A DNA stretch of 64,000 nucleotides, taken from positions 1 through 64,000 of IMG/VR virus record IMGVR_UViG_3300043313_002348; one strand, given 5' to 3'. This document shows positions 1 to 64,000 of this stretch, one piece after another. Made by a program: the position numbers and the translations under genes. This stretch comes from a virus. The notes beneath the pieces are model-generated. The model worked only from the letters and a program-made list of their open reading frames with translations. It was not told the DNA's origin and did no database searches. Each line of letters begins with the position of its first letter. Positions within the stretch are counted from its first letter, which is position 1.

Positions 1-2263
1 CCATGCGCAGTGACCCGCCGATGGAGCGCCAGTCAGGTGACACCTGCCCCGACGCGCGCAGCGCGTGAACCTGCCGCTCGGTCGCCCACGGCCGGACCGC
101 GCCGGCCACCCAGATCCCGTGCTTGTCGTTGCCGATGACGACGTCGGCGACCACGAACGCGGTGTTGTCGTAGTGACCTGCGGCGCGGTTCGCCGACCAG
201 CTCAGCGGCGCGTGACCGATGTCCGCGGTGATCTGTCCCACGGGAATCTTCTCACCCGTCGCGCAGAGGACGTGACCGGTGAGGAAGTACGGGTGGTTGT
301 TCTCGAACGGCGGTGTGACACATTCACCTGGGTAACCGATGTGGCACTGACCCCACTCGGCCGCGTGACCGTAGACCCGACCCGCGTCGGTGACGATGAT
401 CGGCGTCGCCACGGTGAACTTCGGGTCGGTGAACCACTCCCGCGGCGGACGCCACGCCGCCTCCTCGGCGGCCGCCACGAGCGCGTCGGTGTCGTCTTGG
501 AACGGCGGTGGTTCCTGGTCCGCATCCCGGAGGTGCGCGGCGAGGTGATCGTACACGCCGCGCGGGTTTGCCACGTCCGTTCCCCCGCGACCACCGTGAA
601 GAACACCGATCCCGGTGCTGCACGCCGTGAGGTTCGCCGCGCCGACGGCGCCGTCCGCGCCGATCTCGTGGTGAATGAACTTACCCGCGGACTTCGGAAG
701 CTCACCGTCCTCCGCCGCACCTTCGTCAACCCAGGCGTACGCCTTCTTCGCGGTCGCCACCGGAACCGGACTTGGGAGATTCTTCTCGTTCGCCGGTCCG
801 TCCCACGCGCCGTCGTTCGTGTCAGTGTGGTGAACGGTGACGGCGTCGAACGCGGTCACGCCACTCGCGACCAGCTCGTCTCGAGGCTTAAGCGTGATGG
901 CCGCGTCGACGAACGCGGGAATGTCGCACAGCGTCGCGGCGCGGATTCGACCCGCGTGGAATATCATCTTCTCGGGTGTACCGAAGAGGATCGAGAGGAT
1001 GTCTCCATCGTCCTCGACCTCGGTGTCGTCGCCTTCGGGCCACACGTATTCCACGTCCGCGTCGGTAATGTCGTCCGCGTCGATCGAGATACCCGCGAGG
1101 TAGCCGTCCCCCACCATACCCAGCGCACGCAGGCCGTTCGGGTCCTTCACGTTGAACGTTCCCGAACCCATGATACGACTGCCGTCGCGCCAGATGCTCT
1201 CGATCCGACCGACGTTCACCGCGAGGGTACGCTTCTCACCGCCGTGACTGTCCTCCATGTTCCACCGCAGGGGAATGACGGTGGACGTAGGATCAGGCCA
1301 GGTAATGGAACCTTCGGCGAACTCGCGACCGTCGCCGGTCGTCACACCTTCGACGACGAGGACACCCTCCCAGGTGTTTACCCCCTCGAAGGCGGGTGGG
1401 TCATCGCCTACCTCGAGGTCGACCGCGTCACCTTCCATACCTGTCTTCTTCTTATTCTTGTTGTCCTTGAGACGCTTGTCTGCGGGAGTGCCCGGATTTG
1501 GCTTACCACCTAGCTCGGTCTCGTCGAGCACCGTCATCGAGCCACCCCCCAAGGGAATGTCGGCGTTCTCTCCGGCGAACGCGACGCGGATCCGGTCGAA
1601 CGTAACAGGTCCGACCCGGTTCAGCAGCTCCGTGAGAAGAGAGGGATCGTTCGAGTACGCCGCGCAGACGTGAGGAACCCACGGCGTATGCTGCGCGGGC
1701 AGCTTAGGAAAGTCGTCGCCGACGGCGTACGTCGCGGCCAGCAGCGCGTCGCCGACGTGATCACGTACCTGCGTGAGGCAGTTGTCACCTTCACCTTCGC
1801 CGCAGGTTGGGTCGTCACCCACGGCGTACACCCAGGCAGGTGTGTCAGAGGTGGGATTCCACAGGTCGGCGCCAAAGATTTTCCCAGTTACCAGGTCGAT
1901 CACACGCCTACTAGCCACATCTTCAACCGCGGTGATAAGTGCTTGGCGGGCGTCGTCCGGCCACTCGGCTGCCTCGCCGAGGTAGTAGAGTGTGAGATGA
2001 AGTTCGTCAGTGGGTTCCGCGTCCGGCGAGTCGACCGTTAAAGCCTCGGGATCTGCTGGCACGAGGGCGACCATGGCGCCGGTGTGCTCGTCACTCACAG
2101 CGGCTGTCAAGCTAAGCGTACTGGCCGCGGCAGCCTCGGGTAACCAGGTGACGCTACGCTCCGTGACGTCGACAACGGTGACCGAAGCAACCGTCGGTTG
2201 TAGATCTTCCGGATGCCAGATGAAGCGTTCCTGAATACTATGCTGCGAAGGTATTATCGTCAC
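1..2263 (-). CDS. Capsid maturation protease-like head protein with N-terminal 2H phosphoesterase domain (partial, runs off left edge; absent from ORF track)
   Basis: GTG at 2263 with GGAGG RBS, open to the window edge. Translation contains LHLTLYYLG and PWVPHVCAAY (2H motifs), then WEGVLVVEGVTTGDGR...GRIRAATLCDIPAF...GIWVAGAVRP, as in actinophage head proteases. Follows portal and MuF. Confidence 0.75.
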   Translation of the reverse strand, partial: MTIIPSQHSIQERFIWHPEDLQPTVASVTVVDVTERSVTWLPEAAAASTLSLTAAVSDEHTGAMVALVPADPEALTVDSPDAEPTDELHLTLYYLGEAAEWPDDARQALITAVEDVASRRVIDLVTGKIFGADLWNPTSDTPAWVYAVGDDPTCGEGEGDNCLTQVRDHVGDALLAATYAVGDDFPKLPAQHTPWVPHVCAAYSNDPSLLTELLNRVGPVTFDRIRVAFAGENADIPLGGGSMTVLDETELGGKPNPGTPADKRLKDNKNKKKTGMEGDAVDLEVGDDPPAFEGVNTWEGVLVVEGVTTGDGREFAEGSITWPDPTSTVIPLRWNMEDSHGGEKRTLAVNVGRIESIWRDGSRIMGSGTFNVKDPNGLRALGMVGDGYLAGISIDADDITDADVEYVWPEGDDTEVEDDGDILSILFGTPEKMIFHAGRIRAATLCDIPAFVDAAITLKPRDELVASGVTAFDAVTVHHTDTNDGAWDGPANEKNLPSPVPVATAKKAYAWVDEGAAEDGELPKSAGKFIHHEIGADGAVGAANLTACSTGIGVLHGGRGGTDVANPRGVYDHLAAHLRDADQEPPPFQDDTDALVAAAEEAAWRPPREWFTDPKFTVATPIIVTDAGRVYGHAAEWGQCHIGYPGECVTPPFENNHPYFLTGHVLCATGEKIPVGQITADIGHAPLSWSANRAAGHYDNTAFVVADVVIGNDKHGIWVAGAVRPWATERQVHALRASGQVSPDWRSIGGSLRM

Positions 2264-2264
2264 A

Positions 2265-2999
2265 TCAACCTCCCGGCTGTCTGATGACCTCGAGGTCGAT
2301 GTAACGTACCCCGGCGGCCTCCTCGTCACGCGTCATTCGATAGACCGTTCCGCGTGGGAGAAGTGTCTCGCCTTGAGTCCAGCCTCCATACTGACTACCG
2401 TCGAGAGCGATGACCTTCTTCCCGGCCGGGACGTGGATCTTAACGGTTGTCTCGACCCCGCCGTAACCAGCAACTGCGCTCTTGTCCGTGGACGCAGAGT
2501 TGTATCCAAGGTCACTCCACGTCGTACCGGCTTGTCCTACAGGGCCGAAGATCTTCTTCCCATCTCCTACGCCGCGGTAGCACACGATCGGCTTATCGAT
2601 CGGCGGGCTCTTCGCGAACAGGTCGTCTGTACCGCGTACGACGTCCCGGTCGCGATCAGTTAGCTCACCCGATCGAAGCTTCCGGTTGATCGTGTTTCCA
2701 AGTAGTTGATACTCACCAACAGCACGCGTGTTGTGCGATGGTATTGAACGCCACGCGGTGTCACCCTCGAGCGGTCGTGCACCGGTGACCTCACCCTCCT
2801 TCTTATCATCACTATCACCTCCACTGTCATCACCGCCTCCGCTACCTCCGCCTCCACCTGGCTTCCAACGGCCGTCCTTCGCGCGTGGCTGCGTCGCGCT
2901 GCCAAGTAAGAGAGCAGTAGCTGTTAGTGACTTAATCCGGTCGGTTCGCTCGACCGCGAACGCACCACCGATCACCTCGTCGAAGTCGTACCTCATCAA
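2265..2999 (-). CDS. ADP-ribosyltransferase (VIP2/ARTC-like), probably virion-associated
   Basis: CYRG, GYNSAST and QGETLLPRG motifs; N-terminal QPRAKDGRW motif and Gly-rich linker. Confidence 0.8.
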   Translation of the reverse strand: MMRYDFDEVIGGAFAVERTDRIKSLTATALLLGSATQPRAKDGRWKPGGGGGSGGGDDSGGDSDDKKEGEVTGARPLEGDTAWRSIPSHNTRAVGEYQLLGNTINRKLRSGELTDRDRDVVRGTDDLFAKSPPIDKPIVCYRGVGDGKKIFGPVGQAGTTWSDLGYNSASTDKSAVAGYGGVETTVKIHVPAGKKVIALDGSQYGGWTQGETLLPRGTVYRMTRDEEAAGVRYIDLEVIRQPGG

Positions 3000-4528
3000 C
3001 CACTCCCGAGTACGTCGACCTGGCGAACGTGAATCACGTAGTAACCACGCTTACCTTCGGGCTTCTCAAGTCTAGTGATCTTAAACTGCCCACCCGCGAT
3101 CCACTCCTTCTCGCTGGCAAACTTACTTAACCGCTCGACCGGGAGTGCGTGAATAGGTCCCTCCACGACGACCTTCACCTGCACAATTCCCTTTGGGAAC
3201 GACGTGCCGTTAGGTGACCGCATGAAACCCTCGGCCTTACGCTCGCTGGACGTGAACGAGCTCATGTTGAGATCTAGCGGGCGACCCGTGGCGTACCGCT
3301 CCTCGAACGCGTCGAACCACGCGTTAACGTCGACCGTCGGATCGGGCTTAACGCCGAAGCCTCGGTAGAGTTGCGGCACCTGATCTTCAGGGTAGTGGTT
3401 CACAGCCTGGACGAAGTCTTCCACACGACGCCGCACCGCGGCGCTCAGCGGCGGATCACCTTCGAGGTACGCCGCGACCTGCTTACGCATGTTCACAACC
3501 CCGCCGCGGGTCTCGGTAAAACGCTTGATCAAGCTAAGAACGTTTCGGCCTCCCTGCGTCTTCTCAAGTTCCTTGCGGATCGCGACCTCAGACTTCTTAC
3601 TCGCGGGGTCGAGAGCTGCCATCTGCTGCTCGGTAAGACTTGACGTCGTCAGCGTAGCCGGTGGGACGAGAGTCTCGGGTGGTCCGACGAGCGCCCGAAG
3701 ATCGTCGTCGACGACCTCGTACCCGAGTGTGCACCGGCAGTTGATCACCTCTCCGGCGGGTGCTCCGGGATCGTGAGGTCGGTCGAGGTGGTGACCCCCG
3801 ACGAGGAACGTGCCGTCGAGCGGTACCTTCTGCCCGTCGACCACGTGGTGAGACGCGCGCGTCCGCGCACCCGCGGTGGCGATCCACTCCTTCGTCGCGG
3901 GTAAGCCGATCTCACGCATCTCCGCGAGGGATCCCGCGTTCACGGCGCCGTTTACCTCGGTACGCGCGACCACACCCGCGCGCGGGGCACTCACGTCCAG
4001 ACTTCCTCTTACGCGCTCCTGGAGCTTCGCGACACCCTCACCCGCGTGAACCCCCGCGATCAGCTCGGTTCGCGCGTTCGCCCAGAGCTCGTCGCCGATC
4101 CCAACGAGGTGATTTCGCTGGAGTTCCAGTGACACCTCGGCCACCTGGTTAGGAACACGTGGGATCAACGCCGCGTGCGGTGGAAGCCCCTCCGGCGTCG
4201 CAGGTCCCGGGTTGTCGTCGGGAAACAGTTCGATCCCGGCAGCCGTAAGAACCGGGGAAACCGTAAGAGCCTGAGCGGAGTGGGCTACGCCCGCGTGCAC
4301 GACGTTGACGCCGTGCCAGAACGACTCCGCCAGCGCAGGCATGAGGGTCACGTCGACGTGCTCAACCCACCACGTCGGCATCTTCCCGATGTCGTCCGGT
4401 GTCGGCGACGACGTAAGCTCACGTGCCGCGCTCCGCAGGGTCGTCTTCGCGACGTTGAGTACCACGTCGGTGAATCGATCTCCCAGCGTCGCCAGGTCCT
4501 GCAGCGTAGGACCCGGAACACGTGCCAC
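2996..4528 (-). CDS. MuF-like minor head protein with C-terminal ADP-ribosyltransferase domain
   Basis: VARTE, KEWIAT..RTRASH and EVINCRC MuF motifs; C-terminal LYRG, MSSFTSS and SEKEW. Confidence 0.85.
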   Translation of the reverse strand: MARVPGPTLQDLATLGDRFTDVVLNVAKTTLRSAARELTSSPTPDDIGKMPTWWVEHVDVTLMPALAESFWHGVNVVHAGVAHSAQALTVSPVLTAAGIELFPDDNPGPATPEGLPPHAALIPRVPNQVAEVSLELQRNHLVGIGDELWANARTELIAGVHAGEGVAKLQERVRGSLDVSAPRAGVVARTEVNGAVNAGSLAEMREIGLPATKEWIATAGARTRASHHVVDGQKVPLDGTFLVGGHHLDRPHDPGAPAGEVINCRCTLGYEVVDDDLRALVGPPETLVPPATLTTSSLTEQQMAALDPASKKSEVAIRKELEKTQGGRNVLSLIKRFTETRGGVVNMRKQVAAYLEGDPPLSAAVRRRVEDFVQAVNHYPEDQVPQLYRGFGVKPDPTVDVNAWFDAFEERYATGRPLDLNMSSFTSSERKAEGFMRSPNGTSFPKGIVQVKVVVEGPIHALPVERLSKFASEKEWIAGGQFKITRLEKPEGKRGYYVIHVRQVDVLGSG

Positions 4529-6315
4529 TACTTCACCCGGCCAGGTTCAACCTGCTCGATAAGCTTAACCTCTAGCGCGCTGAACGTAAGCCGTCCCTGA
4601 CCCGTCATACCGATGTGATACACACCCGTCTGCCCCGGCGCCTGGCTCTTCGGGTGATCACGTGCGGCCCATGTCATTGGACACTTGTGAGGTGTCCGGC
4701 CACACCGGTTGGGGTGGAACACGGACCACTCACCGGTAGGAGTAATCCGTAGGTAGTGCTGGCGGACCTCCTTGTCCGTCAGCTCGAGTAACGCACGCAC
4801 GTGGGTACCCGCGGGTACCTCCTCGTCCGGTGCCGGTGGCTCCGCGTCCTGCGTGTCCGGCGGCGCTCCCAGGCCATCACCTTCGGTCTCAGGTGCGGGC
4901 TCCGGGGTGGATGTCTGACCCGTGACCGCGGAAGCGCCGCCGGACAACGTTCCGTGAAGTATGTCGGTGAGGGCGGCGTACCCCACCTGCGGGTTAACGG
5001 CAAGCTTCTTAAGGCCCATCTCGACGACCTCGGCGGTGGTCGGCGCGTCGGCCTCGTCCATACCGATCTCACGTCGGTACGCCTTGGGAGACAACTCAAG
5101 TCGGTCGTACGCCTCGGTCGCCTTCGCCGACTTGTCCGGCCGCTGCGCGATCTCGGAGGCGTCGTACCAGACGACCCAACCCTCGGGATCTTCTCCCATT
5201 CCCTTGAGCATGGGAGTGAGGAACGCGAACGTGAGCCCGTGACAGATCAGCTCGACCGGCGGTAAGATGTGAATCTTGATCGCGGATTCCTCGAGCTGCC
5301 AGCTCGACCAGTGATTCACGTCTCCCATGCCGGTGAGTACCTCGGGTGGGATGTCGACGTGCGTCGCCAGCCGACGGATCGCCGAGTCGCGCTTCTCGAT
5401 GATCTTCTCGTCCTGCGCGGTCGTGAAGTCGATGTGCTTGATCTTATCGACGAACTCCGAGGGTACCCGCATCGGGATCGGAACGGTCGCAGCGGCGGTA
5501 CCGGGAGTAGCGATCGCCTCACGTGCGGTCTCGACCCACTCACGTGTAAACGGATCGAGATCTTCGAGGAACTCCTCGCGGACCGGAAAGGTGATCTCTT
5601 CAGGAAAAATGATGACGCCAGCACTGGCGAGTCGTGAGAGGTAGTTCGCTTGGATGGCGCGGTTCACCAGCTCAAGTTCACGCATCGTACCCAGTGCGGC
5701 GCGCGTCGGCGAGTCGGCGTGCCAGCGGATACGCTTATGCGGTCGCCACACCCGACTCACGTAGTAATCTTGAGCCAGGTTGCGCCACTGCGAGCCACCG
5801 GTCTGGAGTGAAGCCTCGGCGTCCACGATCTGGATGACACCACTCTGCCACCGAAGCTCGTCGGCGGAGATGATCTGCCAGGTTCGCGTTCCACTGATCG
5901 TCTCACCAACGACGAACGCCTGCCCGGGAACGTCGAGGAGGGTGGACATCGTCGCGAGCATCTCGGCGCGCCCACTGACGTTGCCCGCGAGCTCGGCTAT
6001 GAGATCAGACGCGGGTCCCGCGTCAATGATCTTAGGTTCATCTTGTCCCGGTTCGACGCGCGCGGCGCGGAGCCGGATACGTGAGATGGCGGCCGCGCGC
6101 CAGTCGACCGCGAAGCGGAACTCACCTAGCGTGTCGTACAGTCCCCAGGCTTCCTCTGTCCACGACTCGTGAGGAGCGACCAGTCGACTACGACCAAGTT
6201 TAACCGTGGTCGCAGCGGCGGCCAGGGCGGACCGGCGGGGTGGGTTATCACTCGACGCCACGTGCGCGACCTGGACGGTAGCCGGCACACGTGAACGTGA
6301 ACTCCAGATAGCCAC
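4528..6315 (-). CDS. Portal protein
   Basis: 595 aa between terminase and MuF; actinophage portal-like segments EAWGLYD.LGE, RVWRPH, DSPTRA and DIPPEVLTGMGDVNHW. Confidence 0.8.
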   Translation of the reverse strand: MAIWSSRSRVPATVQVAHVASSDNPPRRSALAAAATTVKLGRSRLVAPHESWTEEAWGLYDTLGEFRFAVDWRAAAISRIRLRAARVEPGQDEPKIIDAGPASDLIAELAGNVSGRAEMLATMSTLLDVPGQAFVVGETISGTRTWQIISADELRWQSGVIQIVDAEASLQTGGSQWRNLAQDYYVSRVWRPHKRIRWHADSPTRAALGTMRELELVNRAIQANYLSRLASAGVIIFPEEITFPVREEFLEDLDPFTREWVETAREAIATPGTAAATVPIPMRVPSEFVDKIKHIDFTTAQDEKIIEKRDSAIRRLATHVDIPPEVLTGMGDVNHWSSWQLEESAIKIHILPPVELICHGLTFAFLTPMLKGMGEDPEGWVVWYDASEIAQRPDKSAKATEAYDRLELSPKAYRREIGMDEADAPTTAEVVEMGLKKLAVNPQVGYAALTDILHGTLSGGASAVTGQTSTPEPAPETEGDGLGAPPDTQDAEPPAPDEEVPAGTHVRALLELTDKEVRQHYLRITPTGEWSVFHPNRCGRTPHKCPMTWAARDHPKSQAPGQTGVYHIGMTGQGRLTFSALEVKLIEQVEPGRVK

Positions 6316-6379
6316 ACCCCATCCCCCCTCACCGACGAACGTAGCCTAGACGGAGTGTTACCACCGTGGCTACTACCTC

Positions 6380-6643
6380 TTAACACGTCACGGAGTGGGT
6401 GCAGTGGGTGCAGCAAGATTTGATCTTTCGCGGTGGCTGCGAGAGGCGCCAGACCGCGATCACTTCGTAGACGCAGGCTGACAAGATAAATCCGTACTGC
6501 TGGGTTACGAGCGCGTAGGCTACCCACACCCACTCGTCGACCAGCGTCACCCACCAGCCAACTCGAGGTCTTACCTCCACGAGTAGAAGTCCGAGCACAC
6601 CCAGCAGTGAGAGAACGTAGCTCCACACAGTTCCTGGTTCCAC
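6380..6643 (-). CDS. Small membrane protein
   Basis: Three hydrophobic segments; operon context. Confidence 0.6.
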   Translation of the reverse strand: MEPGTVWSYVLSLLGVLGLLLVEVRPRVGWWVTLVDEWVWVAYALVTQQYGFILSACVYEVIAVWRLSQPPRKIKSCCTHCTHSVTC

Positions 6644-6684
6644 CTTCCTGTTCCCGGGGCTCGAGCAGGAAGATCTGACCGTGG

Positions 6685-7062
6685 TTAGGGGTTAAAGATC
6701 TTCTCTTCGGTAGACAGCAGCGCACCTTCAGGTTGGGTGACCGGTTCCTCGCGGTTGTAGATGAGAACGCCGATCGCCCAGGTCGCGAACCACGTGAACG
6801 GGGGCATAGGCACTCCCGCAGGTAACCAGACCCACGCGGCGCAAGTCACCGTCAGCGACACCCAGCCGGACGCGCAGTAGCGACACGACAGTAGGTCACC
6901 GATCGACCGGCGTACGCCTCCACCTCCCGGAGACTTCTCTGACCACCGCAGGATGGCCTCACGGGGGAGACGAACCGGGGGAAACTCGTCGTCTACCACG
7001 AGTCGTGTGGCGCGGTACGTCACAAGACCGAGCACCACAAGTAGTATGAGATACGCGAGCAC
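6685..7062 (-). CDS. DUF1360-like membrane protein
   Basis: YRATRLVVDD and LLSCRYCASGW motifs. Confidence 0.65.
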   Translation of the reverse strand: MLAYLILLVVLGLVTYRATRLVVDDEFPPVRLPREAILRWSEKSPGGGGVRRSIGDLLSCRYCASGWVSLTVTCAAWVWLPAGVPMPPFTWFATWAIGVLIYNREEPVTQPEGALLSTEEKIFNP

Positions 7063-7355
7063 TACGCCGTTCCCTCCTCGTCCGCGAGACGCCTAAACAT
7101 GTCGAGACATCCGACGTTCGCCTCACTCGGTGACAGACCCGCGGCGCGCGCCACTGTCGCGTTCACAACCGCGTAGTGTGACGTGGTGAGCTGACGTGCT
7201 ACCTCGAGAGGATCGCCGAGGAGGTAGCTACCACCCGGGGTCGAGAACTCAATTCCCACGGCGACGTCGTCCCCGTCAGAGACGAGGCCAACACGCGGCT
7301 CACACCGCGGACGGCGGGTCGCGTCAGGTGGCACCTGCGACGGGTGGGTCATCAT
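7062..7355 (-). CDS. Hypothetical protein
   Basis: Abuts the next gene; GAGGGA RBS. Confidence 0.5.
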   Translation of the reverse strand: MMTHPSQVPPDATRRPRCEPRVGLVSDGDDVAVGIEFSTPGGSYLLGDPLEVARQLTTSHYAVVNATVARAAGLSPSEANVGCLDMFRRLADEEGTA

Positions 7356-7439
7356 CCCTCACTCACTCGGATATTCATCTCGCGTTGATCGTAACGAGTT
7401 CACCGACCGTTACCGCACAACCGTGCTACCTATAGCTCC

Positions 7440-7781
7440 CTAATCTCCCTTAAGCCTATACTTTAGGCGAATGATCTCCAACTTCGCGTCCCTGAGTTGT
7501 CTGTCTACTTCGTCGAGACGCTCCACCACTGCCTTGTACTTGCCTGCCTGATCTTCGGCGTCGTCGCGCATCGCGAGAACCTGCGCCCGAAGCATTAAGA
7601 CGAGCTTTTCGGCCGTGCTGACGGCGACCGAGTCAGCCTCTTCATCTAACTTCCTCAACTCGGGCTTACGGCGAAAGTAAGCCACCCCCGCTTGAACGAT
7701 GGAACCACCGAACGCGATCTGCGCGACCGAGATCAGCACATCAGTCACGGCCGGCATCCGTAAGTCCTCTCTCAAGTACAC
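7440..7781 (-). CDS. Membrane-anchored coiled-coil protein
   Basis: N-terminal hydrophobic segment followed by heptad-like region. Confidence 0.55.
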   Translation of the reverse strand: MYLREDLRMPAVTDVLISVAQIAFGGSIVQAGVAYFRRKPELRKLDEEADSVAVSTAEKLVLMLRAQVLAMRDDAEDQAGKYKAVVERLDEVDRQLRDAKLEIIRLKYRLKGD

Positions 7782-8190
7782 CGAATCGCTTGGCTCTATT
7801 CAGGATGTGGACAGCCTTGTTGACGCACCCGAGAGCGATGCAACCAGAGACGATCGCGGCGACGACACCTTGAAAACCTAGACCGATCGCCACCGTTACG
7901 GCGTAGAAGCCATATCCACCCGCCAGCATCCACAGACCAGGAATCTCCGTGACCAACTTGCGTCGATACAGACCCGAGATCTTCAGTACCCCACCTAAGG
8001 CAAAGAAGAACCCCCACGTGTGCGCGACGTAGTTCGCACTGTTGTGCAGAGACCGCGACATCCCGAGACTGATGTCATCACCGATGAACGCCGCGAGTAT
8101 CCCGATAATGACACCTCCGATAGCCACGAAGGTACCGAACGGATTCAACTCTAAGATCTCGTTCGTAGTCGCCAATCTTCGATGCACCAT
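7741..8190 (-). CDS. Four-TM membrane protein
   Basis: Four hydrophobic segments; GGGAGGG RBS. Confidence 0.6.
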   Translation of the reverse strand: MVHRRLATTNEILELNPFGTFVAIGGVIIGILAAFIGDDISLGMSRSLHNSANYVAHTWGFFFALGGVLKISGLYRRKLVTEIPGLWMLAGGYGFYAVTVAIGLGFQGVVAAIVSGCIALGCVNKAVHILNRAKRFGVLERGLTDAGRD

Positions 8191-8211
8191 CGTTAACCCT
8201 CCCGAGAGACG

Positions 8212-8578
8212 TCACTCGCCACGGGGCCAAGGCGGTAGTGGAGCTTTACCCACACCGTTCCACGCGACAGCCCAGCTTTCCTCGACGAGCACAGTCGCGA
8301 GATCTCTCCCGTCCGCCAACGTGATCACGGCGTCCATGCGGCCACCGTACTTATCGTCCTTAACGCTGGTCAACACGACGCGGGTGTTAACCGGGAGCAT
8401 TAACGTGAGGTTTGCGCGTGCCTCAAGACCACCGGGCATACTCTTCTCCCGCGCGTTGATACCCTAGTATGCGAAAGGGAACGTCGCGACGCCACGTGTG
8501 AAATCCCTGGTCGACGTCCAGCTTCACCGTGTCGCCGTCCGTGACGGCTACCACGTACGCGTAGTAATCCCAGACGAT
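8212..8578 (-). pseudogene. Frameshifted thermonuclease (SNase-like) gene
   Basis: VVAVTDGDTV...FRILG in one frame joins INARE...DKYGGR in another; one extra G at 8462-8464; apparent start codon is ATC. Confidence 0.7.
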
Positions 8579-8579
8579 G

Positions 8580-9962
8580 CTAACCCACCACCCTCCGACC
8601 GATGACCGACTCTGTCGCGGCCCGACCCCCGAACGTACCGTGACCCGTGAGTCGTGCGGTCGACACAAGCTTGAGGTGCCAGGCGCACCACACCTTCGCG
8701 TCGACCCGGTCGGGTGAGTAACCCGCGTCGTCCGTCCACGTACACATCTGATCTTCGAGATGCTCGAACACCCCGGCGTGGTGATCGTGATCACGTTCCA
8801 TCAACGCCGCAACGGGCTCCGCTCTTACCCGCTTACCTCGGGTAGCGACGATCTTACGTACCGGGATCGAGAGACCCGCGTGCTCGACCGCTCCCTGAAT
8901 GGTGGAGACCGCCATATCACCTCCGTAGTTCGTCTCCACTACTATGTCGTCAGCCTCCCAGTCGACGGCTGCCTGTACGGCACGCGCACCCCACTGTGCG
9001 GGGCTGAGGTTGCACGAGTAGTCAGCTAGTGTGAACATCTCACGGGTCGTTCGCGTCGGCGTGGTCGCCGAGCCGGTGTGAATCACCTCGACGAAGCTCC
9101 CCGCCACGACGATCCCCTGCTCACCCGCACCGCCGGACGGGTCCACACCGACCGTGATCTTCGTAAGCTCAGGTACAAGTTCAGGTGCGACGCGGTTGCG
9201 CGCGACGCGCTCGCGTGTCCACAACGCACTAGGATCTTGTTCGATCAGCCGACCCTCGAGTTCTTGCTCGCCGAGAGCGGTCCCGCCGTACGCCTCCTCC
9301 AGGTCGATCTTAATCTGCTCGGGAAGGTACGGGTTGTCGTACATTGACGCCGTTGTGAGGACAACGTTGGAGATCTCGTGCTTCGAGAGACGCTTGATCA
9401 AGGGGCGGGGCTTCGGGGTGGTGGAACCTACCCAGTGTGGGCGTGGTCCGACGCGAAGGCCAAACCGCATGTGGTTCCAACACGGCTCCATGTAACGCCA
9501 CGCAGCGAGCTCCTCGAGCCACACCAGACACCGGTTACCACCGGATCTGAGTCGTTCTACGTCGTCAGGAGACGAGGCGCCGAAGAGCTTCGCCTCCGAG
9601 CCGTTCGGCCACCGCACGACCGTGCCACCTACGGTGTTGATCAGTCGCGCGGTCGGGTCGTGTGTGCGAATCCCTGACGGTCCGTTCACGCAGGATGTCG
9701 CGGCGTCCCCGTGCGTCGGGGCGATGATGGAGATCCAGTGAGGTACCCGGCCATTAGGCATACACGGCGGTCCGTTGACGTGATCGACGACGTACCGCGC
9801 GCACGCCTCCGTCTTACCCGCACCACGTCCTGCGAGTAGGAGCCACCCGTACCAGTCTCCACGTGGCGGCACCTGGTGCGCGAGCAGTCGGCGAGGAGGT
9901 GTAACGAGGTCGTCCCACATTCTCATCAGGGTGCGGGTAAGTTCCCTCTCAGGACGGTTCAC
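8580..9962 (-). CDS. terL: Terminase large subunit
   Basis: AGRGAGKT Walker A, VWLEE Walker B, STTP, VGVDPS and SPDRVDA nuclease motifs. Confidence 0.92.
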   Translation of the reverse strand: MNRPERELTRTLMRMWDDLVTPPRRLLAHQVPPRGDWYGWLLLAGRGAGKTEACARYVVDHVNGPPCMPNGRVPHWISIIAPTHGDAATSCVNGPSGIRTHDPTARLINTVGGTVVRWPNGSEAKLFGASSPDDVERLRSGGNRCLVWLEELAAWRYMEPCWNHMRFGLRVGPRPHWVGSTTPKPRPLIKRLSKHEISNVVLTTASMYDNPYLPEQIKIDLEEAYGGTALGEQELEGRLIEQDPSALWTRERVARNRVAPELVPELTKITVGVDPSGGAGEQGIVVAGSFVEVIHTGSATTPTRTTREMFTLADYSCNLSPAQWGARAVQAAVDWEADDIVVETNYGGDMAVSTIQGAVEHAGLSIPVRKIVATRGKRVRAEPVAALMERDHDHHAGVFEHLEDQMCTWTDDAGYSPDRVDAKVWCAWHLKLVSTARLTGHGTFGGRAATESVIGRRVVG

Positions 9963-9983
9963 CTACCAACGGTAGCAACCGAG

Positions 9984-10391
9984 CTACACGCGAACGAACG
10001 CGGGAATGGTCTCGAGGCCGGCGAGCCACGCGGCGTAGAGCTCGATCGCGCCGACGAGTGCGCGTCCGTACCCGGGTCGGTTCGCGTCAGGTGACCACAC
10101 GATCGGACGACACGCCGCGTAACCGACCGTGCGGAACACTGCCACGAGAAGATCGACCTGCTCGCCGAACCACTCGGGATCGTATCCCGCGGCCTTCGCT
10201 GCCCTAGGTAAACCACCTACCGGATACGCCGCGCTCACCGTAAGTTCACGTATCCGAAGCTGAGTGAGCTTGTATCGCGCGCGCCGGTTGACACTACCGC
10301 TAGCCGGCGGACCATCACCTGCGAGGCGCGTAACGTCAAATCCTATGTAAGTAAGTTCCTCAAGCTTACTTACCTGCGCTACCTTCATCAT
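9984..10391 (-). CDS. Hypothetical protein
   Basis: ORF in the operon with GGAAGG RBS. Confidence 0.5.
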   Translation of the reverse strand: MMKVAQVSKLEELTYIGFDVTRLAGDGPPASGSVNRRARYKLTQLRIRELTVSAAYPVGGLPRAAKAAGYDPEWFGEQVDLLVAVFRTVGYAACRPIVWSPDANRPGYGRALVGAIELYAAWLAGLETIPAFVRV

Positions 10392-10737
10392 CCTTCACTT
10401 CCCTTCCTGCTTCATCATCGTAGTTCTGGATTGCCCGCTCGACCTCACTTGGAATGATCTTGTGCTCCAACACTCCTTGAACTGTCTCTAACGCGGTAAG
10501 ATCAACCTGACGCGTAACACCACGCTGAATGAAGTTCGCGAGTTCACGGAGATAATTTACCACATCGTTGGTTTCGTCCACGTCGAACTGAAAGATACCT
10601 ACACCCGACGTGACCCAGATCACACGCCCGTTCTGGTTGAGGTACGACTGAGGTACGTCGTGCTCGGTCTCGAACACGTTGATCTTCCACGTACGTGGCA
10701 CTGTCAGCACATACGAGCCTGTCACGATCCTAAACAA
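10366..10737 (-). CDS. Hypothetical protein (paralogue of 17497-17751)
   Basis: Shared HDVP...Q.GR...F.FD.D pattern. Confidence 0.55.
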   Translation of the reverse strand: MFRIVTGSYVLTVPRTWKINVFETEHDVPQSYLNQNGRVIWVTSGVGIFQFDVDETNDVVNYLRELANFIQRGVTRQVDLTALETVQGVLEHKIIPSEVERAIQNYDDEAGREVKDDEGSAGK

Positions 10738-10755
10738 CTCTCTCCCTCCACCTCA

Positions 10756-11448
10756 TTACATGTCCTGATACGTACTAGGCGCGAGTCCTTTGAGTTGTCG
10801 TAAGATCTCCTGCGCGAGTAGTCGGATCTCGGCGTCCGCCGACGGGGTGTTACGTTTGGTGATGAACTCACGCCAGGCGCGGTGGTTGCCCGTGACGACG
10901 ATTCTCGTCTCCGTCATGTTCGGCAGGACGCAGCGCGCGGCCTCGCGCGCCTGCTTCCGACTCACGTCGTAGTTCGTGACGATGTGTTCCACGAGCTGGC
11001 GGTAGCGGCTTAACGCGAACTCAGCTACCTCACCCGGGATCTCCGCGTCGTCGATGTTGTTAGGTTCACCCGTGGAACGCATGAGAGGTGGGATGACCAT
11101 CTCGGCCGCGCCCTCGTTCACAAACCTCTGGGAGAGCTGTGAGAACGATAAGTGCCTGTGACGAACCAGCTCGTGGGTGAGCGAGCGGGACACACCCGTG
11201 ACGTAGAACGTCGCGGACGCGTGTTCAAGTACGGAGAAGTGTTCCGAGTCGATGATGTGCCGCAGGTAGTCTTGGTTAGCCGCGGTGGCTGAGTTCGGCT
11301 TGCTCCACGACTGGTAGCACGCCCGGCCGGCGAACTCGGCCAACTGATCCGGCTCCTCGTCATCAGCCGAGTGATGCCACACGTGATCTGTCGCGTTCTC
11401 AGCGGCAAACGAGTAAAACTTGGTCTCCGCGACCAATCTTACCTTCAC
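10756..11448 (-). CDS. thyX: Flavin-dependent thymidylate synthase
   Basis: HFSVLEH, RHRHLSFSQLSQR signature, AREAAR.VLP and N.RAW. Confidence 0.95.
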   Translation of the reverse strand: MKVRLVAETKFYSFAAENATDHVWHHSADDEEPDQLAEFAGRACYQSWSKPNSATAANQDYLRHIIDSEHFSVLEHASATFYVTGVSRSLTHELVRHRHLSFSQLSQRFVNEGAAEMVIPPLMRSTGEPNNIDDAEIPGEVAEFALSRYRQLVEHIVTNYDVSRKQAREAARCVLPNMTETRIVVTGNHRAWREFITKRNTPSADAEIRLLAQEILRQLKGLAPSTYQDM

Positions 11449-11592
11449 TTGCGTTTCTCCGTTCCTCCACCTACGGTTTCCTAAGATCTAGCGTAACATC
11501 TTCCGCCGTCTTCCTCATCTCTTCCTAGTGAGGACAGCGCGTGGGCGCCTCGTTTCCCACGCGCTGCCTCAGCTCCCGTGGGCAACGTTCCC

Positions 11593-12117
11593 CTAGTGCT
11601 CCACCAGGTACTGCGCCAGATCACCTGGGCTGACCGTGTTAGGGGCGTAACCAGGCTTAAGATCTACACCCGCGTCGTCGCGGTAGTGCCAGTCGACAGC
11701 CTCCGAGCACATCTCGTTGTCGTCAGGATGATCCTTACTTCCACGTGTGATCTTCGCGCCGAACCAGCGGAGAATGAACATTCCGATCGCGGGCCAGTCA
11801 TAGCCCTTGTCGAGGTCGTTCCTGGCACCCGCGGCGATGGCGTCCCGCTGAACGTCGGTGAGTGGGATGTTAGACCACACCCACTCGTCCACCCGACTGC
11901 GCCGAAGACGAACGCCATTAGGCATGGCCTCGACGATGTCAATGTAGCCGGCCACAGCGTCAGAGACCGCGATACACGCGTGACCCCAGCGGGAGAGAGT
12001 GCCGTAGCGGACCACGGCCATCGCGAGGCCAGTTCCTCGCTGCAGACCGAAGTCACCACGTAGCGGTGACCCGGACGTAGACGAGTGGGCGAGCTGCGGA
12101 GCTTCGGGGTTGGTCAC
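11593..12117 (-). CDS. Permuted papain-like (NlpC/P60, YiiX-like) amidase
   Basis: WGHAC...EAMP.GV...GYDW...MCSE.V...SPGDL; GTG at 12117 with AGGAG RBS. Confidence 0.7.
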   Translation of the reverse strand: MTNPEAPQLAHSSTSGSPLRGDFGLQRGTGLAMAVVRYGTLSRWGHACIAVSDAVAGYIDIVEAMPNGVRLRRSRVDEWVWSNIPLTDVQRDAIAAGARNDLDKGYDWPAIGMFILRWFGAKITRGSKDHPDDNEMCSEAVDWHYRDDAGVDLKPGYAPNTVSPGDLAQYLVEH

Positions 12118-12124
12118 AGCACTC

Positions 12125-12721
12125 CTACGAACTAAGCTCGGGAGCTTGCGTGAGTTCAAGCTTCTGGGCGAGCTGCTCCCGCGCGGCCGCGAGCGCCAGG
12201 GCCCGCTGATCGTCCGTGAGCTGCAGGCGGTCGAGGCTCGCGATCAGCATAGCGAAGACGACCCGGGTCTCGGCCTCCACGTTCGCCACCATGCGCTGCG
12301 ACACCTCGGCGTCGATGGCTGCCTTGGCGACCGTCGCGAGGTGGTGACGCTCACGCCGCGACTCCCGATTTAAGTCGATGATACCAGCGGGAAGTCCCAG
12401 CTCGGCCGTCTCGCCGTTCACGCTGACCTCGAGCTCGCGGATCTCGTCGAGTCGTCGCGCGGCCTGCTGCACGTGCGCGTCCAGCCACGCGGCGCGCGCG
12501 GCGGAGCGCCGAACCTCGAGTAGGAGTGCCTCGTCAGGAGTGACGTCGAGTTCGGTCGCGAGTCGGATTGCCATACTCCACGCCCTCCTCACTCGAATTC
12601 GGTTACCGCCGTGCCAGCGGCAGGTGCCGTAACCCTCGTGGTTGGTACCCGCACCCGCGGCTTGCTTACACCGCCGCATGTTCACGCGCAGCGCGCCGCA
12701 GGTAGGAAGTTCGACGTCCAC
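12125..12721 (-). CDS. Probable terminase small subunit
   Basis: CGA...C...CRWHGG zinc motif followed by helical region. Confidence 0.65.
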   Translation of the reverse strand: MDVELPTCGALRVNMRRCKQAAGAGTNHEGYGTCRWHGGNRIRVRRAWSMAIRLATELDVTPDEALLLEVRRSAARAAWLDAHVQQAARRLDEIRELEVSVNGETAELGLPAGIIDLNRESRRERHHLATVAKAAIDAEVSQRMVANVEAETRVVFAMLIASLDRLQLTDDQRALALAAAREQLAQKLELTQAPELSS

Positions 12722-12763
12722 TCTACCAGGGTACGCTGACGTGCGTGCGCGAAGGCTCGGTTA

Positions 12764-13261
12764 TCACGTCGCTAAAAGCTCAAGTACGTCGTCCTCGGGA
12801 AGACGAAAGACGTCGGCGAGCTCCGGCGTGAACATCTCGAGGTCGTGGTTCGGGTACGCGGGATCGAACGACGTGGCGTCCCAGATACCGAGGCGCGTCG
12901 CGTCCCAGTACCACGGCGCGAACACGTAGGGTTCGACCGGTGCGGGGTCGCCGCGATACGCCGAGTCTTGGAACTTCGAGTGAGTGTAGAGGATCTGAAA
13001 CCCGCGGTCCGATACCCACTCACGCAGGGCGTACGCGGCTACCTCACCGTGGTACACGTCGCTCACCGGTCGGTAGGCGTCGTGAAGCAGCGCGATCACC
13101 ACGAGTTCCGCGGACGCACCCTCGTCCTGCGCCCGCGTCGCGGTCTGCACGTTGTGATCACGTTGGTTCACCCGCGCCTTGGCAGGATCGAAATCGCGAA
13201 GTTCACGACAACGTTCGAGTAGGTGAAGCGCGGTCTTGAGCTCGTGAAGCTGGCGCGACAC
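12764..13261 (-). CDS. HD-domain protein (PhnZ-like subfamily)
   Basis: DHNVQTATRA...ALLHD...HGEVAA...TH motifs. Confidence 0.7.
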   Translation of the reverse strand: MSRQLHELKTALHLLERCRELRDFDPAKARVNQRDHNVQTATRAQDEGASAELVVIALLHDAYRPVSDVYHGEVAAYALREWVSDRGFQILYTHSKFQDSAYRGDPAPVEPYVFAPWYWDATRLGIWDATSFDPAYPNHDLEMFTPELADVFRLPEDDVLELLAT

Positions 13262-13450
13262 TAGGAGGCCTCCGCTCGCGTGACCGCCGCGCAGTCCTCA
13301 CACTGCAGGTGTCGATCACCGTAGAAGCAGTACACGACCTCGAGTACGTCACATTCGTCGTCGCAGCGGTCGCAACGTGCGGTGATCCGGACTACCTCCG
13401 GCGCGGTGAGCACCTAGTCAGAGTAGCGCGTCGGGGGTAGCGGTTGCCAG

Positions 13451-13789
13451 CTACGGGACGACCGTTGGCGGAGCCGTAGCGGGGTCGGAGCCGATCGACT
13501 GTAGGCCCACCCGGAGCGCGCTCTTTCGCCAGATACCGAAGTAGGAAGTCACCGAGATAACGTAGGCGATGACCGCGTTGAAGACCGCGACCTTCCACTC
13601 GAACCGCATACCACCCTGAGCGTCGTTGTACCACATCGTGAGAAGAGTGGCGACCGCGTCCAGCGCGAGAAGCACCACACCCTTGACCGGGCTCGAGGTC
13701 GACCACTTGGTGACGAGCGCGACCAGGAGTGGTAGCCCTACCGTGATCAGTAGCGTGAGGACTCCGACCAGGTTAAGTGTGTAGATCAC
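13451..13789 (-). CDS. Putative holin
   Basis: Three TM segments directly downstream of the endolysin. Confidence 0.7.
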   Translation of the reverse strand: MIYTLNLVGVLTLLITVGLPLLVALVTKWSTSSPVKGVVLLALDAVATLLTMWYNDAQGGMRFEWKVAVFNAVIAYVISVTSYFGIWRKSALRVGLQSIGSDPATAPPTVVP

Positions 13790-14844
13790 GTCTTACCTCC
13801 CGCGGTAGGCGTGGACCCCGCGTCCGCGCCCCTGTTCAGCACGTCCGAGATCGCAGCGTGCGTCCGACTGTACACCTCGTCGTAGTCGACGGCCCCGGTC
13901 GTACCCGCAGGTAGGTTCTCCACCACGTCGGCCGCGATCGTCGAGGCCAGTGAGTCGAGCTTCGCCGCGAGGTTAGACACGAGCGGGGTGACGCCGTTCA
14001 TCACGCCGTTGACCGCGGCCTGCGTCTCGTCCCGCAGGTACGTGTGCGACTCGTCACCTAGCGCCTTGATGACCTCCTGCCGTACCGCGTATAGGAAGCC
14101 CGCGGTGTCGTTCTTAAGCTTGTACGCGACCGCGTCGGCGATGGCGTTCCGGTCGTCCTGGTCGAGCGTCGCCACAACGTCTCCTCCCGTTAATCTTGCC
14201 CAGTCCACCACACTGCCGAAGAACGAGCTGAGGTCCGTCCGGTCTGACATTCCCGGTATGTTAGCCGACGACGTGAACTGCCACGCCACGGGAGTCCACC
14301 CGTTGAAGGACGTCCGCGACGTCGGCATGAAGCCCGCCGGCGGCGCCTTGTCGCCGTACGGGTACGCCGAGTCCCACCACGGGTCGGCGGTCGGCAGCGT
14401 CTTCCAGTTCTCTCCCGCGTGTCCCTGCAGCCACCACCGCGGGAAGTAGTCGAACTGTCGACGCCCGAGCGCGTCGTTTAAGACCGCCCGACAGGTCTCA
14501 ACCTCGGCGCGTGTCACGTGCGCACCGCCGGTGAAGTCTTCGACGTCGAGCATGAAGGCTACCCCCGCCGTACCCCCGCAGATGGCCTTGACGTCCCCGA
14601 CGAACCTCCGCGCGTCGGCGACGTGGTCGTTACCTGGGTAGGGAACCCAGTAGGCACCAGGCCGCAGTCCAGCCTTCACGATGCCACTGAGGTTGCGGGC
14701 GAAGTACGGGTCTAAGCTGTTACCTACACCCCAGCGGGGAACGGCCGCAAACACACCACCCTGCGTCTTCGCGGCGGTGAAGTTAAGTGTGCCACTGACA
14801 CGCTCGTTGTCGTGTCGTGAGCAGTCGATGACCTTAAGTGCCAT
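13786..14844 (-). CDS. Endolysin, GH25 muramidase
   Basis: VIDCS, GAYW, MLDVE, AWQFTS and TDLS motifs. Confidence 0.85.
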   Translation of the reverse strand: MALKVIDCSRHDNERVSGTLNFTAAKTQGGVFAAVPRWGVGNSLDPYFARNLSGIVKAGLRPGAYWVPYPGNDHVADARRFVGDVKAICGGTAGVAFMLDVEDFTGGAHVTRAEVETCRAVLNDALGRRQFDYFPRWWLQGHAGENWKTLPTADPWWDSAYPYGDKAPPAGFMPTSRTSFNGWTPVAWQFTSSANIPGMSDRTDLSSFFGSVVDWARLTGGDVVATLDQDDRNAIADAVAYKLKNDTAGFLYAVRQEVIKALGDESHTYLRDETQAAVNGVMNGVTPLVSNLAAKLDSLASTIAADVVENLPAGTTGAVDYDEVYSRTHAAISDVLNRGADAGSTPTAGGKT

Positions 14845-15200
14845 GAGCAACTCTCCCCTCGGCGTCATCGTAGACGCCGAGGGGGAGTCATCACTACCCG
14901 AGACTTACTGCCAACCAGACGCGTCCTCCACTTTACATCACCTCCGGTCCGCTAACACCTAGGCTCTAGGTCCAGCCGGTCGTGTCTCCCACTGCCGTCA
15001 CCTCCGGCTTCGCTAGTACCTCAGAGTCGACCCACCGAAGTGCCTAGAACCAACCGCAGCTACACTGCACGATGATCACCCCGTCTTCCTACCACCTCGA
15101 ACTTCCTAACCCCCGCACACGACGCGAGTCCAGGTCGCGCATCAGGTCCTTACGTCGATCGTAACCGAGATAAAGATCGACGTCAGGCTTTTCGTCGAGG

Positions 15201-15452
15201 TCAGCGAACTTCTTCCTCGAACGTTCCAATCGCAGGTTGCCACTCGCGATCAGGACCCTCACGCTTCGACGTCTCGGCGTGACCCGTGAGCAACCTCACG
15301 CCGTCCGCGAGAACGTTCATGAGGTTGATAGTGGAGTAGACGATCACGGTGATCACTACCCAGTGCACAACGAACCAGAGCGGGGTGTCCCCGAAGAAGA
15401 GGTGATCGAACCACGATTCAACGTCACCGCCGCGGGCAAGTATCAGGATCAC
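15201..15452 (-). CDS. Small membrane protein
   Basis: One hydrophobic segment; abuts the esterase gene. Confidence 0.45.
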   Translation of the reverse strand: MILILARGGDVESWFDHLFFGDTPLWFVVHWVVITVIVYSTINLMNVLADGVRLLTGHAETSKREGPDREWQPAIGTFEEEVR

Positions 15453-16261
15453 TAGCGATTCCTATCGTGCGTGAAGAAGTCGAGCACCCGCTGGGCTGCC
15501 CAGCCGGGAGTGGCGTGACCACCGCTGGTGATGTTGTAGATCAGCATGCTGTCCCGGGTCGCGAGCGCGGACTCCTGACTCATGTTCGGGAACGTGAAGT
15601 TACTCACGCCCACGCCGCCGAGTAGTGGCACGGTCGTGTCCGCCGTGCCGTGCATGTGGTAGGCGTCCAGCCGCGTTCCTGGGTGGATCGACGCCCACCC
15701 GCTGAACATGGCGCAGGCAGAGAAGAGAGTGGGATACTTCGCGGCCATGGTCCACGCCATCGCGGCGCCGGCCGAGAATCCCGCAACGAAGATCTGCCCG
15801 AGGTCCACGTTGCTGAGCTCGGTGAGGTCAGCCGCGACAGCCACGAGGTAAGCTTCGTCGTTCTGACTTCCACCTGGCCAGCCACCGCCTACGTTCCACG
15901 ACCCAGCTACCGCCTCGCCGAGGACGAGTGTGTAGTCACGCAGGATGGCGTGCCTACTCCAGCCGGACTGCTCGGGATGACCCGGGATGACCCAGAAGGT
16001 GGCCTCGGCGTTCGCGGCGTCGTGCGCGGACGCGTGAAGTCCGACGATCGCGGGACCCGGCGTCGACGCCACCCGACGTCGGATGAGGTAGGTACGTCCC
16101 GACGGTAGTGTGACGCGCGTCATTCCCGCCGGTGGAGTGGGAACAGCCTGCGCCTCCGCCGCGCCGAGTAAGATCTCGTACGCCTCATCTACCACGAGCG
16201 TTCCTCCGATCACGAGCGCTCCGGCGTTGAAGTAGCGTCGGGAGAACTCACGTGCGGTCAC
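15452..16261 (-). CDS. Alpha/beta-hydrolase (PHB-depolymerase/LpqC-like esterase) with twin-arginine signal
   Basis: SRRYF, AGFSAGA nucleophile elbow, HGTADTTVP and GGH. Confidence 0.8.
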   Translation of the reverse strand: MTAREFSRRYFNAGALVIGGTLVVDEAYEILLGAAEAQAVPTPPAGMTRVTLPSGRTYLIRRRVASTPGPAIVGLHASAHDAANAEATFWVIPGHPEQSGWSRHAILRDYTLVLGEAVAGSWNVGGGWPGGSQNDEAYLVAVAADLTELSNVDLGQIFVAGFSAGAAMAWTMAAKYPTLFSACAMFSGWASIHPGTRLDAYHMHGTADTTVPLLGGVGVSNFTFPNMSQESALATRDSMLIYNITSGGHATPGWAAQRVLDFFTHDRNR

Positions 16262-16908
16262 GGTAACGTCAGCAGTTCACCCGTGAACGGGTCGACCGCG
16301 AACAGCGCGGCGAACTTCGCGACGGCGACACGCGGGTCGTCCTGCAGGAAGACGTAGTCGTACAGCCACGTGTGGGGTTGGTGGTTTCGGTCGTGTATCA
16401 GGTACCTCGGTGGCGCCGGTGTCGTCGGAAAGAGCGTCTCGAACGCGGTCAAGACGACCGCGTCGAACGTCAGGTCAACGACCTGGCTGAGAGTGTACGT
16501 GTCGTCGGTCAGAATCTCGGATCCCAGTAGATCACTGACGACCGTCGTGAGACTGCCTTCGCGCGCAAGGATCGCGGTCCAACCACCGAGACACGCCGCC
16601 GTACCGCATAGGTCAGATCTCTGCTGAGTCATCCTCAAGGTGTGAGTGTCGAGGGTAACCCACACCGCCTGGCGGTGCTTCTGAGGTTCGGCGTTCACCT
16701 GGACGATCACGCGACTCACGAGCTCGCGGTTCCACTCGGCGGGCTTCCACCACTTACGCCTCCGAAGCCACGGGGACACAGCGGCGTACACGGTCGCCGT
16801 TCGATCACGGTCTAGCGGGGTAAGCCCCTCTCGCTTTTCCGCCACGCACGTGTCGATCTCCGTCACGACGTTTCCTCCTTCCTCTAAGTTACGGGTAGAT
16901 CGTACCAA
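16258..16908 (-). CDS. Hypothetical protein (paralogue of 17748-18365)
   Basis: WNREL...Q..WVTL...CGTAACLGGW...TGEL. Confidence 0.65.
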   Translation of the reverse strand: MVRSTRNLEEGGNVVTEIDTCVAEKREGLTPLDRDRTATVYAAVSPWLRRRKWWKPAEWNRELVSRVIVQVNAEPQKHRQAVWVTLDTHTLRMTQQRSDLCGTAACLGGWTAILAREGSLTTVVSDLLGSEILTDDTYTLSQVVDLTFDAVVLTAFETLFPTTPAPPRYLIHDRNHQPHTWLYDYVFLQDDPRVAVAKFAALFAVDPFTGELLTLP

Positions 16909-17496
16909 CCACGTGCCGGGTATTCACACAGCCGTGAGAGATGCTACCGCTACCTACTCTTACCTCTTACTGACCTCGCGATCAGCGGTCGTCACCACGA
17001 CCGAGTGAGTCGTGGTCGGCGCGACGACGTCCGGATCACTGCAGATCCCGGCCGGCGCGACGGTATCCGGGCTGAGGTGGATGACGAGGGCCATGAAGCA
17101 GGTGATCACGTGTTACCTCCGGTAGTTAGGATCGAGTGGTACCCACCACACGAGTTGCAGTGCCAGCCGACTACACGTGGATCTTCGAGACTGAGGTGAA
17201 AGGCAGTGAAGTTAGTCCCAACTATCCGATCGCAGTAAGAGCAACGCGCGGGCGCACCCGGAATTACCTCAGCCAACGTCGCCGGTCGACTCTTAATCAC
17301 AAAACTTCGACGGAGCGGCCACCACCGCTGCGTCAGTAGTGCGTGAGGGTAGAATCTCACACTTCATCCTCGTCATACCCGTACACACGCCGCCTCTGCG
17401 CCCTGATCTTGCGGCTCTTGACCTCGTCCGCGACGAGGTAGATGACCAACCCGAGGCCAAACCCGGTAATCACCAGAAGTAGCCAGCCCGCGGCGT

Positions 17497-17751
17497 TCAC
17501 GTCGTGACCTCACCCTCGGCGTACGTCGCGACGTTCCGGCGGACACACTCGGCGAGCGTCTCAAGTTCAGCGGCGACCACCTCGGCGTCGTCGGCGTCGA
17601 ACGTGTGAACGCCGAACGCCGAAAGCATCATCACCGCCCGACCACTCTGGTCGATCCCAGTGGTCGGAACGTCGTGGTCGACGTCGATCACGTAAAGGTT
17701 AACCAGGTGATCGACCTGAGCCAGTCTCGGACGACCGCGGAGCTGCCTCAC
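17497..17751 (-). CDS. Hypothetical protein (paralogue of 10366-10737)
   Basis: Sequence similarity seen by eye. Confidence 0.5.
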   Translation of the reverse strand: MRQLRGRPRLAQVDHLVNLYVIDVDHDVPTTGIDQSGRAVMMLSAFGVHTFDADDAEVVAAELETLAECVRRNVATYAEGEVTT

Positions 17752-18365
17752 CGAAGTTCACCGGTCCGCGAGTCGAGGTTGAAGAACGCGGCGAACCGCG
17801 TCACGGCCTCGGTTGGCCTCATGACGGTAAACACACACTGCTGAAGCCACGCGATCGGCGAGTTCTTGATTAATCCGAACTCACCGAGCTCGTCGTACTC
17901 GCCGGTGAGCGTCGTGACGAGTTGTGGGAACAGAAGTCGGTGTGCGTTCTGCCAGATCTTCCTTCCCCACACGTTCATAACTCCGGAGCGCGCCTGAAAC
18001 GGCACGTCACCGACGACGTCACGGTAGAGTGAACCGAGGTTGGTCCCCTGACCCAACGTGGTGACCCAACCCGCCAGACACGCGGTGGAGGCGCACACGT
18101 CTCGCGCCGGTATGTCACTCAACGGGGTCGCGTCACTGAAGTTGTGCACGTCGGCGCGCAGCGCGACGTGATCCGCCAACGTAACCCACGACTCCTGCAC
18201 GTACGTGTCCGGCTCCGCGGCGACGTGCTTGAGTACCTGCGACGCGAGCTCACGGTTCCACGTGAACGGACCGCGGGAGATGTCATCGAGGTCCCACCAG
18301 TCGAAGGACCGAAGTTCCTCCTGAACATCCTCGTACACCTTCGGAGATATGTTAAGAGTAACCAC
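17748..18365 (-). CDS. Hypothetical protein (paralogue of 16258-16908)
   Basis: WNREL...QESWVTL...CASTACLAGW...TGEL; GGAGG RBS. Confidence 0.65.
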   Translation of the reverse strand: MVTLNISPKVYEDVQEELRSFDWWDLDDISRGPFTWNRELASQVLKHVAAEPDTYVQESWVTLADHVALRADVHNFSDATPLSDIPARDVCASTACLAGWVTTLGQGTNLGSLYRDVVGDVPFQARSGVMNVWGRKIWQNAHRLLFPQLVTTLTGEYDELGEFGLIKNSPIAWLQQCVFTVMRPTEAVTRFAAFFNLDSRTGELR

Positions 18366-18425
18366 GTACGTTCCTCCTTCCTCACGTTTTCATACGCCCG
18401 ACAGTAGCAAGTCGCCGCGGTTCGA

Positions 18426-20168
18426 TCACCGCAGGGAGTCGAGACGGGCGAGGTAGTCGAGACCCGCCTCGGTCAGCCGCAGGGGGTAGCGGTGAGTCTT
18501 AAGGTCTACCGCCCCGAGCTCCCTGTCTAGCATCCCGCGTTCCCACAGCGAGTAGACCGTCTCGGAGCGGACGGTCACGAGCTGGCGGAGGCCGTCGCGG
18601 AACTCGTAGGGTGGGAACTCGTTCTTGGTGAGCATACCGACCTGGGCGGCGCGCATGAGCATGACCTGCGCACCGGAGAGGCGAGCACCCGCGTCGAAGA
18701 TCTCGAGCGGGTGGGTCGTCCTACGCCTGACCACGGCCTCTCACACTTCCTGAGGTTCCACGTCCGTGACGTACTCGTTCGCACTGGGATCCCAGTGCAC
18801 GATCGCCGCACCTGGGTAGAGGGCGAACTGATTGTTAGGATCTACCATCTCGGACGCCGCGGTAAGCGCGGCGCCGACATTGGTGTCGTCGTCGACGAAC
18901 TTCATACCCGGCGACCAGTAGGCGCCGGGACCACCCTGCCGCTGCCACACCTCGTAGATCGGGTTAAGATTAAGACGGAGCACTAACCTAACACCTTCTT
19001 CATTGACGTGTGAGAAGATCGAGGTATATCTACATCACCTAGAAGATCTTCACTACGCTTCCTCTTTCCTCGAGAGTAAGCTGGAGATGGCCTGCCACCT
19101 CTGCCGCGTGACAAGTCGACGCACCTCGTCCACCTCGCGGTACCGCGGATCGTCTTGCCGGTACATCTGGAGGAGGGCGCAGGTCGTGAGCGTGACACGC
19201 TCGTCCTGGGTTAGGTAGAGCGTGATAGGCACGGTCTTCTCCCCCAGCTCTACCTCGGAAGTCGCCTCGTGATCGATCACGACGTCAACCTGGGAGGACA
19301 GGAACACGGATATGACTCGCTCCTCGTGCGTCCGCAGTCCGGGCACACGTACACGCACGTGCAGTTAGCCGGCTCCTCCGCGCACCCGTGGCATAGGAAC
19401 ACGCCACTACCGAGATATAGCTCCGTGGCCATGTTTGTGCAACCTACCCGTGTACACAGTCCCGCTTCACCGTCGAGGGCCATCGTCACTTCCTCGATCC
19501 CTCCTCAGAGGTCTGCTGCGGAGAGGTCACACGTACCTCCGCGCTTCCGCGTACACCCGCGCCAACTCCTCCCACTCTCCCCGTGCCAGCGACCCGTAGT
19601 GAGTTAAGACACGGATCAGCGGAGGACTCAGGATCTCGGGGTGCGCGCCGAAGAGGTCGCGCCCTTGCCTCGTGATCTTCTCCTGGACCGTGGAAAACTG
19701 ACCCAGCTCGGGTGTGCGAAGAAGATCACCAAGTGTGTCACGGAGTACGGAGATCACACCGCAGCAACGAGGTAAGAGGTTACCCTCCGGGTTGAGCACG
19801 TCTACCCACTCGTGATCGGCGAGCGGCTGGACGTGCACGGTCTCGAGCTCGAGCACCCGCGCGCAGAGCTGATCCAGGAGGTCTTCCTGGGCAAAGCGTC
19901 GCCGGGTCTCAGATTGTGAGTTTTCCTTGATGGACCACCCCGCGGAGTCGCTGGCGCCCAGCTCGTCCGCCCACTCGGCGTCGGCCGCTAACTCCTCGGC
20001 CAGCCGCTGCACCGAGTTCAGCACCTCGTCCCGGTGGGTCACGCAGGTGGAGCGGGGACGGTGGATCGAGACGTCGTCACGCCAACAGCCGCGGGCCGTG
20101 CCATGCTGGCCGTCTTGGTCACCGGTACCCTCTGCGCTACCTAGTGATCGCGCGTCGCCGATCGTCAT
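18426..20168 (-). CDS. Run of small hypothetical genes (18426-18734, 18741-18983, 19053-19358, 19277-19489, 19527-20168)
   Basis: Tightly packed co-oriented ORFs, several with RBSs; no recognisable motifs; starts uncertain. Confidence 0.45.
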
Positions 20169-20409
20169 CTCCTCACCTTCCTTCCTACTCCCTCACCAGT
20201 CACGTACCCGGTCGGTTTGAGGTTGCAGGACTACCCTACCAGGTACCCCGGCGGGTATCTTCACACCGTCGTGTACGTCCGCTGATGGGATTTTCGACGG
20301 GAGATCTGACGTCTTGTGTGGGTATCCGCAGGAGGTCACCCGGCACCCACGGGAGCACCGTCCAAAGTAGACGGTGGGCGCTAGTCCGTTTGGTCTACGG
20401 CCTTGATCA

Positions 20410-21010
20410 TTGTAAGCTTGTAAGCTTGTAAGCAGCCACTCCCAATTGGTTCTGGCGCGCGTCAGGTACGCGCGTACGAGTGCGAGCACGAGCGTATGTA
20501 TAGCGTTCCACAAGGGGTGGTCGCGTAGCGTACGAGAACGCGTATATCGCGTAGTTGTACTGGTAGCTTACAAGCTTACAAAAATCAAGGAAAATAATAA
20601 AATAGATATATAGACTCTCCCCTGACGTCGCCATTTCCGAAGAGTTGATCTTGTAACCAACCTTGAAACTCTCCCAAAACTTCCTTTCAAACCTACGGTG
20701 GGCTTACGCACACACAGCCATATGATAACGCCATTAGTAACGAAAGAGCAACGATATGGTAACGAGCATCCTCATCCTCATCTCTTAAAGAGCTCTTTTA
20801 TCACCATAAGAGCGGATTACGATACGGTTCCTGTAGCGTAACTCATCCTCATTTTTCCCGTGACTTAGGCACTCTTAGGTGTCCTTACCTCGGGACCCTC
20901 TCGATGAAAGTTGACACTTCCTTGATCGTTTGTGGAAGAAAGTGGACATTGTAACCTAGATTAGTCCCATATGTACAGGTCCTCTTACAACATCTCTCAA
21001 CTGTCCAATG
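20410..21010. other. AT-rich non-coding region with inverted 8-bp iterons, putative replication origin
   Basis: TTGTAAGC x3 at 20410-20433 and GCTTACAA x2 at 20566-20581, then an A/T tract; close to the D5 helicase gene. Confidence 0.55.
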
Positions 21011-21381
21011 TAGACGGTCAACACGCCGAAACACCCGCGGAAGATCGCTAACGGCGGCCGATGAAGATCCACTACGGACGCCGAAGGCCGCCCAGACCCA
21101 CCTGCGAACCGCGGATCTGGACGGCCACGTCCGGCGCGCGACGCCGGATCACATCGTTACTTCACGTCACTACTCGGGTCGATCCAACTCGATCATGTAC
21201 TTGCGGCAGTCCACCGTCTCATCTTGCTCGTACGTGACGGTAGCTGACGTAAGTTCTCCGTCGATCGTCACAAAGAAGTGATCAGACATGTTACGTGGGT
21301 AGATCGTGTGCTGAAGTTCGATCTTCATCATTTCTTCTCCCTCTCGATTCTCTTCTAGTGATGTTAAGCTGGATCACACTT

Positions 21382-21693
21382 CTACCCGCAGTTAGGGTGA
21401 CACTTACCACCTCGGATGTGTGCCATGCAGCCACGCACGTGAACGACGCCGCGAGGTGCCCTGCTCGTGCCACCACTCTTCAGGTTCTCGGCCTTCTGAG
21501 GTTGGCGACCCTTTCGCTTAATCGGAATGTCCTTCTCCGCGAGGACTTCCTTGATCCGCTCAGGGTGAACCTTGTACCGCTGCGCGAGCTGGTTGAGGTT
21601 CTTCTTCTGGTTCTCGTAGTCACTGGCGATCGTGTTCTTTTGCTTGTTGCTCAGTGGCTTTCCACCCGGGGTGCCACTTCCCTTACCTCCCAC
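21382..21693 (-). CDS. Small basic HTH-like DNA-binding protein
   Basis: LNQLAQRYKVHPERIKEVL helix-turn-helix pattern; own promoter upstream (TATGAT..CAGGAACAC on minus strand, 21729-21750). Confidence 0.6.
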   Translation of the reverse strand: MGGKGSGTPGGKPLSNKQKNTIASDYENQKKNLNQLAQRYKVHPERIKEVLAEKDIPIKRKGRQPQKAENLKSGGTSRAPRGVVHVRGCMAHIRGGKCHPNCG

Positions 21694-21762
21694 GACGCGT
21701 GAGGCCTCGCTTCCTCCCCGCTTCCTACGTGTTCCTGATCTACGATCATAGTACCAGATAAC

Positions 21763-23235
21763 TCAAGACATGTCAACGGCGGGCTCGCCGATCCTCAAGA
21801 TCTTCCCGAGCCACCGGATGCCTGCGGACGGCTTCGACTCCCAGCCCATCGACTTCAGCACCCGCCCGAAGTCCGACATGTTGAGCATCTCCCTGCGGTC
21901 CTGGTCGGAGCCGTGCATGCGGATCCACGTGACGTACGTCGAGTGTAGGTCGGACGCCTTGACGTAGTACGACGCGGGGTGGTCCCCGGGATGCTCCTCG
22001 AGGAGGTGGTTGGTGTTACGCATGTGATCGAGGAAGTCAGCCACGTGAGTCATGCGGTCGAACGTCTCCGCGGTCCGCAAGAGGAACTGCGGTGGGATGT
22101 CGCTGAGCCCCTCCTCGACCGCGGCCTTGCACCCGAGGACGAGCTGCGCCAGCAGCGCGCGCCGCACCTCGCGATCTTCCACGAAGCGCGTCTTCCACGT
22201 CACATCCTCGCGGTCAGGAGGAAGTGTCACGTCGAACGGGAGCACCCGAACCCGCCTCCGTACCGCGTCGTCGGCTCCCTTGATGTGAGGCATCTCGTTC
22301 GTGACGATGACCGGGGTAAACATGGGTACCCGCTCGATCATCACGTTCGACTGCATCCCCCGGACCGGCACGGGGTCCCCGCCGGTCATCCGCTTGACCA
22401 TGTCTCCGTGAAGCTCCCAGGACCGCGCGGCCTCGGAGGCGTAGATCACCCGGGCGTCCAGCGCGCGCATGATGTCAGGTCGCGGCTTGTCGTCGTGAGA
22501 CCCCCGGAACACGGACACGTTCACGGGACGCATGTAGGAACCCAGCGTCGCGGCGATACCCTCCGCCAGGGTGGACTTACCGGATGTGGTCGAGCCGTGC
22601 ACGATCAGGAGGTGACGGAACACGTTCCCGCCGAGCAGCGTGGAACCGAGGATCTTAAACAAGTACCTAATGTGTTCAGGATCGGGGAGGAACGTCTGGA
22701 AGAACTCGTTGAGCATCGGCGCGTGAGCCTTCGGGTGAAAGTCCACGGTCGTCTGGTTCGTGATGAGGTCACGCGGGTCGTGTGATCTGAGGTCGCCGGA
22801 CCGCAGGTCGAGCGTTCCCGCCGGCGTGTTCAGCGACCACCGGTCCGCGTCCAGCTTACGCACCACCTTCGTGAGTTCGATGTCGGCGAACTCGAGCGCC
22901 GCGTCGAGTCCTCCGCGCGACTCGAGTCGGCGGACCCGCTGCCGCAGCAGCTCGTTGTCGTCCTGGATCGCCTGCAGCTCGAGCGCGTCGAGCCAGTCAC
23001 CTACCCACCGCTGCGCGTGACGTTCCTCGTCGAGCTGCCACCGCCCGTCGACGTACACGTGACGCCCGACGCCCGGCACGTAGATCATGCGGTCCGCGAG
23101 CTCGCGTGCGATCTCGAGACCGTTGACGCGGTCCGTCATACGGGTAGGAAGTTGGTCGAACATCTCGGTGGGATCGAGGTTCGCCACGAGTTCGTCGTCC
23201 GGGGTGTGAGTTCCTGGGACCTGGGGCTCGGTCAC
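21763..23235 (-). CDS. D5/P4-type primase-associated SF3 helicase
   Basis: LNTPAGTLDL, GSTTSGKST Walker A, ASE, KRMTGGD, TNEMP and DAVRRR. Confidence 0.9.
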   Translation of the reverse strand: MTEPQVPGTHTPDDELVANLDPTEMFDQLPTRMTDRVNGLEIARELADRMIYVPGVGRHVYVDGRWQLDEERHAQRWVGDWLDALELQAIQDDNELLRQRVRRLESRGGLDAALEFADIELTKVVRKLDADRWSLNTPAGTLDLRSGDLRSHDPRDLITNQTTVDFHPKAHAPMLNEFFQTFLPDPEHIRYLFKILGSTLLGGNVFRHLLIVHGSTTSGKSTLAEGIAATLGSYMRPVNVSVFRGSHDDKPRPDIMRALDARVIYASEAARSWELHGDMVKRMTGGDPVPVRGMQSNVMIERVPMFTPVIVTNEMPHIKGADDAVRRRVRVLPFDVTLPPDREDVTWKTRFVEDREVRRALLAQLVLGCKAAVEEGLSDIPPQFLLRTAETFDRMTHVADFLDHMRNTNHLLEEHPGDHPASYYVKASDLHSTYVTWIRMHGSDQDRREMLNMSDFGRVLKSMGWESKPSAGIRWLGKILRIGEPAVDMS

Positions 23236-23241
23236 CGCGCG

Positions 23242-24279
23242 TCACCACCGTCCTTCACGTCTCAGCCGCGCGGAGAGCTCGCGGTAGCCGTCGAGTTTCA
23301 CACGTTCCTGCGCGACCGCGCGGCGCATGCGGTCACGTGCGCCGCGCGCGGTGTACTCAGCCTCTTGCCACGTGAAGTCAACCTTGTCCTCCGTTCGCTC
23401 CCAGACCTGACGAATGATCTCGAGGACGGCGGCGTCCACTCCCAGCTTCGTGTACAGCCTGCAGGCCAGGCGGAAGCAGTCCCGGTTGCGCGACCCGGCG
23501 CGCCAGAACCCACGCTGCGTGAACTCACCCGTAGGCGGTAGCTGCTCGTCCGCGGAACCTCCGAACTCTCCGCTAGGACCTCGCAGCCACGCCGCACCCT
23601 CGCGCCGGGTCGTCACGTCCTCGACGAGCCACCCCGGAGCGACCGGGATCGAGCCGACGTGAACGGTGTCCCACGTGTACGCCACGACGGCGACGTCCTC
23701 GTAGAGTGCTCCCGTGTACGAGTCTTCTTGCGTGACCTCGACGTCGCGAACGGACGGTGGCACGGCCACCAACCCGCCACAGGCCTTGACCTCGACGCCG
23801 GGAATGAAGTAGTCGTTGCGGGGGAGGTGCTCCACGTCCGGCGGGAGAAGGAACCAGTGGTGCCGACCGCCGTGAGGACTGGAGACACTCGGGTGCGGAG
23901 GCACCGTGAGACCTTCGGCCTCGCGCGCTCGGCGCCAGTCCCGCAGGGAGGCGTGACCGTCGACGTGCTTCACGTCCACGTCGAGGACGAGTAGTCGTGA
24001 CCGGCCGCCGACCACGACGCCAAGGTTAGCTTCGGGATCGAGCTGCCACCACCGCGCCACCTGGTCGAGGTCGCGCGTACCTACCACCGGCTCACCGCCG
24101 GTGCACGTGCAGAAGTGCCAGCCTCGTCCGTTGAGCCGGTGAGGTTGGTTGCCGTGACGAGTTAGCGGAAGCACGACGAAACCCCGCGACGCGTAAGACA
24201 TTGCCCACGCGCCGGTGTTACGTTCACGTCCTGCTTCGCCGCCGTCACTCCCCCCGCCAACTCCCGTGGGTTGGGTCAC
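23242..24279 (-). CDS. Bifunctional DNA primase/polymerase (Prim-Pol)
   Basis: ANLGV, VLDVDVK, SPHGGRHHWF, VAVPPS and SRN motifs. Confidence 0.88.
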   Translation of the reverse strand: MTQPTGVGGGSDGGEAGRERNTGAWAMSYASRGFVVLPLTRHGNQPHRLNGRGWHFCTCTGGEPVVGTRDLDQVARWWQLDPEANLGVVVGGRSRLLVLDVDVKHVDGHASLRDWRRAREAEGLTVPPHPSVSSPHGGRHHWFLLPPDVEHLPRNDYFIPGVEVKACGGLVAVPPSVRDVEVTQEDSYTGALYEDVAVVAYTWDTVHVGSIPVAPGWLVEDVTTRREGAAWLRGPSGEFGGSADEQLPPTGEFTQRGFWRAGSRNRDCFRLACRLYTKLGVDAAVLEIIRQVWERTEDKVDFTWQEAEYTARGARDRMRRAVAQERVKLDGYRELSARLRREGRW

Positions 24280-24449
24280 ACCGATCTCATCTCTTTTTCC
24301 TAGCTTCGTGTGTCCCGCCCGAGGCGGACCAGTCGACTCTATACGAGGGATGATCGTTTACCTTCTCATCAGGCTGTGTATGAGTGGCGGAAGTTTGTTA
24401 CCGTAGACCTCGAACGTAGACCGCAGGAACGCGCGAAGGCGAGGCTATC

Positions 24450-25678
24450 GTGAGTGAAGGTACGGGCAAGGCTACCACGGTTCCGTTTAACCCGTCGCTG
24501 AACGGGCCGGGATTGCGGGCGGCGCTCACCGCGAAGAAGAGCGAGCGAGGAAACGTCCGCGGCTGCACTCCTCTGTGCGTTCGAGTCTCAGGTCTTAGCC
24601 GGTGCTGGTGCGGGTGCGCGGCCTGCGAGGCTAAGACCGTGATTAACGGTAAGATCTGCGCGTGGAACGTATGTCCACACGATCCTGACGGACGCCTCAA
24701 CGCTCACGTGCGAGCCGTCGCGTAGCCCCCGAGACGAGAGAGTTGAGATGACGATGACCGAGATCCCCGGGAACCTTCCCGAGGTGCTGGCGCTCCCTCG
24801 CCGCGGTGAGGTAAACGCTCGGCGGCTTTGGAGGCTTCCTACGGTAAACCGTCAAGATCGTGACGGTCCGCCTAACTTCGTGGAGTTCAATGGGAAGTTC
24901 CTGGGCTTCTCCTCCAGTCACCGCGAGGTGCACGGGGTACACACCGGTGGCGACACGTACGCGCGCGCCCGGATCGACCGCTGCGCCGCGTGTCGCTGGT
25001 TCGAGCCTCGTATCTTCCGCGTGGACGACGTCGCGGAGGACTACTCAGGTGCCGAGAACGCGCGGTACCTCGTGCACTTCGGAGGCTTCTCGATCGTTCC
25101 CGGTGAGCAGATCCGCGTGCGTCACGAGTGGCTCACGAGCGCGTTCGAGGTGGTGGAGGCTCTCACCACACGTCGGTCAAACCGGTTCGAGGGTGAGGTG
25201 GACGAGGACGACCCGCGACCTCCGAGTATGAGTAGCTACCTCACTCCGCCGGCCGCGCGCGCGCTGGCGATGGCCGCCGCGAACGACGACGATCTTCAGC
25301 ACGCGTACGTGAATCGGGCCGTGTCGTGACCGAGGTCGAAGACTACCCTGGCGTCGAGGTGAACCCGAGAAGGAGGAATGAGGAGTGGATCCTGACGTGG
25401 AACCGCAACCTAACGACGTGATGTCGTCGGAAGACGAACACGTTCGGCGGGCGCTCGAGGTCGCGCGCGACGCCCGCGAGGTCGATCACGAGTTTCTCGT
25501 CGACCCCGGTTCCCACTGCTGCCTGTTCGAGGACGACCTGTGTAATCTTCCAGGTCTTCACGGAGGTCACCAGGAGCAGTTGACGGTGGCCGAGTACACC
25601 GCGGTCGAAGATCACTACGGCGAGACGGGTGTGGCCGCGGTCACGTTCCTACTCGCACTTCGGCACGGTGAGTCGTGA
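24450..25678 (+). CDS. First rightward hypothetical genes (24450-24725, 24748-25329, 25385-25678)
   Basis: Co-oriented ORFs after the divergence point at ~24.3-24.4 kb. Confidence 0.5.
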
Positions 25679-26214
25679 CCACAACCCTCGAGGTCGGACT
25701 TGAGCGTGAACGTGAGTTTCTCCGGGCGGTAGGTCGGCACCGCGTACTCGGGTTCACGGGTACACAGCGTGGGCTCAGTCCCCAGCAGATCTTCTTCGTG
25801 CAGATGTTCGTGAGAGAGTTTACCCGACAGTGTGATCTCCTGCGCGAGGCGGCGCTAGGTCGTCACGGATGCTGCGTCGGCGCCGACGAGCAGTTTCACC
25901 GCATGGGTACGTTCGGGAACGTACCTATGATCACTCATCCTGGTCACATTCCCGAGAAGACCTCGACGTCGTGCTCAGGTGTGTTTCACCACCTACCGCG
26001 AAACACCCTCGAGCGTAACCAGCTCGTGGTAAGTCGCTCGTGGGCACTGCTGGTGTGTCCTAGTACCGACGTCGAGCAGGTTCGCTCGGGCACGTGGGCC
26101 ACGATCCGCTACGCGCGCCGGGTCAGGAAACCTCACGTTCAGGTGAACCTTGACGGCACGTCACTCGTCCGTCACGCCGACGCCGCACTGAGTGAGATCA
26201 TGAGACGAATGTGA
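25675..26214 (+). CDS. SLOG-superfamily (DprA/YspA-like) nucleotide-binding protein
   Basis: GFTGTQ, HGCCVGAD, RNQ.VV and SGTWATIRYA. Confidence 0.7.
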   Translation: MTTTLEVGLEREREFLRAVGRHRVLGFTGTQRGLSPQQIFFVQMFVREFTRQCDLLREAALGRHGCCVGADEQFHRMGTFGNVPMITHPGHIPEKTSTSCSGVFHHLPRNTLERNQLVVSRSWALLVCPSTDVEQVRSGTWATIRYARRVRKPHVQVNLDGTSLVRHADAALSEIMRRM

Positions 26215-26635
26215 CGCACGAGTGGTGGTGCGAGTATCCCGTGTTCTTAGTGAACCACAGTCATCCTCGCCGTCCGCGCTACGCTAACACCGACCAGGAA
26301 CATTTGAACATCGGAGGTGAGATCGTGAACCGCAACGACTGGATACTCACCGCTCTGATACTCGGCGTGATCACGCTACTGGGTGCGGTCAGCTTCGTCG
26401 TCCTCGTGGCGACGTCGTGACGGCGTCGGGTTGGCCGCAGTGCCCAACCTGCGGCTACGAAGGTCCTCAGGTACCGTTCGAGACGGACGACATCGGCGGT
26501 CTCGAGATCTACTTCGAGTGCGGTAACCCGACGTGTTCCACCCAGTTCACCGCCGACGACTCGGCCGACAACGTGGTGATACTCGGGTGATAAATCCCGA
26601 CGCTGACCACAACTTTGTAGGAAGAAGGTAAGCAA

Positions 26636-27394
26636 GTGACCACCCGTTCACCTTGGATCGTTCCTTCACGTGAGGAGCTGCTCGGCGACACCGGACCGTG
26701 TCTTCGCCGCGACGACTGCGTCTTCGGTACGAACCACATTAGCCCGTGCGTTCCCTGTCACGAACGTGACGAGTACGTTCTCGCCCGGGTTGAGGGTAAA
26801 CTCGCCACGATCACCTCGACGCCGCACATGGCGCTCGGAAACCTCACGCCTCGAGGCCTCGCCGAGTCGGTTCTCGAGATCATTCGCAGTCCGCAGACGC
26901 TCGTGGACCTCGCCGGCAAGCGGTGGAGTGACGAGACCCGCCGCGTCCTGCGCTGGGCAGTTATGAAGAACGCCGATCAGTTCTCATCTGTGGACCGGCC
27001 GTTCACCCTGGATCTGGTGTGGAACTGGCGTGGGTACTTCGACCAGGCAGCTCTCTGGCGTCGAGGAAGTAACCAAGTCGTCACACTCGGGGATATGCAT
27101 CCCGTTCACCGACACAACGCGCTCAAGTATCTTCTTCAACACGCACCCAAGTACGCCTACGCGGTCGCCTCCGAGTCCGAGGTGTCGACCGCGGAGGCCT
27201 CGATGGAGCACGACTACATGGTGGACGACCCGCAGGCGTGGATCCGGAGTACCACCCTCTTCCGGGGTCTCGCGGCGTCCGTCGAGGGTGGTGACTGGTA
27301 CCTCACCGCGTCGGTACCGATGATCCCGCTCGACACGGCGTCCGAGCACGACGATCTTCTCGACGACGTGATCAATGAGGCCACGTACGACTAG
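26636..27394 (+). CDS. Hypothetical protein
   Basis: 252-aa ORF with RBS. Confidence 0.55.
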   Translation: MTTRSPWIVPSREELLGDTGPCLRRDDCVFGTNHISPCVPCHERDEYVLARVEGKLATITSTPHMALGNLTPRGLAESVLEIIRSPQTLVDLAGKRWSDETRRVLRWAVMKNADQFSSVDRPFTLDLVWNWRGYFDQAALWRRGSNQVVTLGDMHPVHRHNALKYLLQHAPKYAYAVASESEVSTAEASMEHDYMVDDPQAWIRSTTLFRGLAASVEGGDWYLTASVPMIPLDTASEHDDLLDDVINEATYD

Positions 27395-27492
27395 CTTCGA
27401 AGACCGCGCGCGAGGTCTCACGGCTGTGTTACCTCGCGCGTGGTGTTCGCTAGGCTAGCTGGAAGTCAGACGGCTGACGATAAGGAACGCAT

Positions 27493-28503
27493 GTGCTGAT
27501 CATTCTCGAGGGTCCCGACCGCTCGGGTAAGTCGACCGTCGCGCGCGCGCTCGCCGACCGACTTAAGAAATTTGATCCTAACTGCTCGGTGGACATGCTT
27601 CACCGCGGACCTCCACGCCGACACCCACTCGCAGAGTATGAGCAGGATATCCAGGACTACCGGCCGCAACTGTGGCCCGGGCAGCTCGGAGATCTCCCCC
27701 GACGACACGTGATCTGCGACCGGTGGCACCTCGGTGAGGTCGTCTACCCACCCGTTCGGGGTCGTGGGTCGCTTCTTACTCACGAGGCGTTGTGGCACAT
27801 CGAGCTGTTCCTGCAGGCGCGCGGCGCGCTCGTCGTCACGTTCGACGTCCCAACGGACGTGCTCGTTCGGCGGACCGAAAAGGAGACCGGACAGCCCGTG
27901 GGTGACGCCGAGAGGCGTGTGATCGACCGGGTACGCGCCCGGTTCTTTACAGCTACCGTAAACTCGCGCGTCACCACACTTCGGTTCGCTCCTAGTGATC
28001 TCGTCGACACGTCCTTCGTCGTGGACCGCGTCGTCCAGCTCGCCTCGACCGTCGAGGCCTACTCCGCACCGGTTCGCGACTTCGTCACGTACGTTGGGCA
28101 CCCAAGTCCCAGTATCCTCGTCCTCGGAGACGTCCGCAAGCGCGCGAACGACGACCCAGGAGGTCCCGCGTTCGTGCCGTACGGTGGCACGTCGGGCGCG
28201 TACCTCCTGCGTGCGCTCGGCGAGGCGACCCGCGACCAGCGCGTAGGCCGTCTGGGACTCGCGAACGCCTGCGACGTCGACGACCCACTCGACCTGTGGG
28301 AGATGTTAGGTAGGCCGTGGCGCGTCACACTTCTCGGCCGAAACGCCGCACTCGCGGTCGAGAGAAAGTTCCGGGACTTAGGTGTGTCGGTCGGCGTCGT
28401 CGACCACCCGCAGTACGTGCGTCGGTTCCATCACGACCGTGTGAACGAGTACGGGCACGCGATTCTCTCAAGCCGATCTTCGTCGTTCGCGGGAGTGCAG
28501 TGA
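27493..28503 (+). CDS. dNMP/thymidylate kinase-like domain fused to uracil-DNA-glycosylase-like domain
   Basis: IILEGPDRSGKST and CDRWHLGE.VY; C-terminal ILVLGD...PAF...NA...TLLGR.A...HPQY. Confidence 0.75.
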   Translation: MLIILEGPDRSGKSTVARALADRLKKFDPNCSVDMLHRGPPRRHPLAEYEQDIQDYRPQLWPGQLGDLPRRHVICDRWHLGEVVYPPVRGRGSLLTHEALWHIELFLQARGALVVTFDVPTDVLVRRTEKETGQPVGDAERRVIDRVRARFFTATVNSRVTTLRFAPSDLVDTSFVVDRVVQLASTVEAYSAPVRDFVTYVGHPSPSILVLGDVRKRANDDPGGPAFVPYGGTSGAYLLRALGEATRDQRVGRLGLANACDVDDPLDLWEMLGRPWRVTLLGRNAALAVERKFRDLGVSVGVVDHPQYVRRFHHDRVNEYGHAILSSRSSSFAGVQ

Positions 28504-29435
28504 TGTCGTTTCTGAACATGTCGGTCACACTCGACGACAACCGCCGCGGTTACCGTAAGCTTGTGAAGATGCTTCTCCGCGACGGGGACGAGGTCGAGGT
28601 CCGCGGGTTGAAGACCCGTGAACTTCTCGGACTAACCGTCTTCTTTCCCAACCCAAGAGGACCACTTCTACCGATCGGCGTCGGGCGCAAGGTGAACACC
28701 GCGCTCGCCGCGGTCGAGACCCTGAGCATGCTCGGCGGGGTGTCGCGACCCGATCTCGTGACGAAGGCAGCTCCGACGTACCGCGACGTTCTCGTGAATC
28801 CCGACGACCTCGACTACGGGGCTTACGGTCTCCGTGTCGAGACCCAGTTCGTGGAGGTGGCGCGCCAGTTGGCGACCACCCGGGATCCGATGAGTCGCCG
28901 CGCCGTGATGACGATCTGGCGTCCCGAAGATCTCACGCACGACGGCGACCGACCGTGCACACTGTCAGTGCAGTTCATTCGAAGATCAAACCGGTTCGAC
29001 GCGCGAAGTCCCGACGAGCTTCACATGATCGTGACGATGCGGTCGCAGGACGTGTGGTTCGGCGCGGCGTACGACATGTTCCTCTTCGGTCAACTTCGCG
29101 ACACCCTCGCCCGGATCGTCGACTGCACGCCCGGTTGGTACGCGCACCAGGTCGGCTCGTTTCACCTCTACGAGCGTGACTACGAGAAGGCCGAGAAGCT
29201 CGTGAGCGCGGGCAATCACGAGTTCATTAGACATCATGGACAGCTACCGCGAGGAATCACAATCGGTGATCTACCCCGTGAACACCTCAGCCCGGTCGGC
29301 GCGCAGCGCGTCGCACGCGCGCTGCTCGGCGAGACGCACAAGACGTGGGTGACGCGCGCGTTAGCGGCAAGTCGAAACCCGTGGTACCAGCAGGCACTCG
29401 CGAAGATCTTACCCGTCGAGGTAGGTATCGCGTGA
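28503..29435 (+). CDS. Thymidylate-synthase-family enzyme, probably dCMP-modifying (hydroxymethylase-like)
   Basis: SRRA, RPCT, MRSQDVWFGAAYD and SFHLY; ATG at 28503 overlaps the upstream stop. Confidence 0.85.
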   Translation: MSFLNMSVTLDDNRRGYRKLVKMLLRDGDEVEVRGLKTRELLGLTVFFPNPRGPLLPIGVGRKVNTALAAVETLSMLGGVSRPDLVTKAAPTYRDVLVNPDDLDYGAYGLRVETQFVEVARQLATTRDPMSRRAVMTIWRPEDLTHDGDRPCTLSVQFIRRSNRFDARSPDELHMIVTMRSQDVWFGAAYDMFLFGQLRDTLARIVDCTPGWYAHQVGSFHLYERDYEKAEKLVSAGNHEFIRHHGQLPRGITIGDLPREHLSPVGAQRVARALLGETHKTWVTRALAASRNPWYQQALAKILPVEVGIA

Positions 29436-29893
29436 CCGTCGCGCACCGGCCGTCGATGGAGGCCGTGCTGCTCGCCTGCGCGTACGCGATGTCCCGCCGG
29501 TCCACGTGTCCTAACCTGCAGGTCGGCGTCGTGATCGCGCTTGACCTCCGGATCATGAGCACGGGCTACAACGGCGCGCCTCGAGGCCTCCAGCACTGCA
29601 CGCACCCGTCGCGCGTCGACGTACCGGACCAACCTCCCTGCGTGACTACCGTGCACGCGGAGGCGAACGCGGTGGCGTTCGCGGCGCGCGAGGGTATCAA
29701 CCTCGGAGGTGCGACGGTCTTCGGAACCCACTCACCCTGCCGTACCTGCGCGCAGCTTCTCGTCGGCACCGGGGTGGTCCGCTACGTCGCACTTGACCGC
29801 TATCACGACGGCAGTGGGATAGACGTACTCGAGGCAGCTAAAATCGAGTTTGAGGTACGACGTACGCCGGTCGCGGATCTTCTAGGAATGTAG
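29432..29893 (+). CDS. dCMP deaminase
   Basis: RSTC, TGYNGAP, HAEANA and PCRTC. Confidence 0.92.
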   Translation: MTVAHRPSMEAVLLACAYAMSRRSTCPNLQVGVVIALDLRIMSTGYNGAPRGLQHCTHPSRVDVPDQPPCVTTVHAEANAVAFAAREGINLGGATVFGTHSPCRTCAQLLVGTGVVRYVALDRYHDGSGIDVLEAAKIEFEVRRTPVADLLGM

Positions 29894-29897
29894 GTCG

Positions 29898-31760
29898 ATG
29901 ACAGCCCAACTTCTCGAGGTTGTTGAGCATCCTCCGGGACTCGCCGACGTCAAGCTTCACCTCGTGGAAAACACGTCGGATGTGTTCGACTTCTGGCGGT
30001 GGCTCTCGGAGCAGAGTGAGGTCTGCCTCGACACCGAGACGACCGGTCTTAGCATTGAACGTGATCACGTTCGCCTCGTGCAGTTCGGTAACGAGGTCGA
30101 GGGTTGGGCGATCCCAATGGAGTTGTGGTCGGGTCTCGTCCGCGACGCGGTCGCGAGGTACGCCGGCTGGTACAACCTACACAACGCGCCCTTTGATGTC
30201 GGCATGCTTGATAAACACGGGATTCACGTGCCGATTCACAAGACGACCGACACCCGACTTCGCGCCCACACCCTGTGGTCCACCGGCTCGTTGGCGCTTA
30301 AGAAGCTCGGCGTGCAGCACGTCGATCCCGCGGCGGCGGTCGGGCAGGAGATCCTCGAGGACGCGATGCGTCGGAACGGGTGGACGTGGGCGACCGTACC
30401 GTGGAACTTCGAACCCTACTGGGCTTACGGCGCGCTCGACACGGTGATTACACGGCGTCTCGAAAGAAAACTTAAACCACTGGTCGACGCCGACGCGCCC
30501 GCTGCCTACGAGCTTGAGCACGCGGTGCAGTGGGTGACCATGAAGATGGAGCGTCGCGGCACACCCGTGGATCTCGAGTACGTGCGAACTCTTGCGACGG
30601 AGATGAGGCAGTACGTCGCGCAGGTGGAGGAGTGGTGTCAACAGGTCTACGGCGTCAAACCCGGTTCCAACGACAAGATCGTGGAGATCCTCCGGCGCGA
30701 CGGCGTCAACCTCGTGAAGCGAACACCGAACGGCTCAAAGCTCGCGCTGGACGCGGAGGTGTTGAGTCGGGTGATGGAGGAGACGGGTCACCCACTCGCC
30801 GGCGCGGTCTTGGGTCGACGTAAGGCCGACAAGGCCGTGGGTACGTACCTCGACAACTACCTGCAGCTCACCGACGCCGACGGTCTCATTCACCCGTCGA
30901 TCAACACGGTGGGTGGTACCGATCAGAACATGTTCGAGCCAGGTGGTGGTCAGGGGGTTCGCACCGGACGCATGTCGATGTCGGATCCTAATCTGCAGAA
31001 CGTACCGACTCGCACCGTCATGGGTGATCGGATCCGCAACAGCTTCAAGGCTCGCGAAGGTTACAGGTGGTTGAAGGCGGACTTCTCGCAGATCGAGATG
31101 CGCGTCATTGGCTTTCTCGCGAACGGGTACGATCAGTCTCTCCTCAACGCGTTTCTCACACCAGGTGACTTCTTCGTCAACATGGGCCGTGAGATCTTCG
31201 AAGATCCTAAATTCGCGAAGTCAGATCCTCGACGACAATATGTGAAGAACGGCGGGTACGCCCGCGCGTACGGTTCGGGAATCCGGAAGTTCGCCTTGAC
31301 GGTTGGCACGGACGAGGAGACCGCCGCCGCGTTCCTACAGCGCTTCGACGCGACGTACCCGGGTATCAAGGCGATGCAGCGCGCCACCGAGCGTCAAGCC
31401 CGGGAGAACCTGGCGAACGAGGGAGTCGCGTACGTTCGATCTCATATCACCGGACGTAAGCACACGAGTGACGAGTCGAACCTCTACAAGATCGTGAACT
31501 ACCTTGTGCAGGGTACCGCGGGTGAGCTACTGAAGATCAAGATTCTCGAGGCGGACGCCGCGGGACTTGATCCGTACATGCTCTTTCCGGTGCACGACGA
31601 GCTTGACCTCGAGGTTCCTGAGCAAGAGTTCACGGAGGTGTTTCACACACTTCACGGAATCATGAACGACGATAAGATCTTAGCACCTGTGCCGGTCACC
31701 GCGTCGATCTCGGCGGGGGAGCGGTGGGGTTCACTTGAAGATGTGAGGTTAGCGGCGTAA
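29898..31760 (+). CDS. polA: Family A DNA polymerase with 3'-5' exonuclease
   Basis: LDTET, HNAPFD, RTGRMS.SDPNLQN, ADFSQIEMR, K...Y...YG and VHDE. Confidence 0.95.
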   Translation: MTAQLLEVVEHPPGLADVKLHLVENTSDVFDFWRWLSEQSEVCLDTETTGLSIERDHVRLVQFGNEVEGWAIPMELWSGLVRDAVARYAGWYNLHNAPFDVGMLDKHGIHVPIHKTTDTRLRAHTLWSTGSLALKKLGVQHVDPAAAVGQEILEDAMRRNGWTWATVPWNFEPYWAYGALDTVITRRLERKLKPLVDADAPAAYELEHAVQWVTMKMERRGTPVDLEYVRTLATEMRQYVAQVEEWCQQVYGVKPGSNDKIVEILRRDGVNLVKRTPNGSKLALDAEVLSRVMEETGHPLAGAVLGRRKADKAVGTYLDNYLQLTDADGLIHPSINTVGGTDQNMFEPGGGQGVRTGRMSMSDPNLQNVPTRTVMGDRIRNSFKAREGYRWLKADFSQIEMRVIGFLANGYDQSLLNAFLTPGDFFVNMGREIFEDPKFAKSDPRRQYVKNGGYARAYGSGIRKFALTVGTDEETAAAFLQRFDATYPGIKAMQRATERQARENLANEGVAYVRSHITGRKHTSDESNLYKIVNYLVQGTAGELLKIKILEADAAGLDPYMLFPVHDELDLEVPEQEFTEVFHTLHGIMNDDKILAPVPVTASISAGERWGSLEDVRLAA

Positions 31761-31787
31761 GATCTTGCCACTGCGAGTGAAAGAGAC

Positions 31788-32231
31788 GTGAAAGAGATGG
31801 CCAACCGAAGACCTGCGCGAAAGACGACGCAGGTTCGACGACACGTTCGGAAGTTGAAGTCAGGTAAGCACGTCGTGGTCCGGCAGCACGTCCGCCAAGA
31901 CGTCGTCGGACAGAAGCTCACGAGCGCGCTCAACAGATCTCACCGCACTCCCGCACCGTACCGTTACATCGCGAACCGGAAACGTGCGTGGCAGCGCGTA
32001 CGCCGGTCCGCGCGGCACTTCGGTCGACGACGTAAGACCGCAGGTCTCATGCTCGCGGTCGGCGCGTTGGTCGAGTTCATCATGTGGCTCCTCCTGCGGG
32101 GTACCGGCGTGATCGTAGGCGCCTTGGTACTTATCTTAGGCACGGTAGCCGCGTTCGGCATCTCGCGTTCGACGTTCGACGCGCCGCGGTACGGCGGTAG
32201 TCACCGTAAGAAGGGTCGGTTTGACGAGTGA
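31788..32231 (+). CDS. Basic membrane protein
   Basis: Arg/Lys-rich N-terminus and two TM segments. Confidence 0.55.
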   Translation: MKEMANRRPARKTTQVRRHVRKLKSGKHVVVRQHVRQDVVGQKLTSALNRSHRTPAPYRYIANRKRAWQRVRRSARHFGRRRKTAGLMLAVGALVEFIMWLLLRGTGVIVGALVLILGTVAAFGISRSTFDAPRYGGSHRKKGRFDE

Positions 32232-32710
32232 CAGATCAGGTCTTTATCGTGGGCTGCGATCCAGGTACCAGCGCCGGCATCCGCATACTCGATCCCGACG
32301 GATACTCTCACCTTGCGTGGCAAGGTGCGTGGGAGAACGCCGGCACGATCGTTCGTGATTTTCTTCGCGATCTCTCTCACGCGGCGACCGCGGTGCTCGT
32401 GACCGAGCGTTTTACCGTCGGCTCGCGAGGAAAAGTCATGACGCGGCAGACGATCCCGCAGGAGCTTAACGCGATACTTCGGGGGCTTACGCGGAACTTC
32501 GACGTTACGTATCTCGAGCAGGGACCGAGTGATGTGAAGAAGTTAGCGAACGACGCGCTTCTTCGTGACCTAGATCTCTACCTCACCGGTAAGATGATCG
32601 GTCAGGGTGACGCGAACGACGTGAACGACGCGACACGTCACGCCGTGTACTACCTCGCGACGAAGCGTGCTACCGTGTTCACTCAACGACTCGGAGTGCG
32701 AGTGAAGTGA
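32228..32710 (+). CDS. RuvC-like Holliday junction resolvase
   Basis: VGCDPG, VTERF and NDATRHA. Confidence 0.75.
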   Translation: MTDQVFIVGCDPGTSAGIRILDPDGYSHLAWQGAWENAGTIVRDFLRDLSHAATAVLVTERFTVGSRGKVMTRQTIPQELNAILRGLTRNFDVTYLEQGPSDVKKLANDALLRDLDLYLTGKMIGQGDANDVNDATRHAVYYLATKRATVFTQRLGVRVK

Positions 32711-32763
32711 GGACGCGCCGTACCTCGGCGTTACGATCGACGTAGCTGGAATCGACGTTAGGA

Positions 32764-33186
32764 ATGACGATGGGTTTTCCTCACTACTCCACAGACTGTG
32801 ACGAGTATCACGACGTGGTGTTCGATCATCCCGGGCATGCTGACGACGCCACGCAGCGACTCGTGTACGGGCTGAAGTACCGCGCCACCCTCTCGAGCGC
32901 GACGCTGCAGGCCCTCGACGCCGAGGCCGTGCGCGCACACCTCAAGCACGTTCAGCCTGAGCACGGCGGGGGCTCGATCTTCGATCCCGAGCTCCCGGTC
33001 CTTACGAAGCTCTCCGCGCTCGGTGAGGAGTTCGGTGAGGTCTGCCGGCTACTCACCTACGACGGCGGTCGCGTGTACAAGCTCGACGACCGGGAGCGAC
33101 GGCAAGAGCTTATGAAGGAGCTGCTCCAGACCGCGAACGTCGCTCTCACGTGGTATCAGTCGCTCGCGGGCGACGAGGAGGACTGA
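32764..33186 (+). CDS. MazG-like nucleotide pyrophosphohydrolase
   Basis: LGEEFGEV...KELLQTANV. Confidence 0.7.
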   Translation: MTMGFPHYSTDCDEYHDVVFDHPGHADDATQRLVYGLKYRATLSSATLQALDAEAVRAHLKHVQPEHGGGSIFDPELPVLTKLSALGEEFGEVCRLLTYDGGRVYKLDDRERRQELMKELLQTANVALTWYQSLAGDEED

Positions 33187-33189
33187 ACT

Positions 33190-33393
33190 GTGGGTGATGA
33201 TCGCACAGAGGCTCAGGAGATCTTGGGCGAGGGTGTTCACACGGCGTTCCGCAAGGCAACAGACGCGCCTCAGGCAGCGAAGATCCACCAGCTCATTAAC
33301 GAAATGGGCCCACTGGCCTGGGGTGAGTACGTTTCTTGGCTCGATGACGCGCTCTGTGTGATGGGATACAGTGCGATAGCCAAGGAGGACTAG
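33190..33393 (+). CDS. Hypothetical protein
   Basis: Fills the gap between operon genes. Confidence 0.5.
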   Translation: MGDDRTEAQEILGEGVHTAFRKATDAPQAAKIHQLINEMGPLAWGEYVSWLDDALCVMGYSAIAKED

Positions 33394-33395
33394 CG

Positions 33396-35306
33396 GTGGC
33401 GGTAGCCCAGCTCGACCCGGAGGCACCTGACAAGTTCATACTACTTGAGACGGGCTGGAGTGAGCAGGCGCTCGCCCGCCAGATCCCCGGGTCTCGCTGG
33501 GATACCACACGTAAGAGGTGGACGATTCCGCTTACCTGGAACGCCTGCCTCGCACTCCAGGGTATCATTCCGGGCGTGGACGTCCAACCCGACCTACTCA
33601 CGTGGTCCGCGCGCGAGCGCACGACGCGCGTGGACGCGTGTCTCACCCTCCGTGACCTCATCGACTGGCCCGCGGACTGGAGCGATCCTGGCTTCAACCC
33701 GGATCTCTACCCGTACCAGAAGGTGGTCAACTACATGGCCATCCTCGCGGGACGTTCGTTTATCTTCGGTGACGAGGTCGCGTGTGGTAAGGGTGTCCAA
33801 GTTTTGACCACTCTTCGTCTACTCTATCAACTCGGTCAGCCGGTCTTGCGTGGGATCATCGTCTGCCCGAACAGCGTGAAGCGTCACTGGTCGCGAGAGA
33901 TTCCTCGGTGGTTCCCGGAGGCCGTTCCGTACGTGATCAGCGGTACGGCGAGGCAGCGTAAGGACACGATCGCGCTGGCGTCCGCGGATCCCAACTCGAT
34001 CATGATCGTGAACTACGAGGCGATGCGTCTACTGAGTCGACTCGCGCCGTACGGCTCGATCAAACTTAAGCGATGTCGCGACTGCGACCGCTACACGGGA
34101 GATGAGACACTTACACCCGCGCGCTGCGAGGTACACCCGAAGGTCTTCAACTCGATCCCATTCGTGACGTTTATCGTCGACGAGGCGCACCGGCTGAAGG
34201 ATCCCGTGGCGAAGCAGACGCGCGCGTGCTGGGCTGTCGCCCACCAGTCGTCCGTGAAACGTGCCTGGGCGATGACCGGAACCGCCATCGCGCGGCACGT
34301 CGGTGACCTGTGGTCGATCCTGCACTGCGTCGACCCCGCGAAGTATCCCGTGAGATCGAAGTGGCTCGACCGCTACGCGCTCATGTCGTACGGCACTCAC
34401 GGCGGGTTGGAGGTCATCGGCCTACGCCCCGACACGGCGGCCGAGTTCTACGCCTCCCTCTATCCTTCTTACCGTCGCATGACCGCCGCGCTGGTGGACG
34501 AGCAGCTCCCGCGGATGATCTACGTTCCGCGTACCGTCGAGATGCCACCCGCGCAGCGTAAGCGTTACCACGAACTTGACACTAAGTTAAAGACGTACAC
34601 CGAGGACGGTCAACTCTTCATCGCACCTAACAACCTCGTGGCGAAGACGCGTCTCATGCAGCTCGCCGCTGGTAACGTGACCATCGAGCTACCACCCGGT
34701 AAGAATCCCGATGACGTAAGTGACTGGGAGGTACACATCACCGAGCCGTCGCCGAAGCTCGACGAGCTTGCCCTTATTCACGAGGAACTCGACGGCGAGC
34801 CGTACGTGCTCGGCGGTATTCATAAGGAGTTACTCTACCTCGCCGCGAAGCGGTATGAGAAGCAAGGCGTTCGTTACATGATGGCGACGGGTGACCAGTC
34901 TGAGTACGAACGTGATCAGGCGCTGCAGGCTCTCAACGCCGGTCGCATTCAAGTGTTGATCACGACGATCAGCGCGAGCAAGGAGGGCATTAACTTCGCC
35001 GAAGCTGTTACCACTATGGTGAAGTTGCAGCGGTCGTGGTCACTTATCGAGGAGATCCAGTTCAACGGACGTCACGCTCCCGCGCGGCGCGTTGGCGAGG
35101 GTCGACTTCGGGCATCACGTATCATCGACGTCATTACCGAGGGAACGTGCGAGGAAGCTCAGTTGGTACGATTGGCCCAGCGACGTGAGCAACTTGAGCA
35201 GATCAACCGCGACCGACTCGCGCTGGTGAAGCAGGGTCGCGACACGACCGCACTTGACGTGGCTTACCAAGACGTTCTCAACACCGACGTCGGCACTCCC
35301 ACCTAG
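33396..35306 (+). CDS. SNF2-like SF2 helicase
   Basis: DEVACGK, VDEAH, MTGT and KEGIN. Confidence 0.88.
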   Translation: MAVAQLDPEAPDKFILLETGWSEQALARQIPGSRWDTTRKRWTIPLTWNACLALQGIIPGVDVQPDLLTWSARERTTRVDACLTLRDLIDWPADWSDPGFNPDLYPYQKVVNYMAILAGRSFIFGDEVACGKGVQVLTTLRLLYQLGQPVLRGIIVCPNSVKRHWSREIPRWFPEAVPYVISGTARQRKDTIALASADPNSIMIVNYEAMRLLSRLAPYGSIKLKRCRDCDRYTGDETLTPARCEVHPKVFNSIPFVTFIVDEAHRLKDPVAKQTRACWAVAHQSSVKRAWAMTGTAIARHVGDLWSILHCVDPAKYPVRSKWLDRYALMSYGTHGGLEVIGLRPDTAAEFYASLYPSYRRMTAALVDEQLPRMIYVPRTVEMPPAQRKRYHELDTKLKTYTEDGQLFIAPNNLVAKTRLMQLAAGNVTIELPPGKNPDDVSDWEVHITEPSPKLDELALIHEELDGEPYVLGGIHKELLYLAAKRYEKQGVRYMMATGDQSEYERDQALQALNAGRIQVLITTISASKEGINFAEAVTTMVKLQRSWSLIEEIQFNGRHAPARRVGEGRLRASRIIDVITEGTCEEAQLVRLAQRREQLEQINRDRLALVKQGRDTTALDVAYQDVLNTDVGTPT

Positions 35307-35453
35307 CGAGTAGGAAAATTACATGCCTGAGCGTTACCGCCCAAGTTGGGAAACACACTCCTTCGAGAGTGACATGTACGGTATGGCCATCGGCGTCGTG
35401 GTCCTCCTTCTCGCCCTAGCTGTGATCGTCTTCATCTTCTAAGAGGTGATGTA

Positions 35454-37154
35454 GTGCTTCCCGCAGGTCCGAACCAACTCACCGGCGCGTACGTCGCCGC
35501 GTTCCGTGAGCATCACAAGATCTCACGTGACACGTGGGCCGAGAAGGTAGGCATCACCGGTGGTCCGCAGTGGCGGATCGAGAAGAAGAACACCTTCAAG
35601 GAGTCCGAGCGCGCCGTGACGTGGAGCGCCGTGGAGGCACTCGGCGGTCCGATCGAACTTGACGTGATCGGTGAGGTAGCGCCGACGAACTTCCGCGGCG
35701 GCGACGGCGCCACCGGTAGCGGTGAAAAGAAGAAGTCAACCCGGCGAAGTAGCCTACCGCAGGTCGACCTCACCACTCCCGTGGTCTGTATCTCACCCGA
35801 GTTCGTCCCTCCCGCGTTCACCAACGACCACGGTGCGCCGACCGACCCGGCCGACGAGGAGGAAGTCTCGCCGTCCTTCGTCGTCACGACGGAGACACTG
35901 CCGATCGCGGAACCCGCGAACGTCATACCACTCCCCGCCGGCTGGGAACACTTCTACCCACCTTCCGATCCCCGTCACTTACATAGGTTTCTCCGCAACG
36001 AGAACCGATGTCTGAACGCGACCTGCGCGGCGACCGCGACCGGGTTTGACTCGGTAGCGGATCCGGACGAGATCACTCCCGAGAAGATCAAGGAACTTAT
36101 CCGGGTCGCCTCGGAAGTCGACACACCCTACGAGGGTCAAGTTCTCCCGGTGAAGGTCAGCGGTGACGTTCGCGCGCTGAGTAACTCCGAGATGGAGGAC
36201 GCACGCAGGTGTCGCCGGCGGTGGTGGTTGAGCTGGTACCTCGGCCTGCGTGAGAAGAACGAAGATAAGTTCGGTCACATGGCCATCGGCGACCGGGTTC
36301 ACCGCGCTCTCGCCGGCTGGTACGTGCCCGAGGGTCAGACACGCGTCGACCCGCGTGACGGTCTGGAACGTGCCATCGTCGAGGACTGGACCGTCGTCAA
36401 CGCGTGGGCGAACGACGCGGGTATGGACGCCGAGTACCTCGCGGGACTCGCCACACGCTACATGAAGGTGAACTCACTCGAGCGTGCCATGGTCGAAGGT
36501 TACGTGGAGTGGATCGCGGAGACCGGCGCCGACTCTCAGCTCGTGATTACCGGGTCGGAGGTCGCGCTGGCCGCGCCGGTTCAAGTTCAGGTGAACGGTG
36601 AACCGGTACCGGTCGAGATCATCGGTAAGCTCGACGCGCGCTACCACCGACTTAGCGACGGTCGCCGCGGGTTCATGGATCACAAGACCGTCGGGAGTCT
36701 CAAGGAGCCACTGCTCACGCTCGTAGGTAACAACCAGATGTACCAGTACATCCTACTCGAGTTTTTGAACACTCCGGACGGCGAGCTCGCCTGCGACACC
36801 GCTCTCTACAACATGCTTAGGCGTGTGAAGCGGACGGCGACGGCGAACCCACCCTTCTACGACCGGGTCGAGGTTCGTCACACCGTTCCTGAGCTTGAGT
36901 TCTACAAGACGGAGGTCGAGCAGGTCGCGACCGAGATCGTCGAGATGACCCGCAAGCTCGACGCCGGCGCCGACCCACTCAAGATCGCGTACCGCACGTG
37001 GCGTACCACGTGCAAGGACGACTGTCCACACTTCATGATCTGCCCGCTGTTCAACGACCGAGGTTCACGTGCCAACGACGCCCTCGCGGAGCGGTACGTG
37101 CAGACCGATCCGCTTAGGCGTTACGAAGGACTTGAGGTAGTTCGCCCGACGTAG
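35454..37154 (+). CDS. PD-(D/E)XK (Cas4/RecB-like) exonuclease with N-terminal extension
   Basis: SNSE...RCRRRW, GDRVH, GKLD...DHKT, Q..QY and C-terminal Cys cluster. Confidence 0.8.
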   Translation: MLPAGPNQLTGAYVAAFREHHKISRDTWAEKVGITGGPQWRIEKKNTFKESERAVTWSAVEALGGPIELDVIGEVAPTNFRGGDGATGSGEKKKSTRRSSLPQVDLTTPVVCISPEFVPPAFTNDHGAPTDPADEEEVSPSFVVTTETLPIAEPANVIPLPAGWEHFYPPSDPRHLHRFLRNENRCLNATCAATATGFDSVADPDEITPEKIKELIRVASEVDTPYEGQVLPVKVSGDVRALSNSEMEDARRCRRRWWLSWYLGLREKNEDKFGHMAIGDRVHRALAGWYVPEGQTRVDPRDGLERAIVEDWTVVNAWANDAGMDAEYLAGLATRYMKVNSLERAMVEGYVEWIAETGADSQLVITGSEVALAAPVQVQVNGEPVPVEIIGKLDARYHRLSDGRRGFMDHKTVGSLKEPLLTLVGNNQMYQYILLEFLNTPDGELACDTALYNMLRRVKRTATANPPFYDRVEVRHTVPELEFYKTEVEQVATEIVEMTRKLDAGADPLKIAYRTWRTTCKDDCPHFMICPLFNDRGSRANDALAERYVQTDPLRRYEGLEVVRPT

Positions 37155-37236
37155 CTCACGACATTCGCGTAGGTTCGCGTCGGTGATCTAGTAAGATGTA
37201 ACTGAAGTTGCCGAGAAAAGTGGAAGTGAGGAACCT

Positions 37237-38019
37237 GTGACAGCAGGTACCGCGCAGCTACCACCTCAACCTACGTTCGGGGTGGACCAACGTCTCTCGG
37301 TGCTCGTTCACGCGGGGGCGAAGGTGGGAAAGTCGACGTTCTCGGCGACCGCACCTGGACCTATGCTCGTGCTCGACGCCGAGGGATCGTGGCGGTTTAT
37401 CCCGCTTCGAAAGTTCTACTGGGATCCCATGAGTGGTCCGCCGCCGCAAGACGACAGTACGTGGGACGTGTGCGTGGTGACGGTCCGCACCTGGGAGGTG
37501 GTGCAGCGGACGTACGTGTGGTTGACGCAGTACATCACGCCGTTCGTCAGTGTGATCATTGACTCGATCACCGAGATTCAGCGCCGGTGCCGCGAGAACC
37601 TGGTCGGCACAGACGCGATGAAGATGCAAGACTGGGGCGTGCTGCTCGCGCGCATGGACAACGTGATTCGCGGGTTCCGCGACCTGACCCTCTACCCGCA
37701 ACTTAACATCCGCTGCGTGGTGTTTGTCGCCGAGACCCGCATGATCGACGGCAAGTATAAGCCGTCTATGCAGGGTCAGATCGGCGTCAGTCTTCCGTAC
37801 TGGGTGGACATCTGCGGCTACCTCATGCCCTTCCAACTCCCGGACGGCAACGGTCAGTCGACGGTCGAGGCGCGTCAACTGATCATTGTGCCGAACCCGA
37901 TGTACGAGGCAGGTGAGCGCGTCCAGGGTAAACTCCCACCGGCGATCCTCGTCCCGCGACCTGATCCGCAGCGGGTAGGAACCACGATCACAGAAATGAT
38001 GACAGCACTCTACAGCTAA
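37237..38019 (+). CDS. AAA ATPase, Sak4-like recombinase
   Basis: GAKVGKST, LDAEG, IIDSITE and QDWG. Confidence 0.8.
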   Translation: MTAGTAQLPPQPTFGVDQRLSVLVHAGAKVGKSTFSATAPGPMLVLDAEGSWRFIPLRKFYWDPMSGPPPQDDSTWDVCVVTVRTWEVVQRTYVWLTQYITPFVSVIIDSITEIQRRCRENLVGTDAMKMQDWGVLLARMDNVIRGFRDLTLYPQLNIRCVVFVAETRMIDGKYKPSMQGQIGVSLPYWVDICGYLMPFQLPDGNGQSTVEARQLIIVPNPMYEAGERVQGKLPPAILVPRPDPQRVGTTITEMMTALYS

Positions 38020-38033
38020 AGGAGTTAGCCCAC

Positions 38034-38975
38034 ATGGGCGCAGTTGACTTCAGTACCCTGCTCCAGCAGGCGAAGACCGTTTCCTTCGACGCGCTACCGA
38101 AGGCCGACTACACGATCCAGATCGTGGAGTCGGAGGCCACCAGCACGCAGGGTGGCAAGGACATGATCAAGGTGAAGGGTGCGGTCGTCGGCGGGCCGTA
38201 CAACGGTAAGAAGGTCTTCAACAACTTCGTCCTCTCCCCGGAGTCGGACGCGGCGCTCGCGATCTTCTTCCGCCAGATGGGTGCCCTCGGTGTGGACGAG
38301 GGAACGATCCTCCAGTGCTCTGGCGACGGAGGCATGGCCCGCTTGGCCGCCCTCCTGCAGAACCGCACGGCCGTGTGGTCTCTCGACACCCGCGAGTGGG
38401 GTGGCACCACGCGCAACGAGGTCAAGGCGATCAAACCGCTGCCCGCGGGTTCGGGTGCGCCGCCGGTCGCGGGACTTCCAGCCCCCACACCCGCGGCTCC
38501 CACCGGGATTCCGGCGGCGCTTCCGGGACTCCCCGGAATGCCGCAAGCGTCGCCGACCCCGACCGGCTTCGCCTCACCCACGGGTCTTCCGGGTCTCCCA
38601 GGTACTCCCGCCGCTCCCACCGCGGCGAACGGCGCCGCGACACCGCCTCCCGCACTCCCGGGTATGCCGGCGCTCGCCGGGATCCCACCGCAGGCGACGC
38701 AGCCGGATCCCGCCGCGCCGCAGGTGATCGCACAGCCTCAACCCACTCAGGTGGTCGCACCTCAGGTGCCGGCGCAGCCGGTCACGCCACCCGCGCCGGC
38801 GGCGCTGGTGCCCATCGCGGTACCACCGGCGGGCTACGAGGCCTACGCCGCGCAGTGGCCAACCTTCACCCCGGAGCAGCAGCACCAGGTGTACCAGGCT
38901 GCCGGCGTCCCGGTACCGGCGTCGGAGGTTCCGGCGCCACCCGCCACACCCGCACCACCCCCACTCCCGTTCTAA
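38034..38975 (+). CDS. DUF669-like single-stranded DNA-binding protein with Pro/Ala-rich tail
   Basis: FDALP..DY...GPYNGKKVF...RNEVK; ends in LPF; follows the Sak4-like gene. Confidence 0.7.
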   Translation: MGAVDFSTLLQQAKTVSFDALPKADYTIQIVESEATSTQGGKDMIKVKGAVVGGPYNGKKVFNNFVLSPESDAALAIFFRQMGALGVDEGTILQCSGDGGMARLAALLQNRTAVWSLDTREWGGTTRNEVKAIKPLPAGSGAPPVAGLPAPTPAAPTGIPAALPGLPGMPQASPTPTGFASPTGLPGLPGTPAAPTAANGAATPPPALPGMPALAGIPPQATQPDPAAPQVIAQPQPTQVVAPQVPAQPVTPPAPAALVPIAVPPAGYEAYAAQWPTFTPEQQHQVYQAAGVPVPASEVPAPPATPAPPPLPF

Positions 38976-39061
38976 CGTCCCTCGTTCGTCGACTAGGTCG
39001 GGTGACGGAACCGTGACGCCGGGTGCCGTCACCTGATCACTTACTAAGATAAGGAGTTCAC

Positions 39062-40429
39062 GTGCGCGTCGGGTACGCTAAGCTCGGGCAGCGCATCGCG
39101 CTCGGTGCGGGAGACGACTGGTCCTCGATCGGCAGCGACCGCGACGAACCTACCGTCCTGCGGCAACTCGCGCAGCGCAACCCGCATCACGAGTTCGTAC
39201 TCGTAGGAATGAACACGGGACCTCCTCTCGCCGACCTCGGATTTCCCTCGAACATCGTGAATCCGTGGGAGGAAGGTCTCCGCGGCGAGGTACGTGATGG
39301 TCTCGCCGTGGTGAGGCGTCAACACATGAACGGCGCTAAGGGTCTCACGCCCACTGGCCGGAACGAGGTCATTAGGCTGTACGACAACCTCACGGCACAC
39401 CTCTTCAAGGGTCTCGACGCTCTTGTGATCTGGGCGGGAACGCACGGCACCTCGAACTCACCTATGCCGGGTATCGTGAAGAGTACGCGCGGACGCTGGA
39501 CCTATCCGCAAGATCAGTACGTCACGTACGGCGCGTACCTCCTGCGTGGCATAAGCGTCTGGCGTGAACCTGATCCCCTCGGCCGAGAGGAGATCTGGCT
39601 CTGCCCCGACGCGCGTAACATACTTAAACATCACGACGCGAAGTGGCCTCGTCGTCACCCCGTCCTCGGCCAGTTTAACCTCCGCTACCGCTCGGTGTGC
39701 TGCCGTTACGGGGACGAACGTGAACCCGAGGCCTGTGGCTTCCCAGACGCGCGGTGGCACTCCGGACGTGATTACTGGGTCGCTACTGACACGTATGTCG
39801 GCTCGACGTTGGAGATCTGCGGGGTACACCCGGGAAGTTTTGAGGGTGGCTACGCGTGGCATGACCGCTGCCGGTTCGGCATGTTCGTCAACGAAGCCGG
39901 GACGAACGTGCCGGATTACCTGAGCCGCAAGGTGGCCCTGCGTGACTGGGTACTCCCACTCGGCTACGACTGGCTTCACGGAAACTGGACCACGCGATCA
40001 CTTACCGAACTGGGTGTGAGCATCGAACCCGCGCCTACCGCGGACTACTACCCCATCCTCTGCTCCGCGCGGTCGACGTTCACCACGCCGTCGTCCGGGT
40101 CGGGGTGGGCGACCGCGAAGCCGTGGGAGGCGTTCGGCGTCCGCACCGTCTGCTTCTTTCATCCCGAGTACGATACCCAGGGTCACATTATTCCGACACT
40201 CGCGCAGGTCGAGGCGGGTACAGTGGAAGACGTCGAGCTCGCGCACCTCGCGCGCTGGCTTCGGGTCAGCACGCCCGAGCAGCTACGCGAGCGGGTCGAC
40301 TGGGTCAACCGGGATGAAGGTGTGTGGTCCTGGCTCACTCAAGCACAGTACAATCTGTTCAGGCGTACGTACGACGCGCGGCCTTACCTGAGGAAGATCG
40401 AGGAGAGAATTAGTGGGAAAGCATCGTGA
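39062..40429 (+). CDS. DNA glycosyltransferase, T4 beta-glucosyltransferase-like (GT-B fold)
   Basis: C-terminus TAKPWEAF...HPEYDTQGHII...RVSTPEQLRERV...AQYNL parallels the T4 BGT C-terminal pattern as recalled (TLRVWE...EEFDTKHRII...ELIDRV...IQHDIL). Confidence 0.7.
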   Translation: MRVGYAKLGQRIALGAGDDWSSIGSDRDEPTVLRQLAQRNPHHEFVLVGMNTGPPLADLGFPSNIVNPWEEGLRGEVRDGLAVVRRQHMNGAKGLTPTGRNEVIRLYDNLTAHLFKGLDALVIWAGTHGTSNSPMPGIVKSTRGRWTYPQDQYVTYGAYLLRGISVWREPDPLGREEIWLCPDARNILKHHDAKWPRRHPVLGQFNLRYRSVCCRYGDEREPEACGFPDARWHSGRDYWVATDTYVGSTLEICGVHPGSFEGGYAWHDRCRFGMFVNEAGTNVPDYLSRKVALRDWVLPLGYDWLHGNWTTRSLTELGVSIEPAPTADYYPILCSARSTFTTPSSGSGWATAKPWEAFGVRTVCFFHPEYDTQGHIIPTLAQVEAGTVEDVELAHLARWLRVSTPEQLRERVDWVNRDEGVWSWLTQAQYNLFRRTYDARPYLRKIEERISGKAS

Positions 40430-41570
40430 TAGTTCGTTGAAGTTCGCGCTGATCACCACCACCGTTCACGTGCCGAAGAACCTTCACGCGTGGACAGCGT
40501 TCTTGCGTGACGGAGATCTGATCGTGGTTGCCGGGGACCTGAAGACACCTCACGAGGAGGTTATCGCACTCCTCGACGACGTCACGCGACCTCATCCGAA
40601 ACTCACGGCTCGCTACCTCAGTCCTACGCGTCAAGATACCATGTACCCGCTGCTGTCGGAACTCACCGGGTGGAACACGATCCAGCGGCGGAACTTCGCC
40701 ACACTCTACGCTCTTCAGCTAGGTGCTGACGTCATCATCACCGTGGATGACGACAACTGGCCTACCACTGACGCCCTCGACCACGCCGACGAGTTCCGCG
40801 CCCAGTTCACCGACGACGCCGTCGTACCACTCCTCGACGGCGGTGACTGGTACAACCCGTGTCACGTCTTACTCGTTCAAGGTCCGACCGAGCTCATTCA
40901 AGGTGCACCTCAGTTTAGGCGGCTCTGGCACCGCGGGTTCCCGCGCTGGCTACGTGAGTCGTACGTGCCGGTGGTCTACCCGATCACGCCAGATCCATAT
41001 CTGGAGACGGGACGTGTCGGCGTCGTCGCCTCACTCTGGCTCGGCGACCCGGACGTCGACGCGCTGGACCGACACCCGGTTGCACTCCGCGTCAACTACA
41101 ACTCGATTCCCGAAACCGACCGAAACGTCACGATCAACTCGCGAACCACGTGGGCCCCGTTCAACTCGCAGGCTACCGCGTTCCGCGCCGAGCTCGCACC
41201 TGCCCTACTCTACTGGCCACACGTGGGTCGGTACGACGACATCTGGGCGTCGTTCATCGCGCAGAAGATCATGTCGACCTACGACCTCCACGTGTCGTTC
41301 GGACACCCGGTCGTGGAGCAGCAGCGAGGTGAACACACCGAACGTGACTTCACCGCGTTCCTGAACGACCTCGAGAACGAGATCTTCGGCATGAGGCACA
41401 ACCGCGAGGTGGTCGAGGCGATCCGCACCTGGACCGCCGACCCGACGTTGAGCATTCTCGAGAACACCGAGCGGCTGTTCTACCACGTCGCCACGACGTG
41501 CGACTTCATACCTGACTCGACGGTCAAGATCTTCGACGAGTGGCTGCGAATCTTCAAGGCGCTGTCGTGA
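40413..41570 (+). CDS. RGP/STELLO (GT75)-like nucleotide-sugar mutase or glycosyltransferase
   Basis: AGDLKTP, RRNFA.LYA, TVDDDN, HRGFP, WLGDPDVDA, PFNSQ and GRYDDIWA. Confidence 0.75.
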   Translation: MGKHRDSSLKFALITTTVHVPKNLHAWTAFLRDGDLIVVAGDLKTPHEEVIALLDDVTRPHPKLTARYLSPTRQDTMYPLLSELTGWNTIQRRNFATLYALQLGADVIITVDDDNWPTTDALDHADEFRAQFTDDAVVPLLDGGDWYNPCHVLLVQGPTELIQGAPQFRRLWHRGFPRWLRESYVPVVYPITPDPYLETGRVGVVASLWLGDPDVDALDRHPVALRVNYNSIPETDRNVTINSRTTWAPFNSQATAFRAELAPALLYWPHVGRYDDIWASFIAQKIMSTYDLHVSFGHPVVEQQRGEHTERDFTAFLNDLENEIFGMRHNREVVEAIRTWTADPTLSILENTERLFYHVATTCDFIPDSTVKIFDEWLRIFKALS

Positions 41571-42484
41571 TGAGGGCCGTCGTCACAGGTGATCTCGGGT
41601 TCCTAGGTCGTCACTTCACACGTAAGTTGAAGGCGTGTGGTTTCGACGTCCTCGGCGTGGACGTCAAGCGTGGTGGCATGCGGACGAACGACTGCCGCTA
41701 CCTCTTCAACACGTCGACGGACCGGTACGACCTCGCGATCCACGCCGCCGCGGTGGTCGGAGGTCGTGAGGCCATCGAGGGGAGACCCCTCGACCTCACC
41801 GTGAACTTCGACCTCGACCTCGCGTATATGAGGTGGTTGTTAGCCACGCGTCCTCGCCACGCGGTGTACTTCTCGTCGTCGGCGGTCTACCCGATCACGC
41901 TGCAAGACACCGACCTCGTACCGCGACAACTCTGGGAACACGACCTTAACACGGTGAAGTACGTGGGTGTGCCGGACGAGATCTACGGGTGGACGAAGCT
42001 GGTCGGCGAGGAGCTCATGCGCCGCGTACGCGACGCCGGGGTCGACGTCACGGTGGTGCGACCGTTCAGCGGCTACGGCGCGGATCAAGATCTCACGTAC
42101 CCGTTTCCTACGTTCATCCGGCGCGGACTTGCCTGCGCCGCGGATCCGGAGTTACCCTTCGACGTATGGGGACCGGGAACTCAGGTACGCGACTTCGTTC
42201 ACGTCGACGACGTGGTAGCAGCGACCCTCAACGCCGTCGCACGTCCCGACGTGCAGGTGACCAACGTCTGCACCGGGATCGCCACGAGCTTCGTCGACCT
42301 CGCGCGCGAGGTTCTCAAGCAGGTGGCTCCCACACGGGAGCCAAACCGGATCGTAACCCACCCCGCTAAGCCTACCGGCGTCGCGTACCGCGTCGGCTCT
42401 CCGCGGCAGATGTTCAAGTTCTACGCACCGAAAGTATCACTACCCGAGGGAATCACGAGTGCGCTGGAGGTAAGTCGTGGTTGA
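41567..42484 (+). CDS. NAD-dependent nucleotide-sugar epimerase/dehydratase (extended SDR)
   Basis: VTGDLGFLG, FSSSAVY, YGWTK and RDFVHVDD. Confidence 0.9.
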   Translation: MMRAVVTGDLGFLGRHFTRKLKACGFDVLGVDVKRGGMRTNDCRYLFNTSTDRYDLAIHAAAVVGGREAIEGRPLDLTVNFDLDLAYMRWLLATRPRHAVYFSSSAVYPITLQDTDLVPRQLWEHDLNTVKYVGVPDEIYGWTKLVGEELMRRVRDAGVDVTVVRPFSGYGADQDLTYPFPTFIRRGLACAADPELPFDVWGPGTQVRDFVHVDDVVAATLNAVARPDVQVTNVCTGIATSFVDLAREVLKQVAPTREPNRIVTHPAKPTGVAYRVGSPRQMFKFYAPKVSLPEGITSALEVSRG

Positions 42485-42968
42485 GTTCGACGTCGTGGAC
42501 CTATCCGATTCCGGTTGGCAGTGGCTCAAGTCCACCGCGGACCTCCAGCGCGACACGTACGGGTACGACCTCCCGATGCCACCTGGCGAGAAGATCGCCA
42601 ACTACGCTGTGATGAATCACACCGCGGGTGTGAAGGAGTTCGGCGAGCTACTCGACGAGTTCGGGTGGAAGCCGTGGGCGTCACCACGAGGCTGGTTCAA
42701 CCGTGAGGCCGCACTGAGTGAGGCCGTCGACGTCGCGCACTTCCTCGCGAACATACTCGTGGCGATCGGCGTCACCGACGAGGAGTGGGAACTCGCGTAC
42801 CGAATGAAACAAGAGATGAACCGACGACGTCAGCGCGCTGGCTACACCGGCCGCGACAAGTGTCGCTCCTGCGGTCGCGCGTACGACGATCCCACCACAC
42901 GCTGCCGGCTCGACTCGGACTACTGCCAGGACGCGGCCACTCACGCGACGCGCAACACATTCGCCTAG
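42477..42968 (+). CDS. All-alpha dUTPase/dCTPase
   Basis: KEFGELLDEFGWKPW, EAVDVAHF and K.EMNRRRQ.AGY. Confidence 0.82.
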   Translation: MVEFDVVDLSDSGWQWLKSTADLQRDTYGYDLPMPPGEKIANYAVMNHTAGVKEFGELLDEFGWKPWASPRGWFNREAALSEAVDVAHFLANILVAIGVTDEEWELAYRMKQEMNRRRQRAGYTGRDKCRSCGRAYDDPTTRCRLDSDYCQDAATHATRNTFA

Positions 42969-43011
42969 TACGGTTAGATCGACGACGAAAGCGCCTACTT
43001 GGGGGTCATCA

Positions 43012-44223
43012 GTGAGTCTTACGGCGATCGACTGCCAGGGCTTCGCCGGCGGGTTCACCCTAGGAACCGTCAAGGCGGGCTTCGAGCTGGTCGGTAAGCG
43101 TGAACACACCGGTGGCTTCGGTGTGAAGAACTGCGAGGTGAACCGCGCTCTTCTCGGTGACAACTGGTACTCGCAAGCAGGTGAGGCATACACCTGGCAT
43201 CCTATGTCTGTGGACCTGGTGTTTGGCAACCCGCCGTGCTCCGGCTTCTCCGTGATGTCCAACAAGGACTTTCGCGGCATGAACTCAAAGATTAACTCGT
43301 GTATGTGGGACTTCTCCGGGTTCGCGGCGCGCTGCCGGCCACCTATCGCGATCTTCGAGTCTGTGCAGGCGGCGTACAAGCAGGGTCGTGATCTCATGGT
43401 CGCGCTGCGCGCCAACCTCGAGGAGCGGACCGGACTTCGCTACGACCTGTATCACGTGCTTCACAACGCGACGACGCTAGGTGGCCCGGCTGTGCGGCGT
43501 CGATACTTCTGGGTTGTCTCGGCGATCCCGTTCGGTGTGGAGTATCCCGAGCGTCGTCCCCCGATCCTGCGTGAGGTGATCGGCGACCTACTCGACACGC
43601 CACTCACGTGGACGAGTCAGCCGTACCGGAACCCCCCGACGTGGTGGTCCGAGCGCGTGCGTACGACTACGGGTACGGTCGACGGGCACACTTACGCCGA
43701 CGTTCCGTACGTCCGGCGCGCGCTCGATCTCCTCGAGCAACTGGGCGGTTGGCCCGAAGGATCACATATTGGCGCGGAGGCGAAGCGTGCGTGGGAACGT
43801 GACGGTAAGCTCCCACCGTCGTGGGATCACATCTGCGCTAAGTTGGTCGAAAATAAGTTTGAGATGGGATACACAACACTCACCCGCTGGCGTTGGAACA
43901 CGCCAGGTCGTGTGATCACGGGTGGTGCGATGCAGCTCGCGATGCACCCACTCGAGAACCGAACGTTTACCCACCGCGAGGTCGCCCGCATCATGGGGTT
44001 CCCGGACACCTGGCGGATCCTTCCACTTCGCGGGACTCCAGGTCTGGGTATGACGTGGGGTAAGGGCATCACGGTGACCTGCGGGGAGTGGATCGCGGGT
44101 CTCGCACGGCGCGCGCTAGCGGGACGACCGGCATCTTACCGTGGGAAGTTGATCGGGGATCGCGAGTACGAGGTGGACGAGATCTCCGCACGGCAGTTTG
44201 CTCGTAGTCACGTAGCCTGCTAG
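43012..44223 (+). CDS. DNA cytosine-C5 methyltransferase-like protein
   Basis: DCQGFAGG (variant motif I), GNPPCSGFS (IV), FESV (VI), RRRYF (VIII), RE.ARIMGFPD (IX) and GKGI (X). Confidence 0.82.
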   Translation: MSLTAIDCQGFAGGFTLGTVKAGFELVGKREHTGGFGVKNCEVNRALLGDNWYSQAGEAYTWHPMSVDLVFGNPPCSGFSVMSNKDFRGMNSKINSCMWDFSGFAARCRPPIAIFESVQAAYKQGRDLMVALRANLEERTGLRYDLYHVLHNATTLGGPAVRRRYFWVVSAIPFGVEYPERRPPILREVIGDLLDTPLTWTSQPYRNPPTWWSERVRTTTGTVDGHTYADVPYVRRALDLLEQLGGWPEGSHIGAEAKRAWERDGKLPPSWDHICAKLVENKFEMGYTTLTRWRWNTPGRVITGGAMQLAMHPLENRTFTHREVARIMGFPDTWRILPLRGTPGLGMTWGKGITVTCGEWIAGLARRALAGRPASYRGKLIGDREYEVDEISARQFARSHVAC

Positions 44224-44264
44224 AGTTGACGCTGTTACCACGAACACCGAGAGAAGGGAACCCG

Positions 44265-44618
44265 ATGAGCGAGACCACGATCGAGGCCACCGACGTGGCT
44301 ACCGACGAGACCAACGACGGCGCCGGACGAGGTCGACCGGGACGTCCGCGCTCCCAGGATACGCTGACCCGCGACGCGGTCGTGCAAAACGCGATCGCGC
44401 AGGGTGGGAAGACGAAGTCCGAGCTCGTCGCGGAGACGGGTCTCACCGCGAACGCCGTCTACCTGTCCCTGTTCCGGCTCAAGCGTGACCGCGTCATCGC
44501 GAAGACCTCCGTCGAGGGTCGCGGTCCGCACGTGTGGTACGCCGTCGGCTCGACGCCGGCACCGGCGCCGGAGCCGGCCAGCACGCAGGGCGTGGACGGT
44601 GACGTCGTCGACGAGTGA
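44265..44618 (+). CDS. Small DNA-binding protein (AT-hook-like GRP motifs plus winged HTH)
   Basis: GRGRPGRPR and KSELVAETGLTANAVYLSLFRL. Confidence 0.65.
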   Translation: MSETTIEATDVATDETNDGAGRGRPGRPRSQDTLTRDAVVQNAIAQGGKTKSELVAETGLTANAVYLSLFRLKRDRVIAKTSVEGRGPHVWYAVGSTPAPAPEPASTQGVDGDVVDE

Positions 44619-44638
44619 TCGTCAAGTTCACACCGACC

Positions 44639-44687
44639 GACGACCCGCGCGACGTCCCCCCCGTCCGCGCGGGTCGTCTCGTTTTTT
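44639..44687 (+). terminator. Intrinsic terminator ending the replication/modification operon
   Basis: GACGACCCGCGCG / CGCGCGGGTCGTC stem followed by TTTTTT. Confidence 0.8.
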
Positions 44688-44791
44688 CCTGAAAAATCTT
44701 GGGCAAACCTAGGCAAACCTGTAGCTCGATCACATTAATCCTGCTAGAGTAGACGTATCAGGAACGAACGAGAACGAGGAAGGGAACCACG

Positions 44792-46579
44792 ATGATAGCC
44801 ACCACGATCACGCACATAGCGGACATGAAGATCGACGTCAACGGCACCGAGCACGTCGTCGACCTGAAGATCACCGACATTCCGCGAGACGAGCGTCGCC
44901 AGACCGGTCGCGCGTACGTGTGGCTGAACGACAAGTTGAGCGCCCAGTTGGGCACTCCGCCTGACGACTTCACGTCAGCGGCGTGGCGTAGGTACCACCG
45001 CGCAATGATCAAGTTGATGAACGAGGTGCTGCAGGGCACGTGGAATCACGACGTTCCGCTGGTCGCGTCGTTCTCCCGCACAGCGGGTTGTTCCTGTGGC
45101 TGCTCTCCCGGGTTCCGCCTCCCGAACCAGCACGTCGACATCTACGTGAGTGTTAAGTAACCCACCAGGCCGTCGAGATCCTCTGAGAGGAGTAACCGTG
45201 CTGTACCAGGTGTTGGAACGCGCGCGTGAGGGTACCTCCTACTGGCACGTCTCTCTGGGCCTCGGTGGGATACCTGCCGAGCTTCACGACCAGACCGTCG
45301 TCACGATCCGGGAGGCGAACGGTAGGCTTGGGTGGACGAAGTACATGATCATTGGCGACAACCTCGGCTACGAGGCCTGCCTGCGGGCCGACGAAGACGA
45401 CAGGGCGAGAATGGGAGTGAGGAGGGTTCGGTAGTGAATCTCTTCAGGCTGTTCCATCACTGGCCTGAGCTGTTGTTTGTGATCACGGCAGGCTTCGTCG
45501 TCGGCTGCGTCATGTACTGGTTGAGTAGGTAAGAGTCAACGTCGAAGGAGGAAGCAGATGTCCACTACCCGTAAGCCCATGGGTGTGAAGGCTGCCGCCC
45601 GAATCCAGGCGCAGCGGCGGACGCGACACGCCGCGCGGCGCGCCGTCCGGACACTGGGTCGGTCGTTCACGCCGCGGGTGTCGCGACGTGGTCGCACCAC
45701 GATGATGTGATGTCTCCTTTACGGAGATCGCCTCGGTGTCGGTTCTGCGGGTCGCGAAGGCATAACCTTGAGACCTGCGAGTCGTACCGTGAGTACACCG
45801 AGCTCTTCAGTGGAACGGTGACGGCCGAGGAACTCGAGGCTCACGCCACTGACCGGTGGGAGTGGCCCGGACCTCACCGCCTACGGTGGGAGGGGATCAC
45901 GTGCATGTTTAGGGAGAGGGGAGAGTAGTGACCGCAGAGGTACCGACGATCGACTGGTCACAGCCGCTGACACGCGCGGACGCGCGGGGGTGGGTTGCCG
46001 CCGCTCTCGACTGGTCACATGAGAACGAACTCGCGTTCAACGTCCAGATCACACCTGAGCTTCGTCGCGAGATGCTGACGTACGCGCTCGACCGGGCGGA
46101 GGTGGTGCGCTTAGAGTGGGTTAAGATGCGTAGCACGCGACCGGCGGTCGACCGCCTCCGCGTACTTGGTACCGTCGGCTTACTTAAGTCCACGCTCGTC
46201 GAGATGATGATCACTACTCCGGAGGAGTGAAGATCGGGGGTGTCCACCCGCGTACGTGACTGGTCTCCGTGCGCGGGTGTAGACACCGAACCTGAGCTCC
46301 TGATATAATCACTACATCAGGAACGTAGGGGAGCGGACGAGCGGAGGAACGATGGTTAAGCAAGTTGACGAGGTTGACGGCGCGTTCGTGCATCCACTCG
46401 GGTTCATCTTTACGGTTGTGGGTGACGTCGCGCTGGTCACCGCGTGGGGTCACACCACGGCGTTAACCCGCGCCGAAGCCCGCGAGTGGTGGTCCGTCGC
46501 GAACGAGACCGCACGTTACTGGAAGTTAACGGGTGTTCAGGTGAACCTGACGTCCGCTGATCACATTGGGAGGTACTGA
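44792..46579 (+). CDS. Run of small hypothetical genes (44792-45160, ~45198-45434, 45707-45928, 45928-46230, 46352-46579)
   Basis: Co-oriented ORFs with RBSs downstream of the repeated promoters. Confidence 0.5.
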
Positions 46580-46580
46580 G

Positions 46581-46802
46581 ATGGGACTCATCTTTCGGAA
46601 GCGGATCAAGATCGGCCCATTCGCGCTGAACCTGTCGCACCGTGGTGCGTCGGTGTCCGCAGGCGCGGGACCGGTGAGTGTCAACAGCCGCACGCGGCGT
46701 GTTCGCGTGAACCTGCCGGGTCCGTTCGCCTGGACGTCCGGTAAGACGCGTTCGAGGCGGAATCGTTCATCGTCATCTCAGGATGGTGCTCCCGATGCCT
46801 GA
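46581..46802 (+). CDS. DUF4236-like protein
   Basis: MGLIFRKRIKIGPFALNLS..G.S.S.G. Confidence 0.7.
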   Translation: MGLIFRKRIKIGPFALNLSHRGASVSAGAGPVSVNSRTRRVRVNLPGPFAWTSGKTRSRRNRSSSSQDGAPDA

Positions 46803-47136
46803 GTCCACCACCGCACTGGAATTGGCGCGCGACTTCGCCGCTGGCGACGTACCCAGCATCGGCACGGACGACGTGGCCGGTGTGCTCGCCACATACGACG
46901 CCGTGATCGCGGTAAGTGGGCGAGTCGAGTTCGTCGTGGACTGTCCTAAGTACGGCGAGCAGGCCAGCGCCGGCATCACCTTATTCACCGATTGGGTGCC
47001 CGGCGCCCCGCTGGTCATCGACATGGAGATGGCCGCCGCGCAGACGACATACACCTGCGGCGCCTGCGGCAACGAGTGTTACTCAGGTGACTACGACTTG
47101 TACTACGACGACGAACACGAGGACATCGAGATTTAG
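46783..47136 (+). CDS. Hypothetical zinc-ribbon protein
   Basis: CPKYG...CGACG. Confidence 0.45.
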   Translation: MVLPMPESTTALELARDFAAGDVPSIGTDDVAGVLATYDAVIAVSGRVEFVVDCPKYGEQASAGITLFTDWVPGAPLVIDMEMAAAQTTYTCGACGNECYSGDYDLYYDDEHEDIEI

Positions 47137-47191
47137 CCTCTCGGGTACCTTAGCGGCTACAACCCACCTAACGTGACCACGACTACGTACC

Positions 47192-47265
47192 GCCCCCTTA
47201 GCCCAGTTGGCAGAGGCAGAGGACTTAAAATCCTCACAGCGTGGGTTCAAGTCCCACAGGGGGCA
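47192..47265 (+). tRNA. tRNA-Leu, anticodon UAA
   Basis: GCCCCCT/AGGGGGC acceptor stem, GAGGA-CTTAAAA-TCCTC anticodon arm, GTGGG-TTCAAGT-CCCAC T arm; no encoded CCA. Confidence 0.92.
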
Positions 47266-47301
47266 CGAGGTAAGATCGGATCGAATCTTAGGAGATCAAG
47301 G

Positions 47302-47853
47302 TTGAATAAGTTAAGTCGGTTTGTCATTGTAGCGGCAGCGGGTCTAGGGATGCTACAGAGTGGAGGGTCAGTGATAACTAACGCTGCCCCGGTTCACACC
47401 AACTCGATCGGTAACCTGGTTGACACAACGAGCACTCGCTGTGACGCAACTGGTGGTCACTGCGCACGTTTACACGTGGTCGTCCAGGAGATAATCGGTA
47501 CCCAGGGAGACACTTGGTTCCGGTCGTTTGCCTCGATCACCTGCACCAGCGCTAGTGGGGATGTACCCTGTGCACATCTCCAGGGTAATACGTGGCTAAA
47601 CTGCAACCGAGGTACGCTACTGTGCATTCCCGACGGTACCGGCCAACCCAACGGTGGTGACACTGTCGACGGTCCGCCTATCAACTGCAGCAACTGCTCC
47701 GTATCCGGTACGGTGACTCCGTGGTACCACCACCCCAGTGGAAACGGTCAGACCTATCAGGGTGTCGGATCGTTCAGCTTCACTACCGGTGCTGTCGGTG
47801 GGGGAGGTCCTTGGGGGATCTCGGCGGCAACTGTCCAGTTCACTATCACGTAA
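47302..47853 (+). CDS. Secreted Cys-rich protein (paralogue of 53159-53677)
   Basis: TTG start with AGGAG RBS, signal peptide and RCDATGGHCARLH. Confidence 0.7.
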   Translation: MNKLSRFVIVAAAGLGMLQSGGSVITNAAPVHTNSIGNLVDTTSTRCDATGGHCARLHVVVQEIIGTQGDTWFRSFASITCTSASGDVPCAHLQGNTWLNCNRGTLLCIPDGTGQPNGGDTVDGPPINCSNCSVSGTVTPWYHHPSGNGQTYQGVGSFSFTTGAVGGGGPWGISAATVQFTIT

Positions 47854-47899
47854 GAAAATCGGATGTGACCACTAACCCGTGTGAGATGAAGGAGGAAGA

Positions 47900-48519
47900 G
47901 TGAAGTTTACCGTGGAGTTAGACGCGGTCGAGGTCAACACACACGGTGAACCTATCGACGGCTCGACGCTGATCACTCCCGAGTTTGTGCTTACCTTCCT
48001 CCGAGAGTATATGTTTGACGAGGACGTCGGATTCGAGACCGAGCACCCGACCGACGACACGTCGTACGTGTACATGGGGTTTCGCAACGTAACGGTCACA
48101 CCTATGATAGAGGAGGAAGAAAGATGATCTCGGAGGAACTTCACACACCCGTTACGGTCGACGATTGGTCACGTACACCACCCGCGGTCGTAAGTGTGAT
48201 ACAACGAATCATGAAGGATCGTGACACGTTACGTCTCCGTGTGGCGACGTTGACCGCGCAGATTAAGCAGATCGTGGGCAATGATCGTTTGCTATCGAGT
48301 TTAACTACCACTAACACGGTTGTGAATCCCGACACCGCTGGAGTGTTCGGGGTCGCTCCCAGTTCCGTCGTCCGCTTTAAGTTAGCGGACGGCCTCGAGG
48401 TCGACGTGTACGTCGATCTTCACGGGAAACTTCGGATCGACGGCACGGGTTCGATCGCCCTTGAACTTGGCGACGCGAACGGCTTCACCGTAGCGGTGCT
48501 TCCCGAGAGGGAGGATTGA
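47900..48519 (+). CDS. Two hypothetical genes (47900-48127, 48124-48519)
   Basis: GGAGG RBSs and ATGA overlap. Confidence 0.55.
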
Positions 48520-48760
48520 CAGATGTCGTGATTTATGATAGTATGGTTCCTAGCGGAGAAACGAACGAGGAGGAACCGGTGGAGCAGCGGATAGACGTGA
48601 CGAATGAAGACTGCTCCTCTTGCGGCGCGAAGCCAGGTCGCCACTGTCGCACGTGGTGTGAGTTGAACGGTACCTCGTGGGACGAGATCGAGTAGTGGTT
48701 GACAAGTCTTAAGACTTACGTTACAGTGGACGTACCAGGAACGAACGAGATGAGGAAGCA

Positions 48761-49579
48761 ATGACTGCGGGTACCCACTACGATACCGAGGACTACGTCC
48801 GCCGGATCACCGCACTGCTCGCCCAGGCCGAGTCGACCAACACCCCGGCGGAAGCCGAGATGTACGTGTCGAAAGCCCAGGAGCTGATGCTCTCGCACGC
48901 GATCTCCGAGGAGCTGATCCGCGCCGCCCAGGTGAAGAAGGGTGTGGCGCAGGAGCCAGAGAAGATCATCAGGCAGTCCGTCAAGCTCACGGGTGTCTAC
49001 CGCAAGGTCGAGAGTGACATCGTGGTGGCCGTGGCGTTCGCAAACGACTGCCGGTCCGTCGTTCACGATCAGACGTGGTCAACACCACATACCTACGTGA
49101 TAACGGTCGTCGGACACGAGTCTGACGTGGACAACGTGCTGCGGCTGAGCGCGTCACTACTGATCCAGCACAGTACCGCGAAGCGCACGTGGGAGCGTAA
49201 GGGTGGGGTACCGACACACGTGTCGTCGATGGAGAAGTTCAAGATCCGCCGGCAGTTCACGATCTCGTACGCGCAAGGTGTGGGTTCTCGCCTCCAGCTC
49301 GCCCGCCGTGAGGCTAAGATCACCGTCGCCGAGGCGCAGGTGGAGGCCCAGCGGGTGACCATCGCCGACGCGCAGCAGTCCGTGGCGCTGGCGCTCGTGG
49401 ATCGGAAGAAGCGTGTGGACAACTGGATCGACGAGAAGTACGGACGCAGCCTCAGGTCCGTGACGCACAACTACGCGGGTGGTGGATACTCCGCCGCGGA
49501 AGCCGGCTACGAGGCCGGCTCCCGCGCTGACCTCGGACAACCCCGCGTCGGTGGGACCCGTCCCGCGCTGGAAGGTTGA
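48761..49579 (+). CDS. DUF2786-domain protein
   Basis: RITALLAQAEST...EAE...KAQELM. Confidence 0.78.
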   Translation: MTAGTHYDTEDYVRRITALLAQAESTNTPAEAEMYVSKAQELMLSHAISEELIRAAQVKKGVAQEPEKIIRQSVKLTGVYRKVESDIVVAVAFANDCRSVVHDQTWSTPHTYVITVVGHESDVDNVLRLSASLLIQHSTAKRTWERKGGVPTHVSSMEKFKIRRQFTISYAQGVGSRLQLARREAKITVAEAQVEAQRVTIADAQQSVALALVDRKKRVDNWIDEKYGRSLRSVTHNYAGGGYSAAEAGYEAGSRADLGQPRVGGTRPALEG

Positions 49580-49587
49580 GACCCACG

Positions 49588-50028
49588 ATGAACACAGGTA
49601 CCCAGCAGTTCACGTTGTACGACGCGGAGGCGAAGTTATCACGTGGTCGTGTGTTTCAGAAGCTCCCTGAACTTCAGGCCTGGGTCGACGAGCTCCGTGA
49701 GACGTGGTGGTGGCAGCGTTTCTACCCGCAGGTCGTGCGGGTGGAGGTCGGACCGGCGCGGAACCGACGTGAGTCGGTCGGCTGGTTCGAGGCCAAGCAG
49801 GGTGCGGGTCGGATCGAGATGACTCCCACGGCCCGCGACGTACGTAGTATCACGCACGAGCTGGCGCACGTGATGACGGCAGCACTGCACGGTGACGGGC
49901 ACGGACACGACCCGGTGTTCGCCCGCGAGTACGGGAACCTAACGTGGTTCATCTCCGGACCGCAGGCGTGGTTGAACCTGCAGGCCGCGTACGTGCGTCA
50001 CGGTGTCGACTACGGCCAGGACGCGTAG
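49588..50028 (+). CDS. SprT-like HEXXH metallohydrolase
   Basis: THELAH...GHDPVF. Confidence 0.75.
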   Translation: MNTGTQQFTLYDAEAKLSRGRVFQKLPELQAWVDELRETWWWQRFYPQVVRVEVGPARNRRESVGWFEAKQGAGRIEMTPTARDVRSITHELAHVMTAALHGDGHGHDPVFAREYGNLTWFISGPQAWLNLQAAYVRHGVDYGQDA

Positions 50029-50064
50029 GGGAGAGACAGCGCACGTTGCCAAGTCTTCCTACTT

Positions 50065-50451
50065 ATGCTACGGTGGAACCTACCAGGAAACACGAAATCT
50101 GATCGAGGAGGAAATGTCGTGGATCAGCGTGAGAGTAAGCTCCCTGCGTGGGCCCAGAACGAGCTACGCGCCGCGCGCGTCGAGGCTCGAGCCCTACGGC
50201 GGCAGGTCGCTGACTTGTCTCGTGAGGACTCACTCGTCGTCGCCAACCCAGACCGTGGCGAGCGTGACGTCGAGTCGATCAACTTGGGTGACCGCGCCAC
50301 CGTCCGCTTCACACTCGCGAGTGGCATGATCGACGTGTCACTTCGCGACGGGCATCTCCACGTCGACGCCTTCACGGGTGCGCTCGCGATCACGCCGTGG
50401 GTCTCGAACGTCGTTCACGTTCGGGTCGTTGACTTCCCACGCGGAACGTAG
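50065..50451 (+). CDS. Hypothetical protein (true start likely ~50119)
   Basis: GGAGG RBS downstream of the promoter at 50046. Confidence 0.5.
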   Translation: MLRWNLPGNTKSDRGGNVVDQRESKLPAWAQNELRAARVEARALRRQVADLSREDSLVVANPDRGERDVESINLGDRATVRFTLASGMIDVSLRDGHLHVDAFTGALAITPWVSNVVHVRVVDFPRGT

Positions 50452-50547
50452 ATCTCTTTAGTCAAGTCACGTGACCTGTTGCCGGGTCACGTGACTTGTG
50501 CTATAGTGGTAGTAACAGGAACGAACGAGGAACCGAGGAAGGTCAAG

Positions 50548-51123
50548 ATGACCACCACCACCCAGCACGTGGCACCCACCGAGAAGCAGCTTAACTTCCT
50601 CTACGCGCTCGCGGGTGACCGCGTCGCGACGTCGCTGGGTACCTGTGGCGAGGAGCGGATCGAGAACGTCGGCGTGTGGGTCGAGAACACCTCTCCCTCC
50701 CACTCCGAGGTCTCCCACCGCATCGACTGGCTTCGCCGGCAACCGAAGGACACCGCGAGTGTCGACGCCCAACCGGCCCACACCTCGAGCGACACCGTCG
50801 CGGTCACCACCCCGGGTGTGTTCGAACTCGACGGCGAGGTCTACGTCGTTAAGCCCAACCAGGCCAAGACTCGGCTGTACGCGAAGCGCGTCGTGGAGAT
50901 CACCGGTGACCGGCTGACCGAGGCCGACACCGTCGTCAAGATCGAGTTGGAGTACGCACCCGGCGTGATCTACAAGCTGACCGAGGCCCACCGCATGCCG
51001 CTGGCGCGCGCGGAGGAACTGACCGCGCGCTACAAGAAGTGCATCGTCTGCGGACGCGGGCTGAAGGCTGCCACGTCAGTCAAGCAGGGCATCGGCCCGG
51101 TCTGCGTCAAGTACTTCCGCTGA
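50548..51123 (+). CDS. DUF6011-like zinc-finger protein
   Basis: PTEKQ N-terminus; CIVCGRGL...S...GIGPVC. Confidence 0.7.
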   Translation: MTTTTQHVAPTEKQLNFLYALAGDRVATSLGTCGEERIENVGVWVENTSPSHSEVSHRIDWLRRQPKDTASVDAQPAHTSSDTVAVTTPGVFELDGEVYVVKPNQAKTRLYAKRVVEITGDRLTEADTVVKIELEYAPGVIYKLTEAHRMPLARAEELTARYKKCIVCGRGLKAATSVKQGIGPVCVKYFR

Positions 51124-51215
51124 CCGAGAGAATCTTGAGAGAACCTGGGTCTGCGTGTAGCCGCGGACCTAGGTTCTTGCTAGAATCGTAGTAACAGGAA
51201 CGAGGAGGACCTCAG

Positions 51216-52124
51216 ATGAGGCTTAAGTATCGCAGGCAGGGTGAGGGTAGTTTCGCCGCGTACTTCGCGTACGACGAGACCCGCCAGTACGCGATCGTTC
51301 GTCACGATGCGCGACGCAGCAACGCTGGGTGGACCCTGCGGATCCGCACGTCGGTCGAGACCTGCGGTGTGAAACACGCGATCGACCAACCGACCCTTCA
51401 CACATATATAACTCGGACACGCGCTGACGCGCGTGACGTCGCGCAGCGCTACCACGACCTCGGCGACGACTACCAGCCGAGTGAGCACGGCTACGCGAGC
51501 CGGTTCACGTTCGCGGTGCAAGCACACGACACCGCCACTACCGCGAAGCTTCGCGCCGAGGTCGACGCGCTCCGCGCCGAGGTCAACTCCAACAGGTCGT
51601 GACCACCACGACGTGGAAACCCGTTGCGGGTGTAGGCCATACGTGATATAGTGAACGTAGCAGGAACGAAGTGAAGCAAAATTCCAGGAGGAACGATGAC
51701 ACACGACTTTAAGATCAACGACACCGTCCGCATCCTCGACTCGCACACACGAACCCCGGACACCGGCAGGTTCACCGGCGTCGCGACCGTCGTGAAGGTC
51801 AACGCCGTGAACCTCAAGATCAACCTGAACGGCGTACTCGTCACCGTTTCTCCGGAACTCTTGATCCACGTGGACGAGCAGCCGGTGAACGTCGACGACA
51901 TGATCACCGTCGCGGACGTCGGCAAGCTCGCGTACGTGCGAGGAGGCAGTGGGTCGAAGTGGACCTACGGACCCAACACGCTGTTCGTGATCATGAACGT
52001 TCACGACCGCATAAAGGTCGTGAAGCTGGGTGGCGACGGTGGCCGGACGTGGACCGTTCCGCGGCATCACGTGACGGTCGCGCCGCTGGAGTCCTTGAAC
52101 ATCGCGGTGAGTCGGAACGCCTAA
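51216..52124 (+). CDS. Two hypothetical genes (51216-51602, 51696-52124), each with its own promoter
   Basis: GGAGG RBS plus leader motif before each. Confidence 0.6.
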
Positions 52125-52177
52125 ATCTGAACTCATTCCTAAGATCCACTACGCACCCTCGAGAGGAGGGACGGTTC

Positions 52178-52528
52178 ATGACGAGTGTACACAACCCGGT
52201 CCGCGAACGTGCCTACACCCACCCGTATAACTGGCGTCACCGCGCACGCTGCCGCGACGAGCGCTATGGGGGTGAGGGAGTTGACCCTGAGCTGTTCTTC
52301 CCCGTGAGCTACGAGGGTGCGTGGGCCGAGGCGCGGGTGGCGGAGGCCAAGGCGTTCTGCCGTGGGTGTCCCGTGATCGCCGACTGCCTGCGGTGGGCGA
52401 TCGTTACTGGGCAGGACGAGGGCGTGTGGGGTGTGACGACCCCGGACGAGCGGCGCGCGCTGCGCGTCGCGCCTCGAGATCGACGTCGGCCTCGCGAGCG
52501 GTTCGTTGATCCTGACAACCCACCATAG
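52178..52528 (+). CDS. WhiB-family transcription factor
   Basis: W..RARC, DPELFFP, AKAFC.GCPV..DCL and GVWG. Confidence 0.9.
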   Translation: MTSVHNPVRERAYTHPYNWRHRARCRDERYGGEGVDPELFFPVSYEGAWAEARVAEAKAFCRGCPVIADCLRWAIVTGQDEGVWGVTTPDERRALRVAPRDRRRPRERFVDPDNPP

Positions 52529-52723
52529 ATCCACGACCCACGTACGACATCCGTACGTGGGTCGTCGGGTCTTCGTGGTACGTTGGCTACGACACATCGC
52601 GAACTCTCCGTGGCGGAGGTCTCAGGATCACGAAGTTTCCCAAGATTCTTCGGTAAACCTGTTGCTCGGTGTCGTGATATGAGATAGTATGGTCTAACTA
52701 GGAACGAAACGAGGAGGAAGACG

Positions 52724-53119
52724 ATGCAGGTTGACTTGTCACCCGAGGCGATCTATCAGATCTCCACCGCTCTGGTGAACCGCGGCGACCACCGCAACCT
52801 GAAGTCCGAGTGGGCCGACACGGCGACGCGGTTCATCGAGCTTGAGAAGTTGACGCGCGACGCGCGCCTCGGCACCACGGACAACCTCACGATCTACGTG
52901 GTGGCGCGCGACACGACGGTCGACGGTCAAGTGATCTACGACAGCTACCTCGGCTACGTCTGCACCGCGCACAACGAGGACGAGGCACGTAAGTTGGGTC
53001 TCGACCTCGACGGTGACCAAAGGCCTGACGTCTGGCTCCGCGACACCACGTCGGTGAAGGCGATCGGCTTCGGCGCCGGTCCCGTTCGGATCATCCGCAC
53101 CGACGGTAACTTCTCATAA
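52724..53119 (+). CDS. Hypothetical protein
   Basis: Promoter at 52662 and GGAGG RBS. Confidence 0.6.
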   Translation: MQVDLSPEAIYQISTALVNRGDHRNLKSEWADTATRFIELEKLTRDARLGTTDNLTIYVVARDTTVDGQVIYDSYLGYVCTAHNEDEARKLGLDLDGDQRPDVWLRDTTSVKAIGFGAGPVRIIRTDGNFS

Positions 53120-53158
53120 CGAGAAGATCCGTAATGTATCACCCATGACAACCGAAAG

Positions 53159-53677
53159 GTGACTGTGATCACATCCAGAACACGCCGATTCTTACTACTG
53201 CTGACGGCCCTACTCGCGTTGTTACTGCCGACTGGCTTGAGCCACGTCGCCATCGCGGCGCCGGCTCCGCACTCCGTCGCCAACATCGTGGAAACCACCG
53301 TGCACAGGTGCGACGCGACTGGCGGCCACTGCGCCCGCATGCACATCGTGGTCCAGGTTCAGGACGGCGCGCAGATGCGCACCGTGGCGTTCGTCGCGTG
53401 TTACGGCGCGACTGGCGACTTCCCCTGCGCCCACGTCGGTGGTAACGCGTGGCTGAACTGCACCACGCTGAACGGTACCGACTGCTCCACCAACGGCGCG
53501 CCGGCCAGTTGCACCGGGAACTGCCCGCTGAGCTTCGGCATGCTGACCGGTTGGTACCGGCTGCCGGTGTCCAGTCAGCGGTACTCCGGCGCAGCGTCGA
53601 TCGTGTTCACCACGGGCGCGGCCGGCGGTGGCTCGAACTGGGGGCTTGCTGGTGTCACCCGGACGTTCGGGTTCTAA
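53159..53677 (+). CDS. Secreted Cys-rich protein (paralogue of 47302-47853)
   Basis: Signal peptide ending AIAA; RCDATGGHCARMH. Confidence 0.72.
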   Translation: MTVITSRTRRFLLLLTALLALLLPTGLSHVAIAAPAPHSVANIVETTVHRCDATGGHCARMHIVVQVQDGAQMRTVAFVACYGATGDFPCAHVGGNAWLNCTTLNGTDCSTNGAPASCTGNCPLSFGMLTGWYRLPVSSQRYSGAASIVFTTGAAGGGSNWGLAGVTRTFGF

Positions 53678-53888
53678 CGTCTGACCAAGAAAAAAAAATC
53701 ATGAGAGTATGAGACCCGGTTGGTTGACCGGGTCTCATACTTATGCTACGATGAGAACTACCAGGAACGAGGGAGAACACGATGATCGTCTACGAAGATC
53801 AGCGCGGTGAAACCGAGCCCTGCGAGGCTGGCACCATCGGTTGCTGCGTTAACCACGTCAAGAGCCCGACCGGTACGTCGTGTGAGAC

Positions 53889-56088
53889 ATGGTGATAGTG
53901 ATGATCAGGGTTGTGAGTGGTAACTTCACCGAAACACAACTGATCAACATCACCGAGTTGGCCACCGACGGTCACGTTAAGCGGGGGAAGAATCACTTCT
54001 ACCTGACACCCGACGGTAACCTATCGTGGGTTACGGACCGACGGTACCGCGAGGGAGACTACGACCACCCACGGGTACTCAACGGTAACGTCAAGCTCGG
54101 TGTTGTGAGGGTGAAGTGACGATCAGCGAGCACTGCGCGCGCGGCCTACACGGGTTCTGCCGAGGTGATCACACGACGTGCTCCTGCGGGGAGTGTCACT
54201 TCGTCTGCGCGCGCTGCGCACAGCCGTGTCGGACGTTGAACGGACCTGACCACGACATCTGCGCACCGTGTGCGCGTCGGGACGCCCAGGCGTCGGGTGT
54301 CGCGCGCCGCGCGTCACAGGCTTGTGACCACTGTGGTGCCGGCGGAGCCATCCGAGACCCACGTACGCGGAAGAACGTTTACCTGTGCAGTGGCTGTCAC
54401 GCCGGCGACCTATCGAGGCTTCCGGGTGTCGCGGTGGACCTCAACGCGGCGTGCGCAGGGCACGACGTCAGCGATCCCTTGCATGCCTGGTACCAGGTTA
54501 AGGGTCGTAAGCACATCTGTAGTCGTTGCACGATGACGTGGTACGTGGACTCACGTGAGGTTGCGGCGCGCACAGGATCCTGATATAGTGAACGTAGGAA
54601 CAAACGACGAGGAGGACGAAGTTGATGATCACCGTAGGTGACGTCACGTGGACCACTGAACTGGACCCGCAGAGCGCGGCCGCGCTGTCGACCCGACACG
54701 TCGCCGTGGAGCTGCAGGAGCATGAGTCGAGCCAGGGTGGGTGGCCGACCCTCAAGCTGATCGGCGGTACGCGCGACGATGTGCGTGCGTGGTTGCTCAC
54801 GAACTGGGACAACGACGAAGAGACCGTGGATCACGTGCTCGAGGGTGCCACACCTACGCCCGATGTGCGGATTCTCACCCAGTAGAGCGGTAGTTACGTC
54901 TGAAGTCCGAGGGTAGTTACGTCTGAAGTCCGAGGTCGTGGACCTCGGGCTTTCGACGTACGAGAACACGTCTGACCTCCTCCCGGAACACACGACGTCG
55001 TGACCTGGTCGTACGCGTCACAGCATCCGCGTGAGATGTCGAGGGAGGCGCTCAGAGTCACAAGATTTTTCCATCAACCCGTTGCGTCAACATCCTACTT
55101 AGGATAGTATGGTCTCAACAGGAACGAACGAGGCGAAGGACGAGACGATGACCAACACCGGCGTTCTGCACGAGGTCGAGGTTCACGACCGCATCGCGAC
55201 CATACGGCACCTGCACCCCGAGTCCGGGATCGAGATCGGTCGCGACGAAACGATCCTGGACACCACTGCCGGCGCGTGCCCGCTGTGGCTGCAGGTGGCG
55301 ACGTGGTTGCAGACCTTCGACCTGTGCCTGGTACTCCCGGACGAGGTCTTTCCGCGGCTGACTGCGGGGAACACCTGGACCGCCGAGGCTCGCGAGCTTC
55401 GGTAAGGTAGTGTGCACACGTAAGACAAGATCCACCATCAGGAACCGTAGGAGGAAGCAGTGAATCACGTAACCGATCTCACGGACGAGCAGCTTCAGCA
55501 GCGCTACGTCCCGGCCGCGTTCTTGCCCGCCGACCGACGCGCACGCCAGCGTCTCGCGGCGCGCAACGCCCAGGTCACTGCCGAGCTGCGACGTCGCGGC
55601 TACGTCCCTGTGGGGGTGTGACGTGGCGCAGAGCTCCAGCCAGCCGGCACCTGGGCACCCAGGTAACTGCGCCTGCAACGGTACCGGCCTCGTGATCGCG
55701 GGAACGCGCTACGAGCCGCAGCCCAACACCACTACTCCCGGCGTGCGTCGCGTGCGTCGGACCTGCAACCGAGAAGGAAGCTGACGTGGCTGACAGCTTG
55801 GAACCCACCCCGTTGGTCCTAGGTCACTCTGTCGTGAACATCGTGTTCGCTCGCGTGCTGCTGGCCGTCGCGACGCCCATCGCATCCGACGCGGAGCTGA
55901 CACCCGCGGAGCGTATCCACGTGGAGATCGAGAACGAACTCCGGTGGTTGAGCCGCTACAACCCTGACCTTCACGACCTGGTCGCGAACCCACTGCGTAA
56001 CGTCAAGTCACTTGTCAGCCGGGAGCAGCAAGACCCGTTACGGGACTCGATGTGTGAATCTAAGCATCGTTCCATCGCAGAAGACTAA
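53889..56088 (+). CDS. Small genes including a Cys-rich multi-zinc-finger protein (54116-54583) and hypotheticals (53889-54119, 54622-54885, ~55148-55405, 55786-56088)
   Basis: Multiple CxxC in 54116-54583; RBS/promoter context for the others. Confidence 0.5.
54889..54960 (+). repeat. 23-bp tandem duplication overlapping a hairpin
   Basis: GGTAGTTACGTCTGAAGTCCGAG x2 (54889-54934); the second copy pairs with GACCTCGGGCTTTCGACGTA. Confidence 0.8.
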
Positions 56089-56387
56089 GAAGGAGGACGA
56101 CGATGGTAAGTCGAAGAACTACGCTGGCTCGCGCGGCGTACCAGGCTGCGCAGCGTCAGGCGGACCAGGCGCGGACGCCGGCGCAGGTCCGGAAAGCTAA
56201 CCGGGCGATCGTGACCGCGGCCGCGCAGCTTCCAGGCCGCGACTTCCTGTGGCGCCCGTTACGGCGTCGGTAGCATCGAAGTGACAGAGAAGGGGTGATC
56301 ACGAAAGTGGTCACCCCCTTCCGTTGACGTCGTGTCATATCTATGCTATGATGGTACCATCAGGAACGAACGACCGAGGAGGATCCG

Positions 56388-56804
56388 GTGACGGCTTTCA
56401 CGCTGAACCCGAAGGTACTCGACAAGATCCGCAACGCCCCGGTCCCCACGGTCGAGCAGGTACGCGCCGCGCGCGTCGCCGTCGCCAACTCCCCGCGTCA
56501 CGGTGGTGACCGGCGCGGAAGCTCGACCAGCCGCCGCCGGCGCACCGAGAAGCTCCTTCACGAGTTTGGCGACGGGACCACCTGCCCGTGCTCATACTGC
56601 CACGTCGCGCTCACCGCGGAGACGCTGACCCAGGACAAGATCTACACGACGAACGAAGGTGGCGGGTACCGCTACGAGAACCTCATCCCGGCGTGCATGG
56701 ACTGCAACCGCCGACGTCTCGACACCGCCATCTGGGAGATCGTCTCCGAGGTCGTCGTGGCCGCCGAGGCGATCACCGTCGAGGCGATCACCGTTGCGGC
56801 GTAG
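56388..56804 (+). CDS. HNH-endonuclease-like protein
   Basis: CSYC...LTQDK...GG.Y.YENLIPACMDCN. Confidence 0.72.
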   Translation: MTAFTLNPKVLDKIRNAPVPTVEQVRAARVAVANSPRHGGDRRGSSTSRRRRTEKLLHEFGDGTTCPCSYCHVALTAETLTQDKIYTTNEGGGYRYENLIPACMDCNRRRLDTAIWEIVSEVVVAAEAITVEAITVAA

Positions 56805-56865
56805 ACGTCGTCACCCAAACTTGATATGATGATACCGATCAGGAACACATGAAGTGAGGAGGAAC

Positions 56866-57333
56866 GTGCGAATGTTCGAGGTGAAGAACGCGGCGGGAGT
56901 CGTCGTCCGGAGTCTGGCCACCGGAAACGTGCTGCTGGTCAGAAACCGACGCCGAGGTGTCTGGGAGTACCCAGGTGGTCTGGTGCACGTCGGGGAGACG
57001 CCGAGGTGGTGTGCTATGCGTGAGCTTCGCGAGGAGACCGGACTTCAACTTCGGATCAAGTGGATACTCGGAGTTGACCGAGGCCAGCGACACCTCTACC
57101 TGTGGCCACTGAACTACCAGACGTACGCGGCGTGGGTTCCGGACGAGCTTGCTTGCGCGATCACGTTGAGCGCTGAACACTCGGCGTTCCGCTGGTTTAC
57201 CGTCGAGGAGGCGCGTACCCACCCACTGGTGTGGGAGCGTGTGAGGGAGCGATTCGTCACGTACCTGAACGACGATCACTGGCCTACGGTGGGTGGCTGG
57301 AGAACTCCCAGTCCCGCGCGAGGTGAGGACTGA
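56866..57333 (+). CDS. Nudix hydrolase
   Basis: PGGLVHVGETPRWCAMRELREETG Nudix box. Confidence 0.88.
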   Translation: MRMFEVKNAAGVVVRSLATGNVLLVRNRRRGVWEYPGGLVHVGETPRWCAMRELREETGLQLRIKWILGVDRGQRHLYLWPLNYQTYAAWVPDELACAITLSAEHSAFRWFTVEEARTHPLVWERVRERFVTYLNDDHWPTVGGWRTPSPARGED

Positions 57334-57899
57334 TGTCAAGACGGGGTGCTAGTGTAACACTTCTCGTGGCGCTGACCGTACTCTTCACGTCCGCGGCGAA
57401 GGGATGTGAAAAGCCTAGGGACACGCAACCGAAGAAGTCCAGCGTGGTATGCCACTCGACGTCAAGTGTCAAGTGTTGGCCGACCTTGACGGTCTACGTC
57501 GACGACCGGACGGGTGACGCGTGGCCAGTCCGCGAGCAGGTGCAGAAGTGGGATCGATTGCTGAAACTTCACTTCCTGTACGGCCCGTGTCACCGTGGTG
57601 CTGGCTGCGTGAAGGTTGTCGAGCGCAAGATGGGCGACACGGGAGTTGGCGCTACCACAACCTACGCGTGCGGTAGCTGTGGAATCATCGACGACACCGT
57701 CGTGGTCGCCGTCAACACGACGTACGGCGACTCACCGGCGGAAGTGAGGAAGCGGACCATCTGTCACGAACTCGGTCACGCCGCCGGGAAAACTGCCCAC
57801 AACGCGGCCACGTGTATGGAACCGGACGTTTCGATCCCTAACGGATCACCGAATCCGTCATCCAAGGACGCCGCCGTGATCAACGCGGTGTACGCGTAA
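57333..57899 (+). CDS. Putative lipoprotein zinc metalloprotease (metzincin-like)
   Basis: Signal peptide ending AKGC; HELGHAAGKTAH and Met-turn CM. Confidence 0.7.
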   Translation: MSRRGASVTLLVALTVLFTSAAKGCEKPRDTQPKKSSVVCHSTSSVKCWPTLTVYVDDRTGDAWPVREQVQKWDRLLKLHFLYGPCHRGAGCVKVVERKMGDTGVGATTTYACGSCGIIDDTVVVAVNTTYGDSPAEVRKRTICHELGHAAGKTAHNAATCMEPDVSIPNGSPNPSSKDAAVINAVYA

Positions 57900-58232
57900 G
57901 GTAAGAAAGATGTGAAGATGGTCAAAAGGACGAAGAAGGTGATCGTCACCGTGACCCGCCAGGACGGCAAGCAGACCATAAGCGTCGTCGACGACAAGAC
58001 CGCCCGTCACCTCGAGAACCAGTGCCTGAGCGGACACGGCGACATCGCGATCGTGAACGTCGAACCCGCCAAGTAGGCGGGTTTGACAAAGTCTTCTCAT
58101 TATGCTATGATGGTACCATCAGGAACGAACGGCGCGAGGAACGGAGATCGAGGAAGATGATCCGCCAGCCACGCCCACAGCGTAGGTTGTGCCGTTCTAC
58201 GGGAACACACGTTTCAAGGAGGAAAGAGAACC

Positions 58233-59369
58233 GTGACTGAAACCACCACTCCCACTGAGCTGCCCACGCGCACGTTCACGAGCCGGCAGGCCCCGTGGAT
58301 GACCGTCGGCCACGTCATCGACGAGCCGGACGTGGACTCCCAGACCGCCGCTCGCCTGGGTGGTCTGGACTTCGACGTGAAGTTGTACCCGGCCGGGTTC
58401 CGGGTCGGCGACGCCCTCGACGCGGAGACCGGTGAACTTCCCGGCGTTCTACCGCAAGGTGAGATCGCCAAGCTGGCCGACGAGGTCGGGAAGGCTCCGA
58501 ACGCGGAGGCCATGCGTAAGTTCGGTCGCCGGGTGCCCGAGCTGCTGGCGCACATCGCCGCGCTGTCCGGTCACACCGCGACCGACGCGAGGTGGGTGGC
58601 GTTTCACGGCCGCAACGCCGTGGTGAACGAGACGACCCAGATGCCGTACGACGTGGTGTCCGGTGACTACGTGCCCGTGCAGTTCAGCGAGGCGTTCACG
58701 TTCATGGACGCGGTCAACCCGCGCTACGTCGCGGCCGGCACTCTTAAGGGTGGGCGGCAGGGATTCATGGTCGCGCAGCTCTCGGAGCTGACCTCGCTCC
58801 AGCTCGACGGCCTCGGTCCCGACGGCGACTCCGACCCGCATGACATGTTCGCCGTCCTGCGAACGAGTCACGACCGGTCGCGTGGTCTCGAGGTGGCGCT
58901 CATGGGCCTGCGACAGCGCTGCATGAACTCGCTGGGTCTCCGCTCGTTCACGCGCGGCGCGCCGCAGCGGTGGTCGATCCGGCACGTCGGCGACGTGGCC
59001 TCGAAGCTGCAGGCCGCCCAGCAGGTCATCACCAATATGACCAACTACGCCGCCGAGTACGAGCGTATGGCGCGTCGGCTCGCGGAGACCGAGGTCCTCC
59101 TCAGCGACGCGGAGGAGATCCTGACTCACGCGCTCGAGGACCGACCGACCCGGGAGACGACCGTGAACTCCATCATCTCCGCGTGGAACTTGAGCCCGTA
59201 CGTGGGCTTCAAGAACACCGGCTGGGGGCTCACGCAGGCTGTGTCCGAGTACTTCGAGTGGGGGCGTGACACGAACGTCCGCACGGACCAGTCGCGATTC
59301 CTCGGGGTGCTGGAGGGATCGACCGCGAAGGCCGTGAACCGGGTGGCGCAACTGGTGATGACGCGCTAA
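58233..59369 (+). CDS. DUF932-family phage/plasmid protein
   Basis: GGLDF.V, Y.PVQ..EAF, AG.LKGGR, TSHD.S, RC.N and TGWG..QAVSEY. Confidence 0.8.
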   Translation: MTETTTPTELPTRTFTSRQAPWMTVGHVIDEPDVDSQTAARLGGLDFDVKLYPAGFRVGDALDAETGELPGVLPQGEIAKLADEVGKAPNAEAMRKFGRRVPELLAHIAALSGHTATDARWVAFHGRNAVVNETTQMPYDVVSGDYVPVQFSEAFTFMDAVNPRYVAAGTLKGGRQGFMVAQLSELTSLQLDGLGPDGDSDPHDMFAVLRTSHDRSRGLEVALMGLRQRCMNSLGLRSFTRGAPQRWSIRHVGDVASKLQAAQQVITNMTNYAAEYERMARRLAETEVLLSDAEEILTHALEDRPTRETTVNSIISAWNLSPYVGFKNTGWGLTQAVSEYFEWGRDTNVRTDQSRFLGVLEGSTAKAVNRVAQLVMTR

Positions 59370-59380
59370 CGTCTGAACGT

Positions 59381-59424
59381 CGGACCTGACCCCTTTTCCC
59401 CCTCCGGAAAGGGGTCAGGTTCGA
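59381..59424 (+). terminator. Hairpin terminator after the DUF932 gene
   Basis: CGGACCTGACCCC / GGGGTCAGGTTCG inverted repeat. Confidence 0.6.
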
Positions 59425-59457
59425 CCCCGTTGGAGATCAAGTAGGAACGGAGATGAG

Positions 59458-59721
59458 ATGGACGAGTTCGACGAGCTGTTCAAGGTTGTGAACGTCAGCG
59501 CCGAAGATATCACGTTCGAGCGTGGTGGTGGCATCACCCGACGCTACCGCATCACACTCGAAGGTCAAGGAGGCCACGGGATCGGACTCACAGGTCTGAT
59601 CGTGTACACGTACGTCAACGCTGACAGCTTGAACTCGACCGTGCAGGGGCGGGCGTGTCAACACCTCCTGGAGGCGTACGCCGACGACGCCGCTACGTCG
59701 ACCAGCGGCGGTGCCAAGTGA
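59458..59721 (+). CDS. Hypothetical protein
   Basis: RBS and GTGA overlap with the next gene. Confidence 0.5.
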   Translation: MDEFDELFKVVNVSAEDITFERGGGITRRYRITLEGQGGHGIGLTGLIVYTYVNADSLNSTVQGRACQHLLEAYADDAATSTSGGAK

Positions 59722-60200
59722 TCTCCGCGGAGGAGGACGTGGAGACCTCCGAGACGGACGACAGAGATGATCCGGTCGCGTGGATGAGTCGTCCGGCTCC
59801 CTTCGGTCCGGCGTGTCGCGCCGCGCCCGCGGGTCTGTTCTTCACCCCAGACTACTTCTACGCCGACGAGGTAAAACCCGGTGAGCGTCCCGTGCGCGAC
59901 TCACGTGGTCATCTCATCGAGTACGACGAGGACGGCGAGCGGATCTACCCACTCCCCGAGGAGTCGGTGTTCTGCCGGGCGTGTCCGGTTCACACCGAGT
60001 GTCTCGCCTACGGGATCACGACCGACCAGCCGGGTGTGTGGGGTGGCATGACGCGGTACCAGCGTCGGCAGCTCGGTCGCCGCCGCACGCGCGTGTCGTG
60101 TCCATCTTGCGCGGGTAGGTTCATCGTCGTGGAAGGATCACACCAGCTCTGCCTCGCCTGCGGGGTGTCGTGGACGTACGTGAGAAGTGGTGTAAGATGA
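59718..60200 (+). CDS. WhiB-like protein with internal insertion and C-terminal zinc ribbon
   Basis: AC...LFF, FCRACPV..ECL, GVWGGMT..QR and CPSC...CLACG. Confidence 0.78.
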   Translation: MISAEEDVETSETDDRDDPVAWMSRPAPFGPACRAAPAGLFFTPDYFYADEVKPGERPVRDSRGHLIEYDEDGERIYPLPEESVFCRACPVHTECLAYGITTDQPGVWGGMTRYQRRQLGRRRTRVSCPSCAGRFIVVEGSHQLCLACGVSWTYVRSGVR

Positions 60201-60511
60201 CGAACATCCCGTCTCACACCGCGTCCGACGAGGAGAGGTGGATACTCGAGGTCACGTTCGACCCACCTAATGTGCAGGCACACGCCAATCCTGAACTTAC
60301 GTTTCCTTATGATGAGGTAAGTCGATTTGTGACGTACCTCTCCGAGTACTGGAGTCTTCTTCCCGAGGAACTCCAAGAGTTTGTGCGGTGGGATAACGTG
60401 AAGTTAACCGCGACGGCCGAACTGATCGACAACTTCGTCGAACCTCTTCGCTTTCTCATGATGCATATGGTGCCCCAGGAGTTCACTTTAAGGCGTGCTG
60501 GTGCACGTTAG
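60197..60511 (+). CDS. Hypothetical protein
   Basis: ATGA overlap with the upstream gene. Confidence 0.5.
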   Translation: MTNIPSHTASDEERWILEVTFDPPNVQAHANPELTFPYDEVSRFVTYLSEYWSLLPEELQEFVRWDNVKLTATAELIDNFVEPLRFLMMHMVPQEFTLRRAGAR

Positions 60512-60599
60512 GTAGTGAGTTAAGACACCGCGGGTGGCTCCCGCTACGATCGCGGTATAGGAGAGAAATCCGAAGGAACTAGGAAGGGAGAACGTTAAG

Positions 60600-61637
60600 A
60601 TGACCGAGATCGACTTTGACCCGATCGCGCGACTCAGCCGCGAGGCGCGCGCGATGGCGGTCGGCATCGACCGCGACGCGGCCAGGTACCTCGTGGACAC
60701 GTACTACAGGTGGCAGCGGCAGCGGATCGCGTTGGGAAACCAGGTGCGGACGCTGGAGAACTCCGGACAACCTACGGGAGTGCTGGAGCACTTCGGCGAC
60801 CAGACCGCGACACTCGAGCGGCAGATGATCTCCAGCTTGCTGGCGTGGGTCGAAGATCGACCCGAGGGAAAGTGGGCGCTCGGCCAACTGGGGATCGGAC
60901 CCGTTCTCGCCGCCGGCCTGTCTGCACACATTGACATCCGTAGGTCGCCGACCGTCGGCCACATCTGGCGGTTCGCCGGACTCGACCCGACACTCACGTG
61001 GCTGGGTCGCGACGCCGCTACCGCTCTCGTCGCGGAGATGTTCGGAACGCAGCGATCGTTCACGCCGGAGGACGTCGCCACGCTCGCCGAGCGGGTGAAC
61101 CGCAAGGCCGAGAACCTCCTCAAGATCATACGCGACGCACCCAGCGACGAGGACGAGGACGTCGCGCTGACCGAGGACGAAGACGAGGTGTTCCCGCGCA
61201 GCCGCGTGATCGCGACCCTCGCCCGGCGCCCGTACAACGCCAGTCTCAAGGTGTTGTGCTGGAAGATCGGCGACTCGTTCGTGAAGATCTCGAACCGACC
61301 AACCGACCAGCAAGACCACTACGGTCGTGTGTACCGCGAGCGGAAGGCGCAGGAGGTGGCGCGTAACGAGGCCGGCGCGTTCGCCACGACGGCCACTCAG
61401 ACCCTCGCGACGAGGCGCATTACGGACGTCGCGCTGCGACGTACGTACGAGGAGGGTAAGCTCCCTCCGGGGCGTCTGGACCTGCGCGCGCGGCGGGTAG
61501 CGGTCAAGCTGTTCCTGGCACACTGGCACGACGTCGCATATCGCGCCGAGTTCAACACGCCGCCACCGGCGCCGTACCCGATCGCGCATCTCGGGCACAC
61601 TCACTACATCCCGCCGTTCGCACCTAAGCAGGGGTAA
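60600..61637 (+). CDS. IS110/Nop-domain protein lacking the RuvC domain, TasA-like RNA-guided DNA-binding protein
   Basis: Coiled coil YLVDTYYRWQRQRIALGNQ, GIGPVLAAGL, IWRFAGLDP, YNASLK and ARRVAVKLFL; no DEDD or HNH domain; repeat array directly downstream. Confidence 0.8.
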   Translation: MTEIDFDPIARLSREARAMAVGIDRDAARYLVDTYYRWQRQRIALGNQVRTLENSGQPTGVLEHFGDQTATLERQMISSLLAWVEDRPEGKWALGQLGIGPVLAAGLSAHIDIRRSPTVGHIWRFAGLDPTLTWLGRDAATALVAEMFGTQRSFTPEDVATLAERVNRKAENLLKIIRDAPSDEDEDVALTEDEDEVFPRSRVIATLARRPYNASLKVLCWKIGDSFVKISNRPTDQQDHYGRVYRERKAQEVARNEAGAFATTATQTLATRRITDVALRRTYEEGKLPPGRLDLRARRVAVKLFLAHWHDVAYRAEFNTPPPAPYPIAHLGHTHYIPPFAPKQG

Positions 61638-61639
61638 CC

Positions 61640-63080
61640 GGTCGAGCCACGAGAACCGCGATAGTCTAGTGAGACATAAGAGTCGACGAGAACCTAGTTA
61701 GGGATCGAGTCGTACGTGTAGAGAGAACCGGTTGATAAAGAACGAGTCGTAGTTGTAGAGGAAACTTTTCCATCGACGAACGAGCCAGCCGATCAGTGAG
61801 AACCGTGATGCCCAATCGAGACGCATTTGATGGTGAGAACCTTATCTTGAGATCGAACCGAAGTGGTTAAGTGAGACAAAGAGCCCGACGACGGTAACGT
61901 AATGATAGATCGAGACGTGGAACAAGATTGTAACGCTTGTGGTTCGGATCGAGACGAAGAGTTTGACTGTGACGTACAACAGGGATCGAGACGAAGAGTT
62001 AGATGGTAACGCAACTCACGAGATCGAGATGAGAGTAAAGAGAGATCTGTACAAGCTGATCGAGATGAGCTACTTGACAGTTCCACTTTAGTCGATCGAG
62101 TCAAATCGAGACGAAGTACAAGATGGTAACACGCGCAAGTGATCGAGACGTTTGACCCGGACCGTAACGCGATCATGAGATCGAGACCGAAGAGACCGAC
62201 TAGGTACCCACTACCATGAGTGAATCGAGAGATAAGTTAACATCGTTTATGCCGAATGAAGACCTTGTCCCCATCACTAGTGAACCGCACGTAGATGATC
62301 GAGGCAATGCGGAAGAGAGAACTGATCAGAGCGATCGAGACGACATCAGTAAGAGAACCGTACCAGATGATGATCGAGGCGAAGCAAACGGCGAAAGAAC
62401 CGTATCTCATGATCGAGACGATGAAGATAAGAGAACCAAAGTATCAGGTCGAGACACATAGGAATAAGATAGAACCGACGTATCCGATCGAGACGATTCT
62501 AGTAAGAGAACCGAACGACGCGATCGAGACACACGTGAGAAAGAGAATCGACAGATGAGATCGAGACGAAGCTCTCGAAAGTGAACCTAAGAACTTGATC
62601 GAGACGGACGTAAACTTGGGGAGAGCACCGGAGTAGGGATCGAGACGAAGGGATCGAAGAAGATTCGATAAACGAGATCGAATCCGAGGTAAAAAACGTG
62701 AGACGACCGTCATAAGAGAACCGTACTAAGTGATCGAGCGCTAATGAAGTAAGTGAGCCGGAGATACAGATCGAGACACTTCTTCGGAGCGAGATGGAAT
62801 GGAGCTAGTGAGCCGACACTCCAGATCGAGTCGTACAGAGTGAGAGTTACCACGTCTGAATGAGCGAGTCGCAAGTACCTGAGAAATACCGGAAAAGTAA
62901 ACGAACCGTAGCACGAGTAGGCATTCATAACCCCTGTGAGTGAGTCAAAGTCAACGGGTGTCAAGAGAGCCAACTACCCGAACGTGGACGTGGATACGAA
63001 CCGAAGATCACAAGAGTACCGATCCGCACGAGTGAGTCGTGGATCTCACGAGAGAACCGAACACCTCAAACGAGATCGCG
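61640..63080 (+). ncRNA. TIGR-like tandem interspaced array (dual repeat, dual spacer, ~36-41-nt units)
   Basis: GATCGAGACG-like repeat at 61908, 61947, 61984, 62022, 62058, 62094, 62141, 62179, 62297, 62333, 62372, 62411, 62447, 62486, 62522, 62559, 62597 and 62638, alternating with AAGAGAACCG or GAYNGTAACG; variable ~8-11-nt spacers. Confidence 0.8.
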
Positions 63081-63119
63081 TGAAACCTGCGCCAGGACAT
63101 CTGGCGTGGGTTCTCGCGC
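63078..63119 (+). terminator. Hairpin closing the array
   Basis: Imperfect stem ACCTGCGCCAG / CTGGCGTGGGT. Confidence 0.45.
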
Positions 63120-63267
63120 ATTCTAAGACGACGTCGTGATTCAACGTCGTGCCGCGTGACGGTCACTCCGCTGAAGTGAGCTCAAGTGGCCGATGTTTCT
63201 TGTTGCACTGTGATGTGACTTATGCTAGTCTAGTCGTAGCAGGTAAGGAACGAGGAAGGGAAGTACG

Positions 63268-63447
63268 ATGAACCCGATCACCGTCCAGGTCTACCGAAGC
63301 CTCTCCGTCACCGACCTCGGCACCCAGATCTTGCAGATCGAGCGTCAGAACGCACAGGATGTCAGGCGAGGTCGTCGGGTGTCCGCCCACTCCGCCCAGG
63401 TGCTCAGCACCGCGAAGTCGATCTACCGCGAGCGCACCGTGCGCTGA
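63268..63447 (+). CDS. Small hypothetical protein (59 aa, not in ORF track)
   Basis: Promoter at 63203, GGAAGGG RBS and open frame MNPITVQVYRS... Confidence 0.55.
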   Translation: MNPITVQVYRSLSVTDLGTQILQIERQNAQDVRRGRRVSAHSAQVLSTAKSIYRERTVR

Positions 63448-63602
63448 CCACCGCCGCCACTAACAGAAGAAGGTAGGTCATCTGAGGAGGTGGCCCATCT
63501 TCCGCACATCGAGGTCCTCGACGCGGTTGTGACGTGCTCGGCCACACCTATCGTACGCTAGTGGACGACATATCCGTCACACCTCACGTGAGGACTCACA
63601 TC

Positions 63603-64000
63603 GTGGCTCGACCCGTCCGCGTCGTCTCAGGCTGGACCCTCGGTGGGGGCGGCCGCGTGCGTGAACTGATTACGCTGCCGTGGTGGCTGATCGTGTTAGG
63701 ACGCGTACTGCGGTGGTTCGGCGTCAGCCACCCCCTCCTAACGGCGGACGGCGTTGGCGTCGTGTACGTGTGGATCAAGACGGGAAGCCTGGCGCTCGCG
63801 CTGGCGACGGTAGCTGTGGTTGACGTGGCGTTGCTAGCCTGCCTGATCGCGGTGCTACTGCGCCTCACCGGCGCGAGTCTGAGCGCGATCATAGCGGGCA
63901 TGTCAAGGCGACGTCAACTACGGAGACAGTGGCCGGACGTAGCGGCGGCCGCCGGCCTGGTACGCACCGTCAGGGGCGACCAGGCCTACCCGCCGCTCAG
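63603..64000 (+). CDS. Membrane protein, partial (runs off right edge)
   Basis: GTG with GAGG RBS; hydrophobic segments, then RRQWPDVAAAAGL. Confidence 0.5.
   Translation, partial: MARPVRVVSGWTLGGGGRVRELITLPWWLIVLGRVLRWFGVSHPLLTADGVGVVYVWIKTGSLALALATVAVVDVALLACLIAVLLRLTGASLSAIIAGMSRRRQLRRQWPDVAAAAGLVRTVRGDQAYPPL

Follow-up and report, generated by a model that had tools for sequence, protein, structure and literature searches.

Does the four-gene cassette at positions 39062 to 42968 of this phage DNA place a sugar on the phage's own cytosines, and where would that sugar come from? The window, i.e., the whole 64,000-nucleotide stretch that was analyzed, comes from an uncultured phage of soil, with a G+C content of about 62%. 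The best explanation of the cassette is that it provides the sugar-related steps of a cytosine hypermodification pathway like that of T4. In this reading, to which we assign a probability of about 0.6, an SDR and a GT75 homologue make an NDP-hexofuranose, probably GDP-linked, and ORF1 transfers the sugar to 5-hydroxymethylcytosine (5hmC) in DNA. What is new is how the donor is supplied: two enzymes probably turn a host sugar-nucleotide into a rare sugar with a five-membered ring, and this route has not yet been described for DNA. The analysis below establishes the identity of each gene, the catalytic residues that are conserved and the pattern across related loci.

Organization of the locus

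The four overlapping genes described in the earlier note are all present as open reading frames on the plus strand, at the coordinates it gave, and overlaps were found at their junctions. The cassette and its downstream flank are as follows.

39062-40429, plus strand: ORF1, 455 aa, GT-B glycosyltransferase, predicted from its modeled structure to be a DNA (5hmC) glycosyltransferase
40413-41570, plus strand: ORF2, 385 aa, GT75 (RGP/MtdL-type) divalent-cation NDP-pyranose mutase homologue, by homology to MtdL
41570-42484, plus strand: ORF3, 304 aa (314 aa if the start is 41540), extended SDR NDP-sugar epimerase/oxidoreductase, "type A" (PF01370)
42477-42968, plus strand: ORF4, 163 aa, all-alpha NTP pyrophosphatase of the dUTPase_2 family, gp56-like (PF08761)
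43012-44223, plus strand: C5-cytosine DNA methyltransferase, a conserved neighbor of the cassette (PF00145, E 2.1e-17)
44669-44682, plus strand: first terminator-like hairpin downstream of the cassette (consensus scan only)

ORF1 starts at a GTG codon with an AAGGAG ribosome-binding site 7 nt upstream, and overlaps ORF2 by 17 nt. For ORF3, the ATG at 41570, which overlaps the ORF2 stop codon as TGATG, is a likelier start than 41540, and the protein begins at residue 11 in the protein atlas; ORF3 and ORF4 overlap by 8 nt. No terminator-like site was found between 38261 and 44669 by the consensus scan, which returned 3 sites in 10 kb where 5.2 are expected. Upstream lie recombination genes encoding a PD-(D/E)XK exonuclease, a Sak4-like protein and a DUF669 SSB. 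Because these genes and the downstream methyltransferase flank the cassette, the earlier wording "inside the replication operon" is fair. The arrangement exceeds chance by far, since all four ORFs are members of protein families of some size and the same layout is seen again in 76 IMG/VR loci. The C5 methyltransferase is kept in 48 of 49 well-flanked related loci, so that full replacement of cytosine by hmC is hard to reconcile with its presence, a point against the best reading.

The transferase

ORF1 had been proposed to be BGT-like, and this likeness is found in structure and not in sequence family. ORF1 has no sequence match in Pfam, PHROG, NCBIfam or PDB sequences. Its AlphaFold2 model (pLDDT 89.6) has a GT-B fold, and Foldseek against the PDB places T4 BGT at ranks 1-6 (E 5e-8 to 6.6e-7). 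VIA-align gives T4 BGT the first four places (Z 20.6-21.0; best alignment Z 21.0, rmsd 3.8, 310 aligned residues), followed by BshA as the next family at Z 18.2. The second match in BFVD is annotated "DNA beta-glucosyltransferase" (E 2.9e-16). PF09198 (BGT), in contrast, gives no match, and the profile comparison with BGT that had been suggested, run with hhalign, gives 24.9% probability over 70 C-terminal columns only, leaving a structural match. A weak PF13524 match occurs in 12 of 46 family members and also in T4 BGT itself. The homologues of ORF1 number at least 539, all unnamed. We conclude that T4 beta-glucosyltransferase is the closest solved fold to the ORF1 model, a likeness of structure rather than of sequence family.

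Two observations on ORF1 count against the best reading: it has no sequence-family link to the N-terminal domain of BGT, and GT-B folds act on many kinds of acceptor, with BshA-type enzymes only about 3 Z units below.

These observations raise the question of the acceptor. ORF1-3 might instead add sugar to a protein of the virion or to some part of the host envelope, in an auxiliary metabolic or receptor-masking role, with the nucleotide-metabolism neighbors incidental. We consider such a non-DNA target unlikely. It would suit an ORF1 that lacks a sequence-level family and aligns at Z 16-18 with GT-B enzymes for teichoic acid, bacillithiol and PIM (VIA-align), and a soil-phage GT75 has been labeled a carbon-cycle AMG (PMC12016548). 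However, the best solved match to ORF1 on both aligners is a DNA enzyme, and no ORF1 relative was found among 185,579 species genomes, whereas an envelope enzyme taken from a host would be expected to have relatives there.

The GT75 homologue and its nucleotide

The assignment of ORF2 to GT75 is firm on homology, in line with the RGP-like label first given to it. ORF2 matches MtdL structures at E 3.4e-22 (phmmer), its family profile A3 matches MtdL over the full length at E 1e-57, and PF03214 (RGP) is found on most of those listed among its 3410 homologues. Profile A3 matches a UDP-arabinopyranose mutase structure far more weakly than MtdL (E 1.7e-8), and the Pfam match to STELLO is sub-threshold (17 bits vs a cut-off of 27.8).

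The mutase machinery of MtdL has been defined (PMC9937993). ORF2 keeps DDD 112-114, Arg174 (=R159), Asp214 (=D195), Gln253 (=Q229), Arg273 (=R257), Asp276 (=D260), Arg305 and His308. It belongs to a "T-type" subfamily in which Gln replaces the Mn-ligand His: His287 of MtdL is Gln303 in ORF2, and 40 related loci have Gln (37) or Ser (3) at this position. Asp87, essential in MtdL, is Ile90 in ORF2 and Ser in active plant enzymes. Both substitutions in ORF2 stand against the best reading. The inactivity of AtRGP5 has been linked to the loss of His287 together with Arg257 (PMC9937993). The one cellular homologue read at the His287 position, an SDR-GT75 fusion described below, has Gln as well, which points to a subfamily trait rather than decay in phages.

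A pyranose donor would be the consequence if ORF2 were a degenerate or regulatory GT75 and ORF3 alone tailored a host sugar for DNA glycosylation. The loss of His287 and Asp87 fits this account, as do one related locus (L023) in which the DxD and Gln229 positions have decayed as well and the tested phage clusters in which epimerase and GT pairs suffice (10.1101/2023.12.21.572611). We regard it as quite improbable, given that 10 catalytic or substrate-binding GT75 positions are under strong purifying conservation across 40 loci with only about 30-45% overall identity, and that Gln also occupies the His287 position in a cellular protein. In addition, 15 loci have a GT75 without any SDR, so the GT75 is not an SDR accessory.

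The earlier analogy to plant UDP-arabinose enzymes probably names the wrong nucleotide. At the base-selectivity positions, ORF2 keeps Thr13 and has Thr for Ser86 (GDP-type) and Lys for Asn42, i.e., Thr, Lys, Thr where the plant enzymes have Pro, Asp, Asp (PMC9937993). The SDR partner of the GT75 is GDP-mannose 3,5-epimerase (GME) in 8 of the 25 SDR-bearing loci; in the one locus searched (L004) it matches plant GME at E 8.3e-87. GME partners point to the GDP-L-galactose substrate chemistry of MtdL. Together, these residues and partners favor a GDP- over a UDP-sugar, as for MtdL and Hyg20, and the donor nucleotide of ORF2 is probably GDP, a call based on two positions from one mutagenesis study, with Lys at the third position (Asn42). 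The GT75 keeps Thr13 in all 25 SDR-bearing loci, and none of the 11 GT75 copies with Pro at this position, as in UDP-using plant RGPs, lies beside an SDR.

The SDR partner

ORF3 matches PF01370 (Epimerase) at E 4.9e-30, which upholds its description as an SDR epimerase. The Ser-Tyr-Lys triad is present, Cys109 of Fcl is replaced by Ala, and His179 is lost. ORF3 is not a GME and lacks the acid/base residues of 3,5-epimerases. Without 3,5-epimerase residues, ORF3 is most simply a C4 epimerase, and it is predicted to be an NAD-dependent one that feeds the mutase. This call also draws on an Asp ending beta-2 and on the lack of an acidic residue after the catalytic Ser/Thr, which dehydratase SDRs carry. 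With the type A SDR profile, GME, Fcl and UDP-hexose/uronate 4-epimerases all score about 1e-28, an ambiguity of assignment that counts against the best reading.

No second SDR and no nucleotidyltransferase gene was found in the genome, so the input must be a host NDP-sugar. In 13 of 79 cellular loci, the gene immediately upstream of GT75 encodes a type A SDR, and a Saccharibacteria MAG (L113) encodes both fused in one 721 aa protein (E 5e-40 to ORF3, E 1e-42 to ORF2). Cellular SDR-GT75 pairs adjoin GT2 and GT-C type genes that are separate from them, in keeping with a unit for donor supply; they also adjoin a polysaccharide flippase (Polysacc_synt) and PMT_2, which fit a non-DNA target. The GT75 homologue of cyanophage S-T4 lies within a heptose and glycosyltransferase island and not in a DNA module; this surface-sugar-like setting likewise favors a non-DNA target and stands against the best reading.

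Comparison of related loci

The 76 IMG/VR loci were chosen for carrying an ORF1 relative. The transferase is constant across them and the adjoining sugar genes swap: GT75 with or without an SDR in 44, a nucleotidyltransferase module in 26, and both in none. Four of the six loci with neither end right after ORF1. The 26 modules comprise an NTP_transferase-kinase fusion with a SIS isomerase, an APH-like kinase with NTP_transferase, or NTP_transferase alone. The first of these matches, by Pfam domains and not by sequence match, the UDP-arabinofuranose pathway for DNA arabinosylation (PMC13326640). This exclusivity, along with SDR-GT75 pairing and fusion, supports the proposal that the phage makes an NDP-sugar of its own, which may plausibly be a furanose.

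The same pattern bears on the alternative already raised in the earlier note, that the GT75 adds a second sugar. Here ORF1 would add a first sugar from a host donor epimerized by ORF3, and ORF2 would be a GT-A transferase for the second sugar or for self-glycosylation priming. The change of the Mn-ligand His to Gln in ORF2 is in keeping with such a role. No GT75 is known to act on an external acceptor as a transferase. Mutual exclusivity (0 of 76 loci with both) argues that the GT75 supplies the donor, as it shares its slot with donor-making nucleotidyltransferase/kinase modules, and every residue that is proposed to open or contract the ring is invariant. GT75 proteins do adopt a genuine GT-A fold and can autoglycosylate on arginine, although the activities described for the family are autoglycosylation and mutase only (PMC9937993). 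Phage DNA modules with successive or epimerase-dependent GTs have been demonstrated experimentally (10.1101/2023.12.21.572611), and in T-even and RB69-type phages a second sugar is attached (PMC13326640). On balance, two transferases in this cassette seem improbable.

The setting of ORF1 speaks against a non-DNA target. Its position is fixed, with SSB and Sak4 genes on one side and dCTPase-like and C5-methyltransferase genes on the other; the neighbors include Sak4 (69 of 76 loci), DUF669 (69), dUTPase_2 (58) and a methyltransferase (59). Of the 46 loci whose upstream sequence spans 9.5 kb or more, 40 have a cytosine-specific thymidylate synthase (TS) homologue, and sister loci carry the module that resembles a DNA-arabinosylation donor pathway.

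Candidate modified-cytosine genes

ORF4 matches PF08761 (dUTPase_2) above the cut-off (E 4.2e-8, 34.1 bits vs 22.9), phrog_18650 dUTPase (E 3.2e-23) and T4 gp56 (40% identity over 42 aa, E 3e-8), itself a PF08761 member; the match to human DCTPP1 is weak (E 0.0049). These matches agree with the initial label, and ORF4 is predicted to be a dCTPase/dUTPase with a Cys-rich C-terminal tail. Further genes of nucleotide metabolism lie elsewhere in the window.

27493-28503, plus strand: P-loop kinase with a thymidylate-kinase-like N-terminus, candidate modified-dNMP kinase (PF02223, E 3.7e-6, residues 5-28 only)
28503-29435, plus strand: TS homologue, predicted dCMP hydroxymethylase producing 5hm-dCMP (PF00303, E 6.3e-19)
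29345-29893, plus strand: dCMP deaminase (PF00383, E 9.6e-19)
10774-11358, minus strand: ThyX flavin-dependent thymidylate synthase (PF02511, E 1.9e-56)

The TS homologue, for which the earlier note proposed the role of acceptor-making enzyme, bears the signature of T4 gp42. Its best PDB match is CMP hydroxymethylase MilA (E 3.5e-13), and alignment with E. coli ThyA and T4 gp42 shows Cys146 and Asp169 kept and Asn177 changed to Asp. It lacks D169N, the signature of 5-hydroxy-dCMP synthases (PMC13326640). All 29 parsed TS motifs of related loci keep Asp169 and have Asp at 177, with 12 of 41 TS-like matches left unparsed by the motif pattern and a D169N form possible among these. The kinase is immediately upstream of the TS homologue; by locus-tag numbers, DLP3, RB69 and RL38J1 also have a nucleotide kinase within a gene or two of theirs (PMC13326640). 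ThyX supplies dTMP, leaving the ThyA-like gene free for cytosine modification. No TET/JBP domain was found in the whole 82.9 kb genome.

Proposed pathway

Judging from family signatures, the gp42-like enzyme would make 5-hydroxymethyl-dCMP, the adjacent kinase would lift it towards the triphosphate, and ORF4 would remove dCTP and dUTP such that hmC is incorporated at replication. ORF3 would convert a host NDP-hexose to a pyranose of galacto-like configuration, which ORF2 would contract to the NDP-furanose donor. ORF1, by its fold and context, would then glycosylate hmC in DNA, and the hexofuranosyl-hydroxymethylcytosine so formed may shield the DNA from nucleases. This reading follows from the T4-like parts (BGT-like fold, gp42 signature, gp56 relative, deaminase, kinase, ThyX, and no TET/JBP), the mutase residues kept in ORF2, the cellular SDR-GT75 pairing and fusion, and Thr13 in all SDR-bearing loci together with GME partners. 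The earlier interpretation is thus supported, its computationally testable parts having all survived and several having been sharpened.

Comparison with known systems

Literature searches returned no characterized pathway that combines a BGT-like transferase, a GT75, an SDR and a gp56-like enzyme, in agreement with what had been stated earlier. Close precedents are epimerase-dependent DNA glycosyltransferases, the UDP-arabinofuranose pathway and the FAD-type UDP-galactopyranose mutase of RL38J1 (10.1101/2023.12.21.572611, PMC13326640).

The T4 hmC pathway (gp42 dCMP hydroxymethylase, gp56 dCTPase/dUTPase, gp1 kinase, cd deaminase and beta-glucosyltransferase) shares with this phage a TS homologue with Asp at Asn177, a PF08761 pyrophosphatase, a dCMP deaminase, a kinase and a transferase with a BGT-like fold. 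T4 uses host UDP-glucose directly, whereas here an SDR and a GT75 mutase homologue come in addition; the phage also differs in an ORF1 outside the BGT sequence family, a C5 methyltransferase in its conserved block and a soil lineage. Plant RGP/UAM proteins are of the same GT75 family as ORF2 and follow the same logic of SDR 4-epimerase to mutase, with UDP-xylose 4-epimerase upstream of UDP-L-arabinopyranose mutase.

The glycosyl-5-hydroxycytosine systems of RB69, DLP3 and RL38J1 share a TS homologue, a kinase, GT-B transferases and a phage-encoded furanose donor supply (PMC13326640). The donor in RB69 and DLP3 is UDP-arabinofuranose made from Ru5P, and their SIS and nucleotidyltransferase-kinase module is of the kind found in sister loci of the ORF1 family; RL38J1 is proposed to use UDP-galactofuranose via a phage mutase of the FAD-dependent UGM type (PMC13326640), which is unrelated to GT75. 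Their TS homologues have D169N and make 5-hydroxy-dCMP (PMC13326640), in contrast to the enzyme described here and its 29 parsed relatives. In "subclass II" metagenomic phage clusters, a DNA GT depends on a neighboring sugar epimerase, which modifies host sugar-nucleotides, with a C5 methyltransferase nearby, but hmC arises after replication through the methyltransferase and a TET-like dioxygenase; the study also reports an association of GT-B types with thymidylate-synthase homologues (10.1101/2023.12.21.572611). The main text of that study contains no occurrence of "mutase", "furanos" or "GDP".

MtdL and Hyg20 are GT75 pyranose mutases for GDP-L-galactose and GDP-L-fucose in the pathways of the antibiotics A201A and hygromycin A (PMC9937993). 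ORF2 shares full-length homology with MtdL, including equivalents of the DxD, Arg159, Asp195, Gln229, Arg257, Asp260, Arg289 and His292, and differs at His287 (Gln), Asp87 (Ile) and Asn42 (Lys). The GME encoded beside ORF2 relatives yields GDP-L-galactose, the substrate of MtdL, whereas ORF3 is not a GME, and the predicted acceptor is DNA rather than a nucleoside antibiotic.

Genome and cassette organization

The IMG/VR record is 82,914 bp in length, carries direct terminal repeats and is rated 100% complete; the window covers its first 64 kb and has a G+C content of about 62%. The earlier note had described four overlapping genes here, and the following four open reading frames were found:

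39062-40429, + strand, ORF1, BGT-like transferase (BGT, beta-glucosyltransferase)
40413-41570, + strand, ORF2, GT75 homologue
41540-42484, + strand, ORF3, extended SDR
42477-42968, + strand, ORF4, dUTPase_2 family protein

Overlaps between successive frames are 17, 31 (or 1) and 8 nt long. The ORF2 stop overlaps an in-frame ATG of ORF3 in the sequence TGATG, and the protein atlas entry for ORF3 begins at this same Met, so that a start at 41570 is the likelier one. An AAGGAG site lies 7 nt upstream of the GTG start of ORF1. Between the SSB gene and this ribosome-binding site is an inverted repeat, GGTGACGG ... CCGTCACC (38998-39033), a possible hairpin for regulation or processing. The only terminator-like hairpin 3' of 38261 is at 44669, and a simple scan of 35000-45000 found no promoters. 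Upstream neighbors of the cassette are genes for a PD-(D/E)XK exonuclease, a Sak4-like annealing protein and a DUF669 SSB. A C5-cytosine DNA methyltransferase gene with an intact PC motif (43012-44223) follows directly downstream.

ORF1 is a predicted transferase with a BGT-like fold

ORF1 has no match in Pfam, PHROG, NCBIfam or PDB sequences, and none at E 1e-5 among 50,697 phage records. At E values up to 1, these records gave no more than two matches, a weak one to Pseudoalteromonas phage vB_Psh_XG4 (E 4e-9), whose record is unannotated, and another at E 0.3. No prophage relatives were found in one genome from each of 185,579 species, in a pattern-seeded scan that distant relatives could escape. 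The homologues, at least 539 in number and all unnamed, are on phage-sized metagenomic contigs.

An AlphaFold2 model built from an alignment of 46 homologues (mean pLDDT 89.6) has a two-Rossmann GT-B fold. The first six Foldseek ranks for this model are all T4 beta-glucosyltransferase entries (E 5e-8 to 6.6e-7), and VIA-align superimposes 310 of 344 residues on T4 BGT (Z 21.0, rmsd 3.8), followed by BshA (Z 18.2), T4 alpha-glucosyltransferase (16.5) and the phage HY126 glycosyltransferase (15.8). Among predicted viral structures, the second-ranked match is annotated as a DNA beta-glucosyltransferase. By hhalign, the ORF1 family and T4 BGT align with a probability of 24.9% (E 7.8e-4) over 70 columns, confined to the C-terminal nucleotide-binding region. 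PF09198, the BGT N-terminal domain family that we take to be CAZy GT63, scores 325 bits on T4 BGT itself; it has no match in ORF1 and is not among the nine families listed for 46 family members. Weak PF13524 matches occur in 12 of these 46, as they do in T4 BGT. The BGT-like transferase proposed in the earlier note is thus borne out by fold comparison but not by a PF09198 match, and we describe ORF1 as BGT-like by fold and not as a demonstrated BGT family member. Together with its gene context, the fold predicts sugar transfer to 5-hydroxymethylcytosine (5hmC) in duplex DNA; the designation of DNA as the target of the whole cassette rests on the same two considerations.

Scanning IMG/VR with the ORF1 alignment produced 76 related loci, many of them cut short, which were searched by tblastn with the window proteins. 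Matches were found for Sak4 and DUF669 (69 loci each), the exonuclease (62), the C5 methyltransferase (59), dUTPase_2 (58), GT75 (44), the thymidylate synthase (TS) homologue discussed below (41) and the SDR (25). In the 49 loci with sufficient flanking sequence, the C5 methyltransferase is present in 48, dUTPase_2 in 45 and GT75 in 29, and the TS homologue occurs in 40 of the 46 loci with at least 9.5 kb upstream.

ORF4 and the acceptor base

ORF4 matches PF08761 at 34.1 bits (cut-off 22.9), the family to which T4 gp56 also belongs, and BLASTp aligns it with gp56 at 40% identity over 42 aa (E 3e-8). A match to human dCTP pyrophosphatase 1 is weak. The suggested dCTPase/dUTPase can therefore be placed, by sequence, as a dUTPase_2 family protein related to gp56. 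The C-terminus of ORF4 (42870-42968) is a Cys-rich tail, with a CxxC followed by two more Cys, that T4 gp56 does not have; the ORF4 homologue of related locus L018 has a weak zinc-finger match.

The gene at 28503-29435 encodes a TS homologue, for which the CMP hydroxymethylase MilA is the best match of solved structure. Cys146 and Asp169 are retained in alignments with E. coli ThyA and T4 gp42, and the Asn177 position holds Asp as it does in gp42; by sequence, this is the signature of a dCMP hydroxymethylase of the T4 gp42 type. Its neighbors are a P-loop kinase (27493-28503), a dCMP deaminase and then a family A DNA polymerase; a ThyX gene is present at 10774-11358. PMC13326640 gives D169N as the mark of 5-hydroxy-dCMP synthases of the RB69 gp48 type. 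Asp169 is kept in the window protein and in all 29 relatives that could be parsed (12 of the 41 matches could not), and 5-hydroxycytosine was rejected as the acceptor given the absence of the D169N signature from 28503-29435. A TET/JBP route to 5hmC, suggested by the adjacent C5 methyltransferase, was likewise rejected, as PF12851 has no match in the genome. The whole genome encodes no TET/JBP or NTP_transferase domain, and ORF3 is its sole SDR. Conservation of the C5 methyltransferase (48/49) is odd because a phage of this kind would be expected to replace C with 5hmC. Replacement may be only partial, or the enzyme may act on host DNA or serve some other purpose.

ORF2 is a GT75 homologue with a changed metal site

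In Pfam searches ORF2 missed PF03214 (RGP) and matched STELLO only below threshold. Phmmer nonetheless aligned residues 73-342 with crystal structures of the GT75 mutase MtdL (E 3.4e-22), and PF03214 is present in most of the 120 matches listed from 3410 ORF2 homologues. A profile of 41 homologues (A3), 346 positions long, matches MtdL with its positions 3-342 (E 1e-57) and a UDP-arabinopyranose mutase at E 1.7e-8. This similarity to characterized GT75 enzymes extends over the full length and confirms the RGP-like assignment of the earlier note.

ORF2 residues were mapped according to the residue roles in PMC9937993. The DxD motif, D112-D113-D114-N115 (MtdL DDD109-111 and Asn112), and the R174-G-F-P motif holding the conserved, autoglycosylated nucleophilic Arg (MtdL Arg159) are both invariant in A3, and across the related phage loci the first DxD Asp is kept in 39/40 and the RGFP Arg in 40/40. 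Also kept are the catalytic or sugar-binding Asp195 (D214), Gln229 (Q253), Arg257 (R273) and Asp260 (D276), the diphosphate-binding Arg289 (R305) and His292 (H308), and Thr13 (T16), Asp40 (D42), Arg90 (R93) and Ser228 (S252). Ile15 is conservatively replaced by Val (V18), and Asn42, Ser86 and Asp87 are changed to Lys, Thr and Ile. The Mn2+-coordinating His287 of MtdL is replaced by Gln303. Gln at this position is invariant in A3, is found in 37 of the 40 related phage loci (Ser in the other three) and recurs in a cellular fusion protein (L113, described below); judged by sequence, it is a trait of the subfamily. Gln in place of the metal-binding His, together with Ile in place of Asp87, could mean that the mutase chemistry of ORF2 is altered or lost. 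In the GT75 of locus L023 (7495-8478), the first DxD Asp is Asn, Asn112 is Gly and Gln229 is Glu; this copy may have been inactivated or retuned.

ORF3 is probably a C4 epimerase

ORF3 is an extended SDR (PF01370, E 4.9e-30). Over its full length, the structures in the PDB that it matches best are E. coli GDP-fucose synthetase (Fcl; E 7.4e-12) and GDP-mannose 3,5-epimerase (GME; E 1.4e-8); matches to UDP-hexose and uronate 4-epimerases fall in its C-terminal half. A profile of 13 SDRs of the window's kind (type A) gives a similar tie in the PDB between GME (2.4e-29), Fcl (3.6e-28) and UDP-GlcA/UDP-Glc 4-epimerases (about 5e-28 to 1e-26). A protein atlas search returned mostly viral clusters with generic names. 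Single-sequence and profile searches of the PDB, NCBIfam and the protein atlas thus leave GME, Fcl and the 4-epimerases tied as models for the reaction.

For residue comparison, ORF3 was aligned by MAFFT with E. coli Fcl and GalE, both taken from NC_000913. The Ser107, Tyr136, Lys140 triad of Fcl is kept. Fcl Cys109 and His179, the epimerization acid/base pair, were located on the E. coli sequence and are not kept: Ala takes the place of Cys109, and in a gapped stretch of the alignment Gln stands opposite His179, which has no counterpart. ORF3 reaches 64 bits with the NCBIfam Fcl model, whose cut-off is 500. Membership of the GDP-L-fucose synthase family was rejected on the missing Cys109 and His179. 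Type A SDRs carry SSSA(V/A)YP in place of the SSAC of GME, with its Cys, and lack the GGREKAPAA loop. A GME assignment was rejected on these missing residues and on similarity, E 1.4e-8 for ORF3 versus E 8.3e-87 for the match between the GME-like SDR (type B) of related locus L004 and plant GME. In SDRs an Asp at the end of beta-2, as in ORF3, indicates NAD rather than NADP. ORF3 lacks the acidic residue that dehydratases carry after the catalytic Ser. By elimination only, ORF3 is probably a C4 epimerase.

Exchange of donor modules and choice of nucleotide

In the 76 loci, GT75 (44 loci) and a nucleotidyltransferase module (26) never occur together; six loci have neither, and four of these end right after ORF1. 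Where GT75 is missing, other sugar-activation genes fill the same slot, namely an NTP_transferase fusion of about 500 aa with a SIS isomerase, an APH-like kinase with an NTP_transferase, or an NTP_transferase alone. The first of these has the architecture of the UDP-arabinofuranose route described in PMC13326640. Loci L007, L018, L019, L021, L025, L053 and L068 have a SIS isomerase and a nucleotidyltransferase-kinase module resembling the UDP-arabinofuranose pathway. The TS homologues of L007 and L018, the two that were aligned, keep Asp169, and in relatives with the SIS module the base that receives arabinose may be 5hmC, in place of the 5-hydroxycytosine of RB69 and DLP3.

A midpoint-rooted FastTree phylogeny of ORF1, used solely for module switches between clades, included the window and 72 of the 76 loci; L026, L050, L061 and L075 were left out as truncated matches (ORF1 frames of at most 380 aa). 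Module type tracks the transferase clades, yet switches several times. The window, with GT75 and a type A SDR, is placed among isomerase-nucleotidyltransferase loci and adjoins a GME clade.

SDRs of the related loci are of type A in 17, in addition to the window, and of type B in eight. In the type B locus L004, ORF1 spans 10001-11305, GT75 about 11341-12336 and GME 12372-13388. The product of GME is GDP-L-galactose, the natural substrate of MtdL. Wherever a locus carries an SDR (25 loci and the window), its GT75 has Thr at MtdL position 13, and position 86 is occupied by Ser, Cys, Thr, Asn or Lys, none of them acidic. Pro is found at position 13 in 11 loci, none with an SDR. In MtdL, the plant UDP-type residues T13P and S86D weaken or abolish GDP binding, according to PMC9937993. 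From the correlation between residue and SDR, GDP-sugars are the predicted substrates of the Thr-type GT75, and the Pro type may be a UDP-sugar mutase acting on a host donor such as UDP-galactose. The Pro13 loci, which also have Asn at position 40 and no adjacent SDR, are L034-L037, L042, L048, L049, L052, L054, L069 and L075. A UDP-arabinose donor was down-weighted in view of the base-selectivity residues and the GME partners. The earlier note had proposed, by analogy with plant UDP-arabinose mutases, that the phage makes its own NDP-sugar, plausibly a furanose, for transfer to modified cytosine; the proposal is supported overall, although the nucleotide is probably GDP and not the UDP of the plant analogy.

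GT75 genes in cells and isolated phages

A scan with the GT75 alignment of one genome per species found 79 cellular loci, mostly in MAGs. Thirteen have a type A-like SDR that ends just before GT75 and scores 133-162 bits, above its own GME score; a GME-like gene (216-302 bits) is located within 5 kb of GT75 in 11. In an uncultured Saccharibacteria MAG (L113:3954-6116), a single frame of 721 aa is a type A SDR-GT75 fusion, with residues 6-338 aligning to ORF3 (E 5e-40) and residues 350-657 to ORF2 (E 1e-42). Ten cellular neighbors were sampled from six loci, in MAGs of Patescibacteria, Nitrospirota/Nitrospinota and Gammaproteobacteria. A small GT2 was present in four of the loci, and a polysaccharide flippase and a PMT_2 protein were also among the ten. 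GT2-SDR-GT75 runs, some near the flippase or PMT_2 gene, were seen in several of the six. These runs and the L113 fusion look like an uncharacterized NDP-furanose pathway. The cellular pairs and the fusion suggest that a type A SDR with GT75 is a conserved donor-supply unit, which the phage, judging from its gene order, appears to have placed beside a DNA transferase.

GT75 in the phage records is confined to three cyanophages, which account for four entries, and to three jumbo-phage entries from metagenomes. Synechococcus phage S-T4 (L084; NC_048049, 77002-77910) has a homologue at 29.5% identity that is annotated as hypothetical. It is surrounded by heptose-pathway, epimerase and glycosyltransferase genes in a single island, from which we conclude that phage GT75 need not accompany a DNA module.

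Proposed modification and comparison with known systems

The most far-reaching reading, to which we assign a probability of roughly one in three, is that 5hmC receives a hexofuranose derived from a GDP-sugar: L-galactofuranose in the relatives that carry GME, and a related furanose in the window. If true, this would be the first GDP-dependent DNA glycosylation and the first viral use of a metal-dependent GT75 mutase, and would yield a new nucleobase. The ORF1 family would then comprise dedicated DNA furanosyltransferases, since the alternative partner module makes UDP-arabinofuranose. The pairing of a type A SDR with a Gln-type GT75 would define an uncharacterized NDP-furanose pathway in Patescibacteria and other cells, and many "GT75 auxiliary metabolic genes" of soil viromes would be DNA-modification genes. 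PMC12016548 cites soil-phage GT75 in connection with cell-membrane components and carbon sequestration, and tallies that count it as a carbon-cycling gene may misread its role.

In line with the earlier note, which knew of no characterized pathway with this combination, a GT75-based cassette is undescribed in the open-access main texts searched. Searches on reversibly glycosylated protein or GT75 in phages found no DNA-modification paper among the matches listed, and the term "pyranose mutase" is absent from the papers listed on phage DNA modification. Epimerase-dependent DNA glycosyltransferases have been demonstrated (bioRxiv 10.1101/2023.12.21.572611), in a report whose main text nowhere mentions mutase, furanose or GDP.

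The 76 loci suggest a search rule for new DNA sugars, namely one conserved transferase with interchangeable donor modules. They single out two enzyme sets, GME with GT75 and a glycosyltransferase, and the type A SDR with GT75 and a glycosyltransferase, and flag an unstudied GT75 subfamily, common to phage and cellular genomes, in which Gln replaces the metal-binding His. Sugars on phage DNA determine which restriction, CRISPR and type IV systems cut the phage, and are a source of DNA-labeling enzymes. To our knowledge, the known donors of DNA sugars are UDP-glucose, UDP-arabinofuranose and epimerized UDP-hexoses, with UDP-galactofuranose from a flavin mutase as a proposed addition. The GT75 route would be a second, unrelated way to furanose donors and would probably add GDP-sugars to them, so that the chemical space of DNA modification would be larger than current gene markers capture.

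Follow-up and report, generated by a model that had tools for sequence, protein, structure and literature searches.

Gene and protein

The window, that is, the whole 64,000-nt stretch of viral DNA analysed here (positions 1–64,000 of IMG/VR record IMGVR_UViG_3300043313_002348), carries a protein gene directly followed by a repeat array on the same strand. The gene, designated tasA, occupies positions 60600–61637 of the + strand and encodes 345 amino acids; only 13 in-frame codons are open upstream of it. The curated NCBIfam equivalog model NF052498 (TIGR_Tas_endo) matches the protein with 163.3 bits (E = 7.5e-48), above the cut-off of 100 bits, and the match spans residues 28–313 and model positions 1–214 of 215. 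The coiled coil and the Nop core lie at approximately these residues. A profile comparison with Tas and IS110 structures, as proposed in the initial annotation of this DNA, ranks TaTasR (PDB 9MTY, E = 1.3e-18) before TasH (5e-9) and IS621 (0.026), when the tasA family profile is used as the query. The alignment with 9MTY extends over the coiled coil and the Nop core and includes the C-terminal GH..YI.PP loop. PHROG 4285, which is labelled "transposase", also matches the protein (E = 3.4e-38), and the nearest neighbours of its predicted model (pTM 0.78) are viral clusters labelled transposase, with an IS110 cluster at a TM value of 0.44.

The initial annotation had described a nuclease-less protein, and the Pfam scan (E up to 10) agrees. 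The sole domain match is Transposase_20 with 19.5 bits, under the Pfam cut-off of 21.3, and neither HNH, RuvC, nor DEDD_Tnp_IS110 (the N-terminal DEDD/RuvC-like domain) is matched. Judging from its domains, the product is a nuclease-free Tas, which is the TasA subtype. The reading frame is intact with a third-position G+C of 0.85, and all residues invariant in the family are present.

Two residues in the C-terminal loop deserve attention. In SpTasH, Y289 and H296 are described as the catalytic pair for cutting the guide precursor (PMC13421893). They align with Y326 and H333 of the window protein with an equal spacing of seven residues, and the LGHT motif is common to both; Tyr326 and His333 are the corresponding putative processing pair. 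Both residues are invariant in an alignment of seven sequences (A2). Every sequence of a 24-member alignment (A1) keeps H333, and nearly every one keeps Y326.

After the AGLDP motif, residues 135–208 form a 74-aa insertion that includes an acidic stretch. The initial annotation had placed such an insertion where IS110 carries its Ser loop. The insertion exists, and its position agrees in part, as far as the alignment with IS621 extends, namely to IS621 residue 240, just before the insertion. Ser241 of IS621 is the nucleophile.

Layout of the repeat array

The region 61638–63140 consists of 61.9% purine on the + strand (A 502 and G 429 of 1503) and has a G+C content of 49%, against 62% genome-wide. 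No ORF above 127 aa is found there in any frame, consistent with the purine-rich non-coding stretch of about 1.4 kb noted earlier. The array proper extends over 1.44 kb directly 3′ of the tasA stop codon, and 10-nt repeats alternate with spacers of about 8 nt. A chain model places 74 half-units (about 37 units) at 61649–63077, all on the + strand. The initial estimate was roughly 35–40 units. Degenerate sequence makes up about half of the array, and approximately one half-unit in two has a poor score. At up to two mismatches, edge repeats number 27 and loop repeats 25, and 14 edge-loop-edge units are complete; no such strict unit occurs outside the array on either strand of the 82.9-kb genome. 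The edge sequence GATCGAGACG (up to one mismatch) has 38 copies in the window versus 14.9 expected, with a maximum of 26 in 100 shuffles; 20 of the 38 fall at 61703–62833, every one on the + strand. The density of GATCGAG is 14.4 per kb in the array and 0.34 per kb elsewhere, and zero on the minus strand of the array. All 74 spacers differ (no identical pair), and the first two positions of each spacer are A-biased.

Four blocks are distinguished within the array. Block 1 (61640–61889, +), which begins 2 nt past the tasA stop codon, is degenerate; its edges read, for example, GATCGAGTCG or GAACGAGTCG, and its loops belong to the GAGAACCG type. In block 2 (61890–62188, +), the edge GATCGAGACG is combined with a second loop type, GA[CT]NGT[AG]AC[GA], in six copies. 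A repeat-poor stretch (62189–62277, +), where half-unit scores are 3.6 bits or less except for one of 7.9, divides the array in two. Block 3 (62278–62675, +) is the best formed and contains nine of the 14 strict units; its units are built from the edge GATCGAGACG, a spacer of 8–11 nt, the loop [AG]AGAGAACCG, and an 8-nt spacer. The 36-nt unit given as an example in the initial annotation is located here, at 62486–62521. Block 4 (62676–63077, +) is again degenerate, with edges GAGCGAGTCG or GAGTGAGTCG and loops AGTGAGCCG or GAGAACCG; the edge/loop alternation slips, and the block terminates in a partial edge, AAACGAGATC.

Among the 27 edge repeats, the first G is kept in 25 and the second A in 26, and the final C and G are kept in 24 and 21, respectively. 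Type-2 loops follow GA....ACG in 5–6 of 6 copies, and type-1 loops end with CCG in 16–19 of 20. Edge and loop repeats thus have terminal nucleotides in common, which by analogy with known systems may correspond to box D and box C. Neither Tandem Repeats Finder nor an Rfam search (E up to 1) detected anything. The two alternating 10-nt repeats and the spacers of about 8 nt do not agree with a CRISPR array, in which one repeat of about 25–36 nt is combined with spacers of similar size.

Irregular unit length

The array alternates edge and loop repeats in the manner of TIGR-Tas arrays, though with units of 36–41 nt and not of a fixed 36 nt. The 36 nt given at the outset for the example unit apply exactly to only 3 of the 14 strict units; the others are 37–41 nt long. 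Edge-to-edge gaps of 36 nt amount to 4 of 14, and this modal share is the lowest among the 43 arrays compared. Well-formed units preserve the first 8 nt behind each repeat, and the 0–6 extra bases lie mostly right before the next repeat. Three related loci (L044, L069, and L070) likewise mix units of 36–38 nt. Published dual-repeat guides are described as uniformly 36 nt long. It is possible, though doubtful, that the TasA clade of this phage loads guides of variable length. If the units of 37–41 nt are processed and used, the fixed 36-nt dual-repeat geometry would no longer hold without exception, and the length of the spacers could be tuned. The irregular array is a natural test of how strict the constraint on guide length is.

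Flanking regions and neighbouring genes

A putative promoter for tasA and the array lies at 60522–60550 (+), with a −35-like AAGACA (60522–60527), a 17-nt spacer, and a −10-like TACGAT (60545–60550). It scores below the threshold in a consensus sigma-70 scan of the locus. The putative −10 region and the leader align with the upstream regions of the genes at 63268 and 44792. The leader includes the ribosome-binding motif GGAACTAGGAAGGGA (60575–60589, +), located 11 nt ahead of the tasA start codon. This motif occurs with no mismatch at 60575 and 63247 and with one mismatch at 44771, and at up to three mismatches it gives 12 matches versus 3.1 expected.

After the last repeat, a hairpin with an 18-bp stem and a 5-nt loop (63078–63119, +) closes the array, as had been noticed at first sight. 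The RNA fold of 63040–63170 has an energy of −53 kcal/mol (z = −3.24). The hairpin has no T run and was not called by a T-run terminator scan of the locus; it is likely to be a terminator. A second hairpin follows at 63128–63150.

The 113-aa ORF upstream has no family match. The downstream gene is FtsK/SpoIIIE-like (FtsK/GIY-YIG), and an HNH gene lies 3.8 kb upstream of the locus. Nine neighbouring genes were checked in 115 tas loci, and none of them recurs beside tas; the FtsK/GIY-YIG and HNH genes were excluded from the system for this reason. PADLOC run on four proteins gave no match.

Related loci and a covarying pair in the edge repeat

Related loci were retrieved with an alignment as the query, while the single tasA protein retrieved none. 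Periodic edge-like repeats are found on the tas strand in 57 of 115 loci and on the opposite strand in none. Of 80 viral relatives, 51 have at least five copies of a 7-mer at a spacing of about 36 nt adjoining the gene, and 29 have no array by this crude 7-mer test.

In 58 loci, several of which are near-duplicates, edge-repeat positions 3 and 8 were compared. The majority combination is G-C in 37 loci, A-T in 10, T-A in three (the window included), and G-T in two, so that a pair is possible in 52 of 58, with three Watson-Crick types; in the remaining six, the majority is the non-pairing T-C. When the copies are pooled, 718 of 884 are able to pair versus 547 expected. In the window itself, the five commonest combinations are T-A (14), T-T (3), T-G (2), G-T (2), and A-T (1), which account for 22 of 24 copies. 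By these counts, the two positions covary in the manner of a base pair, which fits the extra edge-repeat pair described in the text of Faure et al. (2025, PMC12045711).

Guide targets and expression

Seventy-three pairs of neighbouring 8-nt spacers, in both the edge-loop-edge and the loop-edge-loop phases, were compared with the phage genome with the array masked. The joins were A+rc(B), rc(B)+A, and the same-strand A+B and B+A; spacers were anchored after a repeat or before the next one, with 0–4 free junction bases, and in a further variant the first two A-biased positions were ignored. The join suggested in the initial annotation, spacer A with the reverse complement of spacer B in both registers, gave no exact match, nor did the guide pairs as a whole. 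One match with one mismatch was found versus 0.3–0.5 in shuffled-order controls. With junction gaps, 5 and 4 matches were found versus 0–3 in controls, and at 12 specified of 16 bases, two matches versus 1.55. There is no signal above chance in the phage genome, and the initial suggestion of self-regulation consequently has no support. As regards public collections, any 16-mer is expected to occur tens to hundreds of times in them by chance.

A soil metatranscriptome contains one 201-nt contig identical to 60576–60776, the 5′ end of tasA only. This contig could be a hint of expression or DNA carry-over. The sequencing runs X3 and X4 account for small shares. The pieces from X3 are mostly 90–95% alike and then diverge from the window, indicating that they come from relatives. 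Gaps over the array in the coverage by X1 and X2, two runs from soil samples containing this phage, are uninformative because the depth is only 2–4.

Interpretation of the locus

We interpret the locus as a dual-repeat TIGR-TasA system that is complete in itself and belongs to a soil actinobacteriophage, with a probability of roughly 0.85. The TIGR-Tas-like reading of the initial annotation is borne out by the NF052498 score above cut-off, the better match to TasR and TasH than to IS621, the Tyr/His pair, the co-oriented arrays, and the covarying edge pair.

The alternative that comes nearest is that a TIGR locus is decaying, tasA being intact and the array so drifted that a minority of units or none give working guides. 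We consider this improbable. In its favour, all three repeats stay within two mismatches in only 14 of the approximately 37 units, and only three of these are 36 nt long; the modal unit-length share is the lowest of the 43 arrays, the gap at 62189–62277 is poor in repeats, and block 4 is out of phase. However, the tasA frame, its third-position G+C, and the family-invariant residues including Y326 and H333 speak against decay, as does the absence of identical spacers. The extra bases fall mostly before the next repeat with the 8 nt after repeats kept, and thus look tolerated rather than random, and the three relatives also mix lengths of 36–38 nt. The repeats might instead act as DNA, as iterons or centromere-like sites for a replication or partition protein, with Tas adjacent only incidentally. 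Direct repeats about 18–19 bp apart in a stretch of low G+C and the FtsK/SpoIIIE-like gene downstream would suit such sites. This explanation is nevertheless very improbable, since arrays adjoin tas homologues in unrelated contigs exclusively on the tas strand, no neighbour gene is common to the 115 loci, and the edge 3/8 positions covary as an RNA pair would; DNA sites would need neither a single strand nor a pair.

Two further explanations are scarcely credible. A remnant of an IS110-family insertion sequence, composed of a transposase fragment and a bridge-RNA region, would account for the weak Transposase_20 match, the "transposase" label of PHROG 4285, and the remote likeness to IS621 and the IS110 cluster. 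But the Pfam match is below the cut-off, the DEDD/RuvC-like domain was not found, much better matches are obtained with the curated TIGR-Tas model and the Tas structures, and a bridge RNA consists of one structured molecule rather than about 37 units in tandem. Translation of the repeats as a repetitive protein is suggested only by the periodicity, but the longest ORF in 61638–63140 (127 aa) is on the minus strand, the + frames are broken every 50–90 codons, and the variation of 1–5 nt in unit length would shift the frame.

For the TIGR-TasA system, the steps proposed below, namely transcription, processing, pairing, and blocking, are taken from characterised relatives and not from this locus. 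The gene and the array would be transcribed together, by analogy with relatives, from the phage promoter just upstream. A TasA dimer would grip the precursor at the conserved termini of edge and loop repeats (GA...CG, corresponding to box D and box C), and the putative Tyr326/His333 pair would cleave inside each edge repeat to give guides of 36–41 nt. Of the two DNA strands at an adjacent 16-bp site, one may then pair with spacer A and the opposite one with spacer B, and the nuclease-free complex would block transcription or replication there rather than cut. In the least certain step, the targets would lie outside the phage's own genome, most likely in the host or competing mobile elements. 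Phage genes suggesting modified DNA are present, and a further, doubtful reading is that the guides act solely on unmodified host or rival DNA.

The phage and its place in the TIGR-Tas family

The phage genome is complete at 82.9 kb and circularly permuted or terminally repeated, and the host phylum is inferred to be Actinomycetota. When the 50,697 deposited phage genomes were searched by megablast and tblastn, nothing matched at 1e-5; three weak matches at E up to 1 belong to Salicola and Microcystis phages. With no relative beyond these, the lineage is absent from cultured actinophage collections.

Nuclease-free RNA-guided DNA binding by TIGR-TasA was first described in 2025 (Faure et al., Science, PMC12045711), where TasA binds 36-nt guides. 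A TasA represses a reporter in an RNA-guided manner and shifts target DNA, according to the text of a preprint (Xu et al. 2026, 10.64898/2026.09.09.750476). The earlier remark that the role of TasA is unresolved is partly outdated in this respect. The same preprint catalogues 20,096 tas loci, and the window locus may already be among them. Our literature search found no paper joining TIGR-Tas with an actinobacteriophage. The texts of Faure et al. and Xu et al., whose supplementary tables may list the contig, do not mention "actino"; "mycobacter" occurs in one reference title in the former and nowhere in the text of the latter.

The locus is a fresh example of the known TIGR-TasA type (Faure et al. 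2025; Xu et al. 2026), the nuclease-free form being the commonest TIGR-Tas form, and it leaves the general picture of TIGR-Tas unchanged. It adds a complete phage genome bearing a full tasA-array unit to a family described only since 2025. What sets it apart is that its unit length is the least regular among the 43 arrays, together with the two loop types, the 74-aa insertion, and the actinophage setting.

Comparison with known systems

The RNA-binding coiled-coil/Nop-like module is common to the window protein and IS621 (PDB 8WT6) and other IS110-family recombinases. Unlike IS621, the window has neither the DEDD domain nor recombinase chemistry, and in place of a single bridge RNA it carries an array of tandem units.

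SpTIGR-TasH of Salicola phage CGphi29 (PDB 9W03/9W04) is likewise phage-encoded and has the Tyr-x6-His pair in Y......LGHT. Its spacers total 16 nt in the text of Faure et al. (2025), indicating 8-nt spacers as in the window. SpTasH, which is 23% identical to the window protein, cuts DNA and bears an HNH nuclease of about 70 residues at its N-terminus, whereas the window protein has no HNH.

TaTIGR-TasR (PDB 9MTY) is the best match among solved structures, and the extra covarying edge pair is common to both. TasR differs in its N-terminal RuvC of about 115 residues and its box motifs, described as UG and CCA, versus GA and CG in the window. The partly conserved 74-aa insertion stands where TasR has a short strand-separating loop.

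MbTasA and catalytically dead TasR act as nuclease-free repressors in the text of Xu et al. (2026), and such binding without cutting is the role proposed for the window system. The source of the MbTasA used in the assays is a bacterium of the Minisyncoccota.

Close by description are the dual-repeat TIGR-TasA systems, such as FpTIGR/FpTasA of Flavonifractor plautii, whose protein, like that of the window, is a solo Nop-domain Tas without a nuclease. As described for this type, the array follows the gene immediately and in the same orientation, each unit of about 36 nt has two repeats and two spacers, a hairpin follows the array, the terminal edge is partial, and no associated genes are conserved. 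The spacers of about 8 nt in the window compare with the usual 9 nt described for dual-repeat TIGR-TasA systems, and its approximately 37 units with the commonest 5–15. In contrast to the FpTasA type as described, the window has units of 36–41 nt within one array, two types of loop repeat, and the 74-aa insertion.

Identity of the TasA protein

The 345-aa ORF at positions 60600–61637 (plus strand, third-position G+C 0.85) is followed by an alternating dual-repeat array, and both are confirmed as the initial annotation had described them, the array comprising 74 half-units and 14 strict units. The proposed TIGR-Tas identity is borne out by profile and structure comparisons. The curated NCBI model NF052498 (TIGR-Tas system RNA-guided endonuclease) gives 163.3 bits against a cut-off of 100, and its match covers residues 28–313 of TasA and the model almost end to end. 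Pfam yields Transposase_20 alone, below the threshold, and PHROGs assigns family 4285, labeled transposase (E = 3.4e-38). The Atlas model of the exact sequence (pTM 0.78) is also nearest to viral clusters labeled transposase. When the single sequence is compared with solved structures, weak matches are found to TasH and to chain A of 9MTY, the TaTasR structure reported by Faure et al. (PMC12045711). With a 24-member family profile, the E values are 1.3e-18 for TaTasR and 5e-9 for TasH, versus 0.026 for IS621 of the IS110 family.

The profile alignment begins at residue 121 of TasR, past the RuvC domain, and TasA has 27 residues N-terminal to the Tas model, with 13 further open codons upstream. 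Since the match begins after RuvC and little room is left at the N-terminus, the protein has no nuclease domain, in keeping with the earlier claim that RuvC and HNH are missing, and thus belongs to the TasA type. Residues 135–208 form an insertion that is absent from short-form relatives (270–290 aa). Within it, an A.R.NRK...L stretch, conserved in part, is followed by an acidic run, and about 15 residues occupy its position in the TasR alignment, where it would correspond to the wedge loop of TasR.

The genome of Salicola phage CGphi29 was fetched by the accession in PMC13421893, and the tasH gene was located in it. Y289 and H296 of its product, SpTasH, are described as catalytic for guide maturation (PMC13421893). 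These residues align with Y326 and H333 of TasA with equal spacing and a common LGHT motif. In the 24 relatives, H333 is invariant and Y326 is almost invariant. According to the preprint of Xu et al. (10.64898/2026.09.09.750476), the Tyr/His pair marks dual-repeat systems and is absent from stem-loop ones.

Layout of the array

The virus record (82,914 bp, 62% G+C, direct terminal repeats; the window is its first 64 kb) carries the array 2 bases past the tasA stop codon. The array stretch is 1.44 kb long, with 61.9% purines on the plus strand and 49% G+C, and it contains no ORF longer than 127 aa. Repeat A, GATCGAGACG, occurs in 38 copies with at most one mismatch in the window versus 14.9 expected, and 20 of the 38 lie within 61703–62833, on the plus strand only. 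The heptamer GATCGAG is 42 times as dense in the array as elsewhere and is absent from the array minus strand.

A position-weight chain places the 74 half-units, each a 10-nt repeat plus a spacer, at 61649–63077, which corresponds to about 37 units and agrees with the earlier estimate of 35–40. The commonest step between half-units is 18 nt (34 of 73), with 19 nt (12), 20 nt (7), and 21 nt (7) also found. Allowing up to two mismatches, 27 edge repeats, 25 loop repeats, and 14 full edge-spacer-loop-spacer-edge units are detected; no full edge-loop-edge unit exists outside the array on either strand of the whole genome. The 36-nt unit quoted previously lies at 62486–62521. Just three of the 14 strict units have this length of exactly 36 nt, the others reaching up to 41 nt.

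Four blocks are distinguished on the plus strand: a degenerate start (61640–61889), a second block with the loop repeat GA[CT]NGT[AG]AC[GA] (61890–62188), the best-formed block with the loop [AG]AGAGAACCG (62278–62675), separated from the second by a repeat-poor gap between 62188 and 62278, and a degenerate tail where the alternation slips (62676–63077). The closing hairpin noted initially is at 63078–63119 with an 18-bp stem, and a second hairpin follows at 63128–63150. Edge and loop repeats share 5′ GA and 3′ CG ends. The spacers have 42% G+C versus 62% for the genome, and their positions 1–2 are A-rich (46–51% A). All 74 spacers differ from one another, two pairs of them at a single base.

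Association of the array with tas genes in relatives

The Tas family comprises 2,210 proteins at E ≤ 0.001 among 8,000 scored. Relatives are encoded in 499 of 597 candidate IMG/VR stretches, and 35 loci were drawn from genome assemblies of many phyla. In 51 of the 80 viral loci kept, one heptamer is repeated five or more times beside the gene in a run spaced at about 36 nt, and 282 of 391 single gaps pooled over viral loci are exactly 36 nt. Of 115 loci, 57 show a periodic generalized edge pattern on the strand that encodes tas, and none shows it on the other strand. Since homologs of the nine genes around the window tasA are found in none of the 115 loci, while tasA itself is recovered in 114, the tas gene and the array travel as a two-part module.

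The majority pair at edge positions 3 and 8 is G-C in 37 of 58 loci, A-T in 10, T-A in three (the window and the related loci L035 and L050), G-T in two, and the non-pairing T-C in six, counts that overstate independent events because several loci are near-duplicates. Pairing is possible in 718 of 884 pooled copies versus 547 expected under column independence. In the window, the five commonest types (22 of 24 copies) are T-A (14), T-T (3), T-G (2), G-T (2), and A-T (1). This covariation, which agrees with the extra covarying edge-repeat pair of the TasR structure reported by Faure et al. (PMC12045711), argues that the array acts at the RNA level and not as a set of DNA sites. At L035 (IMGVR_UViG_3300032156_000001, 188,118 bp), which holds a TasA locus related to that of the window and has the same rare T-A variant, GATCGAG occurs 59 times, on both sides of the gene, and 18 of the 19 units are 36 nt.

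Probable transcription unit and proposed working

Upstream of tasA, a putative −35/−10-like pair (60522–60550) is followed by the leader GGAACTAGGAAGGGA (60575–60589), and the locus continues with tasA, the array, and the closing hairpin, in this order. The same leader lies 5′ of the gene after the array (63247, no mismatches) and of another gene (44771). The three copies (44771–44785, 60575–60589, and 63247–63261) read GGAAC[GT]AGGAAGGGA, so that the motif precedes at least three genes, and the −10 regions upstream are alike (GCTA..T.G.CGTA). These likenesses suggest one promoter class with tasA among its genes. The promoter-like pair and the shared leader suggest that tasA and the array form a single transcription unit with the hairpin as its boundary. 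A 201-nt contig over 60576–60776 from one soil metatranscriptome hints weakly at expression of tasA; it bears on tasA alone, not on the array.

By analogy with characterized Tas proteins, a TasA dimer would recognize the common GA and CG repeat ends, and Y326 and H333 would cut within the edge repeats. The two spacers of a guide would then pair with opposite strands of adjoining half-sites, as Faure et al. describe (PMC12045711). The nuclease-free TasA should block rather than cut; another TasA blocks in the reporter and gel-shift assays of the Xu et al. preprint (10.64898/2026.09.09.750476). Self-regulation, one of the roles suggested initially, is unsupported, because no guide pair, in all registers tried, matches the phage's own genome above chance.

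Genomic surroundings and host

A WhiB-domain protein with a long N-terminal extension (59655–60200; Pfam, 40.6 bits) is encoded just upstream of tasA, and the 3′ end of its gene overlaps the start of a 113-aa ORF (60170–60511) that has no match in Pfam, PHROGs, NCBIfam, or PADLOC. The first gene after the array runs from 63534 through the window end (64000) to genome position 65306. Its 590-aa product has a hydrophobic-looking N-terminus and joins an FtsK/SpoIIIE-type ATPase (residues ~234–469) to a C-terminal GIY-YIG nuclease domain (~505–573); none of 115 related loci has this gene next to tas. Further upstream, the gene for a 378-aa DUF932/TIGR03299 phage/plasmid-like protein (58233–59369) exceeds all others of the region in third-position G+C (0.89), and a lone tRNA-Leu with anticodon UAA lies at 47192–47266 in this 62% G+C genome. 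An NAD-dependent sugar epimerase, an all-alpha dUTPase_2-type protein, and a C5 cytosine methylase are encoded in a row at 41540–44223, directly preceded by two larger ORFs (39062–41570) with no Pfam match.

The major head protein has matches in 877 deposited phages; the ten genera that the tally lists by name all belong to Actinomycetota. Two soil metagenomes contain pieces of the locus, including the array, with zero differences, and may be the samples from which the record derives.

Comparison with known systems

The array is long. Faure et al. (PMC12045711) give 5–15 units as the commonest size, and the Xu et al. preprint (10.64898/2026.09.09.750476) counts 65,635 guides in 4,126 dual-repeat arrays (mean ~16); longer arrays are present among the relatives compared. 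The regularity of the window array is the lowest in a set of 43, all with eight or more single-unit gaps, the modal length accounting for 4 of 14 gaps (0.29); the share is 0.8–1.0 in most of the others. Unit length is constant inside most loci and differs among them, as the related loci with strict units of 39 (L057), 38 (L062), 37 (L065), or 35 nt (L114 and L056) indicate. In the well-formed units of the window, the extra bases lie immediately 5′ of the next repeat. The irregularity could reflect decay, or a clade in which guide length is free to vary; unit lengths are also mixed (36–38 nt) in the related loci L044 and L069/L070. TIGR-TasA systems as a kind are already known from Faure et al. 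2025, the Xu et al. 2026 preprint, and the TasH structures, and an NCBI model for the Tas protein already exists; the irregular unit length is the one testable oddity of the window locus.
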